From Paramecium tetraurelia (lineage: Eukaryota), in assembly GCA_000165425.1 (NCBI GenBank), contig CT868028.1, forward strand, positions 1-64,000: 64,000 nucleotides of DNA. The letters run 5' to 3'. Each line of letters starts with the position of its first letter. Within the stretch, counting starts at the first letter, position 1. Below are positions 1 through 64,000 of the stretch, piece after piece. Below the pieces are notes generated by a model. The model was not told the DNA's origin, searched no databases, and saw only the letters and a list, made by a program, of their open reading frames with translations. The position numbers and the translations under genes are program-made.

Positions 1-8
1 CTTATTAA

Positions 9-104
9 CCCCAAACCCAAACCCTTTTCCAACCCCAAACCCAAACCCAAACCCAACCCCAACCCCTTTCCCAACCCCAACCCCAAACCCAAACCCCAAA
101 CCCC
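9..104. repeat. Macronuclear telomere repeats (mixed CCCAAA/CCCCAA, i.e. G3T3/G4T2 on the other strand)
   Basis: Tandem C3A3/C4A2 units at the window start; the mixture is typical of Paramecium telomeres. Confidence 0.95.
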
Positions 105-454
105 TATCAAAATACTAAATTTATTATTTTCATTTAATATAATACTGGTAATTTTCTTTTATTCTACTAATCTTATCTATTTCAAATGTGAGTTTACTTA
201 GTAAAAATATTCCTAGTAGACTTTGGGGGAGAATAATGAAATAAATTTAAGTTAATGTACAAAAATATAAATAAAAAGTAAGTGAAATTATTAAATCATC
301 AAGTTATTGTTTTTCTTTTATAATTTAATTAACTTTTTTTTTTTTCATATACCATTAATTTAGTTAACTTTTTTTTTATTTAATATTATGATTAGAATTT
401 ATTTAATTCCTTTAAATTTAATATATTGATTTTTTCAAAATGCTTAAGTTTGTT

Positions 455-2339
455 TCATAATTTTTTTTCTTTTTCCTGAAGTTCTTGTGGAATTGAATAG
501 ATAAGTTGTTTTAGTTCCTTTTATGTTTATTTAAACTCACATGTTAGATTAGAAATCTCTTGTTATAATTAGTTTTTGCTATTCTTGATATTCTAATTTT
601 GTTTCTTCATCTTTAATTTCTTGCTCACAATTTTATTGATATTAATCTTAAATATTTTGAGACATTATTATAAGAGATGTTTGGTTTGTTTTCTCATCTG
701 ACTCATTATTCTATTTATGAAAAATGGTTTGCTTAAAAGAGATTGGTTGTTTTTTATCAACATTTATTATAAAATCTGAGATCTATTTGATAACATCCAT
801 ACTTGTATTATTATTTTATATCAGAGTAGTCTTAAGAATTACTCCTTTGATGCTCTTTGTGATTTCATCTTCAGATGATTGCGATACTGAACTATCACTA
901 TTTTAATTAATTAGAATGCTCCAAATGCTTATTTTATTAGTTTTTGGCAATTTTTTTAACATTGTAAAAAGTCTCTCTTTAATTAAACTTGATCTTTATA
1001 ACTTGAGACAAAAAATAATAAAATGAATAGGATTTGTATTGATATAGTTTGAGTAAATCAATTCTAACTTTTCTGAATGGAGTATTGATAAGATAAAACG
1101 AATCATCCAATATCTATCCTTCCTTGAATTGATTTCTCTCTTTGTAATCTTTAATATCATACACCTTTTGTATCACAAATTATTTTAGTTCATCTTCATC
1201 ACTTAAAAGCAAAATAGCAATAAAATCTTCTTTATTTTTTATTTACATTTTACTGTTTTAAATCTACTATTTATTAGCTTCTATGTAAAACTATCTATTT
1301 ATTTTCATTCCTTTTAAATTTATTGAAAAATATAGATTTTTTCTAAAATTGGCAGAATGTTAGTGATCCTTTATATAGCCTAAGATTGATATTATTTTGA
1401 TTTATAAATAATTTTGAATTAATTCATTTATTACTCATTCAACATCTAAAGCATTTTTTTGAATTTTTCACATATTTAGTTACTAGTTCTTTTTGATCGA
1501 ATTAGAATAGCCAAAGATCACCCACATCATAGATCACGATTCTATTCTCATGGGCATGTTTATAATACTTTGCAATTACCACAATACCAAACCTTTTTAA
1601 ACCATTCTCGGATATACTTAGATTGTTAATAGATCTATTATTAATTTAATTAACTAAGCTAATAAATTGCATCGCTATATAATATAATTTGATTTTATTT
1701 GATATTTGTATCTGATATATCAATAATAGGTTTGGTTGAGATGAGTTCTTACATATTAATCTCAAATTAATTTTCTAAACTAAAGGATAGATATTCCTCA
1801 TAAAATTATTTCTTCAAATTATTTACTCTCTATTTTAATAATTTTGTCACTACAATACTGTAGTCTATAAATAAATTTGAGAGATTTAGGAATTGTATTT
1901 ATTTTTGTGAGAGCAAATTTCTTAAAAAATTCTAATAAAGTTGTTTTTATTAGATTCATGAATTTTATTAAATAAATATATTCCCTTCTGTTTATAATCT
2001 AAATTCTTATGAGAATTATTGATAAAAATGTATAAAAATTTTCTATCTCTTGCTTTAACTCTGAATTAAACGTTTTTAATATATAATAAACTTTCGATAA
2101 GATTGACTAATGATATTTTAAACAGAAGACAATCTATGATAATCTAAAATAAGTACTATGATAAAGTTAATAGTGAATAAAATGATTAAGTAATTACATT
2201 TTCATCTCTCACCTTAATCTATTTTCTCTTTTATTATCAATTTTTCAAATACAATCTCCTTATACTCTGTAGGCAATAGTTTAAATAAAGAATCCTTCTC
2301 AGAATTACAATCACCAATAAATATAATAAGATGCTACAT
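455..2339 (-). pseudogene. Disrupted paralog of the tandem pseudo-GTPase gene at 9083-10999
   Basis: Code-6 segments MQHLIIFIGDCNSEKDSLFKLL, SKVYYIL, KGIYLF, WYCGNC, IAILLLSDEDELK, FYLINTPF, QRSSLIKERLFTMLKKLP and a C-terminal coiled coil are collinear with the 9083-10999 protein; in-frame TGA at 2202-2204 and frame changes. Confidence 0.6.
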
Positions 2340-2592
2340 AATAAAAATACAAAGTAGAGAATCGAATTTATGATGATAATATGTTAGTAATTCTATTAAG
2401 AATAAATAATTAAAACAAATAATTTTATTTATTCGTATAAATATTGTACTTTCATTGATTGTTTCAATGAAATTGCAATTTTAAGAATCTGATTCTAATT
2501 ATAATTATACCCTAACATATCAATTACATCTGGCTTAAGTACTGCTATTTGGTCATTAAATAGAAAAATTAAATACTAATTAGAAGTTAGAA

Positions 2593-5500
2593 TCAGTCTT
2601 AGATTTTTATCCTTAATTTCGTATGTTTTGTCCTGTTATAGCTCTAGATTACCAGATTATCCAAATTTTTCAGTTGAGCTAAACTAAATTGTTGAGTCTC
2701 CACTGCTGTATGCAAACAATTCCCCATTTCTTGTAAATGAACAGAATTTGATAAGGCCAGCGAGCGAAATTGTCTATTTCTATTCTCCTTTTACATAATC
2801 CCATATATACATTTACCTATTACTGATTGTAGCCAAGATATTTCTTTTTGAGGAAAAACATAATTACTATATTTCATAAGTAGTTATCCGTGAATTTGAA
2901 GGAATAATATTTAATGTTTTAGATATCGCAAGTTTCGATCCTTCTCCCAAAAACTTATTTTCATTTGTCAGAATATCCCATCTAATGATTTACTCTTTAC
3001 TTTCATTTTTCTCTTTCTTATCAGTTTTCACAACAATCACTAAATATTGCATTCTTTAAAACATCATCTAATCAACAACTCCCTGTATTTATAAATGATT
3101 AAATGGCTATTTGGTCTTAAAATCACACAAGGAAATAAAATTATTGTCCCCTGAATAAGCAATAAATTTTCCATCAGGAGATAAGGCAATTTCTTTTATA
3201 ACTTATTATTATCTGGTTTGTTCTTCTTTGTAATAAAAACCATTAAGCTCCCATTATTAAATTGAATCATATTCACTTAATGATAATAAATATTATTCAT
3301 CATGGCCAAGTGCAAAAGATTTTAAATCACAATTGTTTTGCGTATCCAATTTAAAAATTGGTATTTTTTGTTCTATATCCCATAATTATAGAGTGTTATC
3401 TCTAGTACATGACCATAGTGAATTATTTCTTGTAAATCTTATTTTAATGAGTTAATCTCTGTGTTTGTAGAGACTAAATAGATATAATTTTTAATCTACA
3501 CTCCAAAATCTGATGGATTTATCATTACTGCAGCTTGCTAAATATTTTTATCTTAAGAAAATGTGACACATCTTAATCCATCAATATGACCACTAAATGT
3601 ATGATTTTCTGAGAAAGTTAATTAATGTTGCTATTGGAATAATTTGATCTATTTATCAGAATTACCTTATGCAAGATACAGAATGTTGTTCTCTAGATCC
3701 ATACAAAATGACAAGGAATTTATTTTTCCAGAACTAGCCTTTATATTTTTTTATTATAACTTGACCATAGCAATCACCTGATGCTATGTACTATTTTGTT
3801 ATAGCAACTGACAAAATATGACTTTAATGATGTTAATGGTTATTTAGGATTTAGCAATAAAAGATGTCCCAATATATTACTTATTTATCTTTTCCAACTG
3901 ATACTAATTACCTAGCATTAGATGAATAAGCAATTTCATTTACAATATCAGTATGCCCTATCAGTTTATGAATCCCTATTCCTCCGTTCCTATCGGAGAT
4001 TAATATTTTTTATTTCTAGCCAATTGCATAATGAACTCCGTAAGGTGATATTTCTAAACAACTTATATTCCCAGTTTGTTTATTCAACAATCCAGAAATA
4101 TCCCATATTTAACAACCAAAAGCTACTTTATTTTCATTTTTAGAAAATGAAATTACATTTTCCTTTTCTTAGCTACCTTGAAACTATAGACAACTTTAGG
4201 ATATTTTAAATCTAATAATTTAATATAGTCTTAATGATCTTTATAAGCAATAAATTTCCCATTTGGAGATAATAAAAGTGACATTGTATTATATAACTCT
4301 ATTACTTTGAAATTCTGCTTTGATTCAATATCCCAAAACTGAATACAACCTTTTTTGTCGCAAGATATTAAATTTTTTTTTTCATTTCCTTAAAATGCTA
4401 ATGTGATTACAGTGGATGAAACTTACACAAGATCAATCGGATTGTTATTTTCTTCAGCCTCATAAAGTCTTATTCGAGTTTCACAACCAAATGCTAAAAC
4501 ATTGATGAAACGAGAAAATGTCATTACTTTTACATTGGCAGATGTGTTAAACCATTTTTTTTTCCCTTAATTGTCAATATTAATTTACACGATGCAACTA
4601 TAGCAGTGTAAAATTTATTATTTTTCATATTTTGAATACTGATTAATTCAACATCTATTATAAACCAACTAAATTTGAATTTGAGTATAGTAATTATTGG
4701 TCATTTTTAATGAAAGCAATTTATAAGATATCCCCTTAATTCTTTTAATCAATATTTTTGGGTTAATCTACAATATTTCTTGTATTAAATAATTAGATAG
4801 CTGAATTTAACCCTATTGCTAATAGTTAATCATCATTTGAGATCGCATAGCTAATGGCTTGAGATTTTAATTCATTTACTTAATCTGGGCCTTTAATCGT
4901 CTCCTTAGTGATTTTGTTAGATTTCTCATCAGAATATAAAATCCACTCGCCAGTTTAATTAAATATTATATATTTTGAATTAGTTTAAATCTTTCTATAA
5001 TTTTTTTATTATTAAATTTTCCCATTTCACATTATTCAAACTACATTAAACAAAATCACAATTAGTAATATTAATATTTTGAAATTAACTATTATTTAAA
5101 TTCACTTTATAAAATGAGCAGCCATACAAAACAAACCTTTTGGATATATGAATGCTTAAACTTAATTCATTAAATTTGTTCTAATAATACTTAAGACTTT
5201 TAAATTTTGAAATTTCAGATTTCAATTCTTCTTAACAAACTTTAGATTTGTGTTCCACAGATAGATGATAATCCATAAATTCTATGACCAACTCAACTTC
5301 TACGTCAACTAATTAATCTTACTCATTTTTGTTGTTTATAATTATTGTCTCTAAATTTTTTATAATCCTATCAAATGTTACACAGTCTATGAAAATATTA
5401 TTCTTTCTTAAAATTTGTAGAAGACAATTTTTAAATTTAATGAATAAAAATTCTTCAATTGAGGGTTTTTAAATACACAATTAGAGAATATGCTGTTTAT

Positions 5501-8500
5501 CCATTTTTAATACTCTTAGCATTGAAGAATTTCAGATTCATATTATTTTTGATTTAGGGTACACTTATGTTGATATTAGTTTAACCATCTAATTGATTGA
5601 TTTAATTATTTAATAAGTATCTTAATCTTCTTAAATGATGATGAGAAAAAGAAAACGATAATCATTATTGTTCCTGGATATTGATATTTCTGTTTTAAGG
5701 TTTAAGTACTTTTGAATATTTTGTTCAATTTTATCTACATCTAAATTATCAATATAAACAAAAAGTATAATCGGAATATCAATTGTTGTTTAATTCTATT
5801 TTTCCCAAATAAATTCTTCAGTTTGCTTAGCTAAAGTAATCCTCCCTAGGCAATCTTCTCCATAAATGATTAAAATTTATGATTATTATTCAGAAATAAA
5901 GGTAGTAATTTATTAGTTTAGATTCATTGCTTATGTGTTACTTGAGGAATTCCAACTATTACATGTTAAATCTAAAGTATATTTATTTTAGAAGATATCC
6001 TAATATTTTTATTCTAAAACCATTTTTTTGCTTTAGTTCGATGAGTTCTAATTACCTTTAATTGATTTTTATGAAAGCCGATCTTGTTTTTTTCTTTATT
6101 TCGTTTTCGTAATTGAATTTGAGTGGTTAAGATTATATGAAGGGTGTATTAGGGTGATTGATTAAAATATCATAAAATTAGTGTGTGATTTATTATTGAT
6201 TAATGTATAGTTATTGGTATTTTAGTTTATTTTTTAGATATAATTTTTTGAATATATATATTGGTTAATGTAGAATTTTTTTATTATTTTTATGTAATNN
6301 NNNNNNNNNNNNNNNNNNNNNNNNNATAAATACTATTATTAATTAATATAAAACAAATTAATTAGAATTATCTAATTGTATTGGATTGTCTTAGTTGTTG
6401 AAATATTCTATGTTAACTTTAATGCACTTTCGCAAATTCTAAATTAATTCTACGATATTTTCATCTAAATTTAATTGATCATATTCATTTTCCAACCAAA
6501 TATCAATTAAATTCTCCAAAGCAAATTCAAAAATATGTCGTTTCACTACAAAAAGACATAATCTTAATTAATTAAACTACTAAATTCTCAATATGTCTTC
6601 TATTATGCTCAGATAATTTGAATTATTACGGATATCATAATTGCTATAAAATAAACAAACTAAATTTATTATAACTAACTGGATCCGACATTTAAGATAA
6701 ATTCATTTGCTATTGCTAACTACTCTATTAATTTTACCACTATCTTAATTACAATAGAATATCTTATTGGTTCTAATTTAAAATATTACTTCCTTCTTTT
6801 TGTGACAGAATGTTTAAATTTCTTATATCTTTAGGTTCTAGTTATTAGTTTTTAAATAGCCTATCATCACTCTATGATTGTTTACTTACTAGTTCATTGA
6901 AAAATTCAATTATTTCTGCAATTTCATTTTTATGATGAGGGTTATTCAAAATTTGTAAGAAGATTTATTTTAGATTAATCAAATAATTTCTGTTTAGCTA
7001 TTGGATTAATTCAATAGTAGTCATTATCTTAATATAATGTAATTATTTATCTTATTAGTTACTTGATTTATTTAAAGATTCTTCAGATTCATTAATTATA
7101 GAAGATATGTTAAGAAGTCAATTATCTTAAATTTAGATCAAAAAGTAAAATTTTCCTTCAGATTAGCTTTATATTTACGAACATTTTTATGATCCTACTT
7201 TGATAATTGAAAGCTTTTTCAGGACATTTTTGTTTTTTTTTCCTAAATCAACATACGTCTCCCTATCTAACATCACTAATAATTCTTTGTTTAAATTTCG
7301 CACTATTTTATTTCTACGCTCGGTCGTCTTCGAGATATTTTATCTAAAATTATTTAAATCATTTTCTCCCATTCCACTTTTAATAGATCCTCAATTTTTG
7401 TAAATATATTTTTAAATGATAGAAGCTACTGATCATTAAAATCCTTTACTAATATGCATTAATTATAAAAAGATTTAAGCACTATTAATATACTTATGCA
7501 ATCAATCATGATGTCGATGTAAATATTCTTTAAATTTACAATATTGAAATTTTAACAATTTTGTAATTTTGTAATTTTGTTTCAACCTATTCCAATAATT
7601 GACATATTGCCTCACTTTTTTTGTAATTGTAGTAATTCTTATTTAACTTCTCCTGAATTATATTGATTTGATTGTCAAAGTATTTCTTCTCATCTACTTA
7701 AAATGATAAATATTAGATATTATTAACATAATTTAATATTACAGACCTGTAATTAATTGTAGTATTTTGGTTTTCAACATTCTAGTAGAGTCGTATCACA
7801 ATTTGGTAAGTTATTGGTCGAAATGATTATAAATTATGCTATTCCATTGGTATTATACTCTCAATATCTTCAACAGGTCTAATGAAATAAAATAAACAAA
7901 AAACAATTTTTATGAAGCACTTATAATTTTATTTTACCTAAATAATCTAAAATTTCAATATTTTTGGTTTTATTAAATCAAAACGAAATAAAAGCAGGGC
8001 AAAAAACTTACCTTCTATATAAATTAGAAATTAATGTAATCCATTAATTATGTATATGTATTCTTTTTGAATCTATAATTATATTTCATACAAATTATCT
8101 AAATATAGGATTATATCACTTCTATCTTAATTAAAAAAAATCCTAAATAGTTTTTCAAAACAAATCTTTAATTTATATACCATTACTAAAGAAAATTTTT
8201 AAAATCAAAAGATTCACTGACTGTTAATTCAAGTTCTATATTCTTAATATGGTTAATCAAATCGTTTACACTATCTAAATTGGATTGTAATCTTTGTAAT
8301 TATATCATATCTTAATCGTTCTAAATTTTCTATTATTTTTATATAGAAGTTATTGTTATATCATATTAATACTTTAATCCTCTTAATACAAGTTAATGAT
8401 AGTTTATTTTTTGAATTAATTAAAATTCTTTCAAACATATTTATCCAAATTACTCAAAAATCAGTAGGGACACAAATTAGTTTATAATTTTTATATTACC

Positions 8501-8704
8501 CTCTATGAGCATTGGTATTTTACTAGAAATTATTTTTACTCTGTCTTTAAGTTCTTGCTTTAAATTTAGTGAACCTCTTTGTAGAATCAATTAAAAGATA
8601 TCATTATGTGAAATTTTAACCTATTCTGTTGGTAATACTTTGGATGAGTAACAACATCCACCTCCTCTTAAGTTGATAATTAAATCTAATTCTTACACTA
8701 CCAT
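2593..8704 (-). CDS. Large NACHT-like (degenerate P-loop) / pentapeptide repeat / WD40 protein with N-terminal LRGG-GCC motif; apparent frameshifts (pseudogene or assembly error); spans the N gap at 6299-6325
   Basis: MVVQELDLIINLRGGGCCYSSK; ILIIYGEDCLGRITLAK (~5850); pentapeptide run LYGCSFYKVNLNNSQFQNINITNCDFVQCSLNNVKW (~5020-5140); many WD40 units, e.g. LIGHTDIVNEIAYSSNARQLVSVGKDKQVIYWDI. Confidence 0.75.
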
Positions 8705-9082
8705 AAATAATCTATAAATAACTCCATTGAGAATCCTTAAGATATAAATCCAATATTTTAACCAATATTTCGATTGCCTTTTAAATGTTATGGATTTGAA
8801 AATTTGTTTTCCATTTGATTATAACAATACTAGAAAAATTTAGTATTATTATTATTATAAAAAATTATTCTATTATTGAAAAGAGGATCAATTTAGGGTC
8901 TATGATTATAAATTATACAATTAACAAAATTAACTGACACATAGAAATTTTTCAAAAACTTTTGAGAATTAAAATGAGTAAAGTGATAATAAATAATTAT
9001 TAATTTAACTAAAATATATGTTATGCTTTGTATTATTATTACAAGTACTCAAATAGATTTTAAAATTTCATAAAACTCATTC

Positions 9083-10999
9083 TCATCTACATTTTGATTG
9101 CCTCAATTGCTAGATAATGGACTTATTTATTTCTTTTTCTTAAATTATATTTCTAAGTTTCTCTTTTTTTTGATTCAGAATCTTTTCCAATTTTTCTATT
9201 TCAAAATTTAACTCTTCAATTTAATTATCTTTATTCCTTTGTTAATTGTATAATTCTTCCAGTTTATCATTTTTAATTTGATCTGAAGCTTCTCTAAAAT
9301 TATTTAAAATTTTTTTATCTTCTTCAGCATTCTACTTTTCAAAAATAGTATCTTAAAATTGAAATTAGATTGCATTAGCGTTTGAAAAGCAATCTAAAAT
9401 CTAAGATTTAATTACAGTTTGATTGATTTGCCTCTTCAAAAAGACCATAGAATTGCATGATAATTTTTAGAATTCCTTTTTCAAATTTTGCTATTAATCG
9501 ACATCAGCATCACAAGAAGTCACAAAAATAAAGACTTACTATTTATTTAGATTTGGTAATTTTTTAAACATATCGAAGTATCTTGACTTCATGATTTCAG
9601 TTCTTTAATAATTTAAGAAAAAAACAAATATATGAATTGGATTTTTACTAAAATATGTTTTAAATGTATCTACTTCATTCAAATTAGTAATATCGAAGTC
9701 AAATAAAGGAGGATTATGAAATATATAAGTACAGTTGCGATCTTTGAGTTAACCATTAAAGAAGATTTTATTATCAATCTTAACATGTTGTTAATTCCTA
9801 TGTTCTATTAATATATTAAAGATATCACTTTTAATATCATCTTCATTAGCTAAAAATAGAACTGATATAGAATTCTCACATTTTAAGTTGTTATTTATCT
9901 TTATATTAACATTTATATCCATATTAATTTCTTTCAGAAGTTCAGTATCGTGTTTTTCATTACATTTTGGTTGGCTTTTGAATTCATCTGATAATTTCAA
10001 TAATATTTTCTATTCAAAATAATCTAAACTTTTTTAAATGATAAGCTAGAAGGAAATATATTTTAAAGAATTTTGGCATTATATACATTTATTACGAGTT
10101 CTATGGCTCTCAGGATTAGCAATTACAGTTTCAATTATGTTTTGAGAAATATGATATAAAGTGGAATTTACAAAATAGTACAATTGTAAACATTCTGAAC
10201 ATTAGTAAAAAGTGGATAAAATTAATCGATGTATAACTTTCATGATTTAATTAAATAGTTAATCTATTAAAAATTTAATTATGACTTTATATTCGAAGAT
10301 ACTGAATATTTTATCAAAATTGAATTAGAATGATTTCAGAATTTATTCTAATTGCATAGTTTAGAAGTACTTTGTTATAAACAAAGCCTAACTATTACCA
10401 ATAATTATAGCTCCTTTTAATTCCTTTTAAAGTGCATTAATTTAACAGTTAATTTCACTTTATTCATCAATCTTCAATTAACCAATACTATAAGTTCCTA
10501 AAATCACGTTATTTCTGCTTTAAATCAATTATTTAAATGTTGTTAAAAGATCTGTAATACCTAAGATTTAAAAGCAAATTGTATTTTTGTTTTTACAATT
10601 CATTTAATCATAAAGCTCCTTTGAATTTGTAAAAAAATAAATTCCACAATCGGAATAATTTGAATAAAATAGCAGTACCTTTAAATCAACTAAGATATCA
10701 GTAAATACTTAATGTTAATTAAGCAAAAAGTAAAAAACCTTTTCAATAATTAATTTGTGACATTAACAAATAGTAGCGATTAAACTCCATAACATTTTGT
10801 GATCTTCTTTTGTTTTTATTGGTGGAGTGTTCAATACATATTATTCTATTCCTTTAAAGGAATGAGATTGTTTTATTACTTAAGGGAAAGGATTGTAATT
10901 TTCTTCATTTTAAAACTATATGACTCCTGTTATTTAAGTATAGATCTAATTTTTTAGTGTTTCATCGTTACCTATCAAGATAAAAACCTTTTTCTACAT
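9083..10999 (-). CDS. Protein with two degenerate (pseudo) GTPase domains, CxxC..CxxC motif and C-terminal coiled coil
   Basis: MQKKVFILIGNDETLKNQIYTQITG and VLNTPP (degenerate G1/G3); CSEC..CIQC; second domain SVLFLANEDDIKSDIFN, HNPPLFD, FVTSCD; one probable intron near 10560-10600. Confidence 0.7.
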
Positions 11000-11319
11000 A
11001 TATTGAATTCATTTATAGTATAAATTAATTGCAATTAAACAACCTCATAATAGAANNNNNNNNNNNNNNNNNNNNNNNNNNNNNNNNNNNNNNNNNNNNN
11101 NNNNNNNNNNNNNNNNNNNNNNNNNNNNNNNNNNNNNNNNNNNNNNNNNNNNNNNNNNNNNNNNNNNNNNNNNNNNNNNNNNNNNNNNNNNNNNNNNNNN
11201 NNNNNAATAGCAATTAAACAACCTAATAATAGAATAACAAAACTTCTCAAACAAGCGTAATAGATTTTTCCTCAAATTTAAAAGGAAGGTGATAAATTAG
11301 AGTTAGTTTATAAAAAATT

Positions 11320-12743
11320 ATGGATAAGAAACATAAGCGAGTTGTTCTTATTGGTTTTATTGGTTGTGGCAAAACAACATTATTTAATAAAATCTGTAAC
11401 ACAGATTTTAAAGTTAAATAAGGAGGCCAATCAGATACAAGGTGATATATTAATTTATCTCTAGATAAGTCTTCCTAAAGGAGTCATGTCATGGATAAGG
11501 GTTTCGAGTTCTTGATACACCTGGATTTGGATCAAGTATTAAAAAGATAGAGCATGCTGTTGGAGTATTGAATGCATTGACCGAAGGCCCGTTGAACTAA
11601 ATATTTCTGGTGGTAAAGTGGGAAAGATTGGGTTTGATGAGAAAATACATAAAAGATATGGTTTTGATATTTATGAGGTATAGGAACCTAGTCACAATAG
11701 CTGTTACACATATGGATATTGCGGAGAAAAATACTTTAGAAAAAGATAAATTAGAATTTGCTAATGCAATGAAGTCATTTGGCTTATATTCCATAGTCTA
11801 TTTCTCAATACATGATTCAAAAAAATAAATATGTTTTGATATTGATAAAATAATATTGAGAACAGAATAATAAAAGGTAGATTTGACTGAGACAGAATTT
11901 TATACACATTTTGATCTGATAGAATATATGGAGGAATTAGAAATGAATTTAGAAGTAGCCAAAGGGTAGATAGTAGCTAATTTTAACAAAATTTCTAAAG
12001 TTGTGGTTAAATTTATTCAAGAGTTTGATGTAAATGATAAGAAAATATCAACCGTCATGCATTACTTGGCTTTGGAAGTAAAACGATTAGCTGAAAAAGA
12101 AATTTCTGAATTTGAAAGAAAAAATAATGATATCTTTTCTTAACTATATGAATAATGCTCAGATCCAGTAATAGCATATCTAGTAGATTTTGCATTAAAA
12201 AAAGAACTCATGGATTAAGTAGATAATATTGTAAAATTGACTTAATTAAAAATACTAAATGATTAAGAACATTTCTTTCATTACATTAAAGCTTGTCCAA
12301 ATTGTGGTTTAATTTGGTTGAAGGTATCTGGCTGTGAAGGAGCTACTAATTGTGGAAACTTTCCTGATGTAGATGAATATTTTAATAGTTACAAAGAAAC
12401 ATAAAAATATAAATTTGATATTACAGAAAAAGGAGTTAAGTTCCAGGAAATGCCTAATATTAATAATTAGGAAGTCAGTTTGAAAACATAAAGTACAGAA
12501 TTGCTTTCAAAAGAAAATAATTAATCTTAAAAGCGATAAGGTTGTAAGGCTCCAATAGAGTGAAATAAAATTCCTCCTTTAACTGAATTTCAAATAAAAG
12601 AATTGCTTGATCCAGGAATAGTTGATTATCTTGCTTACGAAATTCCAAAAGAGGAGCTTAAAAAGAAAGCTAAAATAGCAAGATAAACATTAAAAGAAAA
12701 AGTGGATAAAGTAAAGGTTGAATAAAAAATAATTAGATTATGA
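11320..12743 (+). CDS. P-loop GTPase (MMR_HSR1/AIG1-like G domain) with C-terminal Cys-rich RING2-like motif; internal in-frame TGA at 12561
   Basis: GFIGCGKTT (G1), SDT (G2), DTPGFG (G3), THMD (G4); 23-nt intron 11442-11464; CPNCGLIWLKVSGCEGATNCG...GCKAPIE*NKIPPL. Confidence 0.85.
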
Positions 12744-13421
12744 TAATATTTAAAAATGATTTTATAAATGTTTTTATTTATAAATGACTTGATAAACGAT
12801 TTTTTAATTAATATTTGATAAAATTGAAACAACTTTTAACTAAGCTTAATTGTAATTATTGCTAGCATTTTCCATTATATCATTTTCAAAATTTAATTAT
12901 CAGATATTTCAAATTAGAATCAAGCAAAAGAGAAGATGAATGAATATCAAAGCCATTTTCAAATAGATTTTAAAAAAAATAAAAATGCATATTATTATAT
13001 TTTAGCTTTCATAACACTCTGTCTCACTAAGATTAACCGGTTTACATAAAATGCTAAACATAGCATTTTAATAACAAGAAGATGTATCATTAGAGATATT
13101 CTTAATAAATATTGATTTTAATTTGAAAAAATATTTGGAATTCTTCATAGCCCATTTTCAATTCTATATTCAAATATTAATGTTAAAAATTAAGTAGAAT
13201 TCTTTTTGACTTGAAAAGAAATGTCAATTTACAATTTAAACATTCAGGTGGATCCAGGTTGAAAAAATATCAATTTTTAATTTAATAATATATCAAAGTC
13301 TTTATTATTGATTAATATGTTTTAAATTTAATTTATTGTCTCTTATAGTATTCATATCCAAAAAATTGATCAAAAAAAATATAAGATTATTTGATATTTT
13401 TGCTTTTAATGAATTATATAA

Positions 13422-16400
13422 TCATGAGATTGTATCAACATCTAATCCTTCAAATTCTTCTAATCCAAATTATTCTTTCTAATCTTTTGTTCTATGCCAA
13501 AATAGTATTACTGCAGCAATAATAACTATAATAAAAAAGGCTAACAAAGCATATTCAAATCCAAATTCCGTCTATGGTTTATAATTAAATTTATATATAG
13601 CAGTTTTGTTATTTATAAAATTATAAGCAATTAATTGGCATTCAACTTTTTTACTTTAAAGGTAGATTTCAATCTCAAAGCTACTTATTTTATATGTTTG
13701 GAAATCCTCCAATAAGAACCCATAAGAACTATTAAATGTGATAATTTGTGGTAATTAGAATTATTAGAAATTCGCTATGACATTTACAAATTAAGACACT
13801 GATGAAAGTAAAATTTCAAATGTAAATTCTTAAAGATGAAAATCAGATACATTGTAAATAACATATCTTGGTACATAGGGATGTTTTAAATAACCTACAA
13901 TTACTAAATTACAAGAGATTGTAGCACCAATAAAATTGTACTAATGTAAATCAAATAATGAAGGAGAGTATTTCCATAATTGTTAGAATTTTAAAGTAGA
14001 TAGTGAAAATTCGTTGGAATTGATTCTATATTCTAATTGGATAATTATAGTAAATGCATTCATAAAGCACATCATTTTTAATTAGTTGAAATATTAAGAA
14101 AGTACTAGAATTTGTAAAATATAAGCATCAAATTAAAAGTAATCTTAAAGTGATATTTTTTTAGGTTAAATAAAAGTTATTTGTTCTTAAAATTTACTCT
14201 TTCCTAATAAATAATATAAATTTGCATCATCTTTACATAAATAGATAATTGCATAATAAGATTCATTTTATTGCTCATAAACTGATTGCTAAATACTACG
14301 GGTTTAGCATATTGTGAAAATACTTTAAGTAATGTTAAAATTTGATTGATAGATAATAATCTGATAGTTATTTTAAATGTATATGATATCATCTTAAAGT
14401 ATGATCTATTCACCATTGATATTAAAACTAGTCAAGTAAGTTAAATTACTTAATGATTAGTTTGTAATAGTGATCCTAAATAGCTATTTTTAATAACTAT
14501 TTAGGTAAGGTAGATAACAAATAAAATATATATAAAAAGCATTCATTTAGATGATAATATCTAAACATTAAGATTGACTAATAATTTTATTTGATCCATT
14601 AATCAGCTTCCCTGCTGAAGAAATATTATAAAGCTAAAAAGAGATGTTGTAATAAGAAAATAAAGTATAGTTTGTTAAAACCCTTAAGCATAATATTTAT
14701 TAATTAGACACAGTTGTTTAATCGCATTTAAAAGTAATCATTGTTGTTTCAGTTATAATATTTGTAATTTTGAATCCAGTTTCGCAATTCGTACCAAACC
14801 ATCCAATTTATCCACTAGAAGTAATATTATCTGATTTTAATATTACATGACTATTTTAAACATCAAATTGTTTACTCTCCAATTAAATATTTGAAAAATC
14901 ATTCAATAATATGATTTGTTAATTTTAAGTTACAATTTAAGATTAAATTGAAACATTAAAAATATTAGACCAAAAACTTATTTGATTTGTTATTGTATTC
15001 TTTATCCTACTCTAATAAGAGTATGTTAAAACTGGATATAATGAATAAATTTCAGAATTAAATGAAATTAAGGATACAACTCCTTCGGATGAAAAAGATG
15101 AAAAATAGGATCCATTAGATATAAATTTATAAAACTATGATGAATGTTCAAGCATAGCTGGATTATAAGCATAAGTGTAATTATTAGTTTGAACATAATA
15201 AAAAAGATTATCAGCAAAAAATTGAATGTTATTAGAATTATTAATACTATTTAAATGTTTTTCAAAAAATGGATTGCTCAAATTTTGAACATTCCAGACT
15301 TAAAAACAAATTAATTAACTACTTTAACAACTATAACTTAGGATCATACGATTATTTACAATTTTCATATCCGAAAATTCAGACTCAACATTTACAATAC
15401 TTTTAATAATATAACTATTCTAATCTATTATCTATCCAATAATAACGCTGCTGTAATTATTATTAATAAATAATATAGATGAGAATGATTATTAATTTAA
15501 AAATATTCCAACTGGAAAAAAATTAATAACACTATCATTATTAATTGTTAGATTTGTGCAATCTCCAGTTAAATCACATATCTAAATTGTGTTCGATTCA
15601 AGTAGAAGTACAATAGATTAATACACCAAATAAAATTATTAAAAGGGTTAAAAATTTAAAATAAATTATTGGTAGCCATTCTAACTTAGATATAATTATT
15701 ATGAGTTAATCTAAACTCCAAATAAAAAACCATACCCTTAAATTTGATTATTCTTAATAGTTATTAAAGAATTGTTTGGAACTATACAATCAATAAGAAA
15801 ACAGTTATAATTATTATTTTTAATACATCTATTTAGTAAACATATAGTTTGGTTTGTTATTCCAACAGCGACATCCTTATTCAGAATTTGAAAATTAAGG
15901 AATGTTTAATTAATTGAACCTATTAGCTTAAATGTATTATCATTAAAGTTTCCCAAACTAGAATTCATAACATTAAAATTTGCTCTTATTAGGGAACCAG
16001 AAAATTCTGGCATTAAGTATTCGTAACCTTGATTATCAAAAACATACGTATGTTACTTCTCTGGCTTATCATAAATTAAATATGTTTCATTATCATCAGT
16101 ATTGAGAACATAGACATTTAACTATACTTGAAAATCCAAATAGTCCCAAAAATTAGGTTGATTGATCTCATATGGATGTCCAATTATACTAAATTGATAA
16201 TTTTATTAATTCTGCTCAGAATTGAATTTTAATTGAGGATAAGTAATCAAGTAAGTTAAAATCTGAGTGTCACTAAATATAAATAACTAATTGCTATCAT
16301 AATCAAAGGATACTTAACTAAATGAAGAATTTAATTTAAGGCCACCAATAAATAAGTAATTGAAATTAATAATTTCGTAAATCTCAATTCTCTCTTAAAA

Positions 16401-17365
16401 TTATAAAATTAAGAACTAATTACTAAGGAAAACTTAGCAAGGTAAATTACACTAAATTAAATTTAATGATAATATGTTTGAAGTGAGTTACTAATTACAA
16501 ACGGTATATTAAAAGATCTCCCCAATACCAATTATTAATAAACTATCACATTAATAAATCATCATTTATGGATAGAATATTTAAACTTCCATAATTTAGA
16601 AGTCCTAATAGTATGAATTTGTTTGGTTAAACCCTTATGGAGTGACAATTAAAAGATAGAATAAATGTTAATACCATAAGTAAATTGTATTCTGAGATTG
16701 TGGTTTATTAGAAACTATAAAGTTATCAAAAGCAGTATTCCAATTTGATTAATTATGTAATAAAGTATGATCAAACTAAAATTCTGTTAAAATTGAATAT
16801 TAATCATAATATTATGCATAAAGAATAGAATTAATGGAATTACTAGTAAATGACTTAAGGTCTGTTTTTTATGGGATTGATTGAATTTAATTGGAGTAAA
16901 CAATAGTCCAAGAATTCCCATTCTAGACGTAAATATTTAAATTTGTCAAATTGTAGCAGTCAATAAAGATGAAATTCTCTTAAAATTATAGTGTATTAAA
17001 ACAAGTTTATTCTGGTAATACAACTTAATTTATAAGATTTATATATGTAGAGTTCCAACGATAAGTAGTTAAAGTATTTTCTGAAGTAATTAATAGAAAG
17101 TGTGGGGGAGTGGATGAGATAGAAATATATGTTAAATCTGAATAATAAATATAAAAATACTATTATTCTATGCTGATAATAGGTTTAAGGTCTAATACAA
17201 TTGAACATTATCAGGGCAATCCTGAATGGTGAAATTTTGTACATATTTCTTAAATAATTCTTTCATAGGAAGAGAATAGGTTTCTCCTTCAGTAAGATAT
17301 ACATTGTAAGATGAATGTAATGCCTATCCATATAAAGTTATGAATAGAGAAAATAAAGCAATCAT
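13422..17365 (-). CDS. Large type-I membrane/surface protein, ciliate-specific
   Basis: Signal peptide MIALFSLFITLYGQALHS; long N/Y/I-rich ectodomain; C-terminal TM YALLAFFIIVIIAAVILFW and short acidic tail; at least one short intron. Confidence 0.8.
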
Positions 17366-17589
17366 TAATTAATGATATAAGATTTTAATCAATCTCTATT
17401 TTAAGTGTTATTTTTAATAAATGTATAAAAGTTAACATCTTATTTGAATTATGAATCATATTTCATTTATTGATATCATTCTAATGTATTTTATACAAAA
17501 CAAACTGTAATTAAATTAATAAAGGAACTAATTCTCTTTGAGTATAAATATCTCATTCATACAATTGATTATTAACATAAACAAAAATT

Positions 17590-18386
17590 TCAATCATTTT
17601 CCTCAACGTCAATTTCTTCCTCTTTTAAATTGATTTCATTTAAAATTTTTTCAAATTTTTTTTCGCTCTTTCTTATTTTTTATTTGAATTTAATTTATGA
17701 AGCATCAACTTGGGTGCCTTAATACAATATGTTTCCTGAGGAAAGACCTTCATCAATGGAGATCAATTCTAATGCAAATCTAGGGCCAATTTCTCTCAAC
17801 TCTTTTTATTGATATATTTCAAATTATCTAAACCAAATTCTATTTTATGCCTCACCTTCAGTAGTAAAGGAAAATATTCTGTCAATAAAATTTTCAGTAA
17901 ATCTAGCTTATGATACATTGAAGAGAAGAGTTAATATTTCTTTAAGTAATTTATATTTAACAATAGTGTTGAATCGTTGATCAAATTAAAGCAGAACTCT
18001 TCCTTTTTTTGAGAAATTGCCTGCTAATTATAAATCTCTGATTGTAGAAACTAGTTGATAAATAATTAAGGATACCATTAAGTAGAGAGAATTGAACTGT
18101 AGGTCCAGATGGATAGGATCCAAAAACCAATATAAGTTGATTTGCTATTGTATGGAAGACGATAAAGGTGTTGCATCTATGATTTTCACAAAGGGAAGGA
18201 ATAACTGATCTTAATTATTCATATTTGATTTTATTTGTCTTGGATATTAAGGATGGGTACTTTTTTGGAATGTGGAAGAATGTTCATGATGTCCAACATA
18301 AAATGTCTGTGTTGCAATTCTAGGTTTCTAGTGGGTACAATCAAGATATGATTCCTATAAAAGACTTTGTGTTATTTTTCAGCCAT
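17590..18386 (-). CDS. BRX1: Brix-domain ribosome biogenesis protein
   Basis: RHFMLDIMNILPHSKK, GPTVQF, LAGNFSKKGRVLLQFD, EIGPRFALEL; two short introns. Confidence 0.88.
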
Positions 18387-18421
18387 CGGTATAATTGTGG
18401 ATATATTTATTAATTTTATTA

Positions 18422-19069
18422 ATGGGTGATTAATTTTATCAATTATGTTCAAAATGGACAGTGTCAGAGAAATATAATGCTAGTTTGAATGTTGATTATA
18501 AGAAGACAATAGTAGATGTTTGTTCATTCAATACAATAGAAGAATTTGCTTATTTAATGAAAAAGACTATCTATTCAAAATTATCAGATGTCTTAAGTGA
18601 GCCATAAAAATGCAAAATGTAAGGAGATGTTATTAATACAGCTTTAAATAATTTAATGATGAGGTTACAGATGTTTAAATTGAAGCGATATAATTTTTCA
18701 AGAATGATATAAAACCTTGGTGGGAAGATGAAAGTAATAAAAATGGTGGTGAGATCTAATTTGATATACCAACATAATTTTATAATATATATGATAATTT
18801 ATACTAAGATATTTTATACGAGGTGATAGGGTAATCAAATGAGGATTTAAGACATGTATTTAAATTATGTTATTTAGATAAATGGTTTAAGAGTTGTCGA
18901 TAAAATAAATGCTAAACAAGGAAATAGAATAAGAATTGAATTATGGTTAGATATTGATCCCAAAGATAAGCATGACTCTATTTTAAAATTAGATGAATGG
19001 CTCGTATCCTTGATTCAAAAATATCATATTGAGTAAACTCAACTCACTTAAGTGTCACATAAAAAATGA
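18422..19069 (+). CDS. EIF4E: eIF4E-family cap-binding protein (divergent)
   Basis: FNTIEEF, FFKNDIKPWWEDESNKNGG, INGLRVVDK, RIELW; short introns. Confidence 0.88.
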
Positions 19070-19110
19070 ACCTTGTTGATTGAATAGCATTATCATATAA
19101 AAATTATTAA

Positions 19111-19323
19111 ATGGGTTTATTGTTCATATAAATCGATTCCATATTAGATAGAGACTCACAGAGAGCAGATTACATACTGAAGTAAAACGTCATTCCTTTT
19201 GAAGATACAATTCTATAGAAATACAACCACTCTTATAATTCCATTCTAAATCATTATGGAATATCAAAGTAGAAAAGTTCCTGTATCCTAACAATATGTT
19301 CTCTATTTATATTCGGAGAATGA
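19111..19323 (+). CDS. Small hypothetical protein (70 aa)
   Basis: ATG..TGA code-6 ORF filling the gap between genes; no recognisable motif. Confidence 0.3.
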
Positions 19324-19365
19324 TAAAGTGTTGAATTATTAAAATAATGTATATGAACTCTACTA

Positions 19366-20279
19366 TCATTTTAATGAATACAAATAATTTATGATATGTA
19401 CAGCTAAATCTTCAGGTACTTCCAAAGGAGGCATATGGCTTACATCTTGATGAACAACTAGTGTGCATTTGTTTTTACCTATAAAATGAATGTTAGTCTA
19501 AGCCTAATAACATTTATTACGTAAGCATCTGAAATAGGACATATACGGTCTAGTACACCGTGATATAAAAAGACAGGACCTTTGATTTTATTAACTTAAT
19601 TAGTAATATCAAATTTTTATAAAGCCCATGCTACATCGATATAATTAGATTGTTTGAATACGTCCTTAAGTAATTCTAATAATTCAAGATCACTTGGATA
19701 TCTCCCACTGTTGAACAATGCTTTCTTAAATACGTGATAGAAGTAATTGTAATCATTTTATTTCATTTTCATAACATTATGTTTGATTTTTGAATGATCC
19801 ATTACTTATTGTTTAGTTTAGCATTTAATTGATAATGATTTACCCTCTTAATCCTCCATATATAAGTGATTGCCATGACAACCTGCACTTGCTACAAGTA
19901 TTAATTTATGGTAGTATTCACTTTTATCACTTGCCAATTATAAACATACTGCCCCACCTAGAGACCATCCACATAAAATGACTTTTTAAGATATTTCTTC
20001 TTTTTTAAATAACGATAATATTAGATTATGAATTTCTGTAGTCAGATCCTTGATGTCGTCAACGCTATTATTTTGTAATTAGGAATATCCAAATCCTTTT
20101 TAGTCCAAATTAATAATTCTTATTTATTTATCTTGATCTCGCTTTTACATTTCTTGAATAAATTTGCCCCAATGTTGGGAAGAGGTGATGTTTCCATGGA
20201 CTAAGATCAATGCGTATGAATAGGGATAGCAATTATCTTTATGTGTGTCTGTATAATATAATTGTTAATTAATATTCAT
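19366..20279 (-). CDS. Alpha/beta hydrolase
   Basis: LILVHGNITSSQHW, GFGYS, GWSLGG nucleophile elbow, HGVLD, SHMPPLE. Confidence 0.9.
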
Positions 20280-20294
20280 ATATTAATAATAAGA

Positions 20295-21058
20295 ATGTTA
20301 TTAAGGGGAAGAGTTTTGGCTTATTTTGCAAAAGTGAAAGTAACAGACACCCCAAAAATAAGGATAGGAGAGGCGGTGAAATTAATAAGGGAGAGAGCAA
20401 AGGCAAAATTTGATGAGACAATAGATTTTTAATTAAGGTTGAATGTTGATCCAAAACATGGTGATTAAAATGTAAGAGGGACATGCATGTTACCAGGAGG
20501 ATTGGGAAAGAATGTATCTATAGCTGTCTTAACGACTAATGAATTAAATGATGTTGCATTGAGGGTAATTATTTAATTAATCAAAAGGCAGGAGCAGATT
20601 TCGTTGGTCAAGAAGACATATTGAAATCTATTAAGGATGGAACATATAAATTTGAAAAATTAATTACAACATAAGACATGTTGATTCATTTGAAACCCTA
20701 TGCAAGATTGTTGGGTACCAAGGGATTGATGCCAAATCCAAAGGCTGGCACTTTGGTATTACCATAGGAACTATCGTCAGCAATCAAGGGAGCGAAGGCA
20801 GGGTCGATTGAATTCAGAGTTGATTCAGGTTCGAATTTAATGGTGCCAGTTGGAAAGAAATCATTTGAAGATAAAGTGATATTGATGAATATCAAGGCTT
20901 TTTCACTAGCTTTGAACTAGAAAAGACCAACATCTTTGAAAGGACAGTTGATAGGAGAAGCAAGAATAAAGACGACTATGGGATAGCCAGTAGAAGTGGA
21001 CGTGTCCTCATTTGATTAAAGGAACAAAGAAAATGATTTGAAAGATTTGGTTTATTGA
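20295..21058 (+). CDS. MRPL1: Mitochondrial (bacterial-type) ribosomal protein uL1
   Basis: [51 protein letters not shown]; basic N-terminal presequence. Confidence 0.92.
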
Positions 21059-21105
21059 AAAAGTATATTATTATTATATAATATTAAAATAAAAAGTGAA
21101 TATAA

Positions 21106-22485
21106 TCAGAAATTTTCAATGACATAATTTATCAATAGTACAGGACTAATTAAAATGGCACAAATAATAGTGATGGGGGATAATAGAATTCCAAAGAAGA
21201 GGAAAAGTTAAAACGACCAAAATTAAATGCATTTTGAATGATTCTTCATGTTGAAATAAGACATTCTTTTTAATAGGCGGTAGGGTGCAGATAAAATTAG
21301 GTAGATAAGAAAAAAGGGGAGTAAGATGAGCAGTCCACCACTCAAAAAAATGGTCAGGAGGAGTTTGGGGATGATCATCATAACCCTGATTAACATTGGG
21401 TTTCGTAAAGGTGCAATATTAGAAACTTACCCTCCTGGAACTAAAGATATAATCAATGGAAAATACTTGCACATCCAAATATATTAAAGATACCGTAATG
21501 AGTGGATGAATATTTGCCTCTGCAGACCCAACAAAATTCATATTCACATTTGAAACAGGTCATATGATTACAACCACCCTTCTTCTCAATAGGGACTGAA
21601 CAATTGGGGCAATCATTTACTTCCAGTTGTTTCCTCGCTTCAAGATACTAGAAGTCCATAGCTTATTCACAAGACATGCCTTAATGATATTGGCTACCGC
21701 ATTTGAAGCAGATCTGTTGACCACAAGAACAGGTCAGTAAATTGTTACCATTTCCAATTACGTAGTTTTCACAATCCTTATAAATATATTAAATATTATA
21801 CAATTCGAGGACACCATCTGACATTCTTATCTTTGCTTATCAATTGTCTCCTATGAAATCTCTGATATTTTTCATATAAATTATGAGAAACTAGGTCTTT
21901 TATTTAGGGATTTGAGAATTATTCAGAGCAAGATAATTGAGGACACATAATTACCAAGACGTTTCCTCTTATTATATTCTCCTTTAAATGAGCAACTATA
22001 CAAGACTTACAAAATTCATGTGAACAACTCAAGAACTTACGCATTCGTTTGTAGGATAGACAGATTTAGCAGTCTTTAAACCCTTTTTAAATGAAAGGAG
22101 AGTTTTGATTGATATCTAAACATCCCACCATTTCTACTGAGTCCAAACGTCTTCTACACCTGAGTTATACTCTTTTTTTAAATCTACAATTCTTCAAAAA
22201 CCTTTAGATTATTTTGTTGTTTTTGCATATCTATCGTTCATTCTTCATTTATAATCCTAAGTTAATTTCCTGTTCTTAACTATCCTAGATATTTAAATAG
22301 ATTGGGTCGTCTTGACCATTCAATTATTCCCCTTTGTTTTATTAACACTTGAGAGTATCACTTTATTTTAGTTTTGGCCCATGAATTTCAAACAGTTTAG
22401 ACTTATAGAGTTCTAAGTACAAATGCTAATACTTAGGTTTTTATTATTCGAATTGACATAGTTATTCATGTTGATTGCTGTTCAT
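21106..22485 (-). CDS. RBR (RING1-IBR-RING2) E3 ubiquitin ligase with C-terminal TM segments
   Basis: [67 protein letters not shown]. Confidence 0.92.
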
Positions 22486-22550
22486 TTAAATATAAATTAT
22501 TGTTTAAATTCCTCGGGCAATTATTAGATATAAAAATAAATTAAAAAAGG

Positions 22551-24060
22551 ATGTTCCTATATTGTAGATCCTATATTCCCAAATATAGTGCTAGTCAAGT
22601 TATTAAGAATGCCATTTAAAGAAGAAAAGGTAATCCTTTCATAAGAAATAGAACGAAAAAACGTGATGTAAGAGCATTTAGAGAGATTGGCTGATAAATT
22701 GGAATATAAAGTGTATCCATATCACATTACTCACTATGATCCAGCTCATCCTGATTACATCCCAGCTTAAAGACAGGATTACAAATAGAGATTGACTGTT
22801 GACACTCATAATATGCTGGTGGATGGAGTCAAAAGAGATGTGGCCATGTAGAGACAAGTGGATCAAGCTATCAAGAATTTGGATAGACCATACTTGAAAG
22901 GCAAACATGGAGTCACCAAAAATGTTACTGGTGGTCTCAAAGATTACTTTCCCATTGAAATACCATATTCATAAGCAGGAAATCTACAGAATGAAGAATT
23001 GGAATATGAAAATGTGTTCAGAAATGAAAAAAGATGGATTGCTTAAACTATTTATCCAGCTGAAAAAACTGAAAGCCAAAAGAGACATGAAAAAGAATTG
23101 GAATCTAGACCTGTAACCAGCAAATTCCATCCAGACAAAGGATCTAAATATGATGTCGAAACACCATATCATTTAAGATTCCCATATTTGGCTGATAGAT
23201 TGGGACACCCTGAATTCTTGGCCAATCCCTTCTAAAGATTGTTTAGATTAGAAAGTGATATGTATCATCCAAGTTACAATGATTAACCATTTGTTTAACA
23301 TCCATCAGCTGATCCAGATCCCACTTTGAATTTCGAAGAAGGAGAAGTCATCTATGAAAACACAAGATTACAAGAATGGTTAAAATTCGTATGGTGGACT
23401 GGAACATTCAGTTTTGCTTGGATTTGTTGGGTATTACCATATAACATTGTATACAAAACAAATCTCATGTTTGATCACTAAATCGACGCTTCATTCTATC
23501 CTTATCACTTATAATCCATCTATAATATGGATTACATGAGAATCAATGTGTTGGCTGCAACTGCTGCTTCAGCCTATCTATGGTATTTCCATCATATGTC
23601 TATGAACGACATTGGAAGAAACTACGTTACAAAAGTTCAATACAATAAAGATAAGGAGCTGATCTTTGTCACAAGAATGGGATCATTTGGTGTTGTTAGA
23701 GAAGATGTCTTTGAAACTCATCATCTTGAAGTATTACCATACTACACCAAATCCGGTGTGTAGAGTATGAGATAAAATGTAGATACTTATTTAATATTAT
23801 TCTTTAGGATTTAGGAATGTATGAATTGTCATGCTTGAATAAATAAGAGTTGATGTACTTATACAAAGAAGATGCCTTCTGGAATCCTAAATTAAAAACA
23901 CAATTCCTTACAAATCATACTCAATTGATTTCCAAACAATACTTTGGATTGAAGAGGTAATTTTCCATTTGTCAACATTTTTTTTAGGAACGAAGAAGTT
24001 GAATATCAAAAGACCTAAACTGTAGGAGAATTACCCTTAAAAGATTTACCTGCTCCTTGA
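22551..24060 (+). CDS. Conserved ciliate membrane protein, probably mitochondrial (C-terminal part reminiscent of TMEM70/186/223)
   Basis: Long code-6 ORF with three short introns; two TM segments followed by YVTKVQYNKDKELIFVTR; family assignment tentative. Confidence 0.75.
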
Positions 24061-24112
24061 ATTATCAATCATAAATACAAAATAACAACAATAATATATA
24101 TATATAATATTA

Positions 24113-25634
24113 ATGAACGTTGATATATAAAAAGGTAGAGAAAGACCTGTTAGAAGAAACGGCTTAGTTAATGGTCTTAATCCATATCAAACTGTTAGTT
24201 GGATTTATACTCTTACTGATATTATAATAGCTTACATCTTTGCATTTTAGTTTGAAGAGCAGGGAATGCATGTAATATTTAATTTATTTTCTTAAGGAAC
24301 TCTTGCTAATCTTATTAACAATCATTGTTACAACCATTTGTTACAGTTGTCTTAAGGCTACTCTAATAGATCCGACAGATCCTATAGTGAAATAGGAAAT
24401 ATCATACAAACAATAAGGGTAAATATATTTATTATTATGCTAAAGTAAGGAATTTAAAACTGAGATCAAATCTTATTGTCTAGTATGTTAGGCACATGTC
24501 TAAGAAAAAACTAAACATTGTTGGAGTTGTAATAAGTAATTTTGAGATTTCATTTAGATGTGTATCACTTTTTGATCATCATTGTATATGGCTCAATAAT
24601 TGTGTTGGCGAATAGAACTATTCATACTTTTTTATATTAGTTATCTCCTTGGTCGCCTTTAAAATATTCAAATTGGCCTTAGATATCAACCTGATATACT
24701 ATGCAGATGATTTATAAATACTAGTTTATATTTGCATTGCAATCGATCCACCAGTCCTCATCATCCTAATTTACTTATTGTCCATGCATTTATTTTTTAA
24801 GTTTATGATTTATTTGATATTCCTAGATACAAGCATATTACAACATATGAATACATAAAATCAAAGTAGGACAAAAAATAATAAATAAATCAACAACAGC
24901 ATCCACAGCAAAAGTAGAATTAAAATGAAAGTGGAACTGGATATGGTTAGTTATTATCAACTTCAAAAAGATTCGATTTGAAATCATAATTGTCTCTAAA
25001 AACTGCAGATTCCAAAACAAATAAACAGAACTATTTTTCAAACAAACAAGAGGATGATAAAAAGAATCCTTAATAATCTCCATCTTAACCTTAATTCACT
25101 TAGATTCCTAGTTTATTCACTTCAAAGCCGACAACTCCAGGGAATGATCAGGATAGAAAGTATCGAATCTAATAATAGAATTCCTAATCCTAAGCAAAAG
25201 ATCTAGATGAAATAAGGGATAAGTAGATTTACAATTAAGTGATTGCAGAGGATTCAGAACCTCAAATGAATGAAAGTTCAGATGAAGAGTAGAATGACAA
25301 CTTTAACAATAGTAAAAATCATTGTCCCAAGAATAGCAATGTTTCTTAGATTGATTAAGCTGTAAATCAATCAATATCTGTGGAGGTTGACTAATAAATC
25401 ATACAAGAGAAATAGGAGGAAGTGAATAAAGAGATAGAGAATGTAAATTAATCAGCAGATCAAGATATAGTTAGTGTTTCGAACTAATAGTCATTACATG
25501 CACAACAACCTCCTCCTCCTTAGAATTGTTATACATTCTAAATGGATTTAAATTCTGAATAATAGAAGATTATCATATCTCCGTCTAGTAAGAGAAATAG
25601 TTAACATTTAATTGCTGATAATTGTACTGAATGA
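24113..25634 (+). CDS. DHHC palmitoyltransferase
   Basis: RRNG, [41 protein letters not shown]. Confidence 0.93.
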
Positions 25635-25734
25635 ATTTACATGTTGTATAAATTTATAATTAATAAAAATCATAGAAATTGTGATAACATTTTCATTATA
25701 TATATAAATTAAATATAAGTTCTGGTTATTATAA

Positions 25735-26235
25735 ATGAAAAGTTTAGCTTAGAATGTGTAATTACAGAAAGTTATCAAAACTGTAAATGGCCTAAGATCC
25801 ACTGTAGATTAGAGGGTACAAATTTCTATTGGAGTTGGTCTTGCGTTTGCGCTGATTGGATATAAAATCTTCAGAAGTAAGGGTAATGATCAATAATCAA
25901 CGCAATAAACACCAGAAGCTGTTGAATAGGAGAAATAATCGTAAAATTCAATTAACTCTGAAGAGAATGATATTATAGAAATTGAAGAAAACAAGTAATT
26001 AGAAAAACAACAATAATAATAAAAGTAAAGTGAACCAAAATAAAAAAAAAAGCAACTTATATAAAAAATTAATAAAAAGACTAAAAAATAATTTTAAACA
26101 GATAATGAAATGCCTGCTCCTAAATTAGTGATAGAAAAACAAAATTCATTTAAATAGGAGAAAAATGCAGATGATAAATTATTTTTTCAAATATACTAAA
26201 AAATGAACTAGGAAGCTTCAAATGAAGATTCATGA
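25735..26235 (+). CDS. Hypothetical single-TM protein (166 aa)
   Basis: Intronless code-6 ORF; TM ISIGVGLAFALIGYKIF followed by a Q/E/K-rich tail. Confidence 0.75.
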
Positions 26236-26270
26236 GGTCTTTTTCATATTAATTAATTATATTATTATTA

Positions 26271-27039
26271 ATGAAAGTAACTATTATTAAGTCAAATGTT
26301 GATAAAATTTTGAGCTAGATAGAGAATAAGGAAGAAATTATTAATATCACTGCAATAAAATGCAATTTAGAAACTATTCCAATTTTGGATTTCCCTAATC
26401 TTAAAGTCCTTGATCTATCATATAACAACATTTCTTCGTTTGAAAATTTACCAAGCACAATAGAATACTTAAATTTACAAAATAATCAATTTGAATACTT
26501 TGAGGATTTGGAATTTCCTCCATCCTTGGTCTATTTAAACTACAATGGCAACAAGGTTTCCACTAAAATTTAGTATCGTAGCAAATTAATTAAGAGGATA
26601 AAACAGACATGTCCTGAATTCAAGTATTTGGATAATGTTCCCATAAAACTACGTTATGCAGAGATGCCTATCAACATCAGTAAGTTTGATACTGTTATGG
26701 ATTTTACGTATGAGATGTTTGGGGATGAGATTTGATTTTTATATCAGCATAATAACTATAAATTTAGTTCTAATTTATTAATTAAATGAATAAACAAGAA
26801 AGAGAAAATGTTAAGTAACGTATCGAAGAAAGAATATTTTAAATCAAATTAAAAAACACATAACATGTACTGTCATATAGATGATTAATAAATAGGAAGT
26901 AGTAATTGGAAAAAATGCCAATTTTACAAAAATAATTGAATAAGAATATGCAACCAAATATTTGGAGAGCTTAGGAATTGAAGCTAATCAAAAAAATATA
27001 CTAGATGATCTTAAAGAATTATCCATTGAATAGATGTGA
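26271..27039 (+). CDS. Leucine-rich repeat protein
   Basis: LKVLDLSYNNI, IEYLNLQNNQF, LVYLNYNGN, LRR cap YR..LI..KYLD. Confidence 0.85.
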
Positions 27040-27051
27040 AATAACAGGCGG

Positions 27052-28549
27052 ATGGAATAGTAACATTATTACATAATAATTATAGCATCTGGATTATATG
27101 CAGATACTATTAACATTGTAGTTAGATAGAAGAAAAAGAATATCGATATACCTTAAGGATAAAAAGATAAGGATGTATTGGATGAAGTTTAGAAGGAATA
27201 GGATCTGAAGAAAATAACAATTAAAAAAGAGTGAACAAGAATAGGATCAATAGTTAACACAATAATAATTGGCATTGTAATAAAAAAATGAAGTTGAATA
27301 ATAGAAGGAATTATTGGAAAGAGAGGAAGAAAAGAAAATTAAATTTAAATTGGATTTCTCAATAGAGTAGATCAAATACAAATACTTATTCCCATTTAAT
27401 CAGACATTTTAAAGAGAAATAGAATTAGAATATGGTCAATTAGGACAGACTAGAATTTCAATAAAATGATGAAACGCATTCAGAACATGATAAGTTTTTG
27501 GTCTTTGAGAGCAAAATATTCTAATTGCCTTTTATTCATATAGAAATTCCAGCACCGCTACTGAAGGATGTACAGAGACCTCCGAACATCAAACCAGAAG
27601 ATATTGAAAAAGTCTTAAAATAAATAGATAAATTGTTTCCTAAAAGCATCTTCCCAATAAAGGCAAGCGCTAAGAGTTAAGAGAAATAATAGTAATAGTA
27701 ATAACAAGTAAATAAAGAAAAAGTAAGTGATGATGTAGAAACGCGATATATAGTATTTGAGAAACATTAGGTTGACAATGTATTTTAATTGATCCAGAAA
27801 AGTGAGATGGTAAAATTGATTGGATTGTTCCTTCATTTGTCGTATTGGTTAGTGTTTGGTGTAACATTGCCAATTTAAATATAAACACTAACAAAAAAGT
27901 AAATGTATATATAGATGATGGAAATCATTGAATCATTTCAATCATTTTATGCTCCTAAATTGTGGATGCATTTAATTATGCCTATGATATTAGTTTCATT
28001 GAAGATGGCTACTGAATATTTATACAAAAATCATTACATTATATTTTTTGAGAAACCGAGAACAGAAATAAACACACCAGGTAATATTGCTATGGATAAA
28101 ATCTTTCATTTTGCTGATAGATTATTTGATTAGAATAATTTATTTTGCAGATTCATATTTTTAGAGAGTAGCAAATAAAAAAAGATAGGTAATGATGCTA
28201 AATTTATGCATAAAAGAATATTTGGTGTTTCACCTTATTTAGATATCATGATTTAGAATCCATAAAACAGTAGAACTAGAGCCATCATAGCTAAACAAAG
28301 GGATATAGACAGTATTTCTATTTTATTAACTTTTTAGTAAGAGATAAAATATTAACAATAGGTGAGAGGAAATTGACTCAAACAATGCCACCCATCTTGA
28401 GATAACAAAGTACTAAGGAGGAGAAGGACAAAATAGAAATAGCGTAGAAAGCTAAAATGTTTAGTGTTGTGTTAAGTAGAATGCAGTAAGACTTCGAGAA
28501 AGTGTTGAAGGAGAAGGAAGTCTTAAAGCTGAAATAGATTCAATGTTGA
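27052..28549 (+). CDS. Hypothetical ciliate protein
   Basis: Long code-6 ORF with one inferred 23-nt intron; start uncertain. Confidence 0.65.
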
Positions 28550-28630
28550 AGACATTCAACGCTAGATTATAGATTTTTTCGTATATATTCTATTAAGTTA
28601 ACATATGTGATATTAAAGTGCATAAAGAAT

Positions 28631-29325
28631 TCATTACAAGGGTTGTCTTTCTTTTCTTATCCTTTTTTGGGTTTTAGGCTTTTCATTCTACTTTTTGATT
28701 TCATTAAAAAGGTCTTCATCCTTCCCATTGTCACAATGATCACAATTACACTCAACAGTACATTTTTTCCCCCTGATAAAACATTCACAATATTTCTTCA
28801 CACATCTTGTCTTGGAGCAATTACATCCCCAGATTTCAACCGTCTCAAATATTTTTTCTTTTGGAACCTTCTTATTTCTGTGAGCCTTCTTCTTTACATA
28901 ATCCACAGCCTGCATTCTTTTCATTTTAAATTCTTCCGTATTTTCACATTCTTCACATCTACATGATTTCCCACAAAATCTCCCATTGTGGAAACAAGAA
29001 CAATACATCTTTAAGCAATGAGTCTTTTAGCAACTGCAAGGCTAGAATTCTTCCTATTTAATTTCTTCTTTCTACTCTTGTAGGTTTTCGTCTACATTTG
29101 GGCTTTCATCGTGTATGTTATTTGTTTCCCCATAAGCGATGTGTTATTTTTCAGGAACTAGTTCAGGCTCTATGTATGAATTCCTATAATATTAAATTTC
29201 TTTTACCATTTTTCTAGCTTTGGAGGATGCCTTTGGTATTCTTAATCGCTAAAATTGGAGCACATGCTGAATAGCTTCTATAAAAATGGGGGTTTCAAGT
29301 CATCTATGTATTCTTGGTTACACAT
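28631..29325 (-). CDS. CRC (tesmin/TSO1/LIN54-like CXC) domain protein
   Basis: CSCQKTHCLKMYCSCFHNGRFC..CEECEN and GCNCSKTRCVKKYCECFIRGKKC..CDHCDN; start approximate. Confidence 0.9.
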
Positions 29326-29600
29326 TAGAAGGAAGTACTAATATCGAAAAATTATTAATTATAAAATTCCTACTTTTTCAATTAAATGGCAAAGATTACA
29401 TCGGCATTCATCATATTCTGCAGATTTAATAAACTTCTCATTTACTCTAGAATCCCGTTGCTGATTATATAGAATTAAAATTATTAATTTCCTATCATTG
29501 AGTCATTTTGCTCCTTTTTTATTAACGATAATATGAAAATTATTATTTTATTAAATACTTCAAAATTGAATAATATATTTATCAATTAATACTATCAAAA

Positions 29601-31157
29601 ATGAACAAAGATATACTTTCAGATCCATGCTCCAGTCAAAACACGTCAGAATTGCTTCATTTTATACTTAATTCAAGCAAATAGTCAAATAAATTCAAAA
29701 GAGTTCTCCCTCGATTATCAATCACAGAAACCCTAAACAATTCCATTCCACGCTCTCGACTCATGTCTTTAAACCATGAACCTACTGGTTTCATTACTTC
29801 AAGAATTAATTAAATTCAATACACAGGAGATTATTGCTATAAAGCTTAGAATAATCAAACGTTACTGCTAAAACATTAGCCAGAGAGAAATGCAGATACA
29901 ATGGAAAAATCTATTGAGTGTAGTCCATCAGTTCGTTCTTAATAAACAACAAAGGTAATTGAGACATGATAGGAAGTTTAAATGTCCATCTATGTTAGAG
30001 TCAATCAGATAACGGAGAAATTACACTCTCTAAAAGTACCTAGATGACAATTTAACAGTATTTTGTGAAATCATAAAAAAGAAGGACATTGAAAAATTGA
30101 TCAGCTTCTTAAATTATCCATTTCAATATTCTTAAGAATTAAATGTAACCGTATAATATTAATTAATAGCATTTAGAGACATTTTGCGAATTGCTGTATT
30201 TTATAGCCTATTACGGTAATACAATATTACAACTTAATAAGGCAACATTTTTATTTAAGGATTGTTTAAAATTATCAGAATTGTGTAGAAATCACAAACT
30301 GAAAGTTAAAATTTTGATTTAATTATTTTCAATTGCAAAGCAGTAATACTAATGCAATATTTAATAGATTGAAACAATATGACAAGGCTCATAAATTCAT
30401 ATTGAAAGCACTTCAATATGCTTGGGCTAATAATTTTGATGACTATGAAATAGATTGCTACGATAAATTGGGTATTTGTTATTTCTATATGGGCGATATC
30501 AACAAAGCAAATCATCTACATAATAAATGGGTAAAGTGTGAAATCGAAACCAGGGATTCCTATTATCGAATAACTTCCAAAGAGTTTATCTAATTATATG
30601 AAAGATCATAACCACTTTGTCGAGAATTTGACGATAAAATTTCAAGATATATTCACATCCCATTTATGAATATTAAAACTGGATAGGCATTTGATTCGAA
30701 TTCAACTATAAAGTATAATACTTGTGAGGCAATTTCATTAATGAATGATATTCTTCTTGGACTTGATTACACAGAATACTTTTTAGAATACCATTAGATT
30801 GGATAAACTCAAAAACCACAGCTAAAAAAATCATCATTGCCCAGAAGAGCACTTGAAATTATGCAAAAATATAACAACAATAAAGATAAATATGTATTTG
30901 ATCATAAGATTCACGAAAACCCTATTTATAAATTATCACTTTAGGAAAAGGTTGACTATAGGAAATCCAAATTCTACTCTCTTGATTCTGTGTAGTAAAA
31001 CATCTAAAAATACATTTCTGAATAGAGGGAACCGTTCAAAAAAAGTGAAAAGATTTATGTTAAGGAATCTCAAAGAAAGGATTTGTCGCCTGAGAATGGA
31101 AACCAATTGTCTTTACATTTTAGAAAGATTTTGGTGAGCATAATTAATTAAAATTGA
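29601..31157 (+). CDS. TPR-containing protein
   Basis: YDKAHKFILKALQYAW..EIDCYDKLGICYFYMGDINKANHLH. Confidence 0.8.
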
Positions 31158-31209
31158 AAAATATTTAAATATATATTTGTTTCCCTTGCTATTTAATATT
31201 TAATTAATA

Positions 31210-33970
31210 ATGTAAGATTAAGAAATTCTGAAAAATGAAAACAAACCTTTCATTCCTCAATAACCAAAACCAATTAATCGGACTGTTCTTCAATCATTAC
31301 TCCATGAGTATCATATTCTCATTAAAGGACTAAGAAACTAGTAAAATTATCACTATCCTCTAGAGAATATCAAGATTATTGCAATGTTAAAGGAGCTTGT
31401 GGATAAACTATTCCACTTATCCTCATTCTACCAATCAGTCTTGCTATAGGTACGTCTTAACTGATGTTGCTATTTTTTTAAAATATTCAAGACGGTATAT
31501 TTTGATACTATGTTGTTAAAAAGGACCTGTATTGCCTGCCTTGATTTAATTTCTTTTATTATAAGCTGCCCAAACTTTGATACTGTATATGATTCTTAAA
31601 GCCTGTGAAGTTATTCCCAAAAAAATTGAAAATCCTTTATTATTTGGCAGGATAACATCTTACATTTTCACCTGTTTAAGCATTGCTGAGGGAACATTAC
31701 TAATTGTATTCATATCAGTTTAATATTAAAAAGGAAAGAATAACAAATTTCAACGAATTGTCATAATCTTATTTTTGGACTATTATTGGATTAATAATTT
31801 GGTAAAAGGTAAATATTCATATTAATAAGATAATACAATTATTTATTTATGATTATAAACTTAGAATAGGCTTAATAATATTTTTGTATATCTATTATGT
31901 ATTTAGAGTTGATAGCGATTTATTCATTAGAGTAATTGTTTTGGCTATTTTTAGGATATAATAAAAGTAATAGCTTACATATTATTGGAAATTATTTTCA
32001 TTATCGATTCTGAATTAAAGAATTACTCTCAATATTAATTCGAAAATAATATGTAATTTAGAAATAACAAAGAAGAAGTTCAATTCATGATTCCATAAGT
32101 CCACATGCAGACACAACAATAGATTTTGGAATTAATTACTAATCAATTTCCCATCATTCTATTTGATTAGACTAAAGAATTAATTCATATCTCAGGAATA
32201 GGATTAAAATAATTGTAATTGGAAGAAGATTAAAACATCGATTTGATATCAGCAGAGGTCAAAATAAGAAAGATGGAGGTCTTAAAATTATTCTCAACAA
32301 ATTAATCTAACAAAGATAATTTAGTTTAATTGAAAAGATTGGCTAAATTTGGATCTACTTGTGGAACTAATGAAAAAGGAGAGTTATTGCATTCCCTTCT
32401 AAATGGACCAGCTCTTTAGCAGTTGCGTATATTGAGATAGCCACAAGAAAATCAAAGAGTCATTCATTACAATCCAGATGGTATTTTAGAGTAATTACTT
32501 AATAATTTAATAAATGAATAATAGACTGAATACAAAGGAATATCTAAATTTAATCTACCAAAAAATCAATGCAAATACTTTTAATTTACTTTAATTAAAG
32601 TACCCAAGGGAGATAACTTTTAGATTTTCTTAATTTTAGAAGATATAACTTAATTATATCAAGATATCAATTTGAACTAGAAAAATGAAGATGATGACCT
32701 TCCAATTATGTGTCAAGAATTCAGATAAATGTTGTTCTGCTAATAATAATTTTAAATTCCTCTCAAATTGCTCAACATTGAAATCAAAAATACACTCAGG
32801 TGTTCCAAAACTTAATATTTACAAGAGGAATTATTTGATGCAGACAACTTAATTAAATAATTATAAGAAAAGTATCAGAACCAAATTAATCCTAATATTA
32901 AATTATAATTCTTAAATAACCTAAAATAACATACTGGGGAATTTAAAACAGATCAATTGAGATTAACATAAATTATGTAAATTCTACTGGATAATAGCAT
33001 TAAAAATACTAAAGAAGGATTTATAAAGATAATTATTGAAGATGATTTTAGATAGAATTGTATCTAAATAGTAGTTGAAGATACTGGTAAAGGAATTAAT
33101 TTGGATATCTTCTAAGAAGAATTTAATGTTAATTCAATCCGATCCTTGCAAATAGTTAATTACATAACTAAGATTTTAGGTCCTGTATTTCAATGCAAGA
33201 AAATAACAGGCCAGCTTGCTAATAAAGGATTAAGAATTAAGTCCTTACAGGATTGTGGTACAAGAATATCTTTTTCAATCAGAAATCTAGCTTTAGATGA
33301 GTTTAGTACTCAGTTCATAATAGATGAAGAAATAACTCAAGACGAAATGGACGTTGATGTTGAAGAGAATGAAATCATGGAGAGGTACATAAGAGATGAT
33401 GATCAAATATAACATTTATAAAGACTTAATAAAGGATTGAGATCATTAATTATTAATAGATAATAAACTCAAAAGATTGCTAAGCCAATAGATATCAACA
33501 CTAACAAAAAATAAACTAAATTAGTTGGCATGATGAAACTATAGGAGTTGGGGAGATTCAAGAATATTTAAAAATAGAATGAATCTTGTTAATGTAGTTA
33601 CAAATTAATTATCAATTCAAATTAAGAATTTGAAAGAGTCATCAAATAACATACATAGGACAATGTTTCATTTATTAATGAACAAGATTCATACAAACAT
33701 ATTAGTTTAAGATTAAGAGATAAAGTTTGTTAGAATAATTCTTGTTAATATTTTAAAAATATCATTGTCAATTGTCACAACACTAATTTCAATTATAGAG
33801 AGTAATTATTATTCATTATATTTAGATTAATAACAAAGATTCTTGGAATCAATAATAATTTTAAAATTATTATTTTAATATATAATTCCTATGGGGAAAT
33901 GGACACATTAGGAAATTGCTTCATGATGCCAATTCAATTGGATATGTTACTATAATACTTATAAAGTTGA
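31210..33970 (+). CDS. Hybrid histidine-kinase-like membrane protein with degenerate H-box and receiver; start uncertain (alternative ATG 31589)
   Basis: N-terminal TMs; FKTDQLRLTQIMQILLDNSIKNT (N box), VEDTGKGI (G1), GTRISF; C-terminal receiver-like remnant. Confidence 0.75.
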
Positions 33971-34189
33971 GATAGTTATTATAAATATTAACATTCATTG
34001 ATAATATATTAGATTCAAACGTAAGTAAGAAAACATTAAAGTGATTTCTTAAAAATCAAAATCTTGTCAACTTACTTCCAAGCTAAGTTTAAAAATAACT
34101 CAAATTCAAGAATCTGAGATATAATTTTATATCAGTATACTTTATATACTTCTATTTTTAATTATATTATTGTGATATAAAAATTAAAA

Positions 34190-34881
34190 ATGAATTAATA
34201 AGACGAGGATCCTAAATATTAGTAGCCTCACGAACAACGGATAAATTCTTATTTGAAAAAACCTGTCAAATTGACCTAATTGGATCCGGAGATAATGAAG
34301 GCATATTCAGAGTAGATTGGAAAAAATCCTCAATAGGCTATGCCAAAATTGTCGTGGTAAATTATAATTGCAAATTGACAAAAGGTGGCAATAATTCTTG
34401 CTTAGACCTGATATTAGAAAGAAGTACAATTCATATAGAAGATTTTCGAAGGAAACATTACCTATGTTGGTCTTTGTAGTATTTTCAACTGGAGTATTGA
34501 TAAAAATGGAAGGACAGTATGATAAGATGAAGTAGAAAGTATAAAGCTCAAAGACTCTAAAGGAAATTGAGATTGAATAAGAGGATGCTGTAATATTTGT
34601 TACTTATTTAGTATATTAGAGCAGCCTTGGAAGGAAAGAAAATAAATTTGGACGTAACAATTTAAGAGCCAAGAAAGGAACAAAGGTACAAGTTTGAAGA
34701 CGATGATGATGATCAAAATTTACCTGGGTTCGATACCTAGGATGACTTTTATGAGGGATTAGCAAAAGAGGCCAAGTAAGGAGGCAACATTCCTCAGGAA
34801 TATTAGCAATAATATTTGGAATATTAGTTCAGAAAGAAGAAGGGAGATGATGAATAATAGAAGTCTAAGTTTGATTTATGA
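34190..34881 (+). CDS. Single-TM protein, possibly COX16-like
   Basis: Code-6 ORF with two introns; FSKETLPMLVFVVFSTGVL..QYD..KTLKEIE resembles COX16 (tentative). Confidence 0.65.
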
Positions 34882-35004
34882 TATATAATTGTATTTATTT
34901 ATAATCAAAGCAACCAATATACAATGAGAATTAATTGATTTAGTAATACAGAAATTTATACTATAGATAACATTGATTCTTATATTTATGCATAAAAAAA
35001 CACC

Positions 35005-36050
35005 TCATTTGTTTTTCTTTCCTCCTTTTTATTTCTTGTTTGGTGAATCAACTTTAACCCAACCATCATCACTAATAAAATATTATAAATAATTACTCTC
35101 CATCTTCATTATCTTCATGTTTTTGTTATTTAGCATTAGTATTTTTACCTTTAGATCTATACAAAAATAAATTAAATAAAATACCCTTTTTATTATTATT
35201 TGGCAGCTTGAGCAAGTTCTTCTGCAGCCTTGATAGCAAGTTCTGCAGCAATTCTTGCATCTTCAGCAGCTTTTGCAGCAGCAGCGGCCTTAGCTTCAGC
35301 TTACTTTTAAGCTTCAGCCTATTATTATTGTTTCAAAAGACTGGCTTTTTTATTTTTTCTTGGATCTTAGACTTCTTCCCATCCTTCATCATCATCTTCA
35401 ACATGTTAGGGTTATGGTTTTTATTTTTCTTATGTTTATTTTCCTTTTTCTTTGGTTTACTATTTTTTATTCTATTGTTATTACTATTATTGTTGTTATT
35501 ATTATTACTATTGTTATTATTATTATTTTTGTTATTATTAAGTTTATTATTGATTTTATTTTTTGTTTTATTATTAATTACCATTAGTTTATTGTTATTA
35601 TTATTTTGAATTGTTTTTAGTTTCCTAAACTTTTTTTTTTTCTCCTTCACTTTCTGATGGAGAGGAAGCTCTTTCAGGTGACTTTTTATCTGGAGATTCA
35701 GAAGATTGGGATCTTTGTTATCTCTTCAATTCTTGAGCTTCAAGTTATTTTTATCGTTTCTTTTCTTCCTTTAATAATCTTCTTCTTTCGTATAATTCAT
35801 CCTTTGTTAATTCCTCACCATCAGTTGAATTAGTTTAATTAAATGGTAACTTGTCCCAACCTAATAAGATACTTGCATAGAGAAATCAAATACACAATAG
35901 ATCCTAAAGAAAGAACATATCCAATGCATGTTTCAAATGGTCGTTAAGCAACTTTGAGTGTACCCAAACCAACTCTAAATATAGATGAATAAGCTCTTAC
36001 GCGAAAGCTGCAACAAGTCCGTATTGAATTTGCTTGGATAATTAAGGCAT
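35005..36050 (-). CDS. N-terminally membrane-anchored protein with TAA-encoded poly-Gln and low-complexity tail
   Basis: Two hydrophobic segments at N terminus, Q/K/A-rich tail, several short introns. Confidence 0.8.
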
Positions 36051-36129
36051 GTATAATTAATAATTAATAAAATGACAAGTGTATTAATTAATTTATATGG
36101 TGTATTAATTATATATATATATATATTTT

Positions 36130-37513
36130 TCAATCTGTTAACTCGTCTGAATCGTTTAATATAAGTCCATTTTCATGAAAATCTCTTTCTTACATAGCTT
36201 TAGAGTCATGATACGTTCTTTGTAGAATGGTATGTGACAATACTCCAATTCTGAGATCCATTTGTTTAATTTCTAACTAAAAAGAACTAAAACTCAGTAT
36301 TACCCTTAATTTAGTTATAGATGCCTTGATTCTGATTACAGGAGATTAATCAGTAGAGATACTACCATGTTCATTTAATTTGTTTTGTACAATCTCATAC
36401 TTATCCGAAATTTATTTGTATTGATCTCCCATTTCCTTGATCGCATTTGTATAATTCTTGCATTGAGATTCAATCCTCTTGACTTCTTCATTCTTCTTTT
36501 TGTATTCACTCCCCTAGTTTATTCAATTTCAACCATACCATATCATGCATATTTTCATTAATATTATATTCTCTCTTACTAATCCTGTCCAAAATCTCAG
36601 ACAATTCATCAGTCAATCTTTCCAGTTTAACCCTTGCCTCCGGTAGAATTGTTTTAATTTATGATGAATATTATTTAGTTGCATCAAAATGTTATCTCCA
36701 CTCTCCAGCATTCGGTTTGATTACTATCTTGATCTTTTGTGCAGCTCTCTCTACTTCCTTGGCCCATTCCTATGGATTCACATTAGATTCTATCACCATC
36801 CTCTCTTCACTTCGTATTAATAGCTTATTTACTCCTTTTAGAATCCCTATTCATTAAACACATCTTCTGGTTCTTCATCCGACGCCACTTCTGGATCAGA
36901 ATCTGATGACACACTCCCAGTTTCCTAAACAGGTTCTTCATCTTATCGACTTTTAGGTTATGACTATACACTTACGTCTAAGATTGTTATTCTATTTTTG
37001 CTTTCTTAAACTGAAACTTCTTTTTTTAGATGGCTTTCGTAGCCAATTGCTAGAGCACATAAACAACATATTCCCCAAACCCTTATTTTAATTTAAGTGG
37101 GGGGAAGTCGACTTCTATTCCCATATTTTTGACTTCATTTACTATTCCAATTAGAAGGTAATATACATATATTCTAGGACAATGTTACAGGGTCATCTAA
37201 CTTATTAAAATCAGCAGTTTGCACATCATTCTAAGAAAACAGCCATTTTACCAATCTAAATAAAATAAAGATACTATACGTTTTAAATTGGCCGAATTAC
37301 TCACTCGAATTAGTTTAATTGACAAAGTATGCTCTATTCAATGGTTTCCCACCTCTAGTTATTGGAATTTAAACTTACTTTTATTTCACATAACTTTATT
37401 CATAATTCAATAATATTAGTTTTTCATACAAATCTTCCATCATGGCAGTTACATCCAATTATTCCTATTCAATTAACATATATTCATACTTAGCCTACCT
37501 GCTGTTCGGACAT
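36130..37513 (-). CDS. IFT57: Intraflagellar transport protein 57
   Basis: MEDLYEKLILLNYE..KPLNRAYF..EQF, EWAKEVERAAQKIK..EWRQH, coiled-coil C terminus MDLRIGVLSH. Confidence 0.92.
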
Positions 37514-37573
37514 AATTAATTTTATTTATTATTCAAATATACAAATACATATATATATATATTTAATCTTCTT

Positions 37574-39065
37574 TCAAACTTACCAATTATGCAACATTAT
37601 CTTTTATAAGGACAACAAAGCGTGTTCTCTGATCTATTAATCATCATTTCTAGCTTATCTCATAATCTCTTGTTTTGCATTCAATTACTCTAACACTCTA
37701 TACTCACATAATTTACTTACACTTTTCCAAAAGGATGGAATCTGCAAAACTCTCCCAAATCATAACAAGCCACTGCCACATTTTGATTGTTATTTGATTT
37801 TAGAATTTCTGCCAATTTTCTAATCTCAAAATTTATTTAATACCTAATCAATAAGAAATCATTCTCTTCAAACTTCTTCACATTCTCCTTCCAAAACTTT
37901 TCAGTGTGAACTGGACTCCATGTTAGATTTTAAGCATTCAATTCCTTAACATATTTCTCAAAAGATCTATGCATAGAGTATTAATATACGTTAATATTTT
38001 CATATTCTTCTCTAATATTTCTCCAACATACTTGATATCATCTATCAAATCTTAATCTTTTAAATTTCCCTTCAAAAGTAAATCAACCACTTTGATCAAT
38101 CCGTTATCAACCATTAATTCTATACTTTAAGGTGACACATCAACTAAATTCCTAAAACAGGCAAAGGAAACTCTTAAGATCTTCTCTCTTGATATCTTCT
38201 ACACTGATTCTATTATCAATCTGATCAACCCAACAGTGGGATCACTAAATAATGGAATAGATTCAGTTGTAAAACTGAGCAACCATAAAGCTAAAATTGT
38301 ATAATATGCAATCTATAAATCTGTTGAATACTTTGATAATAAATTCGATATTCTAAAATGAACAAACATAAATACATCCTAATTCCTCCACTCTTAATAA
38401 ATTGGATCGCAAGAGCTTCATGTTTCAAGAAATGAACACAAATTGGCATGATCATAAAATCTGCAATTTTTAATTTATTTCCTTTAATGGTGATATTATA
38501 TAGTGATTACCTATTCCTCCTAAGAAGAGTATCACCCATTCCTTTGCATCATTTCCTCCTTCTTCAGCTATTATCATGGTAGCAATCTTGGCAGCTGCCT
38601 CATATGCCATTGGATCATATCCATCAAGGAATAAGAATTGCTTTAACTTAGGTAATACTTGGGGAGTCAAGGCTCTCATGAATTGTTTAAATAATCTCTG
38701 ATTGTCTATTTGAATTATTTGTGAGACATACCTGAGATGATTGCCTCAATTGTGGTCAGAATATAAGACATCAAAGGCTTATCATGAATAAGGTTTTCTA
38801 TGATATCCAAAACCATTGAAAAGACTCCAACAGAATCAGTTTCCAAGAGTTTCTTCTGTTCTTACAACTAAATAATTTGATTCATCTATTCTACCTTTCC
38901 TTAAGTGAATTTAATGAACATATCTTTGGTCTCTCTCTTGATTGATTTGCCATGTTGATCCAATTACTTAAAGCAATCTTCGCAATCCTTCATCACTTTG
39001 CTTAGGTACTATTCCCTTTAATAAAAAGTTATGGATTGGCAAAAATATCTCCTTTGTCTGAACAT
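37574..39065 (-). CDS. ATP6V1H: V-type ATPase V1 subunit H
   Basis: REKILRVSFACFRNL, WSPVHTEKFWKEN, VACYDLGEFCRFHP, ALLSLQKIMLHNW. Confidence 0.95.
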
Positions 39066-39086
39066 ATTAATTTATTTTATATATAT

Positions 39087-40188
39087 TCAATATGATCCAT
39101 TAGGTAAATATATCGATTGTGTTTAATTGATTTGTCCAGGTCTCTAGAATGGTTGGGTGTACACTGAGTTATAAATGTTATATTGTTGACTCTATTTCAT
39201 CTAATATCTGGAGTAGAAGTCTAAATTGTTGTTGATTTCATTCTCGAAATGAGATAGCACCTCCTTTAAATCGTTGAATCTTGGTCTGATTTCCACTTCT
39301 GATACCATCTGGTAAATTAAATTAGTAAAAAGTGTTGAATAGCCTCTCTGTTATTAATTGATCATTGGCTTTGATGACTTTATCTACATAAACTTCCTTT
39401 TTAACCCAATCATAATACTATTCAGAGGAACTAAGGCTAGCCAATTCCAACAGGGTTAATCCTAGAGCAAACACATCGCCCTTGATTAAATCTACGTTTG
39501 GCGATGAATTATTTGCTCTCAATTCTTTCAGTAATTCAGGAGAGAGATATTGAAATTCATTCAATAACAATGCCTTCTAATATCCAGTCATACTCCCATA
39601 GATGAAATTGTACTCCTAAAATTTATAGTTATATAAATACCGTTAATTTCACACTTTGATCAGGATGCAAATAGATGTTTTTAGATTTAATTTCACCATG
39701 ATGTCTACCGTTCTTTTCCAAAAATGTGCAAGCATTGACAATTTAAAGTGTTATTTACCATAATCTGGATTCTGGAAATTGCGAGGTAGTATTATTGTAA
39801 TTTTTAGACAAATAATTCGTTTTCATTTCATTTTAGATGTTATTGTAAAAGAATTCTCCAATCACTGTTAACTAAGTTTGATCCTAACATAAGATTTGAC
39901 TATGTTATTCAGAGATGAAAAATATTTATGTAAGATGGTCATTGTTGTAGCATTTCCTATTTTTGTAATGAGCTAACATAAGTTTGGCTTCCTCTGATGT
40001 TGTGGGAGTCTTATGAAATTCAAAAATAGAATAATTCTAGTCAATCGTAGATCAATTACATTATCATCTTTGAGAGTGTGTACTCTGATCATACCCAACT
40101 AGTGATGATGAATCGACTCCTTCAACTTGAATTTCTTCATCACATTCTCGTACTTCTCTTCTTACAATTTTTAATTTGAATTCCCCAT
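39087..40188 (-). CDS. Protein-kinase-fold protein, probable pseudokinase
   Basis: MGNSNQK start; HHGEIKSKNI (HRD equivalent), QEYNF at the DFG position, YLSPE, GDVFALG, RPRF. Confidence 0.82.
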
Positions 40189-40213
40189 TAAATTTATAAT
40201 TATTAAATTATAC

Positions 40214-43200
40214 TCAATTCATGGTAAGAATTACCACAACCCATGAACAACCTTTGAGTTACACATTGATTTAAGATTCCCGATTAACAAATTACACATA
40301 CGAGGATATCGGAGCATTCATCAATTCGTACAGTTCGAGTTCATCTTTAGGTAGCATCTAAGACAGATATATGACTTTAGCTCCTTATTAAATGCTGATA
40401 ATCTAGGTATTAAATCGATTTTCTAGTTTTCTTATAATACCAGATAGAGGTTCCATATATTTACAGATCTTCAATTAATGTTTAGACCATATAGTGATCT
40501 CCATGCCATTCGCCAAAGTTTTCTAAATTATCAACATTCATTTACCTTTTCAACTTCTCCAGGTTCGCTTTGCATGAGAAATGGAATAGCCAAATTCAAG
40601 AAGGTGTTCCTATAATTATGTCCCTTCTACAATATTTTAATTAATTCCAACGTCTACAATCCTGCAATACAGGAAGTAGTGGTAGCCATGGCTGGGATAA
40701 TCTATGAGATATATAAACTAATAATACTCTGCCTGCTTTTAATTTGGTCCACATCCAGTCCACTTATTGTATACCATAATTAAGAGCTCTTCCATTTGTA
40801 GCAGAAGTGATGAAGGACACATGATGATTCAAATCATCATCTTTTTCGAACTACTAAGGTTATGGCAAACTAGGCTCAATTTATTTCAACAAATTCCTTG
40901 CTTCATCTAGTAATTGATTGTAATTCTTGACTTCCTCTTCTTATTCAATTTAATTATTTTATTACTTCTCTGCTAAATCTTATATCTTATTCTTCTTCAA
41001 TTATTATTTGCTAAGTACCTCCACATTTATCTTAGTTAAATCATATTATTAAGGTATCTGTATTCCATAGATTTGAGCTGTGAGAATAGCAAAGTATTCA
41101 ACAAATTTATAAGCAAAGGCCCCTTGAAATTCAATTACTTATGGGGCTCTTTTTGGGGGTGACCAAAACAACTTGCCTTCTTTATTCACTGAATCTAAAG
41201 GATATGCATTGAGTAGGGCCTGAATATCAAAAACAAATAATTTCTAAAATTTCTATCTTCCTAATTCCAGACACTACTAAAATGATTTAGGGTATTTTTT
41301 GAGAATTCTTAATGCTAAATCTACAGTTTATTGTTATGGAGATGCTTCTTACATCAATTAAACTAGGGCAGTCGGTTTGCGATAGAAATACTATTCAAAC
41401 TTATCTCTAGCCCATTCTAAACAGTGGATATTATTTTCTGGAAACATCCTCAAGGTGCAGTAAGGAATATCATTATTCTATTCAGGATCCTATTTACTTG
41501 CATAACTTTCAGTTAGATTAGGAATGATTGTTTATACATGACCCTTTGTTCCTAATGTACCACTCTCAATTAAACAAATATCATTTTCAACACATTTAGA
41601 ATCTATATATAATCTTGCTTGAACATTATCTAATGCATTAGTTACGCAATTCATTTATTTATAAAATTGATTATGATATATATCTTAAGTCTCTTAACAG
41701 ACCTTATCCAATCTAGCAATAATTTTGATATCAGGATTCATCGATTTTACAACTGCAGCAGCTGTCAAACTTTTAGGTTTTCTGATATGCTTTTCTCTAA
41801 ACAAGAACTATCTACTAAGATTTGAATTCTCAATTATATCTGGATCAGTCACATATATGGCACCATTCTTACCTACACCTAAAAGAGCATAGTTTTTTAG
41901 TAATTCACACCCTATTGCACCTGCTCCTACTACAAAGACATTTGATGAATGCAGGTTTTATACACCTCCAATAGTATTAATCAAGTCTTTGTACCTAGAA
42001 TTTGTATCTTTACCAATTCCATATTTTTATAGAAATTGTTGATATTCTTATTGAATGTTGTTTAGCTCTCTTAATTTAAAAGGCAACACATCCTCAAATG
42101 ATTAGACATATGCTTAATGAATTGGTGTGTATTTCTTATTTATTGCTTTCATGGCCTCTTAGGCTGCCATACCTCCAATAAATGCACACAATGGCTAGAA
42201 TTATGTATTAATTGATAATAATATCTAGAGAGGCATTAATTCATCCCTGTAATTGTTATATACATCTTCATTAAAGTGTTCATTGAGTCTTTCATCCACT
42301 TTTTAAGACAGAATTTCATTAATAAATAGTTTGATCTTATCCAGATTCCAATCATTATTTAATTAATCTGTGCTATTTAAACAAAAATGAATCAAGGCTC
42401 GTTTAATCTCGCCTATTCTATCCAACATCCCCATATTCTCACAGAAGTAAGAGAATGAACTCAATACATTTTGAATCCTTTAGAATGATATTTTAACTAC
42501 TTGTTTTTATTGATAGGCAACTCCATGACTAATGTAATTACAAAATATTTTATCAGTAACCAACTCAAATGAATTTCTTTTTACATTTCTAATTTAAAAT
42601 TTCTAATTATATGATTCTTGTTATCCTTCTTATTATTTTACTTCTTAAATTAAGACAACGTCATTTTCATTTAAATTATGATTTTGATTCTTAAATAAAG
42701 TGACTACATTATTCTAGATACTTTCAATCAGAACTTCTGACAATTGTTCACCATCTTTATCTATGATATTGAATTCATTCCCAAAGTCTGTTACTATCCT
42801 AGCAAACACATTTCTAGTCTATGCCAAGATGACTGCCACTTTATTTTACTTAGATATTTCAGTTGATAATTTAGGATCTTGAGTTATAAATACTTAAATC
42901 TCATCCAAATTAAGTTCTTAGATACTATTTTAGAGTACATCAATTTTAACATAAGGATTCAAGTACTTTAACTTATTTAAGACTTTTGCATCTTTGCGTT
43001 GATCAATATCTTCCTGATTTAAATAGAAATTGGTTCCTAAATCAGACAATTCAACCAAAGTAGGATCATATATAATCAATCTCTTCACACCAGACAACAC
43101 GATATTCTTGGCTATTTCTAATCCCAATCCATTCAGTCCATGAATGAAAATAGTGGATTCACTTTACTTTTTAACTGCATCCAATCCAACCACTCCTATA

Positions 43201-46200
43201 TATCTACTCATCAAATTCTGTAGGTTCTAATCATTTGAGTCAAATTGTCTTTGCTGCAAAGCATCTTCATAGCTAATATCAATCTCATTCATATCTAATC
43301 CCTAAGGCATTTACATATTATTTATTTCGTCCTATTCCATCTAATCAAATTAATTTTAATTAATTGTTATTGCCTTCTTCTTCTCATCAGTTATTGTGTA
43401 AAAATCAGCGCCAATATTGAATTTTAACTTCTCTAATTCTACTTTCAATTCATCATAAACCTTGATCAATTCTTATTTGTACACACCAGGTGCTGAACCA
43501 TAGGAGCAATTATTTTAAGTATAACCATAAGTAGCAGGTAGATTAGCCTATTCGATCCAAGATTCAATTTCTTTCTTTATCAAATCCTTCCTCAAATAGA
43601 AACTCTTCTGAATGACTTCCTCAAATCCCTTTGGAGGTTTCTGTAGTTATTCAATCATTGCATATTTGATGTTTTAAACCTTAACAAAGTTGCAGTAACC
43701 TCTATTAGCCTATTCTCCATTTGAAGTACCCATTTATGACTCCCAACCAGGTTCATTAAACATGACATTCTCCCACATAACCATTGATTACACTGAGATT
43801 AAAATCTATAAGATCGTAGAAAAGTTAACTATCCAACTGTCCCCCCAAGTTCCCAAGAGACTCAGACATACCTTTCCACAATTATAGAGATTTGGATTAA
43901 ACCTCACTTTCCCATGTCCAGTTGTAGATAGTTTCATTTTTGGAGGTCTTTATGGATAGTCCTCCCCAAAATACATATCATACAGAAATGCACCATGAGC
44001 ATATGGAGTACCACTTGAACCAAAGATTATGGTTCTCATGCAATCCATTCTGTCCTAATCGTATCTTAAGAATATAGAATTGCTTGATTCCATGGGGAGG
44101 TTCTCTTCAATGCCTGAAATTTCTGATATCAGCTTTTACATTTTAATCTAATTTGGGTTGTTAGTATTTTAATAGTACTCTTTCATCACACTCAAATATT
44201 CTGGATCACTCTTGATTTCACATTTACCAACTGCCAATCTCTTCATAAATGGCCTATAAAATTAATGCATACTGATTTATTCTTAGTTTTGGTTTTGCTA
44301 ATCTTAACTTAAATATTATATAGTAATCATATTTGAGGCATACAAACAAGATTCAACATAATCGTATATTTCCATGAATTCGTTTAATTCTTCTACTTTA
44401 GAGTTGAATGTTTTAATAAACATGATTGCCCATTGATTGAAAGTTTCCAATTACCTAAACAGACTCTAGTTATCGTTTATCAAAAATAACTTTAAAGTAG
44501 TCTTACACTTGGCCAAATTCTCTACTATTTTCAGAATTTCATTAAATACTTTGGAACCTTCTAATTAAGTTATATTTATGGTTTAAAAGTACTTGATTAG
44601 AAAATTCAGAATGTGTGATTGTTATAAACATTAAATGACTGCAGAATCTTTATAATCCTAATCAAGCAATATTCGTAAACAACTCATCAGGGCTTCTAGG
44701 TTGATCTCTTATTAGCTTTACTAAATTTCAATTTGTTTCCTGGGAACATATTGTGATTATTATTATGATTATTATTATTCCTATTGAAGTTTAGAGGCAT
44801 CAAATATTTAATTCTTATAACTGATATCGCCATAGCCAATTCCTTTAGGCTTTCCCTTTTGAATTTCCTATTATTTTGGATTGGCTGTCTTCTTCGGTTC
44901 AAGTTTGAATTAGAATTGGGATTGGACATTTCGATTCAATAGATTTAAGTAAGAGTCAATTCTATTCACAATCCTAATCTAGACTTTGGTTGTAAACAAT
45001 GCTTTCTCTTTCAAATTCGGATTTTAATCCAATATGAGTGCCAATGATTAATACATCAATTCAATCACTTTATTGTATGCATCTCTGCCCTCCTTCTTAT
45101 CATTCAGAAATGCCACTGCTAATAAAAATTACAAGAACCCATCAGTTTGAATGATAGAGTAATAAAATCCATCAATTTCAGACAGGAAATGCAATTCAAT
45201 AAACAATTGCTTATAGACCTAATCTGCTTTAACTACATACAAATGCTTATTGATTTATTCCAAAATCTTCTCAATTCCGCCAATGTATGTTTAAAAGTAA
45301 CTCAAGAGAGGCTTTTATGATTAGGTCTTCAAATGAAGCTATAAGATGGGCTTATTAACTATAATGTCATTGATTTCATTCTCCTTTAATGCTTCTATAT
45401 TGATCTTTTCTTTCAACTATGTTGATAATTCTTGGACACTCAGATTGTGTGGAATGAAGTGAATTGTTTAGAACCTGAATTATGAGAGATAGTAGTTTAA
45501 TTATTGGGTGTAACTTTTATGGTCTAGTAAGTCTTAGATGCCAGTTTGTGCTATCTAATCTTTGGATTCATCAAAAGTCCAGATTTCAATTTATATCAAG
45601 TAACAATCCTATTCCATCATGGAAGCTGTGATTTGATCAATCAACAGAATTCTTTATTAGATTTTCTCGAAGGGAAATCCAAATTTACACGATTGGAAAT
45701 CTACAAAATTGATGCAAGCAATAGGCTGATTGTGATGACCTATTTATAGCATACTCTATTGAATATCCAATATCACGTGAGGCTTTTTATCTAGGGAATT
45801 CACATACCAGAAATGGTCATCTTAAACCATCAATGCATAAAAGGATTGACTATTAGATTTAGCCTAAATGTAATTGTGTTGTCTCTTATCTTAAATGATA
45901 TTGTTAATAAAACAGACCAATCTCACATTTTCATTGCCTGCCATCAAATCAAAAATAAATAATACATTATTCCTGTTATCCAATTTATCAAATAAAATCT
46001 ATGAGTCTAAATGAGGATTGTATGGGTTGAATTGATGCAGATTCACCCATGATCCCTTGTTCATTTAAGGATTGATATTCTATTCTAATGACTATTAGTA
46101 TATCTATTACAATTCTCCTAATTCCTATTACATCTAGGGAATATTTGTTTTTAATTGATCTATAACAAGCTAATTAATCTTTTCGCATTATTTCTTGGTC

Positions 46201-47525
46201 AGTAATTCGGTCGTCAGTGATTAAGAAATTGAAATCGACTTCTTTTGTGAAAGCAGGAACTTTTCAACTTGTTGCTTGCTCTCCTAAACACTTAGTCTTG
46301 GATGAAAACAAACAGGGATCAATCTAACTTATTCGCTATTAAGAATTGGGAGGATAACTCTGTAGATGAAATCGAATTTCTACTTCTCTAATAGCAATGT
46401 GAAATCATCCTATAGAATTTCAATTAGAATCTTATCGACTTAATCTATACTCACAATCCTGACTATTAAATTTACCATAGCATCAATAATTAGAGGTTCT
46501 TTGGACCATTGGGGTTGATTCAGAGATCCGAATATGGGCTATGAGAACCTAATGGAATTGTAGAGAGTTCTGTGGAAATGGTTATTGAAGAAGGTGTGGA
46601 GTATGGTTTAATTGGTGGTGAAGGCAAGAAAGAAATGTAATAGATTTATCAATTAATGATTCAAATACTACGATTGTTTCTAATCTAGTAAACTAATACA
46701 ATAAGAGGATGGAGTACCTTTCAAATATGGATGCCAGAATCGTGATGATTTCTTTGTAGATGGAAATATTTTGTGTCTGTTAAGAGAAATATGATAATGC
46801 CAAAATGTCTAATTTGTTTGGTTTCTCAAATGAAGCATCAAACAACTCATCATTTATTCTGTTTACAATTAATGTCTAAAATACTCTGGGTGATGTAGCA
46901 CTTGTAAATGGTTGTGGGGGATTGATGGTGAACATCAGAAATCTCGGCAAATATGCCTGAATCTATTAGAGTTAATCGTCGTCCTTCAAGATGAGTTTCA
47001 ATATCAATAAAACTAACTGTTAGTCACTGTTAATTGCATAGCCTATCTTATGTGTAGAGTATCCAACATGTTAAGCTAATTAGGATTAGAATTATGAATA
47101 TGAGCCTATCTCCTAAATCTGGAAGAACAATTTCAGAATCCTGGATAATTGCATGACATAATCATTTGCGATTTCTAGTCTAGCATGAGAAAATACCTTA
47201 AGATGTAAAAGCCAATTAGAATAAGTTGGCACAATAATTGAACAATCTTGCCTACCTTTCAAAGAACATAGAGAAATCGGAAAGCAGGGAAACTTCTAAT
47301 TAAGGGATATTGTTCTCTTGTAATAATAATACGAACGCAGGATCATCTCTCGTATTGGGATCTACTATCTAAACATATTATTGAGTTTAAGTGGCTTCAC
47401 ATAGTAAAGAGTGATTTACTTGATTCTACTCTTTGCAAAGCAGGTTCTATGTCCTCCTCTTATTCCATTTGCTCTTCTTTGCCACAATAATACTCTTCAT
47501 AATCTTCGTATTCATCCTACGACAT
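40214..47525 (-). CDS. Giant fusion protein: helical N-terminal region + BIRC6-like UBC (E2) + complete UBA1-like ubiquitin-activating enzyme (E1)
   Basis: [42 protein letters not shown]1: [84 protein letters not shown]; no stop between the domains. Confidence 0.93.
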
Positions 47526-47692
47526 TATTTAATATCAATTATTATAAATATAACAAATTGTTTCACTCAAATTGAGTTTAAGGAATGTTGATTCTGAAAT
47601 TAGATGAGATACTACTGCTGTTCTGAATGAGAATGGAGATATCTTGATAACTATATTAAATCTCATTATATTGATATATAAAATATTAATTT

Positions 47693-48269
47693 ATGATCGA
47701 AGTATCTCATAAGAGTTTGCAATTCCAATAAGGTCTATTTAACCAATTGAGGTTCAAGATTAGAAATGTAAGTGATGTGCCCATAACATTCAGAATCAGA
47801 TGCAACAACAACACAAATTACAAATTAGACCATTACACGGGACTCATTCAAAGTAGATAAGATTTCGAGAATTGCATTCAAAATATCGTAGCTGCTGTAA
47901 GCTCACTTGATTTTACATTAGGATATCAAATTGTTTGGCGATTAATTGGAAATTCAATATGCAGAGTTGGCAGATCCTTAGGAAGATTTGAAGGAATTTT
48001 GGAAATCTAGAAAAAGTTTGGATCACGTCATCATTGCCATCGAAGTCTTGGATGTGTAGTAATAGTAGAAGGAGACTCTGTTGGCTGAATTATAGGCAAA
48101 GTCACAATCCTTACAAAAAGAATTATAAACTATCAAATAATAATATGCTTAGGCATAGAAATCTGCTGTTGATATCAATTACTTTAATTAGTTCTAAGAG
48201 GGATTTACTGTAGGCTAATTGATGCTTGTCATCGTAATAGGCCTGTTTTTCGGTGGTATTTTTAGATGA
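47693..48269 (+). CDS. MSP-domain tail-anchored protein (VAP-like)
   Basis: FKIRNVSDVPITFRIRC..YKL..YTGLI; coiled coil; C-terminal TM LMLVIVIGLFFGGIF. Confidence 0.75.
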
Positions 48270-48292
48270 ATTTATATTAAAATACATAAATA

Positions 48293-48731
48293 TCATGATT
48301 CTTCATAAATCTTATTAAACCTTTTAACCATAGGAGAAAATATAACTTATATTTTAGAAAATATATTGTATATTTTATCTGATGAGTTACGAAATGTCAG
48401 AATAGAAATTTCTATAGAACAATCTTCTCAGAACTATAAATCCAACCACCATAAGAAAAAAGAAGAACGATCCATATACTATTGCAATGCTATAGTTATG
48501 CTATTTAGTTAATCTACTCAAAAAGAAGTCACTTTTTTGCAATGTTGATTTTTATCCGGAATAGATTTAACTTGTTTTTTGAAATTATTAACTAGTGTTG
48601 ACTATAATTAATAGATATCAATGAGTACTGATGGGAGTGGCAACAGAATTGATTTATTCTTCTGCTTGTGCCAACATATTTCTGGTTTCAATAAAATGAT
48701 GTGTCAATTCTGTACTATTGCTTTTTTTCAT
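48293..48731 (-). CDS. SEC20: Sec20-like SNARE (3' end approximate)
   Basis: ELTHHFIETRNMLAQ..STLQKSDFFLSRL..IVYGSFFFFLMVVGFIVLRRL matches the Sec20/BNIP1 pattern. Confidence 0.6.
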
Positions 48732-48787
48732 TTGTATAATAATTATATAAATTATTATATATTGGAAAACAAACATTATGTGATTAT

Positions 48788-49941
48788 TCAAAATAGCTAA
48801 GGCACTTATTTGTTGATTAATGTTTATAAGTTATAAGCATTTTATTGCCGAATGGGTGACTTGCTGGGTTTGTTCACTCTAATCTTTGAACTTGGCTTGC
48901 TCATCTATTTAAATTCATTTTCAGATTGTCTTTGCTTCTCCAACTATTGTTCTTCTTAATATTATTATAAGGTCTGTTATTTTTTGATCAAAAACTTCTC
49001 TTACCTTTCTATCAAAGTGTCTGTGTTTTTGGAAGCCAATTCTAAGGATTTCTTGTTCAATTCAGGTTGGAATGGATACGATTCAATTGATTCTTCCTTA
49101 AAAGATTGGGTTCTAAAGTTATTGCAGAAATTCCGTTTCAGAAATTCATCAAACTAATTTTATGATAATACTTTGATTTCATGATCAGTTATTTCAGTCT
49201 AAGCTCTAGTTTACCTGTTTTCAAAGAGAGAGTATTATTCTCGTCGCTTTTTGACTCTTTCCTCAAATTCAGGAGGTAACTTGTTGATATTCAATTAATA
49301 TACTTCAGGTTGTGGTTATTTGCGTTCTTGCTAATGACATTATATGTACCATAATTATATAATCTGGAAAAGACTTCTTCATTTGGTTTAGTAGGTCTTT
49401 GATCATTTTGGACTTATTCATAAAACTTTTCAAATTGCTTTTCAAATAGGTATTTCTATTCTCTTTGCTAGCCATATTTAATCAATCTATCTTCAACTGG
49501 GTCATCAAACTGCATCATTTTGGACTTTTCATTTATGCTTGGTTAGAAACTGGAGTCGTTTTGCTATCTGCTTCCTTTTTTCTCAAAGTACTATTGAGCA
49601 TGATATTTCCAACCATCAATGGGTGATAGATAATTCTAAGGTAATTTTTATATTTAAGGTTATTATGACTTTTGTTACAGACTCATCTCATTTTAATACT
49701 GCTCCTAAAATCGTTTTTGATTAACTAGATTTTTCCATTTCATTGAGTAATCATAAAAGTCCTTAGTTACCTACTAAGGAGGTTCATCTTCGATTTCATT
49801 TACTTGATCAATCAACATTTATAATTATTTTTAGTAATCAACGTCTTTTTATTTCTACTATTTTTTTAGGGCATTTTAATAGAGCTTATCATGACATTGT
49901 AATTCTGGCCCATATTCAACATACATGAAATTTTTGAACAT
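48788..49941 (-). CDS. Hypothetical coiled-coil protein
   Basis: Code-6 ORF with FQPSINEKS / FQPELNKKS and VEDRLIKYG motifs. Confidence 0.7.
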
Positions 49942-50000
49942 TGAATTTGAATTTTTAACTTATAATAATAATAATAAACATTTGTATTTAATATAAAGAA

Positions 50001-51536
50001 TCACCAACTTCTTTCATCTTCGTTTAATTATTCCATAGTAAAATATCTATCTGATATTTGTGATATCTCATTGAATTATGGTATGTATGCAAGAGTATCA
50101 TATTTTTTCTAGGCCAAATCCTCCCAAGAAATGTCGTGAAACCAAGGATGACTTTGCAATTCCTTAAAATCCATGAGAAATCCCAATCGATGTGTACTAT
50201 CATGATTTATCAATTTTTAGATGATGTCCTTACATTATGATGAACAAACTATATTTCTGGGGAAATGCACTTCACCTTTGAGAATGAGCTTCAAGGCTAT
50301 GTCGAAATTGTTGTGATAGAATGGTGTTATGCCTACCAACAATTCATAAATTAGAATGCCCAAACTATACCAATCTGACATTCTAGTTAGTTCCCCATTC
50401 TTGATGTATTCTGGGGATGAATATTCAATAGTGAAATTGATGGCTTAAGTTTTCTTGAATTCCTAGTACATTCTCAATTTGCCATATCCGAAGTCAGTTA
50501 AACATACATACCCTCTTTCGTCAATCAAAATATTCTCAGGTTTCAAATCTCCAAATATTATTCCCCTCTCATGTAGATCTGACAAAGCTATTGCTACTTA
50601 TGCAACTATTTATTTTACTTATTATTCTTGGAAATTGTTGATCTCCTTCAAGTGTTAATAGAGGTCTCCTCCCTTCACCAATTTGAATATTAAATTTACA
50701 TTACCATTGTAGAGCAAACACAGCTCCAATTCCTCTATGAATGGCAATTTCTCATAATTCTTGAGAAACAGCTCCAACAAGTCGATGTCGACTGAATTGA
50801 TGGGAACACTTTTCAGCACTGAGAATTGTTATTATTTTTCGTATTTATTGTGCAATAAGTAGATCTTGCTCAAAGATCCTGAAGCTAAGACTACTGATTT
50901 CTAATACTCCTCTAATTTGACTCGCAATCTGAGTGGGTCATTGGCAAACAGCACCATCACTTCATTTGCAGTTCCCTTACTCTTATTCATAATATTGATA
51001 TAATTTAATTGGAAATTCTCAGGGTGCAATGTGCTAATTTAACATTTCGGATGCAAACTAGTTTACTTTGATTTATCAGGAGTTTGATGATGCATACAGT
51101 ATGGCTGTAAGACCTCATCTTCTACAAAATATATTCTGATGCTATCTATATTGTGCATTTTCAAGGCAATTGCTAAGTAAAATACTAATACATCTCTATT
51201 CTCTTATGATTTGTACAATAAATCAGATTCTGTAGGTACATGTATAATAAACTCTGGACTCTTTTTTGATATTGTGACTCCAAATATTTTGTTAATTGCT
51301 ATCTTTCTTTTAATTGATTTCTTGTCTATGTTATACACAAACTCATTAGATATTGCGATCATTCTCAACTATTCATTATTCCTCTTATTGATTTTCGTAA
51401 TCATTCGAGATATGAGCATCATTTCTAAGGATGTGCATTATTTCTTAAAATACTTTTCTGCATCCAAATGATAAACGTCATTTGTATCCACTTTTATTTA
51501 TTTCAAAATATTCATTTTCATATGTTCCTAATGCAT
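50001..51536 (-). CDS. AGC-family Ser/Thr kinase with N-terminal myosin-I TH1-like (PH) domain
   Basis: [63 protein letters not shown]. Confidence 0.88.
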
Positions 51537-52133
51537 TTCAATATATTATTAAAACTAATTATTTTATACAAATAAATAACACTAATTCAAATACATCATA
51601 ACAAATCATTAGATATATCAAGTGTTTAACTTTATATGTGATATTATCAATTATCATTTGATTATCTGTTTAATATTCCGAAAACTCAATTATTATTATT
51701 GATCAGAATAATAAATCATAAATTTTAATAACAAATTGTATACATTCTCTATTCCTAAATACTGCTATTAGATTAATTTCTCTACTTTAAGATTACTTAA
51801 TGATTCTTTCCAAATTCCTACTATTAATTACTAAGTCTAAATGAATGAAAAGCAAAAATAGCAAATGAATTGAGATGATTAAGTGAATCTTTAAATTATG
51901 TCTTTGTATATTTATGAAATGGCATTTCTGATATATAAAGAAAAATCATTCAGACTTGTCTTAGAATTTGATTTTCTTGTAAACTAAACTTTGATAGATT
52001 TTGATATATTCTGAAAATCATAAATACATATAAGGATTGTTATTCGTCTGTTCTATTTTGTTGGGAGTCTAAAATATACAACTATTGTTTTATTATAATT
52101 TTAATGCTCAATATAAAATAAATAATAAAATAA

Positions 52134-52526
52134 ATGAATAAAACAATCATAGTATTAATTACAATTCTTCTTATTGCACAAGGAAAAAGACACATAATAG
52201 AAAATAAGATGCATAAGAAGCAGTCATTGGAGGGAGGCATCAGTTGGGAATCCCCAGACAGCTTCCACAATGATGAAGATTATTAAAAAGCAATTGATAA
52301 GGCAAGACATGAATTCCATCAAGTGTGTCATTTATCAGTTGATGTCTCTTGGGTTAGAGTTGACAAGGTGGGTTTCTAGATTGTAGCAGGAGTGATGTGG
52401 TGGGTATGAGATCAGTTTGATTATGCACTTTAGTTAGAAGTAGAATTGAGCGATGATGAAGTGTATGAGATGAAAGTGTATTAAGAATTGGAGGGAACTT
52501 TTAAGTTAGTAGAGTGTTCCAAATGA
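52134..52526 (+). CDS. Secreted cystatin-like protease inhibitor
   Basis: Signal peptide, LEGG, QIVAG motif; 30-nt intron containing TGA. Confidence 0.85.
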
Positions 52527-52589
52527 CATATTATCCACACTATTTTAATATATTATATAATAAAATAAATTAATCGTTAAAATAAAAAA

Positions 52590-53236
52590 ATGCAGAGATC
52601 CTGGTTAGAGTAACCCCAAAGAACTTTGGACATCAATTTTGATATTAGATCCATTCGAAATTAAGTCAAGGACAGATGCGTACCAGTTCTGTAATATTAA
52701 ACAGACTCTGCACAGAAATCATTCTATTCTTATAGGTAATCGAATCGAATATCTTAGAAAAGAGAGTTTGCCGACTGTGCCATCATTCGAAAACCTATAG
52801 GCAAAAATAAGGGATTTCTCATACACTAAACTCAATCAGGCTTCATCGTTTTAACAAAGGAATCAGATAAGTGATAAATCAATCACTTACTCACCACAAA
52901 AGGCGGTGGGTCTATAAAAGAAGTAATTTTGACTACTAGAATTCAAGGATCAATAGTTCTTTGGGGAGTAGGAACAACAGCAATTACCAAAGTTCTCGAT
53001 CATAATAATCACAATCATATTAAAGCAGACCTATTGAATCAAGTTATAGGTCTCAATAGAGAAGAAATTTGAGTGACAATGTGCAGTTGAATGAGATTGT
53101 GTCTTTGAGAAATAAGATTGAGTCATCCTAGGCGAGTAGAAGTCTATTGGGAGCAAAGTAATTGATTTGATTTTATATTAGTTATGTGAGCGAATTAGTC
53201 AAATTAGCTTAGGCCATAACCAATGCACTGAAATGA
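52590..53236 (+). CDS. Hypothetical protein
   Basis: Open in code 6 after three inferred 22-25 nt introns. Confidence 0.65.
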
Positions 53237-53282
53237 TAGTTTAAATTATGATATAACTAAATGCTTATATATATTAATTTTT

Positions 53283-54587
53283 ATGAAAAACAATTAATAC
53301 AAAATTAGAGTAACACTAGATAGTACTCCTTCAACTTATTAAACTACTGAGACTGCATCTTTGTGGGAGAACTTATAACGATCTAAAGATTCACCAAGAA
53401 AATCTAAGATTAGAATTGCAAGAGACCCTCTGGAAAATGAATGTCCTCTGCAATAACCGAATCCTTTTTTATTTAATGAATAGTTAAAGCATAGTTTTAG
53501 AGACTACTTGGAAGGTTAAAAGACAGCATTAAATTTAGTAAATGAATGTAATCATATCATAAGTTCATCAACATCACATAAGATGGATTAATTAAAATTA
53601 TTTTCAAATGTGCACAAATTTAGAAGTTAATTAAAATAAAGATCCTCTGTTAGATTATCTATGATCTAGAATTCATCATAGGCTGATGATCTACTTTAAA
53701 GGAAAATTAAGATCTAGGAAAGATTTAATAAGATTCAAACTTTGATTCAATAAAGGATGTAATAAAAAAATAAAAAAGATTCACTTCTAGATGTTCAACT
53801 ATTTCGACATTTATTTGAAACTTGTGAAAAGAATGTTAATAAAATTAAATCGAAGAATCTACTATCAGAAAAGGCTGATGGAATTAGAGAATATGATCAA
53901 ATAAGGTACTCTAAGAATCCATAAGGCTCTTTGAGGATTCGTCTAAACACTGAAGAGAGTCAAAATTCATTTAATAACAATTTGAGAAGTAAGACTTTAC
54001 CAGATCAACAAACAATTCACTTAACCAAAAAGAAGGAAAGGGAGAAAATGAATGCGAAATTAACTGAATTTCTAGAACACAACCAAAATCAAGAAAAGAA
54101 TCTACTGCTCAAGGCCAAAAGAAATCTAGTTAGAGATCTAAAGAATGGTAATTAAAAATTTCATTAATTTGAACCTAATCGATATAATATCTCAGATCCC
54201 TTGAGTAAAGATGTGAAATTCTATGCTTACATGTTCATGAAACCTAAAAATGAAGATATTCTATAGGAGAAGGACCAAAAATATAAGTTCTTGTGTAAGA
54301 CTGCCCGAGTGCAAAAGAATACCTAGAAACATTACTTAACCAATTTCGATAAAATGCAATCTCATTCCAGAGAGGAGAGCTTGCAGGAAGATTCTTCATT
54401 CAACTCTATGCTTGAAATCAATATTGATAATCTTTATAAAAGAAGCACTGATTTGTAAAATACGATTCTTAATACAAAATCTGAGAAATTTGTTAAAAGA
54501 ATCAGACAATTCCAAAAAGTTCAATCCTTAACTACTTAAATAATTAAAGTGAATGAATAAAAACTATCTAATACTAAATTATTATGA
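53283..54587 (+). CDS. Hypothetical protein
   Basis: Long code-6 ORF. Confidence 0.7.
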
Positions 54588-54620
54588 CAACATTGTTACA
54601 TAAAAACATTCCTATGCTTA

Positions 54621-55115
54621 TCAATAAAAATCAAAATCAAGGTTATCCTAGTTCTCCCAAGGACTGAAATCTATAGTGGGTTCACTCTTTTTAATCTTCA
54701 TTCTCTATGATGCTCTTCTTCGCTTCATTTAATACAATTTTTAAAACTAGTTTTATTTTCCTTAATTAAGTGGCATTTCAATAATATTTTCTTTATTGCT
54801 TAATACTGTCCTCTGAGGAATCGGAGGCTTAATCGGATACTGAATTTGAGGTAGATGTTCATCTTCCATTTCAGTTTTAATCTCAAATGACTACCTTCTC
54901 AGTCTCTGTCTCTCCAATTTCATATGAATAATTTTCAATGCATTTTCGCTGGTCTTCCCCAATTCCAATCCTTTATAATAATTCTATTTGATTTCACAAA
55001 TCTCGGTGATCTACCTCAATCTCTCTACTTTCATGGAAGTAGACCGCTGTTCTTTAGTAGATCTAAAGATGAAATTGTAACAATTTTATCGTTTATTTTA
55101 TTGACAGTTGATCAT
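54621..55115 (-). CDS. Hypothetical protein
   Basis: Code-6 ORF with one 22-nt intron near the 3' end. Confidence 0.55.
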
Positions 55116-55205
55116 TTTAATTTATGAATTCCATAAAAATTATTCCAATCTCCACTAATTGAGAAGTACTCATGAACAATATATAATTGATAATATTAAC
55201 AAATA

Positions 55206-56117
55206 TCAAATGTCATCCTCCTAGATGATGTGATCACCCTCTAATTTAGGAATAGCTATTCTACTTTTTGGAACTAAACTCGATCCGAATTGAATCTTGC
55301 TCAACAATGTCCAACCACCCGATGCTGTTAGAATCAAGATAATCAAAGCAAAAAAAAATAAAAACACTTACTCCAAAGTATTCCCGTTATCCGTCTACTT
55401 ATTAGGTTTTTCGATATTCTTGCAAAACGATATCGAAATATTGATATATTTTGAGCACATCGTTGATAGGAATTCATCATATGGAGTATTAGTTATATCA
55501 GAAGAATCCAAATGTACAGAAAAAGAAGTTTGATTATATTACAATTCTTTGTATTGATTCAATATTTTATTAGTTCTAATTTCTTAATTCACTTCCTCAC
55601 CTTCCTCAAAACTATTCTCAACACAGGTGTCTATCCCTTCGGTTGATATATTGTTATTAGAAAAATAGGTCTAAGCGCAGTTAACCATTGTTGATTTCTT
55701 ACATTATTATCCAAAGTAAATTGTATAATTGAAATAATGATTAGGTAGTACTTACAACACACATTATTGACGCAATAGCTCTTTTAATATGACTTAACCT
55801 GATGCATAATCAGAATACTCTATGTTTAAGTTAAATAATAATACGGCAATATCTGCCTCCTCCCAAGCAATTTTTTTCGGGCTGTTTGAATTGATGACGC
55901 TTGTAACAACTATAGCAAGGCAAGAGATGTTGGACAATATTCACTTTCACTAGGATAAATGATTATCTATAATGTTACATCCATTCTGATGAAACTCATC
56001 GTAATGTTTTGAAAAACTGCTAAAGAAGTCCAGGTAGGAGTTGTCTGAGAAATCTAAGCCTATTGTTAGATTGGCATCTTTTGACACTGCTATTGCTATT
56101 AATATAAAGTATAACAT
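55206..56117 (-). CDS. Vacuolar sorting receptor (VSR/BP-80)-like type-I membrane protein, short form
   Basis: Signal peptide; CYSC..NCLGGGRYC..GQVILKELLRQQCV..YFNY; C-terminal TM. Confidence 0.75.
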
Positions 56118-56424
56118 TAAATTAAATTTTATAATCGGAGCTTATCGAATGTAACAGAGTGAATCAATTTATTTTCAGAACTCTCCTGCGATATAATAAA
56201 TTTTAAATTCAAAAACTAAAACTTAATATGACTGGTTGATATTTGAATAATAATCAATTTAACATTATGATTCCATATTATAAAATTATTTTATTAATTA
56301 ATAAATACTCAATTAGTGTTGCAAAATGATCCATTGATTGGGTGTATTTTTTATGACTTTAACCATTTGAGTCTTAGATATGGTACTGAAGAATTAAAGT
56401 TAATGTTATTAAAATGATATAATA

Positions 56425-57068
56425 TCAATTTTATTGTTATAAAAAGTGAACAATTTTTAAATGCCTCCATCTTTAGGCAACTTCCAATGGGGTTTCTTCA
56501 ATCCCATTGATAGTTACCGGTATTTATGGGTTAGCTCCTTTTTCGATCAAAATTTTACATATTTCTAGATGACCCAATTTAGCAGCTGCATACAAGGGTG
56601 TTATGCCTTTCTAATTTTTTTTGTTAACTAAACTGTGTTGGCTCTTTTGGTCATAGAAATATCTTCATAAATGTGAATTACTTACTTTTTCGGATCCTTA
56701 TTTAATATTTCCTCTATTATATTGGGTGGGAAGCCTTTTTCAATGAATGAGAAAAGAACTTATTACATTTGAATATTTTTTAAAGCATCATTAAAGTTGC
56801 GACTGCTATCTGATCTTGGTTTTGTTAGGACATCAGGTCTGTACCCACTAATGGTTAGTTCGTCCTTGGGTTAAAATAAAGAAATTACTGGAGAGTTCAA
56901 TCTCTTCGTTTTAGGATTCTGTAGTAACCTGATGGTGTTGATGGCATTACGAAAGCTTCTCCAGTGCTTCAAGCCATCTCCGTCAGAAAAGGGCACTCTA
57001 TTAGATAAGATCAAGAATTACGTATCAGGCTAAAGGTTCCTAAGAGGAATATTCAATTTCTTTTTCAT
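56425..57068 (-). CDS. Ankyrin repeat protein
   Basis: GITPLYAAAKLGHLEICKILIEKGANP; TPLEVAQRWRHLKIVHFL. Confidence 0.88.
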
Positions 57069-57092
57069 ATTATAAAAATGATTAATAGTTAT

Positions 57093-57752
57093 TCATTTAA
57101 CGAGTATACAGTTATTCAAAACATAATCAAGGACCAGGGAGGGGTTCTTGAATCTCAAATCAGCTAATTTCACATAGGAATCGTTGGAAATACAGAGCAT
57201 TACTTGTTTCTTCTTGCTGATCTTGGCTTGTTCCCAATTTTTAATGTCTTTAATGAGATTGCAATCAATTCTACTAGCTTGTTTAAATTCTCCATCAATC
57301 TTTTCGTATGTTAGGATGGTAGTGGAGGAGAGTTTAATGGTTGATTTGGAAGGAAGCTACAATGGTTGATAGGATTAGACATTGGGTGTTTGTTTAGTGA
57401 ATTTAGTTGTTTGTTTTGATTGACAATTACATTGTTATTTAGTGGACTTGGAGCCGTCGTCACTATCATCATCAAACTGGACATCTGGGAGATCCAATTC
57501 AGTGCCTTTGTAGAATAGTCTCTTGTCTTGGGAGGGATACAATTTATCTGCGATTTGCTTACTGAAAATAAGGTTAAATTTTTCAATTTATTCAGAGGGC
57601 AGATTGGCAGCTTGTCTATAGATGAGATTGCCAGCCTTGGTTTCAACTATGTAAGTAGGATGAGAACGTTTGCTTTCTAGTTTGGAGAATACAATGCCAA
57701 CTATTTTTTGGGAATCAGACATAAGAAATTATATTGAATGTTTGAATTCCAT
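57093..57752 (-). CDS. Hypothetical protein (219 aa)
   Basis: Intronless code-6 ORF. Confidence 0.75.
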
Positions 57753-57888
57753 TGGAATGGATTATTAATTAATACTCAAAACATGGACCAAAATGTGAGT
57801 GAGAGATACATTGAGATATGCAATAATTACATTTATTGTGGTAATTGATGATTATAATATATTAAATAAATAATTCAGATTGGGATTA

Positions 57889-58715
57889 ATGTTTCAAAAT
57901 AAGTACATAAGTGTATTAATTCCAATAGAACAGACTATGACAGAGGAGTGAACACATTCTCACCAGAAGGTCGTCTATTCTAGGTGGAATATGCATTGCA
58001 AGCAATCAAATTGGGAGCGAGTGCTTTGGCCATAAAAGTGAATGATGGAGTGGTATTGGCAGGAGAAAGAAAATTGAATTCAACTCTTTTGGAGCCTAGG
58101 AGTATTGAGAAGATCTATGAAATTGACACTCATATTGCTTGCACCGCCTCTGGTTTCATTCCTGATGCCAGAACTTTAGTTGAACATGCCAGAGTTGAAT
58201 CTCAGAATCATAAATTCAATTATGGTGAACCCATCAATGTTAGAGCACTCACTTAGATTGTTTGCGATTAGGCTCTTGATTTTGGAGAGAGTGATTCCAA
58301 AAGCAAAACAAAAATGTCAAGACCTTATGGAGTGGCGCTATTGATTGCTGGTGTTTCCGATCATGGCCCTCAAATTTACTAAACTGGTATTGAATTGAAT
58401 GAGTCTAGATCCCACTGGTACTATGATTGAATACTAAGCCAAAGGAATTGGAGCAGCAGACGAAGGAATCCAAAGCATTCTCAAAGAATAATACAAATAA
58501 GTAAGATCGTATATTAAGTCAGGATCTGACCTTGGAGTAAGCTGAGAGATTGGCCATCTTATGTCTCAAGAACGTGATGGAAGAGAAAGTAAGAATGTGT
58601 GATAATATCTTAGATCAATAATTCCAATGTAGAATTGGCTGTAATTACAACTGCAGAGAGAAGATATACCTAAAGAACACCAGAACAAATATAAAGTCTA
58701 ATTGACAAAGTTTGA
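57889..58715 (+). CDS. PSMA5: 20S proteasome subunit alpha 5
   Basis: [47 protein letters not shown]; four short introns. Confidence 0.96.
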
Positions 58716-58748
58716 AATATTATATATCTATAATAAGTATAATATGAG

Positions 58749-59421
58749 TCAATTACGCGAGGTGTTTATTTTAAGAAGAGTGTTGGACTTCTTATTTTAA
58801 AAAAAACTATGGAAACTCTGAAAATGGTGATCATCCTCTATATTGTAGGGTTGTGAATAATCAGTGTCATCTTCAAACACAATTTATTTCTAAGGGAAGT
58901 ATTTTTTAAAAAGTTGTCTGTCAGTCGAAGCGTATCCAACTGCGACTTTGATGACTTCCTCATTTTTTATGTATTGCTACTGTCCTGGGAAACCTCTTTC
59001 ATTTCAATAAATCATACCCAAATCTTGCTTTGTACAATTATAAAAATTATCCAACAGAAGGTTTCGATTCTTCCATTGTCATTTTCTTTACTCGCAAATC
59101 TTAATTATTATCCCAAATTTCGTATTCCTCATCAGCACTTACATTACTATCTGATGTTATGACTGACAACAGCGATGGTCTTTGTTGACAATTTATACTG
59201 GTTTGGCGATTATAAGGATTTCGAGGTTAAACCAAAGGATTACTATTTTAATTCACCTGAGGTCTTAATGGATAAGGAGTCATTTATTTTATCGTTCTGG
59301 GTTGTGGCGTATAAGATTTACACTTGATACTGTACTACAAAGATGCTAACAGCTCTCCTGCCTTCCTTATTTTTGATTAGCTATTATTCACTCTAAAGCC
59401 ATTCACCTAAGTTTTTTTCAT
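58749..59421 (-). CDS. Hypothetical protein
   Basis: Code-6 ORF with one 22-nt intron. Confidence 0.6.
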
Positions 59422-59566
59422 TATTATATTAATTAGCTATTAAATCATAATAAACAAGTTAATCATAACTGGGTTAATTGAAAAGTACAATTAAACAACT
59501 TTATATTAATGATTATCAATTAATTTCTAATTTAATGATATGGTTATATTATATATATATATATTA

Positions 59567-61125
59567 TCAAAAGGTAAAATATACGATACTGTTGCTATCT
59601 TTGTTAATTTACCTAATCGTACAATTTGTCTCGAGATGAATTTGGAGAGACATTCTTTGTCTAAGCGACTTTCAAGATGATTTAGTTGTAAACATTTGTT
59701 TAAGTGGTATCACAACGCTTTGGAGGGATGACTCACTTTTAGGTCCATCCGAGGTGAGCTATCACTTTAGTTGATTATTTTATATATCCAAATTAATCAA
59801 TTAGCTTATTAATAATTCAGTTTAAAAAATTTTAGATTATATTCATTTAATAGAAATTCTTCGTTGCATTATCAAGACAATTAAACAATTTCTTCATTCT
59901 TTAATATGATAATGTGTTCTAATACTGTTTGAAGAGTTACATCAAATGCTTTTCTAATCTAACTTGATTTTATGATTAATAATTAGTATCAAACTGAGTC
60001 TCGTTCTATTACTTATCCCAACTCAAAACTAGAGTGAACTCTTCATCTCCAATCCCGTTTTCTAATTTCATCTGATAAGCCATCCACACCTAAAGTACCT
60101 ATAAATCATCTGAGTATTCCATACATCTCTCCTAAGAATTGAAAATGGTACTCTCTGATAATTGCTGTAAGTATTTGTAAAATATTGTACTACAAAGTGG
60201 GATTCTCATAAATAATTGAAAGTTATCCAAAATGATAGATGGGATCAATGGCAATCTTATTAATGTACTCTACTGTATTGGAGCATAGATGACGAAATAG
60301 AATTCAACCATGCTTCTAGAAATTTAGGAGATGAGCATAATGATCAACGAAAGTGGAAATTTAGTAGTTCCACTGTAAATTTTGCAATCTTTCTCATTAA
60401 TAAAATAACTGATGAAAGTATTAATGTATAACCATATAGCATAGATAATTATTGGCTTATTGACAAATCTTTGAAGTGTATCAAATTGTGGTATATGGAT
60501 TTTTGAATTCCAATATATGATCAACATAAATAAAGTGATTTCTATTGTATTATTAATTGCTTCCACTAGGTTGATCTCTTCGTATTGAATGAGATCATTA
60601 ATATAGTGTTACTCTGTGTGGGATATATCGCTAATATAAAGTTTTACGATGTAATAAATTCCTGACCACAATGCAGATGTCATGAAGAGTGCTGCAAATA
60701 AAATACGCAACTAATCTTTAAATAGTTTGGTACATAAGAAGGTTAAGATGAATGAGGACTTGCTATTCAAATGAAATGCAAGTGCCACTCTGAGTGATTT
60801 GAATACTGTGATATATACAAAGAGTCCTCTAAAAAAGTTCTAAAAGATCATCAGAATTTTAATGATATGAAAATTGTACTTTTCATCGTAAACTATCACA
60901 AATATGGTTATGACTATAAATAGATAAAGTGACAATCCTTGGAATATCGTCAAAAGGGGTGACAATTCCTAAATTGGGTTCCAATTCCTTAAGTTATAAA
61001 TTTAGATAAGATTCCTTATAAATATGAGAGTAATAAGAGCAAGAAAAACTATAGAAGGTATAAGTATTTGTTCAGATATTTGAAAACAAAATTATTACAT
61101 TTAATTTATGTGAAACCCAACTCAT
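59567..61125 (-). CDS. Multi-TM protein resembling a degenerate cyclic-nucleotide-binding-domain ion channel (boundaries approximate)
   Basis: Several TM helices, helical linker, then YFGQL/FGE-like element; no GYGD filter seen. Confidence 0.5.
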
Positions 61126-62281
61126 TCAATATTACATAAAAATCAATATAAAAGTAATATCATCGATCACCTTATTTCCCTTCTGTACCCAACTAACGTG
61201 AGCCATTTCCAACAAGTGATTGCAAGCAGTTTCAACATCCATTCTGTCAACATACGGAGTAACAGAATCCAGAATGTCTTATTAAGAAAGAAACTCAAAC
61301 ACTCCATCCGATCCTAACAGGATAACCCTATCCATTTTCTCAAGTATGAAATTGAAGATCTCTGGTTTGTCAATTACTCCCACTGCTTTAGCCACTTGAT
61401 CCCCAATAGACCTTGTCATAGCCAACCCTGGTACATTGCCATTATTCCAAACTCTCAATGGCCCACAGGTCTACCCATTCTAATCCTTATAAGGTTCAAT
61501 CCTTCCTCCCTGATTCACTATACGTTCTGCCTCATCTTGGCAATCTGGTTTATGATCTCGCGATAGATTTTTGAGAAACCATTTATTAGTTCGACTCAAC
61601 ATAACTGCTCGCGAATCCCCTAAGTTTGGACAATAAATCTCTTTTAAATTGTTTTCAATACTTTATTATGCAACATAAATAAACCAACCACAGTTGACCC
61701 AGAGTATGACTAATCGATAGATGATTGATCCAAGGCTTTGATTACTAGAGCGAATATCGTATATATGGTGGCATATGGACTAGTTTAAGTTATTGTAATG
61801 GATACTTGTTTTCCAATTGATTCTTGAATTTAGTGATGTAAATGGGGAATTACTATTTGAGGAAATTTGAGATATGGTGTCCATGAATGCCATGACCATC
61901 ACAAATGAAAAAGAAGTGCATATACGATTTATTTCCTATGTTTGGAAACACTATGAACGAATCCTAATTCTATTTATTTGGATTCCCTATTTACATTCCT
62001 TGTCTTGTTCTCACTGCAAATTTGAGGATATATTCAAAATTCGAGTCCAAACCATATTTTTCAATCTGCAGGGTGTTTTTCTGGGTGATAGGAGGAGAAT
62101 GATGTTACTACTTTTTTATGGATCTAGCAGAATTCTTTTCATGTAAACTGAAGAGTGGTTTTCTGAGAGTCACAGGCGAAAACGAGTTTTAATATGGATT
62201 CACCTTAAATTATGGATTGACATGGTTTGTCAATTTTAATGGCAAGAGTTGTTGTTTGTATTTATTATTTAATTATTTCAT
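61126..62281 (-). CDS. PP2C family protein phosphatase
   Basis: NQDSF, ICDGHG, SGST, NLGDSRA, SRDHKP, PGLAMTRSIGD, LGSDGVFE, DDIT. Confidence 0.95.
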
Positions 62282-62292
62282 AATTTATTAAT

Positions 62293-63164
62293 TCAGACAT
62301 CAAATCCAAAGTACCCCAATATGTATTGGATTTTCTCTCCTTCATTGACTTGCCATCTACTAAGTATTGATTGCCAAATGAATTCAATTATTCTTATATT
62401 ATCTTGCTATCCATTTCTGTATGCCAACCCATAATCATAAGAAACCTTATGCCAAAGTTCTGGTCATTCTTCTTTATTGTATAAGTCCCCTTGAGTATTC
62501 ATTTAGACTTGAACCATCCTTATAATAGTACACAATCGTGATATATTTCAAATCCATGACAACAGGACCCTTACTTATAATGTGATCTTGTATGTCTTGG
62601 GTTACTGTAAGTTCTATAAGATCATTAGCTTTCAACGCTGATTTCTTCAAACTTAAGTCGTCTCATCTGATTAGACATTTGTTCTTTAGCTTGAAATTGA
62701 CAGTCTGCTTATATGAAAGACATTTATTGATACTAAGACCGTTCTCTGTCAAATAGCTTGTTTATTTAGTAAGTTAAGGTGATACTTCTTAATACTATTA
62801 ATAATCCGTAATGATTTGGAAGTAGAAGAACATTTTTCTTCATCCCATTTGGTATATTGCAATAATTCCTCTACTTAAAGACAAGGTTACTTGAATGTTG
62901 ATTTGAGACAATTAGTCAAGTTTTGGTAGAGATGTGAACCCCCAATTTTCTCTTTGGCAAAGACCCTGCCATATAATGGATTGAATACTTCAAGGAACAC
63001 TGTCTAATAGCAATTGTCCATCTGGGTTATCAGATTAGAGTGCTTCAAATCCAGATGTCACATCAGATTCCTTTGGGCGATATATGAGGATACTAGGAGT
63101 CTATTCTAGACCAACAAGGGTAACAACTAACTACGATTATTGTGAGTGTAGTATATCTATTCAT
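62293..63164 (-). pseudogene. Disrupted, non-catalytic papain (C1A/cathepsin B-like) homolog
   Basis: Signal peptide; IISKGPVV..YYYKDG.TY, FLMIMGW, LNSFGNQYLVDG; about three 1-nt frameshifts and an in-frame TGA near 62663. Confidence 0.65.
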
Positions 63165-63204
63165 TATATAATAATATTGAGACTGTTAATTATTTTAAAT
63201 TCCA

Positions 63205-64000
63205 ATGAAGCATAGAGCAGCTGCGAATAGTCTGAATCAGAAGGAGAATGAAAAATGCATAGGCAATCAATATTCATACAAGTCAAGACCTCCTTTGTAA
63301 TAAGATTTACTGATGAGCTTAAAGAATTAACAACTCAGAAATCTTGATGCCATCAGTTAGATTCTATAATCCAAAATTTGTAAAGTTGAAAAACGTGATA
63401 ATGTTGAATACTTCAAATTCGACTTCAAAAAATAACAGAATATCTGTGACAGAGTTAAGTTTCTTAGTAATTAACCTGACGATGATATCAATAAAACTGA
63501 GATCTTTAAAGCTCAATATAAGGTTGGGAGTCGCATCGGCCAAGGAGCTTATGCCTCTGTCAGAGTGGCTATTTAAATTGAAACTGGCACTAAGGTGGCT
63601 ATCAAAATATACGAGAAATCTAAAATACGCGATTTATAGCGTCGCAAAGGAGTGCGTAGAGAAATCGAAATTCTTGAAAAGTTGGATCATCCAAATATTG
63701 TCAAGATCATCGACACCTTGGAATCCAATAATCATGTCAATATTATTATAGAATATGTGAGTGGAAGTTCACTCCACCATTTCATTCGAAAATAATAGGT
63801 ATACTCTTTATATCAATCTCATTAGGAACGCAGACTCGATGAAGACACTGCTAAAACTATATTTAAATAGATCCTTGATGCTGTTTAATATTGTCACTCC
63901 AAAAACATTGCTCACAGAGATCTCAAATTAGAAAACATTCTACTAGAAGCCTAAACACCCAAACTCATAGATTTTGGCTTCTCCACTTCCTTTCCCATCG
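63205..64000 (+). CDS. CAMK/MARK-like Ser/Thr kinase (runs off the window)
   Basis: IGQGAYASV, VAIKIYEK, HPNIVK, HRDLKLENILL, IDFGFS. Confidence 0.93.

Follow-up and report, generated by a model that had tools for sequence, protein, structure and literature searches.

An in-frame fusion of a BIRC6-type ubiquitin-conjugating domain to a complete E1 in Paramecium tetraurelia and its relatives

In a 64,000-nucleotide stretch of Paramecium tetraurelia DNA (the window), we found a minus-strand gene (40214..47525) in which a BIRC6-type ubiquitin-conjugating (UBC) domain is joined in frame to a complete ubiquitin-activating E1. Read in the ciliate code, its six exons encode 2,396 amino acids, with exact mapping to the public protein P0002 at 100% identity. 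Textbooks present the E1s and E2s of eukaryotes as distinct proteins whose contacts are brief; this fusion places two steps of the ubiquitin cascade, normally carried out by separate proteins, in one chain. We put a probability of roughly 0.72 on the following taken jointly: that the gene is real and expressed, that its product has four parts (N-terminal arm, UBC, linker and E1), that it belongs to a wider family, and that it works by the mechanism we infer, in which the protein would charge its own E2 domain.

Gene model and transcript

The coding region starts with an ATG at 47525-47523 and ends with a TGA at 40216-40214, both confirmed by translation. Under translation table 6, one minus-strand frame stays open from stop to stop across 40596..46934 (2,112 aa), and the next-longest of the 37 open reading frames of at least 100 aa within 39000-49000 reaches 337 aa. 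Exon 4 (40728..46692, minus strand, 5,965 nt) encodes the BIRC6-arm-like region, UBC and linker together with the E1 as far as residue 2242, and its frame of 1,989 codons includes 103 TAA, 51 TAG and 0 TGA. Because exon 4, which contains the UBC and most of the E1, holds no in-frame TGA, the two are joined with no stop or intron at their junction. A preliminary description of this locus had proposed just such a fusion on one minus-strand frame, and both the exact gene model and the relatives that repeat the domain order bear it out. The five introns are bounded by GT and AG on the minus strand: intron 1 at 47395-47419 (25 nt), intron 2 at 47175-47196 (22 nt), intron 3 at 46693-46717 (25 nt), intron 4 at 40702-40727 (26 nt), which falls within the E1 adenylation domain, and intron 5 at 40523-40545 (23 nt), directly before the exon that encodes the ubiquitin-fold domain (UFD). 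The locus had been suspected of existing only as an automatic annotation, and its public labels are indeed "unnamed protein product" and "UBC core domain-containing protein."

Two stranded oligo-dT RNA runs contributed 355 and 629 reads on the gene, each filling 30 of 30 bins, and all reads ran in the same direction. We observed no pile-up of read starts or ends within the linker, nor any of starts near 43.2-43.5 kb, so the RNA-seq check that had been suggested across the junction returned continuous coverage on one strand. Separately, cDNA-like contigs from runs X3 and X7 lacked all five introns. These contigs join by only a 28-nt overlap at 43194-43221, precisely where the E1 homology begins, and no single read or contig was shown to span the linker with at least 31 letters on each side. 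Contig depth, a poor measure by the tool's own warning, was 49.9 versus 49.8 on either side of the junction in X3 and 17 versus 13.4 in X7, and the 32-nt piece at the contig junction had a depth of 115 versus ~50. A shared 32-mer lies at 43192-43223. Our guess is that the paralog P0008 may supply it, since the P0008 protein is identical at that stretch.

Domains and relatives of the fused protein

Pfam detected in P0002 the families UQ_con (1.2e-17), E1_FCCH (1.7e-10), ThiF in two stretches (5.8e-74) and UBA_E1_SCCH (2.8e-58), and a search for conjugating, ThiF and UBA_E1 domains in one open reading frame, suggested earlier as a check, thus found all of them. The UBC with its N-terminal extension (43545..44228, minus strand; aa 1076-1303) was placed by UQ_con and by phmmer against the PDB. 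It matched the BIRC6 UBC (3ceg, 9qgw_A) at 195-199.5 bits, versus ~102-107 bits for UBE2O and 92-96 bits for UBE2Z, in agreement with its original assignment to the BIRC6 type. All three features by which we judged membership of the BIRC6 family in this region, namely a BIRC6-type UBC, the N-terminal extension and the insertion loop, were found, and the alignment to residues 52-280 of 3ceg (199.5 bits) was ungapped at the loop. The catalytic Cys1196 codon occupies 43866..43868 (minus strand), and the residue is invariant in a 36-sequence alignment of fused proteins (A1). The segment GHGKV (43905..43919, minus strand; aa 1179-1183) aligns without gaps to the human BIRC6 "insertion loop" at 4649-4653, and its G1179 is invariant in the same 36 proteins. 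According to PMC13623948, these five residues block UBA1 in humans and BIRC6 transfers ubiquitin; work from 2019-2026 describes human BIRC6 as charged by UBA6, not UBA1, partly because of one UBC loop. Neither a BIR domain nor Pfam's BIRC6 domain (PF12356) was detected in P0002 or in the 13 further fused proteins that were scanned, whereas the metazoan control P0292 had both.

A linker of 108 residues (43221..43544, minus strand; aa 1304-1411), partly acidic and of low complexity, leads into the E1. Its final ~30 residues are conserved family-wide, with the consensus IDVxY...DxND..VKDRWSRYIG in alignment A1. The E1 itself (40217..43220, minus strand; aa 1412-2396) comprises inactive and active adenylation domains, the first and second catalytic cysteine half-domains (FCCH and SCCH) and a UFD; two ThiF adenylation domains, FCCH and SCCH on one chain are the domain set of a canonical E1. 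Across aa 1412-2376, phmmer against the PDB gave 516.6 bits to human UBA6, 510 to yeast Uba1 and 461 to human UBA1. The FCCH lies at 42504..42716 (minus strand; aa 1580-1650) and the SCCH at 40743..41441 (minus strand; aa 2005-2237). Translation and a motif scan placed the ATP-binding GAGAIGCE of the active adenylation domain at 41904..41927 (minus strand), and the codon of the catalytic Cys1999, within PYCTLR, is at 41457..41459 (minus strand) and invariant in A1. The canonical E1 motifs, whose definitions were verified on reference UBA1/UBA6 rows, were present as PYCTLR (1997), GAGAIGCE (1843), ALDNVQAR (1940) and NLSRQFLF (1878). The last exon encodes a probable, divergent UFD (40217..40522, minus strand), the alignment with yeast Uba1 extending as far as residue 992 of 1024; Pfam E1_UFD was not detected in P0002 and was detected in homologs (P0077 and P0290, 28.5 bits). 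The earlier claim of a full E1 holds, then, for the completeness of the domains and for both intact active sites, while its probable UFD is recognized by alignment to yeast Uba1 and falls below Pfam E1_UFD detection. Direct translation likewise recovered both cysteine codons where they had been reported, as well as the adenylation motif and KGIGYG.

Upstream of the UBC lies a helical, ARM-like stretch that carries a beta-domain insert (44325..46692, minus strand) and is collinear with the C-terminal arm of human BIRC6 (~3637-4502). An AlphaFold2 model of this arm (mean pLDDT 68.3) returned BIRC6 as its best three Foldseek matches (E 2.1e-4 to 8.3e-4) and as its best eight VIA-align rows (residues 3637-4502, Z 13.0-16.4), and the next family was ARM repeats at 12.5. 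Because helical repeats frequently score high and the model has a pLDDT of 68, we consider support for a resemblance of the upstream region to the BIRC6 C-terminal arm to be moderate only. A beta-sandwich domain at 45564..46064 (minus strand; aa 464-630) has, by VIA-align, a predicted TLDc-like fold, matching the TLDc domains of TBC1D24, NCOA7 and OXR2 at Z 10.0-11.4 and rmsd 3.0-3.3 Å over 128-144 residues; Pfam, TLD family included, had no match for aa 464-630 at E 0.01. The KGIGYG motif was read by direct translation at 44829..44846 (minus strand; aa 870-875). Of 60 long family members, 45 have a motif of this form, located 306-408 residues N-terminal of their UBC motif. In the Picozoa-type homolog P0243, the motif aligns to KGTGFG at ~4290 of human BIRC6, and its reading as a BIRC6 feature stands. 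A helical C-terminal arm together with KGxG[YF]G upstream of the UBC, a second mark of the BIRC6 family, is found here with moderate support, the motif being linked through P0243. By exhaustive phmmer, the N-terminal 822 aa had only 12 matches at E ≤ 0.001, mainly short fragments plus P0008; at the sequence level, the N-terminal region is lineage-specific. The N-terminal region of ~1,100 aa noted at the outset is not arbitrary, in that its modeled fold appears, with moderate support, to be like the BIRC6 C-terminal arm.

The UBC lies N-terminal of the E1 in 99 of the 99 best relatives (P0002-P0100), of which three are N-truncated with UBC fragments only; the next 21 among the matches listed are ordinary E1s. 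Both catalytic motifs are retained in 96 of these 99 proteins: the UBC motif is found in 96, and the E1 cysteine motif, ALDN..AR and GxGxxGCE are each found in all 99. Both cysteines keep their positions throughout A1. Transcript assemblies P0017, P0038 and P0278 hold both halves within one open reading frame, and giant fused forms account for 14 of the 19 matches among longer proteins. A search of other ciliates for the same architecture, also proposed beforehand, was positive in Tetrahymena (P0011, P0012 and the 7,545-aa P0297), Ichthyophthirius, Pseudocohnilembus and Platyophrya, with none of the 99 split; a protein labeled Picozoa sp. COSAG06 is a further relative outside Paramecium. Judged from these sequences, the family is large, keeps the same domain order, and extends across ciliates and into one or more lineages outside them. 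Naturally occurring "minimal" forms, 1,340-1,480 aa long, contain almost nothing beyond the UBC and the E1; for one of them (P0013), the ESM Atlas returned generic E1 clusters only, at 0.84, and no useful taxa.

In an unrooted E1 tree with 23 fused rows, the fused E1 halves formed one clan (SH-aLRT 100). The UBA1 clan (26 rows, SH-aLRT 100), which spans animals, fungi, Willaertia, red algae and Entamoeba, had no fused row inside, so the fused E1s do not group as UBA1 orthologs. All 23 fused rows also fell outside the UBA6 clan (four named rows plus two others, SH-aLRT 99), a placement that speaks against UBA6 orthology; as the tree has neither root nor outgroup, the fused clade may be sister to UBA6. 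Residues shared with UBA6 near LD.K..G..FW..PKRPP do not polarize this unrooted three-clan tree. Several well-supported subgroups were common to the UBC tree and the E1 tree, and these recurring subgroups, together with the single fused E1 clan, point to one fusion lineage. The description of the E1 as "UBA1-like" is right in that it is a complete E1 of this family and is refined in that its clade stands apart from both UBA1 and UBA6, next to them in the tree.

Proposed mechanism and alternatives

We regard self-charging, whether in cis or between the two chains of a dimer, as the most likely mechanism for the fused protein. The E1 half would adenylate ubiquitin and then hold it as a thioester on Cys1999. 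Ubiquitin would next be handed to Cys1196 of the attached UBC, on the same chain or on the partner chain of a dimer, and the UBC, like that of BIRC6, would transfer it straight to substrates bound on the N-terminal arm. Through the fusion, a BIRC6-type E2 would have a dedicated E1 of its own, an idea in keeping with the finding that in humans the BIRC6 insertion loop, which the Paramecium protein retains, shuts out the general E1 UBA1. A complex prediction for UBC aa 1100-1345 with E1 aa 1805-2396 scored 0.00 and is evidence neither way.

A rather unlikely alternative is that the fusion is real but that its E1 half serves mainly as a general or additional ubiquitin E1 charging free E2s in trans, perhaps partly as an E1-only isoform from near Met1415, with the UBC and arm only regulating or localizing it. 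RNA depth was indeed greater over the E1 half than over the rest of the gene, and either oligo-dT bias or an extra E1-only transcript from near Met1415 would raise it; X3 contig depths were nevertheless level at the junction, poor measure though they are, and read starts did not cluster near 43.2-43.5 kb. P. tetraurelia has at least three fusion loci, one with a dead E2 site. Its paralog P0008 has lost the UBC cysteine (RRVWLD) and retained the E1 site, so an E1 half can apparently be retained when its E2 no longer works, and the P. octaurelia counterpart of P0008 (P0122) is annotated as a 999-aa E1 that starts at the equivalent Met. This pattern would suit an E1 acting in trans, as would, weakly, the finding of no named ciliate stand-alone UBA1 among the 120 shorter E1 matches listed, but the UBC active site is kept in 96 of the 99 family members. 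Because the minimal forms hold little else, the UBC and E1 pair looks like a selected unit.

It is more improbable still that the modifier handled by the module is not ubiquitin but another ubiquitin-like protein, activated and conjugated in a private pathway, as FAT10 is through UBA6 and ISG15 through UBA7. Known side branches of the UBA1/UBA6 E1 family handle other modifiers, and the fused E1 half is a separate clade outside both UBA1 and UBA6; its closest solved relatives, UBA6 and Uba1, nonetheless activate ubiquitin, and BIRC6 transfers ubiquitin. We give almost no credence to a gene-model artifact in which adjacent E2 and E1 genes are read as one, TAA and TAG being sense with no TGA between them: a code whose sole stop is TGA makes long open frames easier and the break between the cDNA-like contigs coincides with the start of the E1, but 1,989 TGA-free codons stand against 337 aa for the next-longest nearby frame, the order recurs in 99 of 99 relatives, including P0243, P0290 and P0327, which do not share the AT-rich and Q-rich makeup seen in Paramecium and Tetrahymena, single-transcript assemblies contain both halves, the linker end is conserved, and RNA coverage is unbroken on one strand.

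A BIRC6-type UBC fused to a full E1, kept in ciliates and seen outside them, provides an independent argument from evolution that BIRC6-type E2s require an E1 of their own. A tentative and somewhat doubtful extension is a shared origin of the fused E1 clade and animal UBA6: both would derive from a single ancient second ubiquitin E1 that has served BIRC6-type E2s exclusively from early in eukaryotic evolution, and the fusion in ciliates and Picozoa would be a "Rosetta stone" record of this partnership. If this were true, the fused protein would be a self-charging, UBA1-independent ubiquitin writer, and E1-to-E2 transfer within one chain would be directly testable. The fusion also offers a single-chain system for trapping the hand-over from E1 to E2, for which the minimal forms look especially suitable, and it may open an unexplored branch of ubiquitin signaling in ciliates. 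In the accessible text of the sources covered by our literature search, including PMC12999496, PMC12355090, PMC11354881, PMC4327156 and PMC13623948, there was no eukaryotic E2-E1 or BIRC6-E1 fusion, and older domain-architecture surveys (Burroughs et al. 2008, 2009) may mention one. The papers found on E2-E1 fusions in ubiquitin-like conjugation concerned bacterial systems such as Cap2. Within the literature found, this conserved fusion design is apparently uncharacterized.

Comparison with known systems

Like the Paramecium protein, bacterial CBASS Cap2 has E2-like and E1-like domains on one chain, and in Cap2, too, the E2 domain comes first. Cap2 is small and bacterial, has one adenylation domain and works as a homodimer on a cGAS-like protein; the Paramecium E1 differs in being a canonical eukaryotic one, with pseudo-dimeric adenylation domains, FCCH, SCCH and UFD. 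A CBASS operon and a single adenylation domain would mark a Cap2-type system, whereas the Paramecium fusion is encoded by a eukaryotic spliced gene and has two adenylation domains, and our comparison with Cap2 gave no sign of a common descent of the fusion.

UBE2O and UBE2Z, the next-best UBC matches among solved structures, share the UBC fold, but they score only 92-107 bits versus 195-199 for BIRC6 and have no E1 attached. Canonical UBA1 has the same domain set and catalytic motifs as the Paramecium E1 half, whereas the fused E1s form a separate clan outside the UBA1 clan (SH-aLRT 100).

The human UBA6-BIRC6 pair, in which a dedicated E1 serves an E2/E3 hybrid, is a further close parallel; its solved complexes include 9qgw and 9xgb. 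The Paramecium UBC is of the BIRC6 type (195-199 bits) and keeps the human insertion-loop residues ungapped; its upstream arm is predicted to be similar in fold to that of BIRC6, and the KGxGYG motif is present. The E1 half is likewise a full E1 of the UBA1/UBA6 family, marginally best matched to UBA6 (516.6 versus 510 bits for yeast Uba1), but it lies outside the metazoan UBA6 clan. Unlike BIRC6, the Paramecium protein has neither a BIR domain nor the Pfam BIRC6 domain and is half the size, and unlike the UBA6-BIRC6 pair, it carries both enzymes on one polypeptide.

Gene structure and transcription

Read with the ciliate code, the minus strand stays open from stop to stop for 2,112 codons (46934 to 40596); the runner-up among the 37 frames of at least 100 aa between 39 and 49 kb has 337 codons. 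A word-index search recovered a public P. tetraurelia protein identical to the frame product, P0002 (2,396 aa), and exact mapping of this protein on 47525-40214 yielded six exons. The five minus-strand introns, at 47395-47419, 47175-47196, 46693-46717, 40702-40727 and 40523-40545, are 22-26 nt long and all GT..AG. Exon 4 (46692-40728, minus strand) spans the UBC and linker and continues through the E1 to residue 2242; its 1,989 codons include no TGA and 154 TAA or TAG read as glutamine. The preliminary description, which saw neither TGA nor intron at the UBC/E1 junction, was therefore correct, and the positions it gave for GAGAIGCE, KGIGYG and the two cysteine codons proved exact when checked on the sequence. 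Elsewhere in the window, 177 N letters at 6299-11205 mark assembly gaps, the first 18 kb are low in GC (0.21-0.26 vs about 0.30 further on), and neighbouring frames encode an ordinary-looking protein kinase with a myosin TH1-like stretch (50001-51605, minus), alpha/beta hydrolase (19251-20783, minus), WD40 protein (2237-3580, minus) and HATPase_c protein (31913-33970, plus).

We assessed expression in two stranded oligo-dT RNA runs, used as raw reads (355 and 629 reads on the gene). Both cover 30/30 bins, with all read pairs oriented as minus-strand RNA would be in most stranded libraries. Sites with at least five molecule starts are limited to 40311, 40647 and 41410. Depth climbs toward the 3' end, a rise that oligo-dT priming would cause and an additional E1-only transcript would cause equally. 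Contigs from two older runs, X3 and X7, look like cDNA because all five introns are absent. Each run has one contig of about 40100-43221 and a second of about 43194-47550, with depths either side of the junction of 49.9 and 49.8 (X3) and 17 and 13.4 (X7). The RNA check proposed earlier thus gave one-strand coverage and no start cluster close to the linker, but the two contigs are joined by an overlap of only 28 nt, at the very point where E1 homology starts; this is the weak point of the junction evidence. The contigs are split there by a 32-nt piece (43192-43223) with a depth of 115 vs ~50 in the flanks (X3) and 48.5 vs 13-17 (X7); it is plausibly a word shared with the transcript of a paralogue, since the amino acids of P0008, a second P. 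tetraurelia fused protein, are the same there. Separately, 4/9 reads of RNA run X22 carry T>A (plus strand) at 41491, second position of the codon for Gln1988, 11 residues before the E1 cysteine; absent from run X21 (0/7) and the contigs, the change may reflect strain variation or error.

Domains, family members and phylogeny

Pfam places UQ_con, E1_FCCH, two ThiF stretches and UBA_E1_SCCH together in P0002, the one-ORF arrangement that the preliminary description had proposed looking for. These domains agree with its view of the E1 as complete, and the UFD can be aligned to that of yeast Uba1 but has diverged too far for the Pfam model to recognise it. In a search of all PDB sequences, aa 1412-2376 (the E1 part) reached 516.6 bits against human UBA6, compared with 510 for yeast Uba1, 461 for human UBA1 and 351 for UBA7. 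For aa 1076-1303 (the UBC part) the score was 195 bits against BIRC6, compared with about 102 for UBE2O and 92 for UBE2Z, confirming its assignment to the BIRC6 type, and the ranking was unchanged when the UBC region was searched alone.

Among the 120 relatives of near length listed, the UBC is N-terminal of the E1 in 99/99 (P0002 to P0100), with a spacing of roughly 50-100 residues; three of these are N-truncated with UBC fragments only, and the other 21 relatives are ordinary E1s. Longer proteins gave 19 matches, namely 14 giant fused forms (3,738-4,989 aa) and 5 animal BIRC6. Several Paramecium species have fused members, with three or four models within P. tetraurelia (P0002, P0008 and P0068/P0288, the last two with nearly identical UBCs). 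Other ciliates share the architecture: Tetrahymena malaccensis, T. utriculariae, T. thermophila (P0297, 7,545 aa, annotated "ubiquitin-activating enzyme E1"), Ichthyophthirius (annotated "UBA6, putative"), Pseudocohnilembus and, from a transcriptome, Platyophrya. One fused protein is labelled Picozoa sp. COSAG06, and its 90% cluster includes metagenome proteins of 4,621 and 5,319 aa. Picozoa-type proteins and two other giant forms use N, K, I, Y and F sparingly but G, A, R and P heavily, a composition that differs from Paramecium and Tetrahymena proteins. The 4,621-aa form (P0243) has ankyrin repeats, a weak APC10/DOC match (20.7 bits vs a cut-off of 21) and BIRC6 homology that continues for some 260 residues on the N-terminal side of the UBC. 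Numerous metagenome proteins of the family are minimal fused forms (1,340-1,480 aa) with little beyond UBC and E1; dozens (P0013-P0035 and similar; ENA, Logan) lack nearly all of the N-terminal region, and some lie on 100-224 kb contigs. N-terminal add-ons vary by member: ZZ, CCCH, UBA plus RanBP zinc finger, ankyrin and a weak DOC match.

In an unrooted E1 tree (58 rows, 968 columns, LG+G4, SH-aLRT support only), one clan held 23/23 fused rows and three "E1-only" rows (support 100), another animal UBA6 (support 99), and a third UBA1 of animals, fungi, Willaertia, red algae and Entamoeba (support 100). P0134, one of the E1-only rows, comes from a fused protein of 4,599 aa, of which it is a fragment; P0123 adjoins a fused protein and is probably truncated; the third is P0122. 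The E1 had been called UBA1-like, and it does match UBA1/UBA6-family E1s in PDB, but the fused E1s lie outside the UBA1 clan; their clade is neither UBA1 nor UBA6, and the unrooted tree allows it to be the sister of UBA6 or not. The UBC tree set 29 fused rows apart from 4 animal BIRC6 rows and has several well-supported subgroups in common with the E1 tree, the Picozoa-type row being placed differently. The shared subgroups fit a single old fusion.

The region upstream of the UBC

KGIGYG and the UBC surroundings had been likened to the BIRC6 C terminus. Of 60 family members whose N-terminus is long, 45 have the form KGxGY[GSA], placed 306-408 residues ahead of the UBC motif, and in the Picozoa-type protein it aligns to "KGTGFG" at residue ~4290 of human BIRC6 (35 bits, E 7e-8), which bears out the likeness. 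We modelled aa 254-1075 with AlphaFold2 (24-row alignment, mean pLDDT 68.3). The top three Foldseek matches were BIRC6, the best being "C-terminal arm of BIRC6" (E 2.1e-4). With VIA-align the top eight rows were BIRC6 (Z 13.0-16.4; rmsd 8-10 A over 297-415 residues), and they are collinear with residues 3637-4502, which directly precede the BIRC6 UBC; unrelated armadillo proteins came next (Z 12.5). The model thus lends moderate support to an upstream region folding like the BIRC6 arm, moderate because helical repeats score high in VIA-align. Inside the helical arm, the model has a beta-sandwich at aa 464-630 (45564-46064, minus strand) with no Pfam match; in VIA-align it resembles TLDc domains (TBC1D24, NCOA7, OXR2, mEAK7; Z 10.0-11.4, rmsd ~3 A). 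The BIR domain and the Pfam BIRC6 domain were absent in 14/14 fused proteins scanned, and an animal control has both. Searched by sequence, the N-terminal region gave 12 matches in 1.84 billion representatives and at that level is lineage-specific.

Active sites, proposed activity and known systems

Across P0002-P0100, the E1 motifs P.CTL[KR], ALDN..AR and GxGxxGCE occur in 99/99 and the UBC motif FNPNLY..GKVCLS in 96/99. The three misses are two N-truncated proteins and P0008, which has RRVWLD in place of GKVCLS and an intact E1 site. The P. octaurelia counterpart of P0008, P0122 (82% identity across the E1), is annotated as an E1 of 999 aa whose start Met corresponds to Met1415. Given the dead UBC site and the E1-only model, this one sub-lineage seems to be shedding E2 function and may represent a natural loss of the E2 half. 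In a 36-sequence alignment, Cys1196 (UBC) and Cys1999 (E1) are invariant, and the last ~30 residues of the linker are conserved.

One open exon over the junction, one-strand RNA, intact conserved active sites, a BIRC6-type UBC and arm and a dedicated E1 clade form the basis for a proposed activity. The E1 half would load ubiquitin on Cys1999 and transfer it to the fused UBC at Cys1196, either in the same chain or between the partners of a dimer; BIRC6 is itself a dimer. Geometric reasoning suggests that the 108-residue linker is long enough for any face of the E1. The UBC might then modify arm-held substrates without a separate E3, by analogy with BIRC6. Set beside both the altered P0008 site and the UBC motif retained in 96/99, it appears unlikely that P0002 is a general E1 carrying its UBC as an appendage. 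That it handles a modifier other than ubiquitin, in an E1 clade distinct from UBA1 and UBA6 yet scoring best with these enzymes, is more doubtful still. Weighing the short contig overlap against the open exon, we find an annotation artefact scarcely credible.

The E2-E1 fusion is of a type not categorically new; fused proteins are already in public databases under automatic names only, P0002 itself, as had been suspected, as "unnamed protein product" and "UBC core domain-containing protein". In the full-text literature searched, the E1-E2 fusions reported for ubiquitin-like conjugation all concern bacterial systems, Cap2 among them, and older surveys might list the architecture; the available text of the UBA6-BIRC6 structure papers, word-searched, mentions neither ciliates nor a natural fusion. 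We consider the fusion of solid interest to ubiquitin specialists. According to one report, the BIRC6 insertion loop collides with the gate helix of UBA1 and contributes to the restriction of BIRC6 to UBA6 (PMC13623948, 2026). The residues of P0002 aligned with this loop (4649-4653 in human BIRC6), GHGKV, are retained without a gap.
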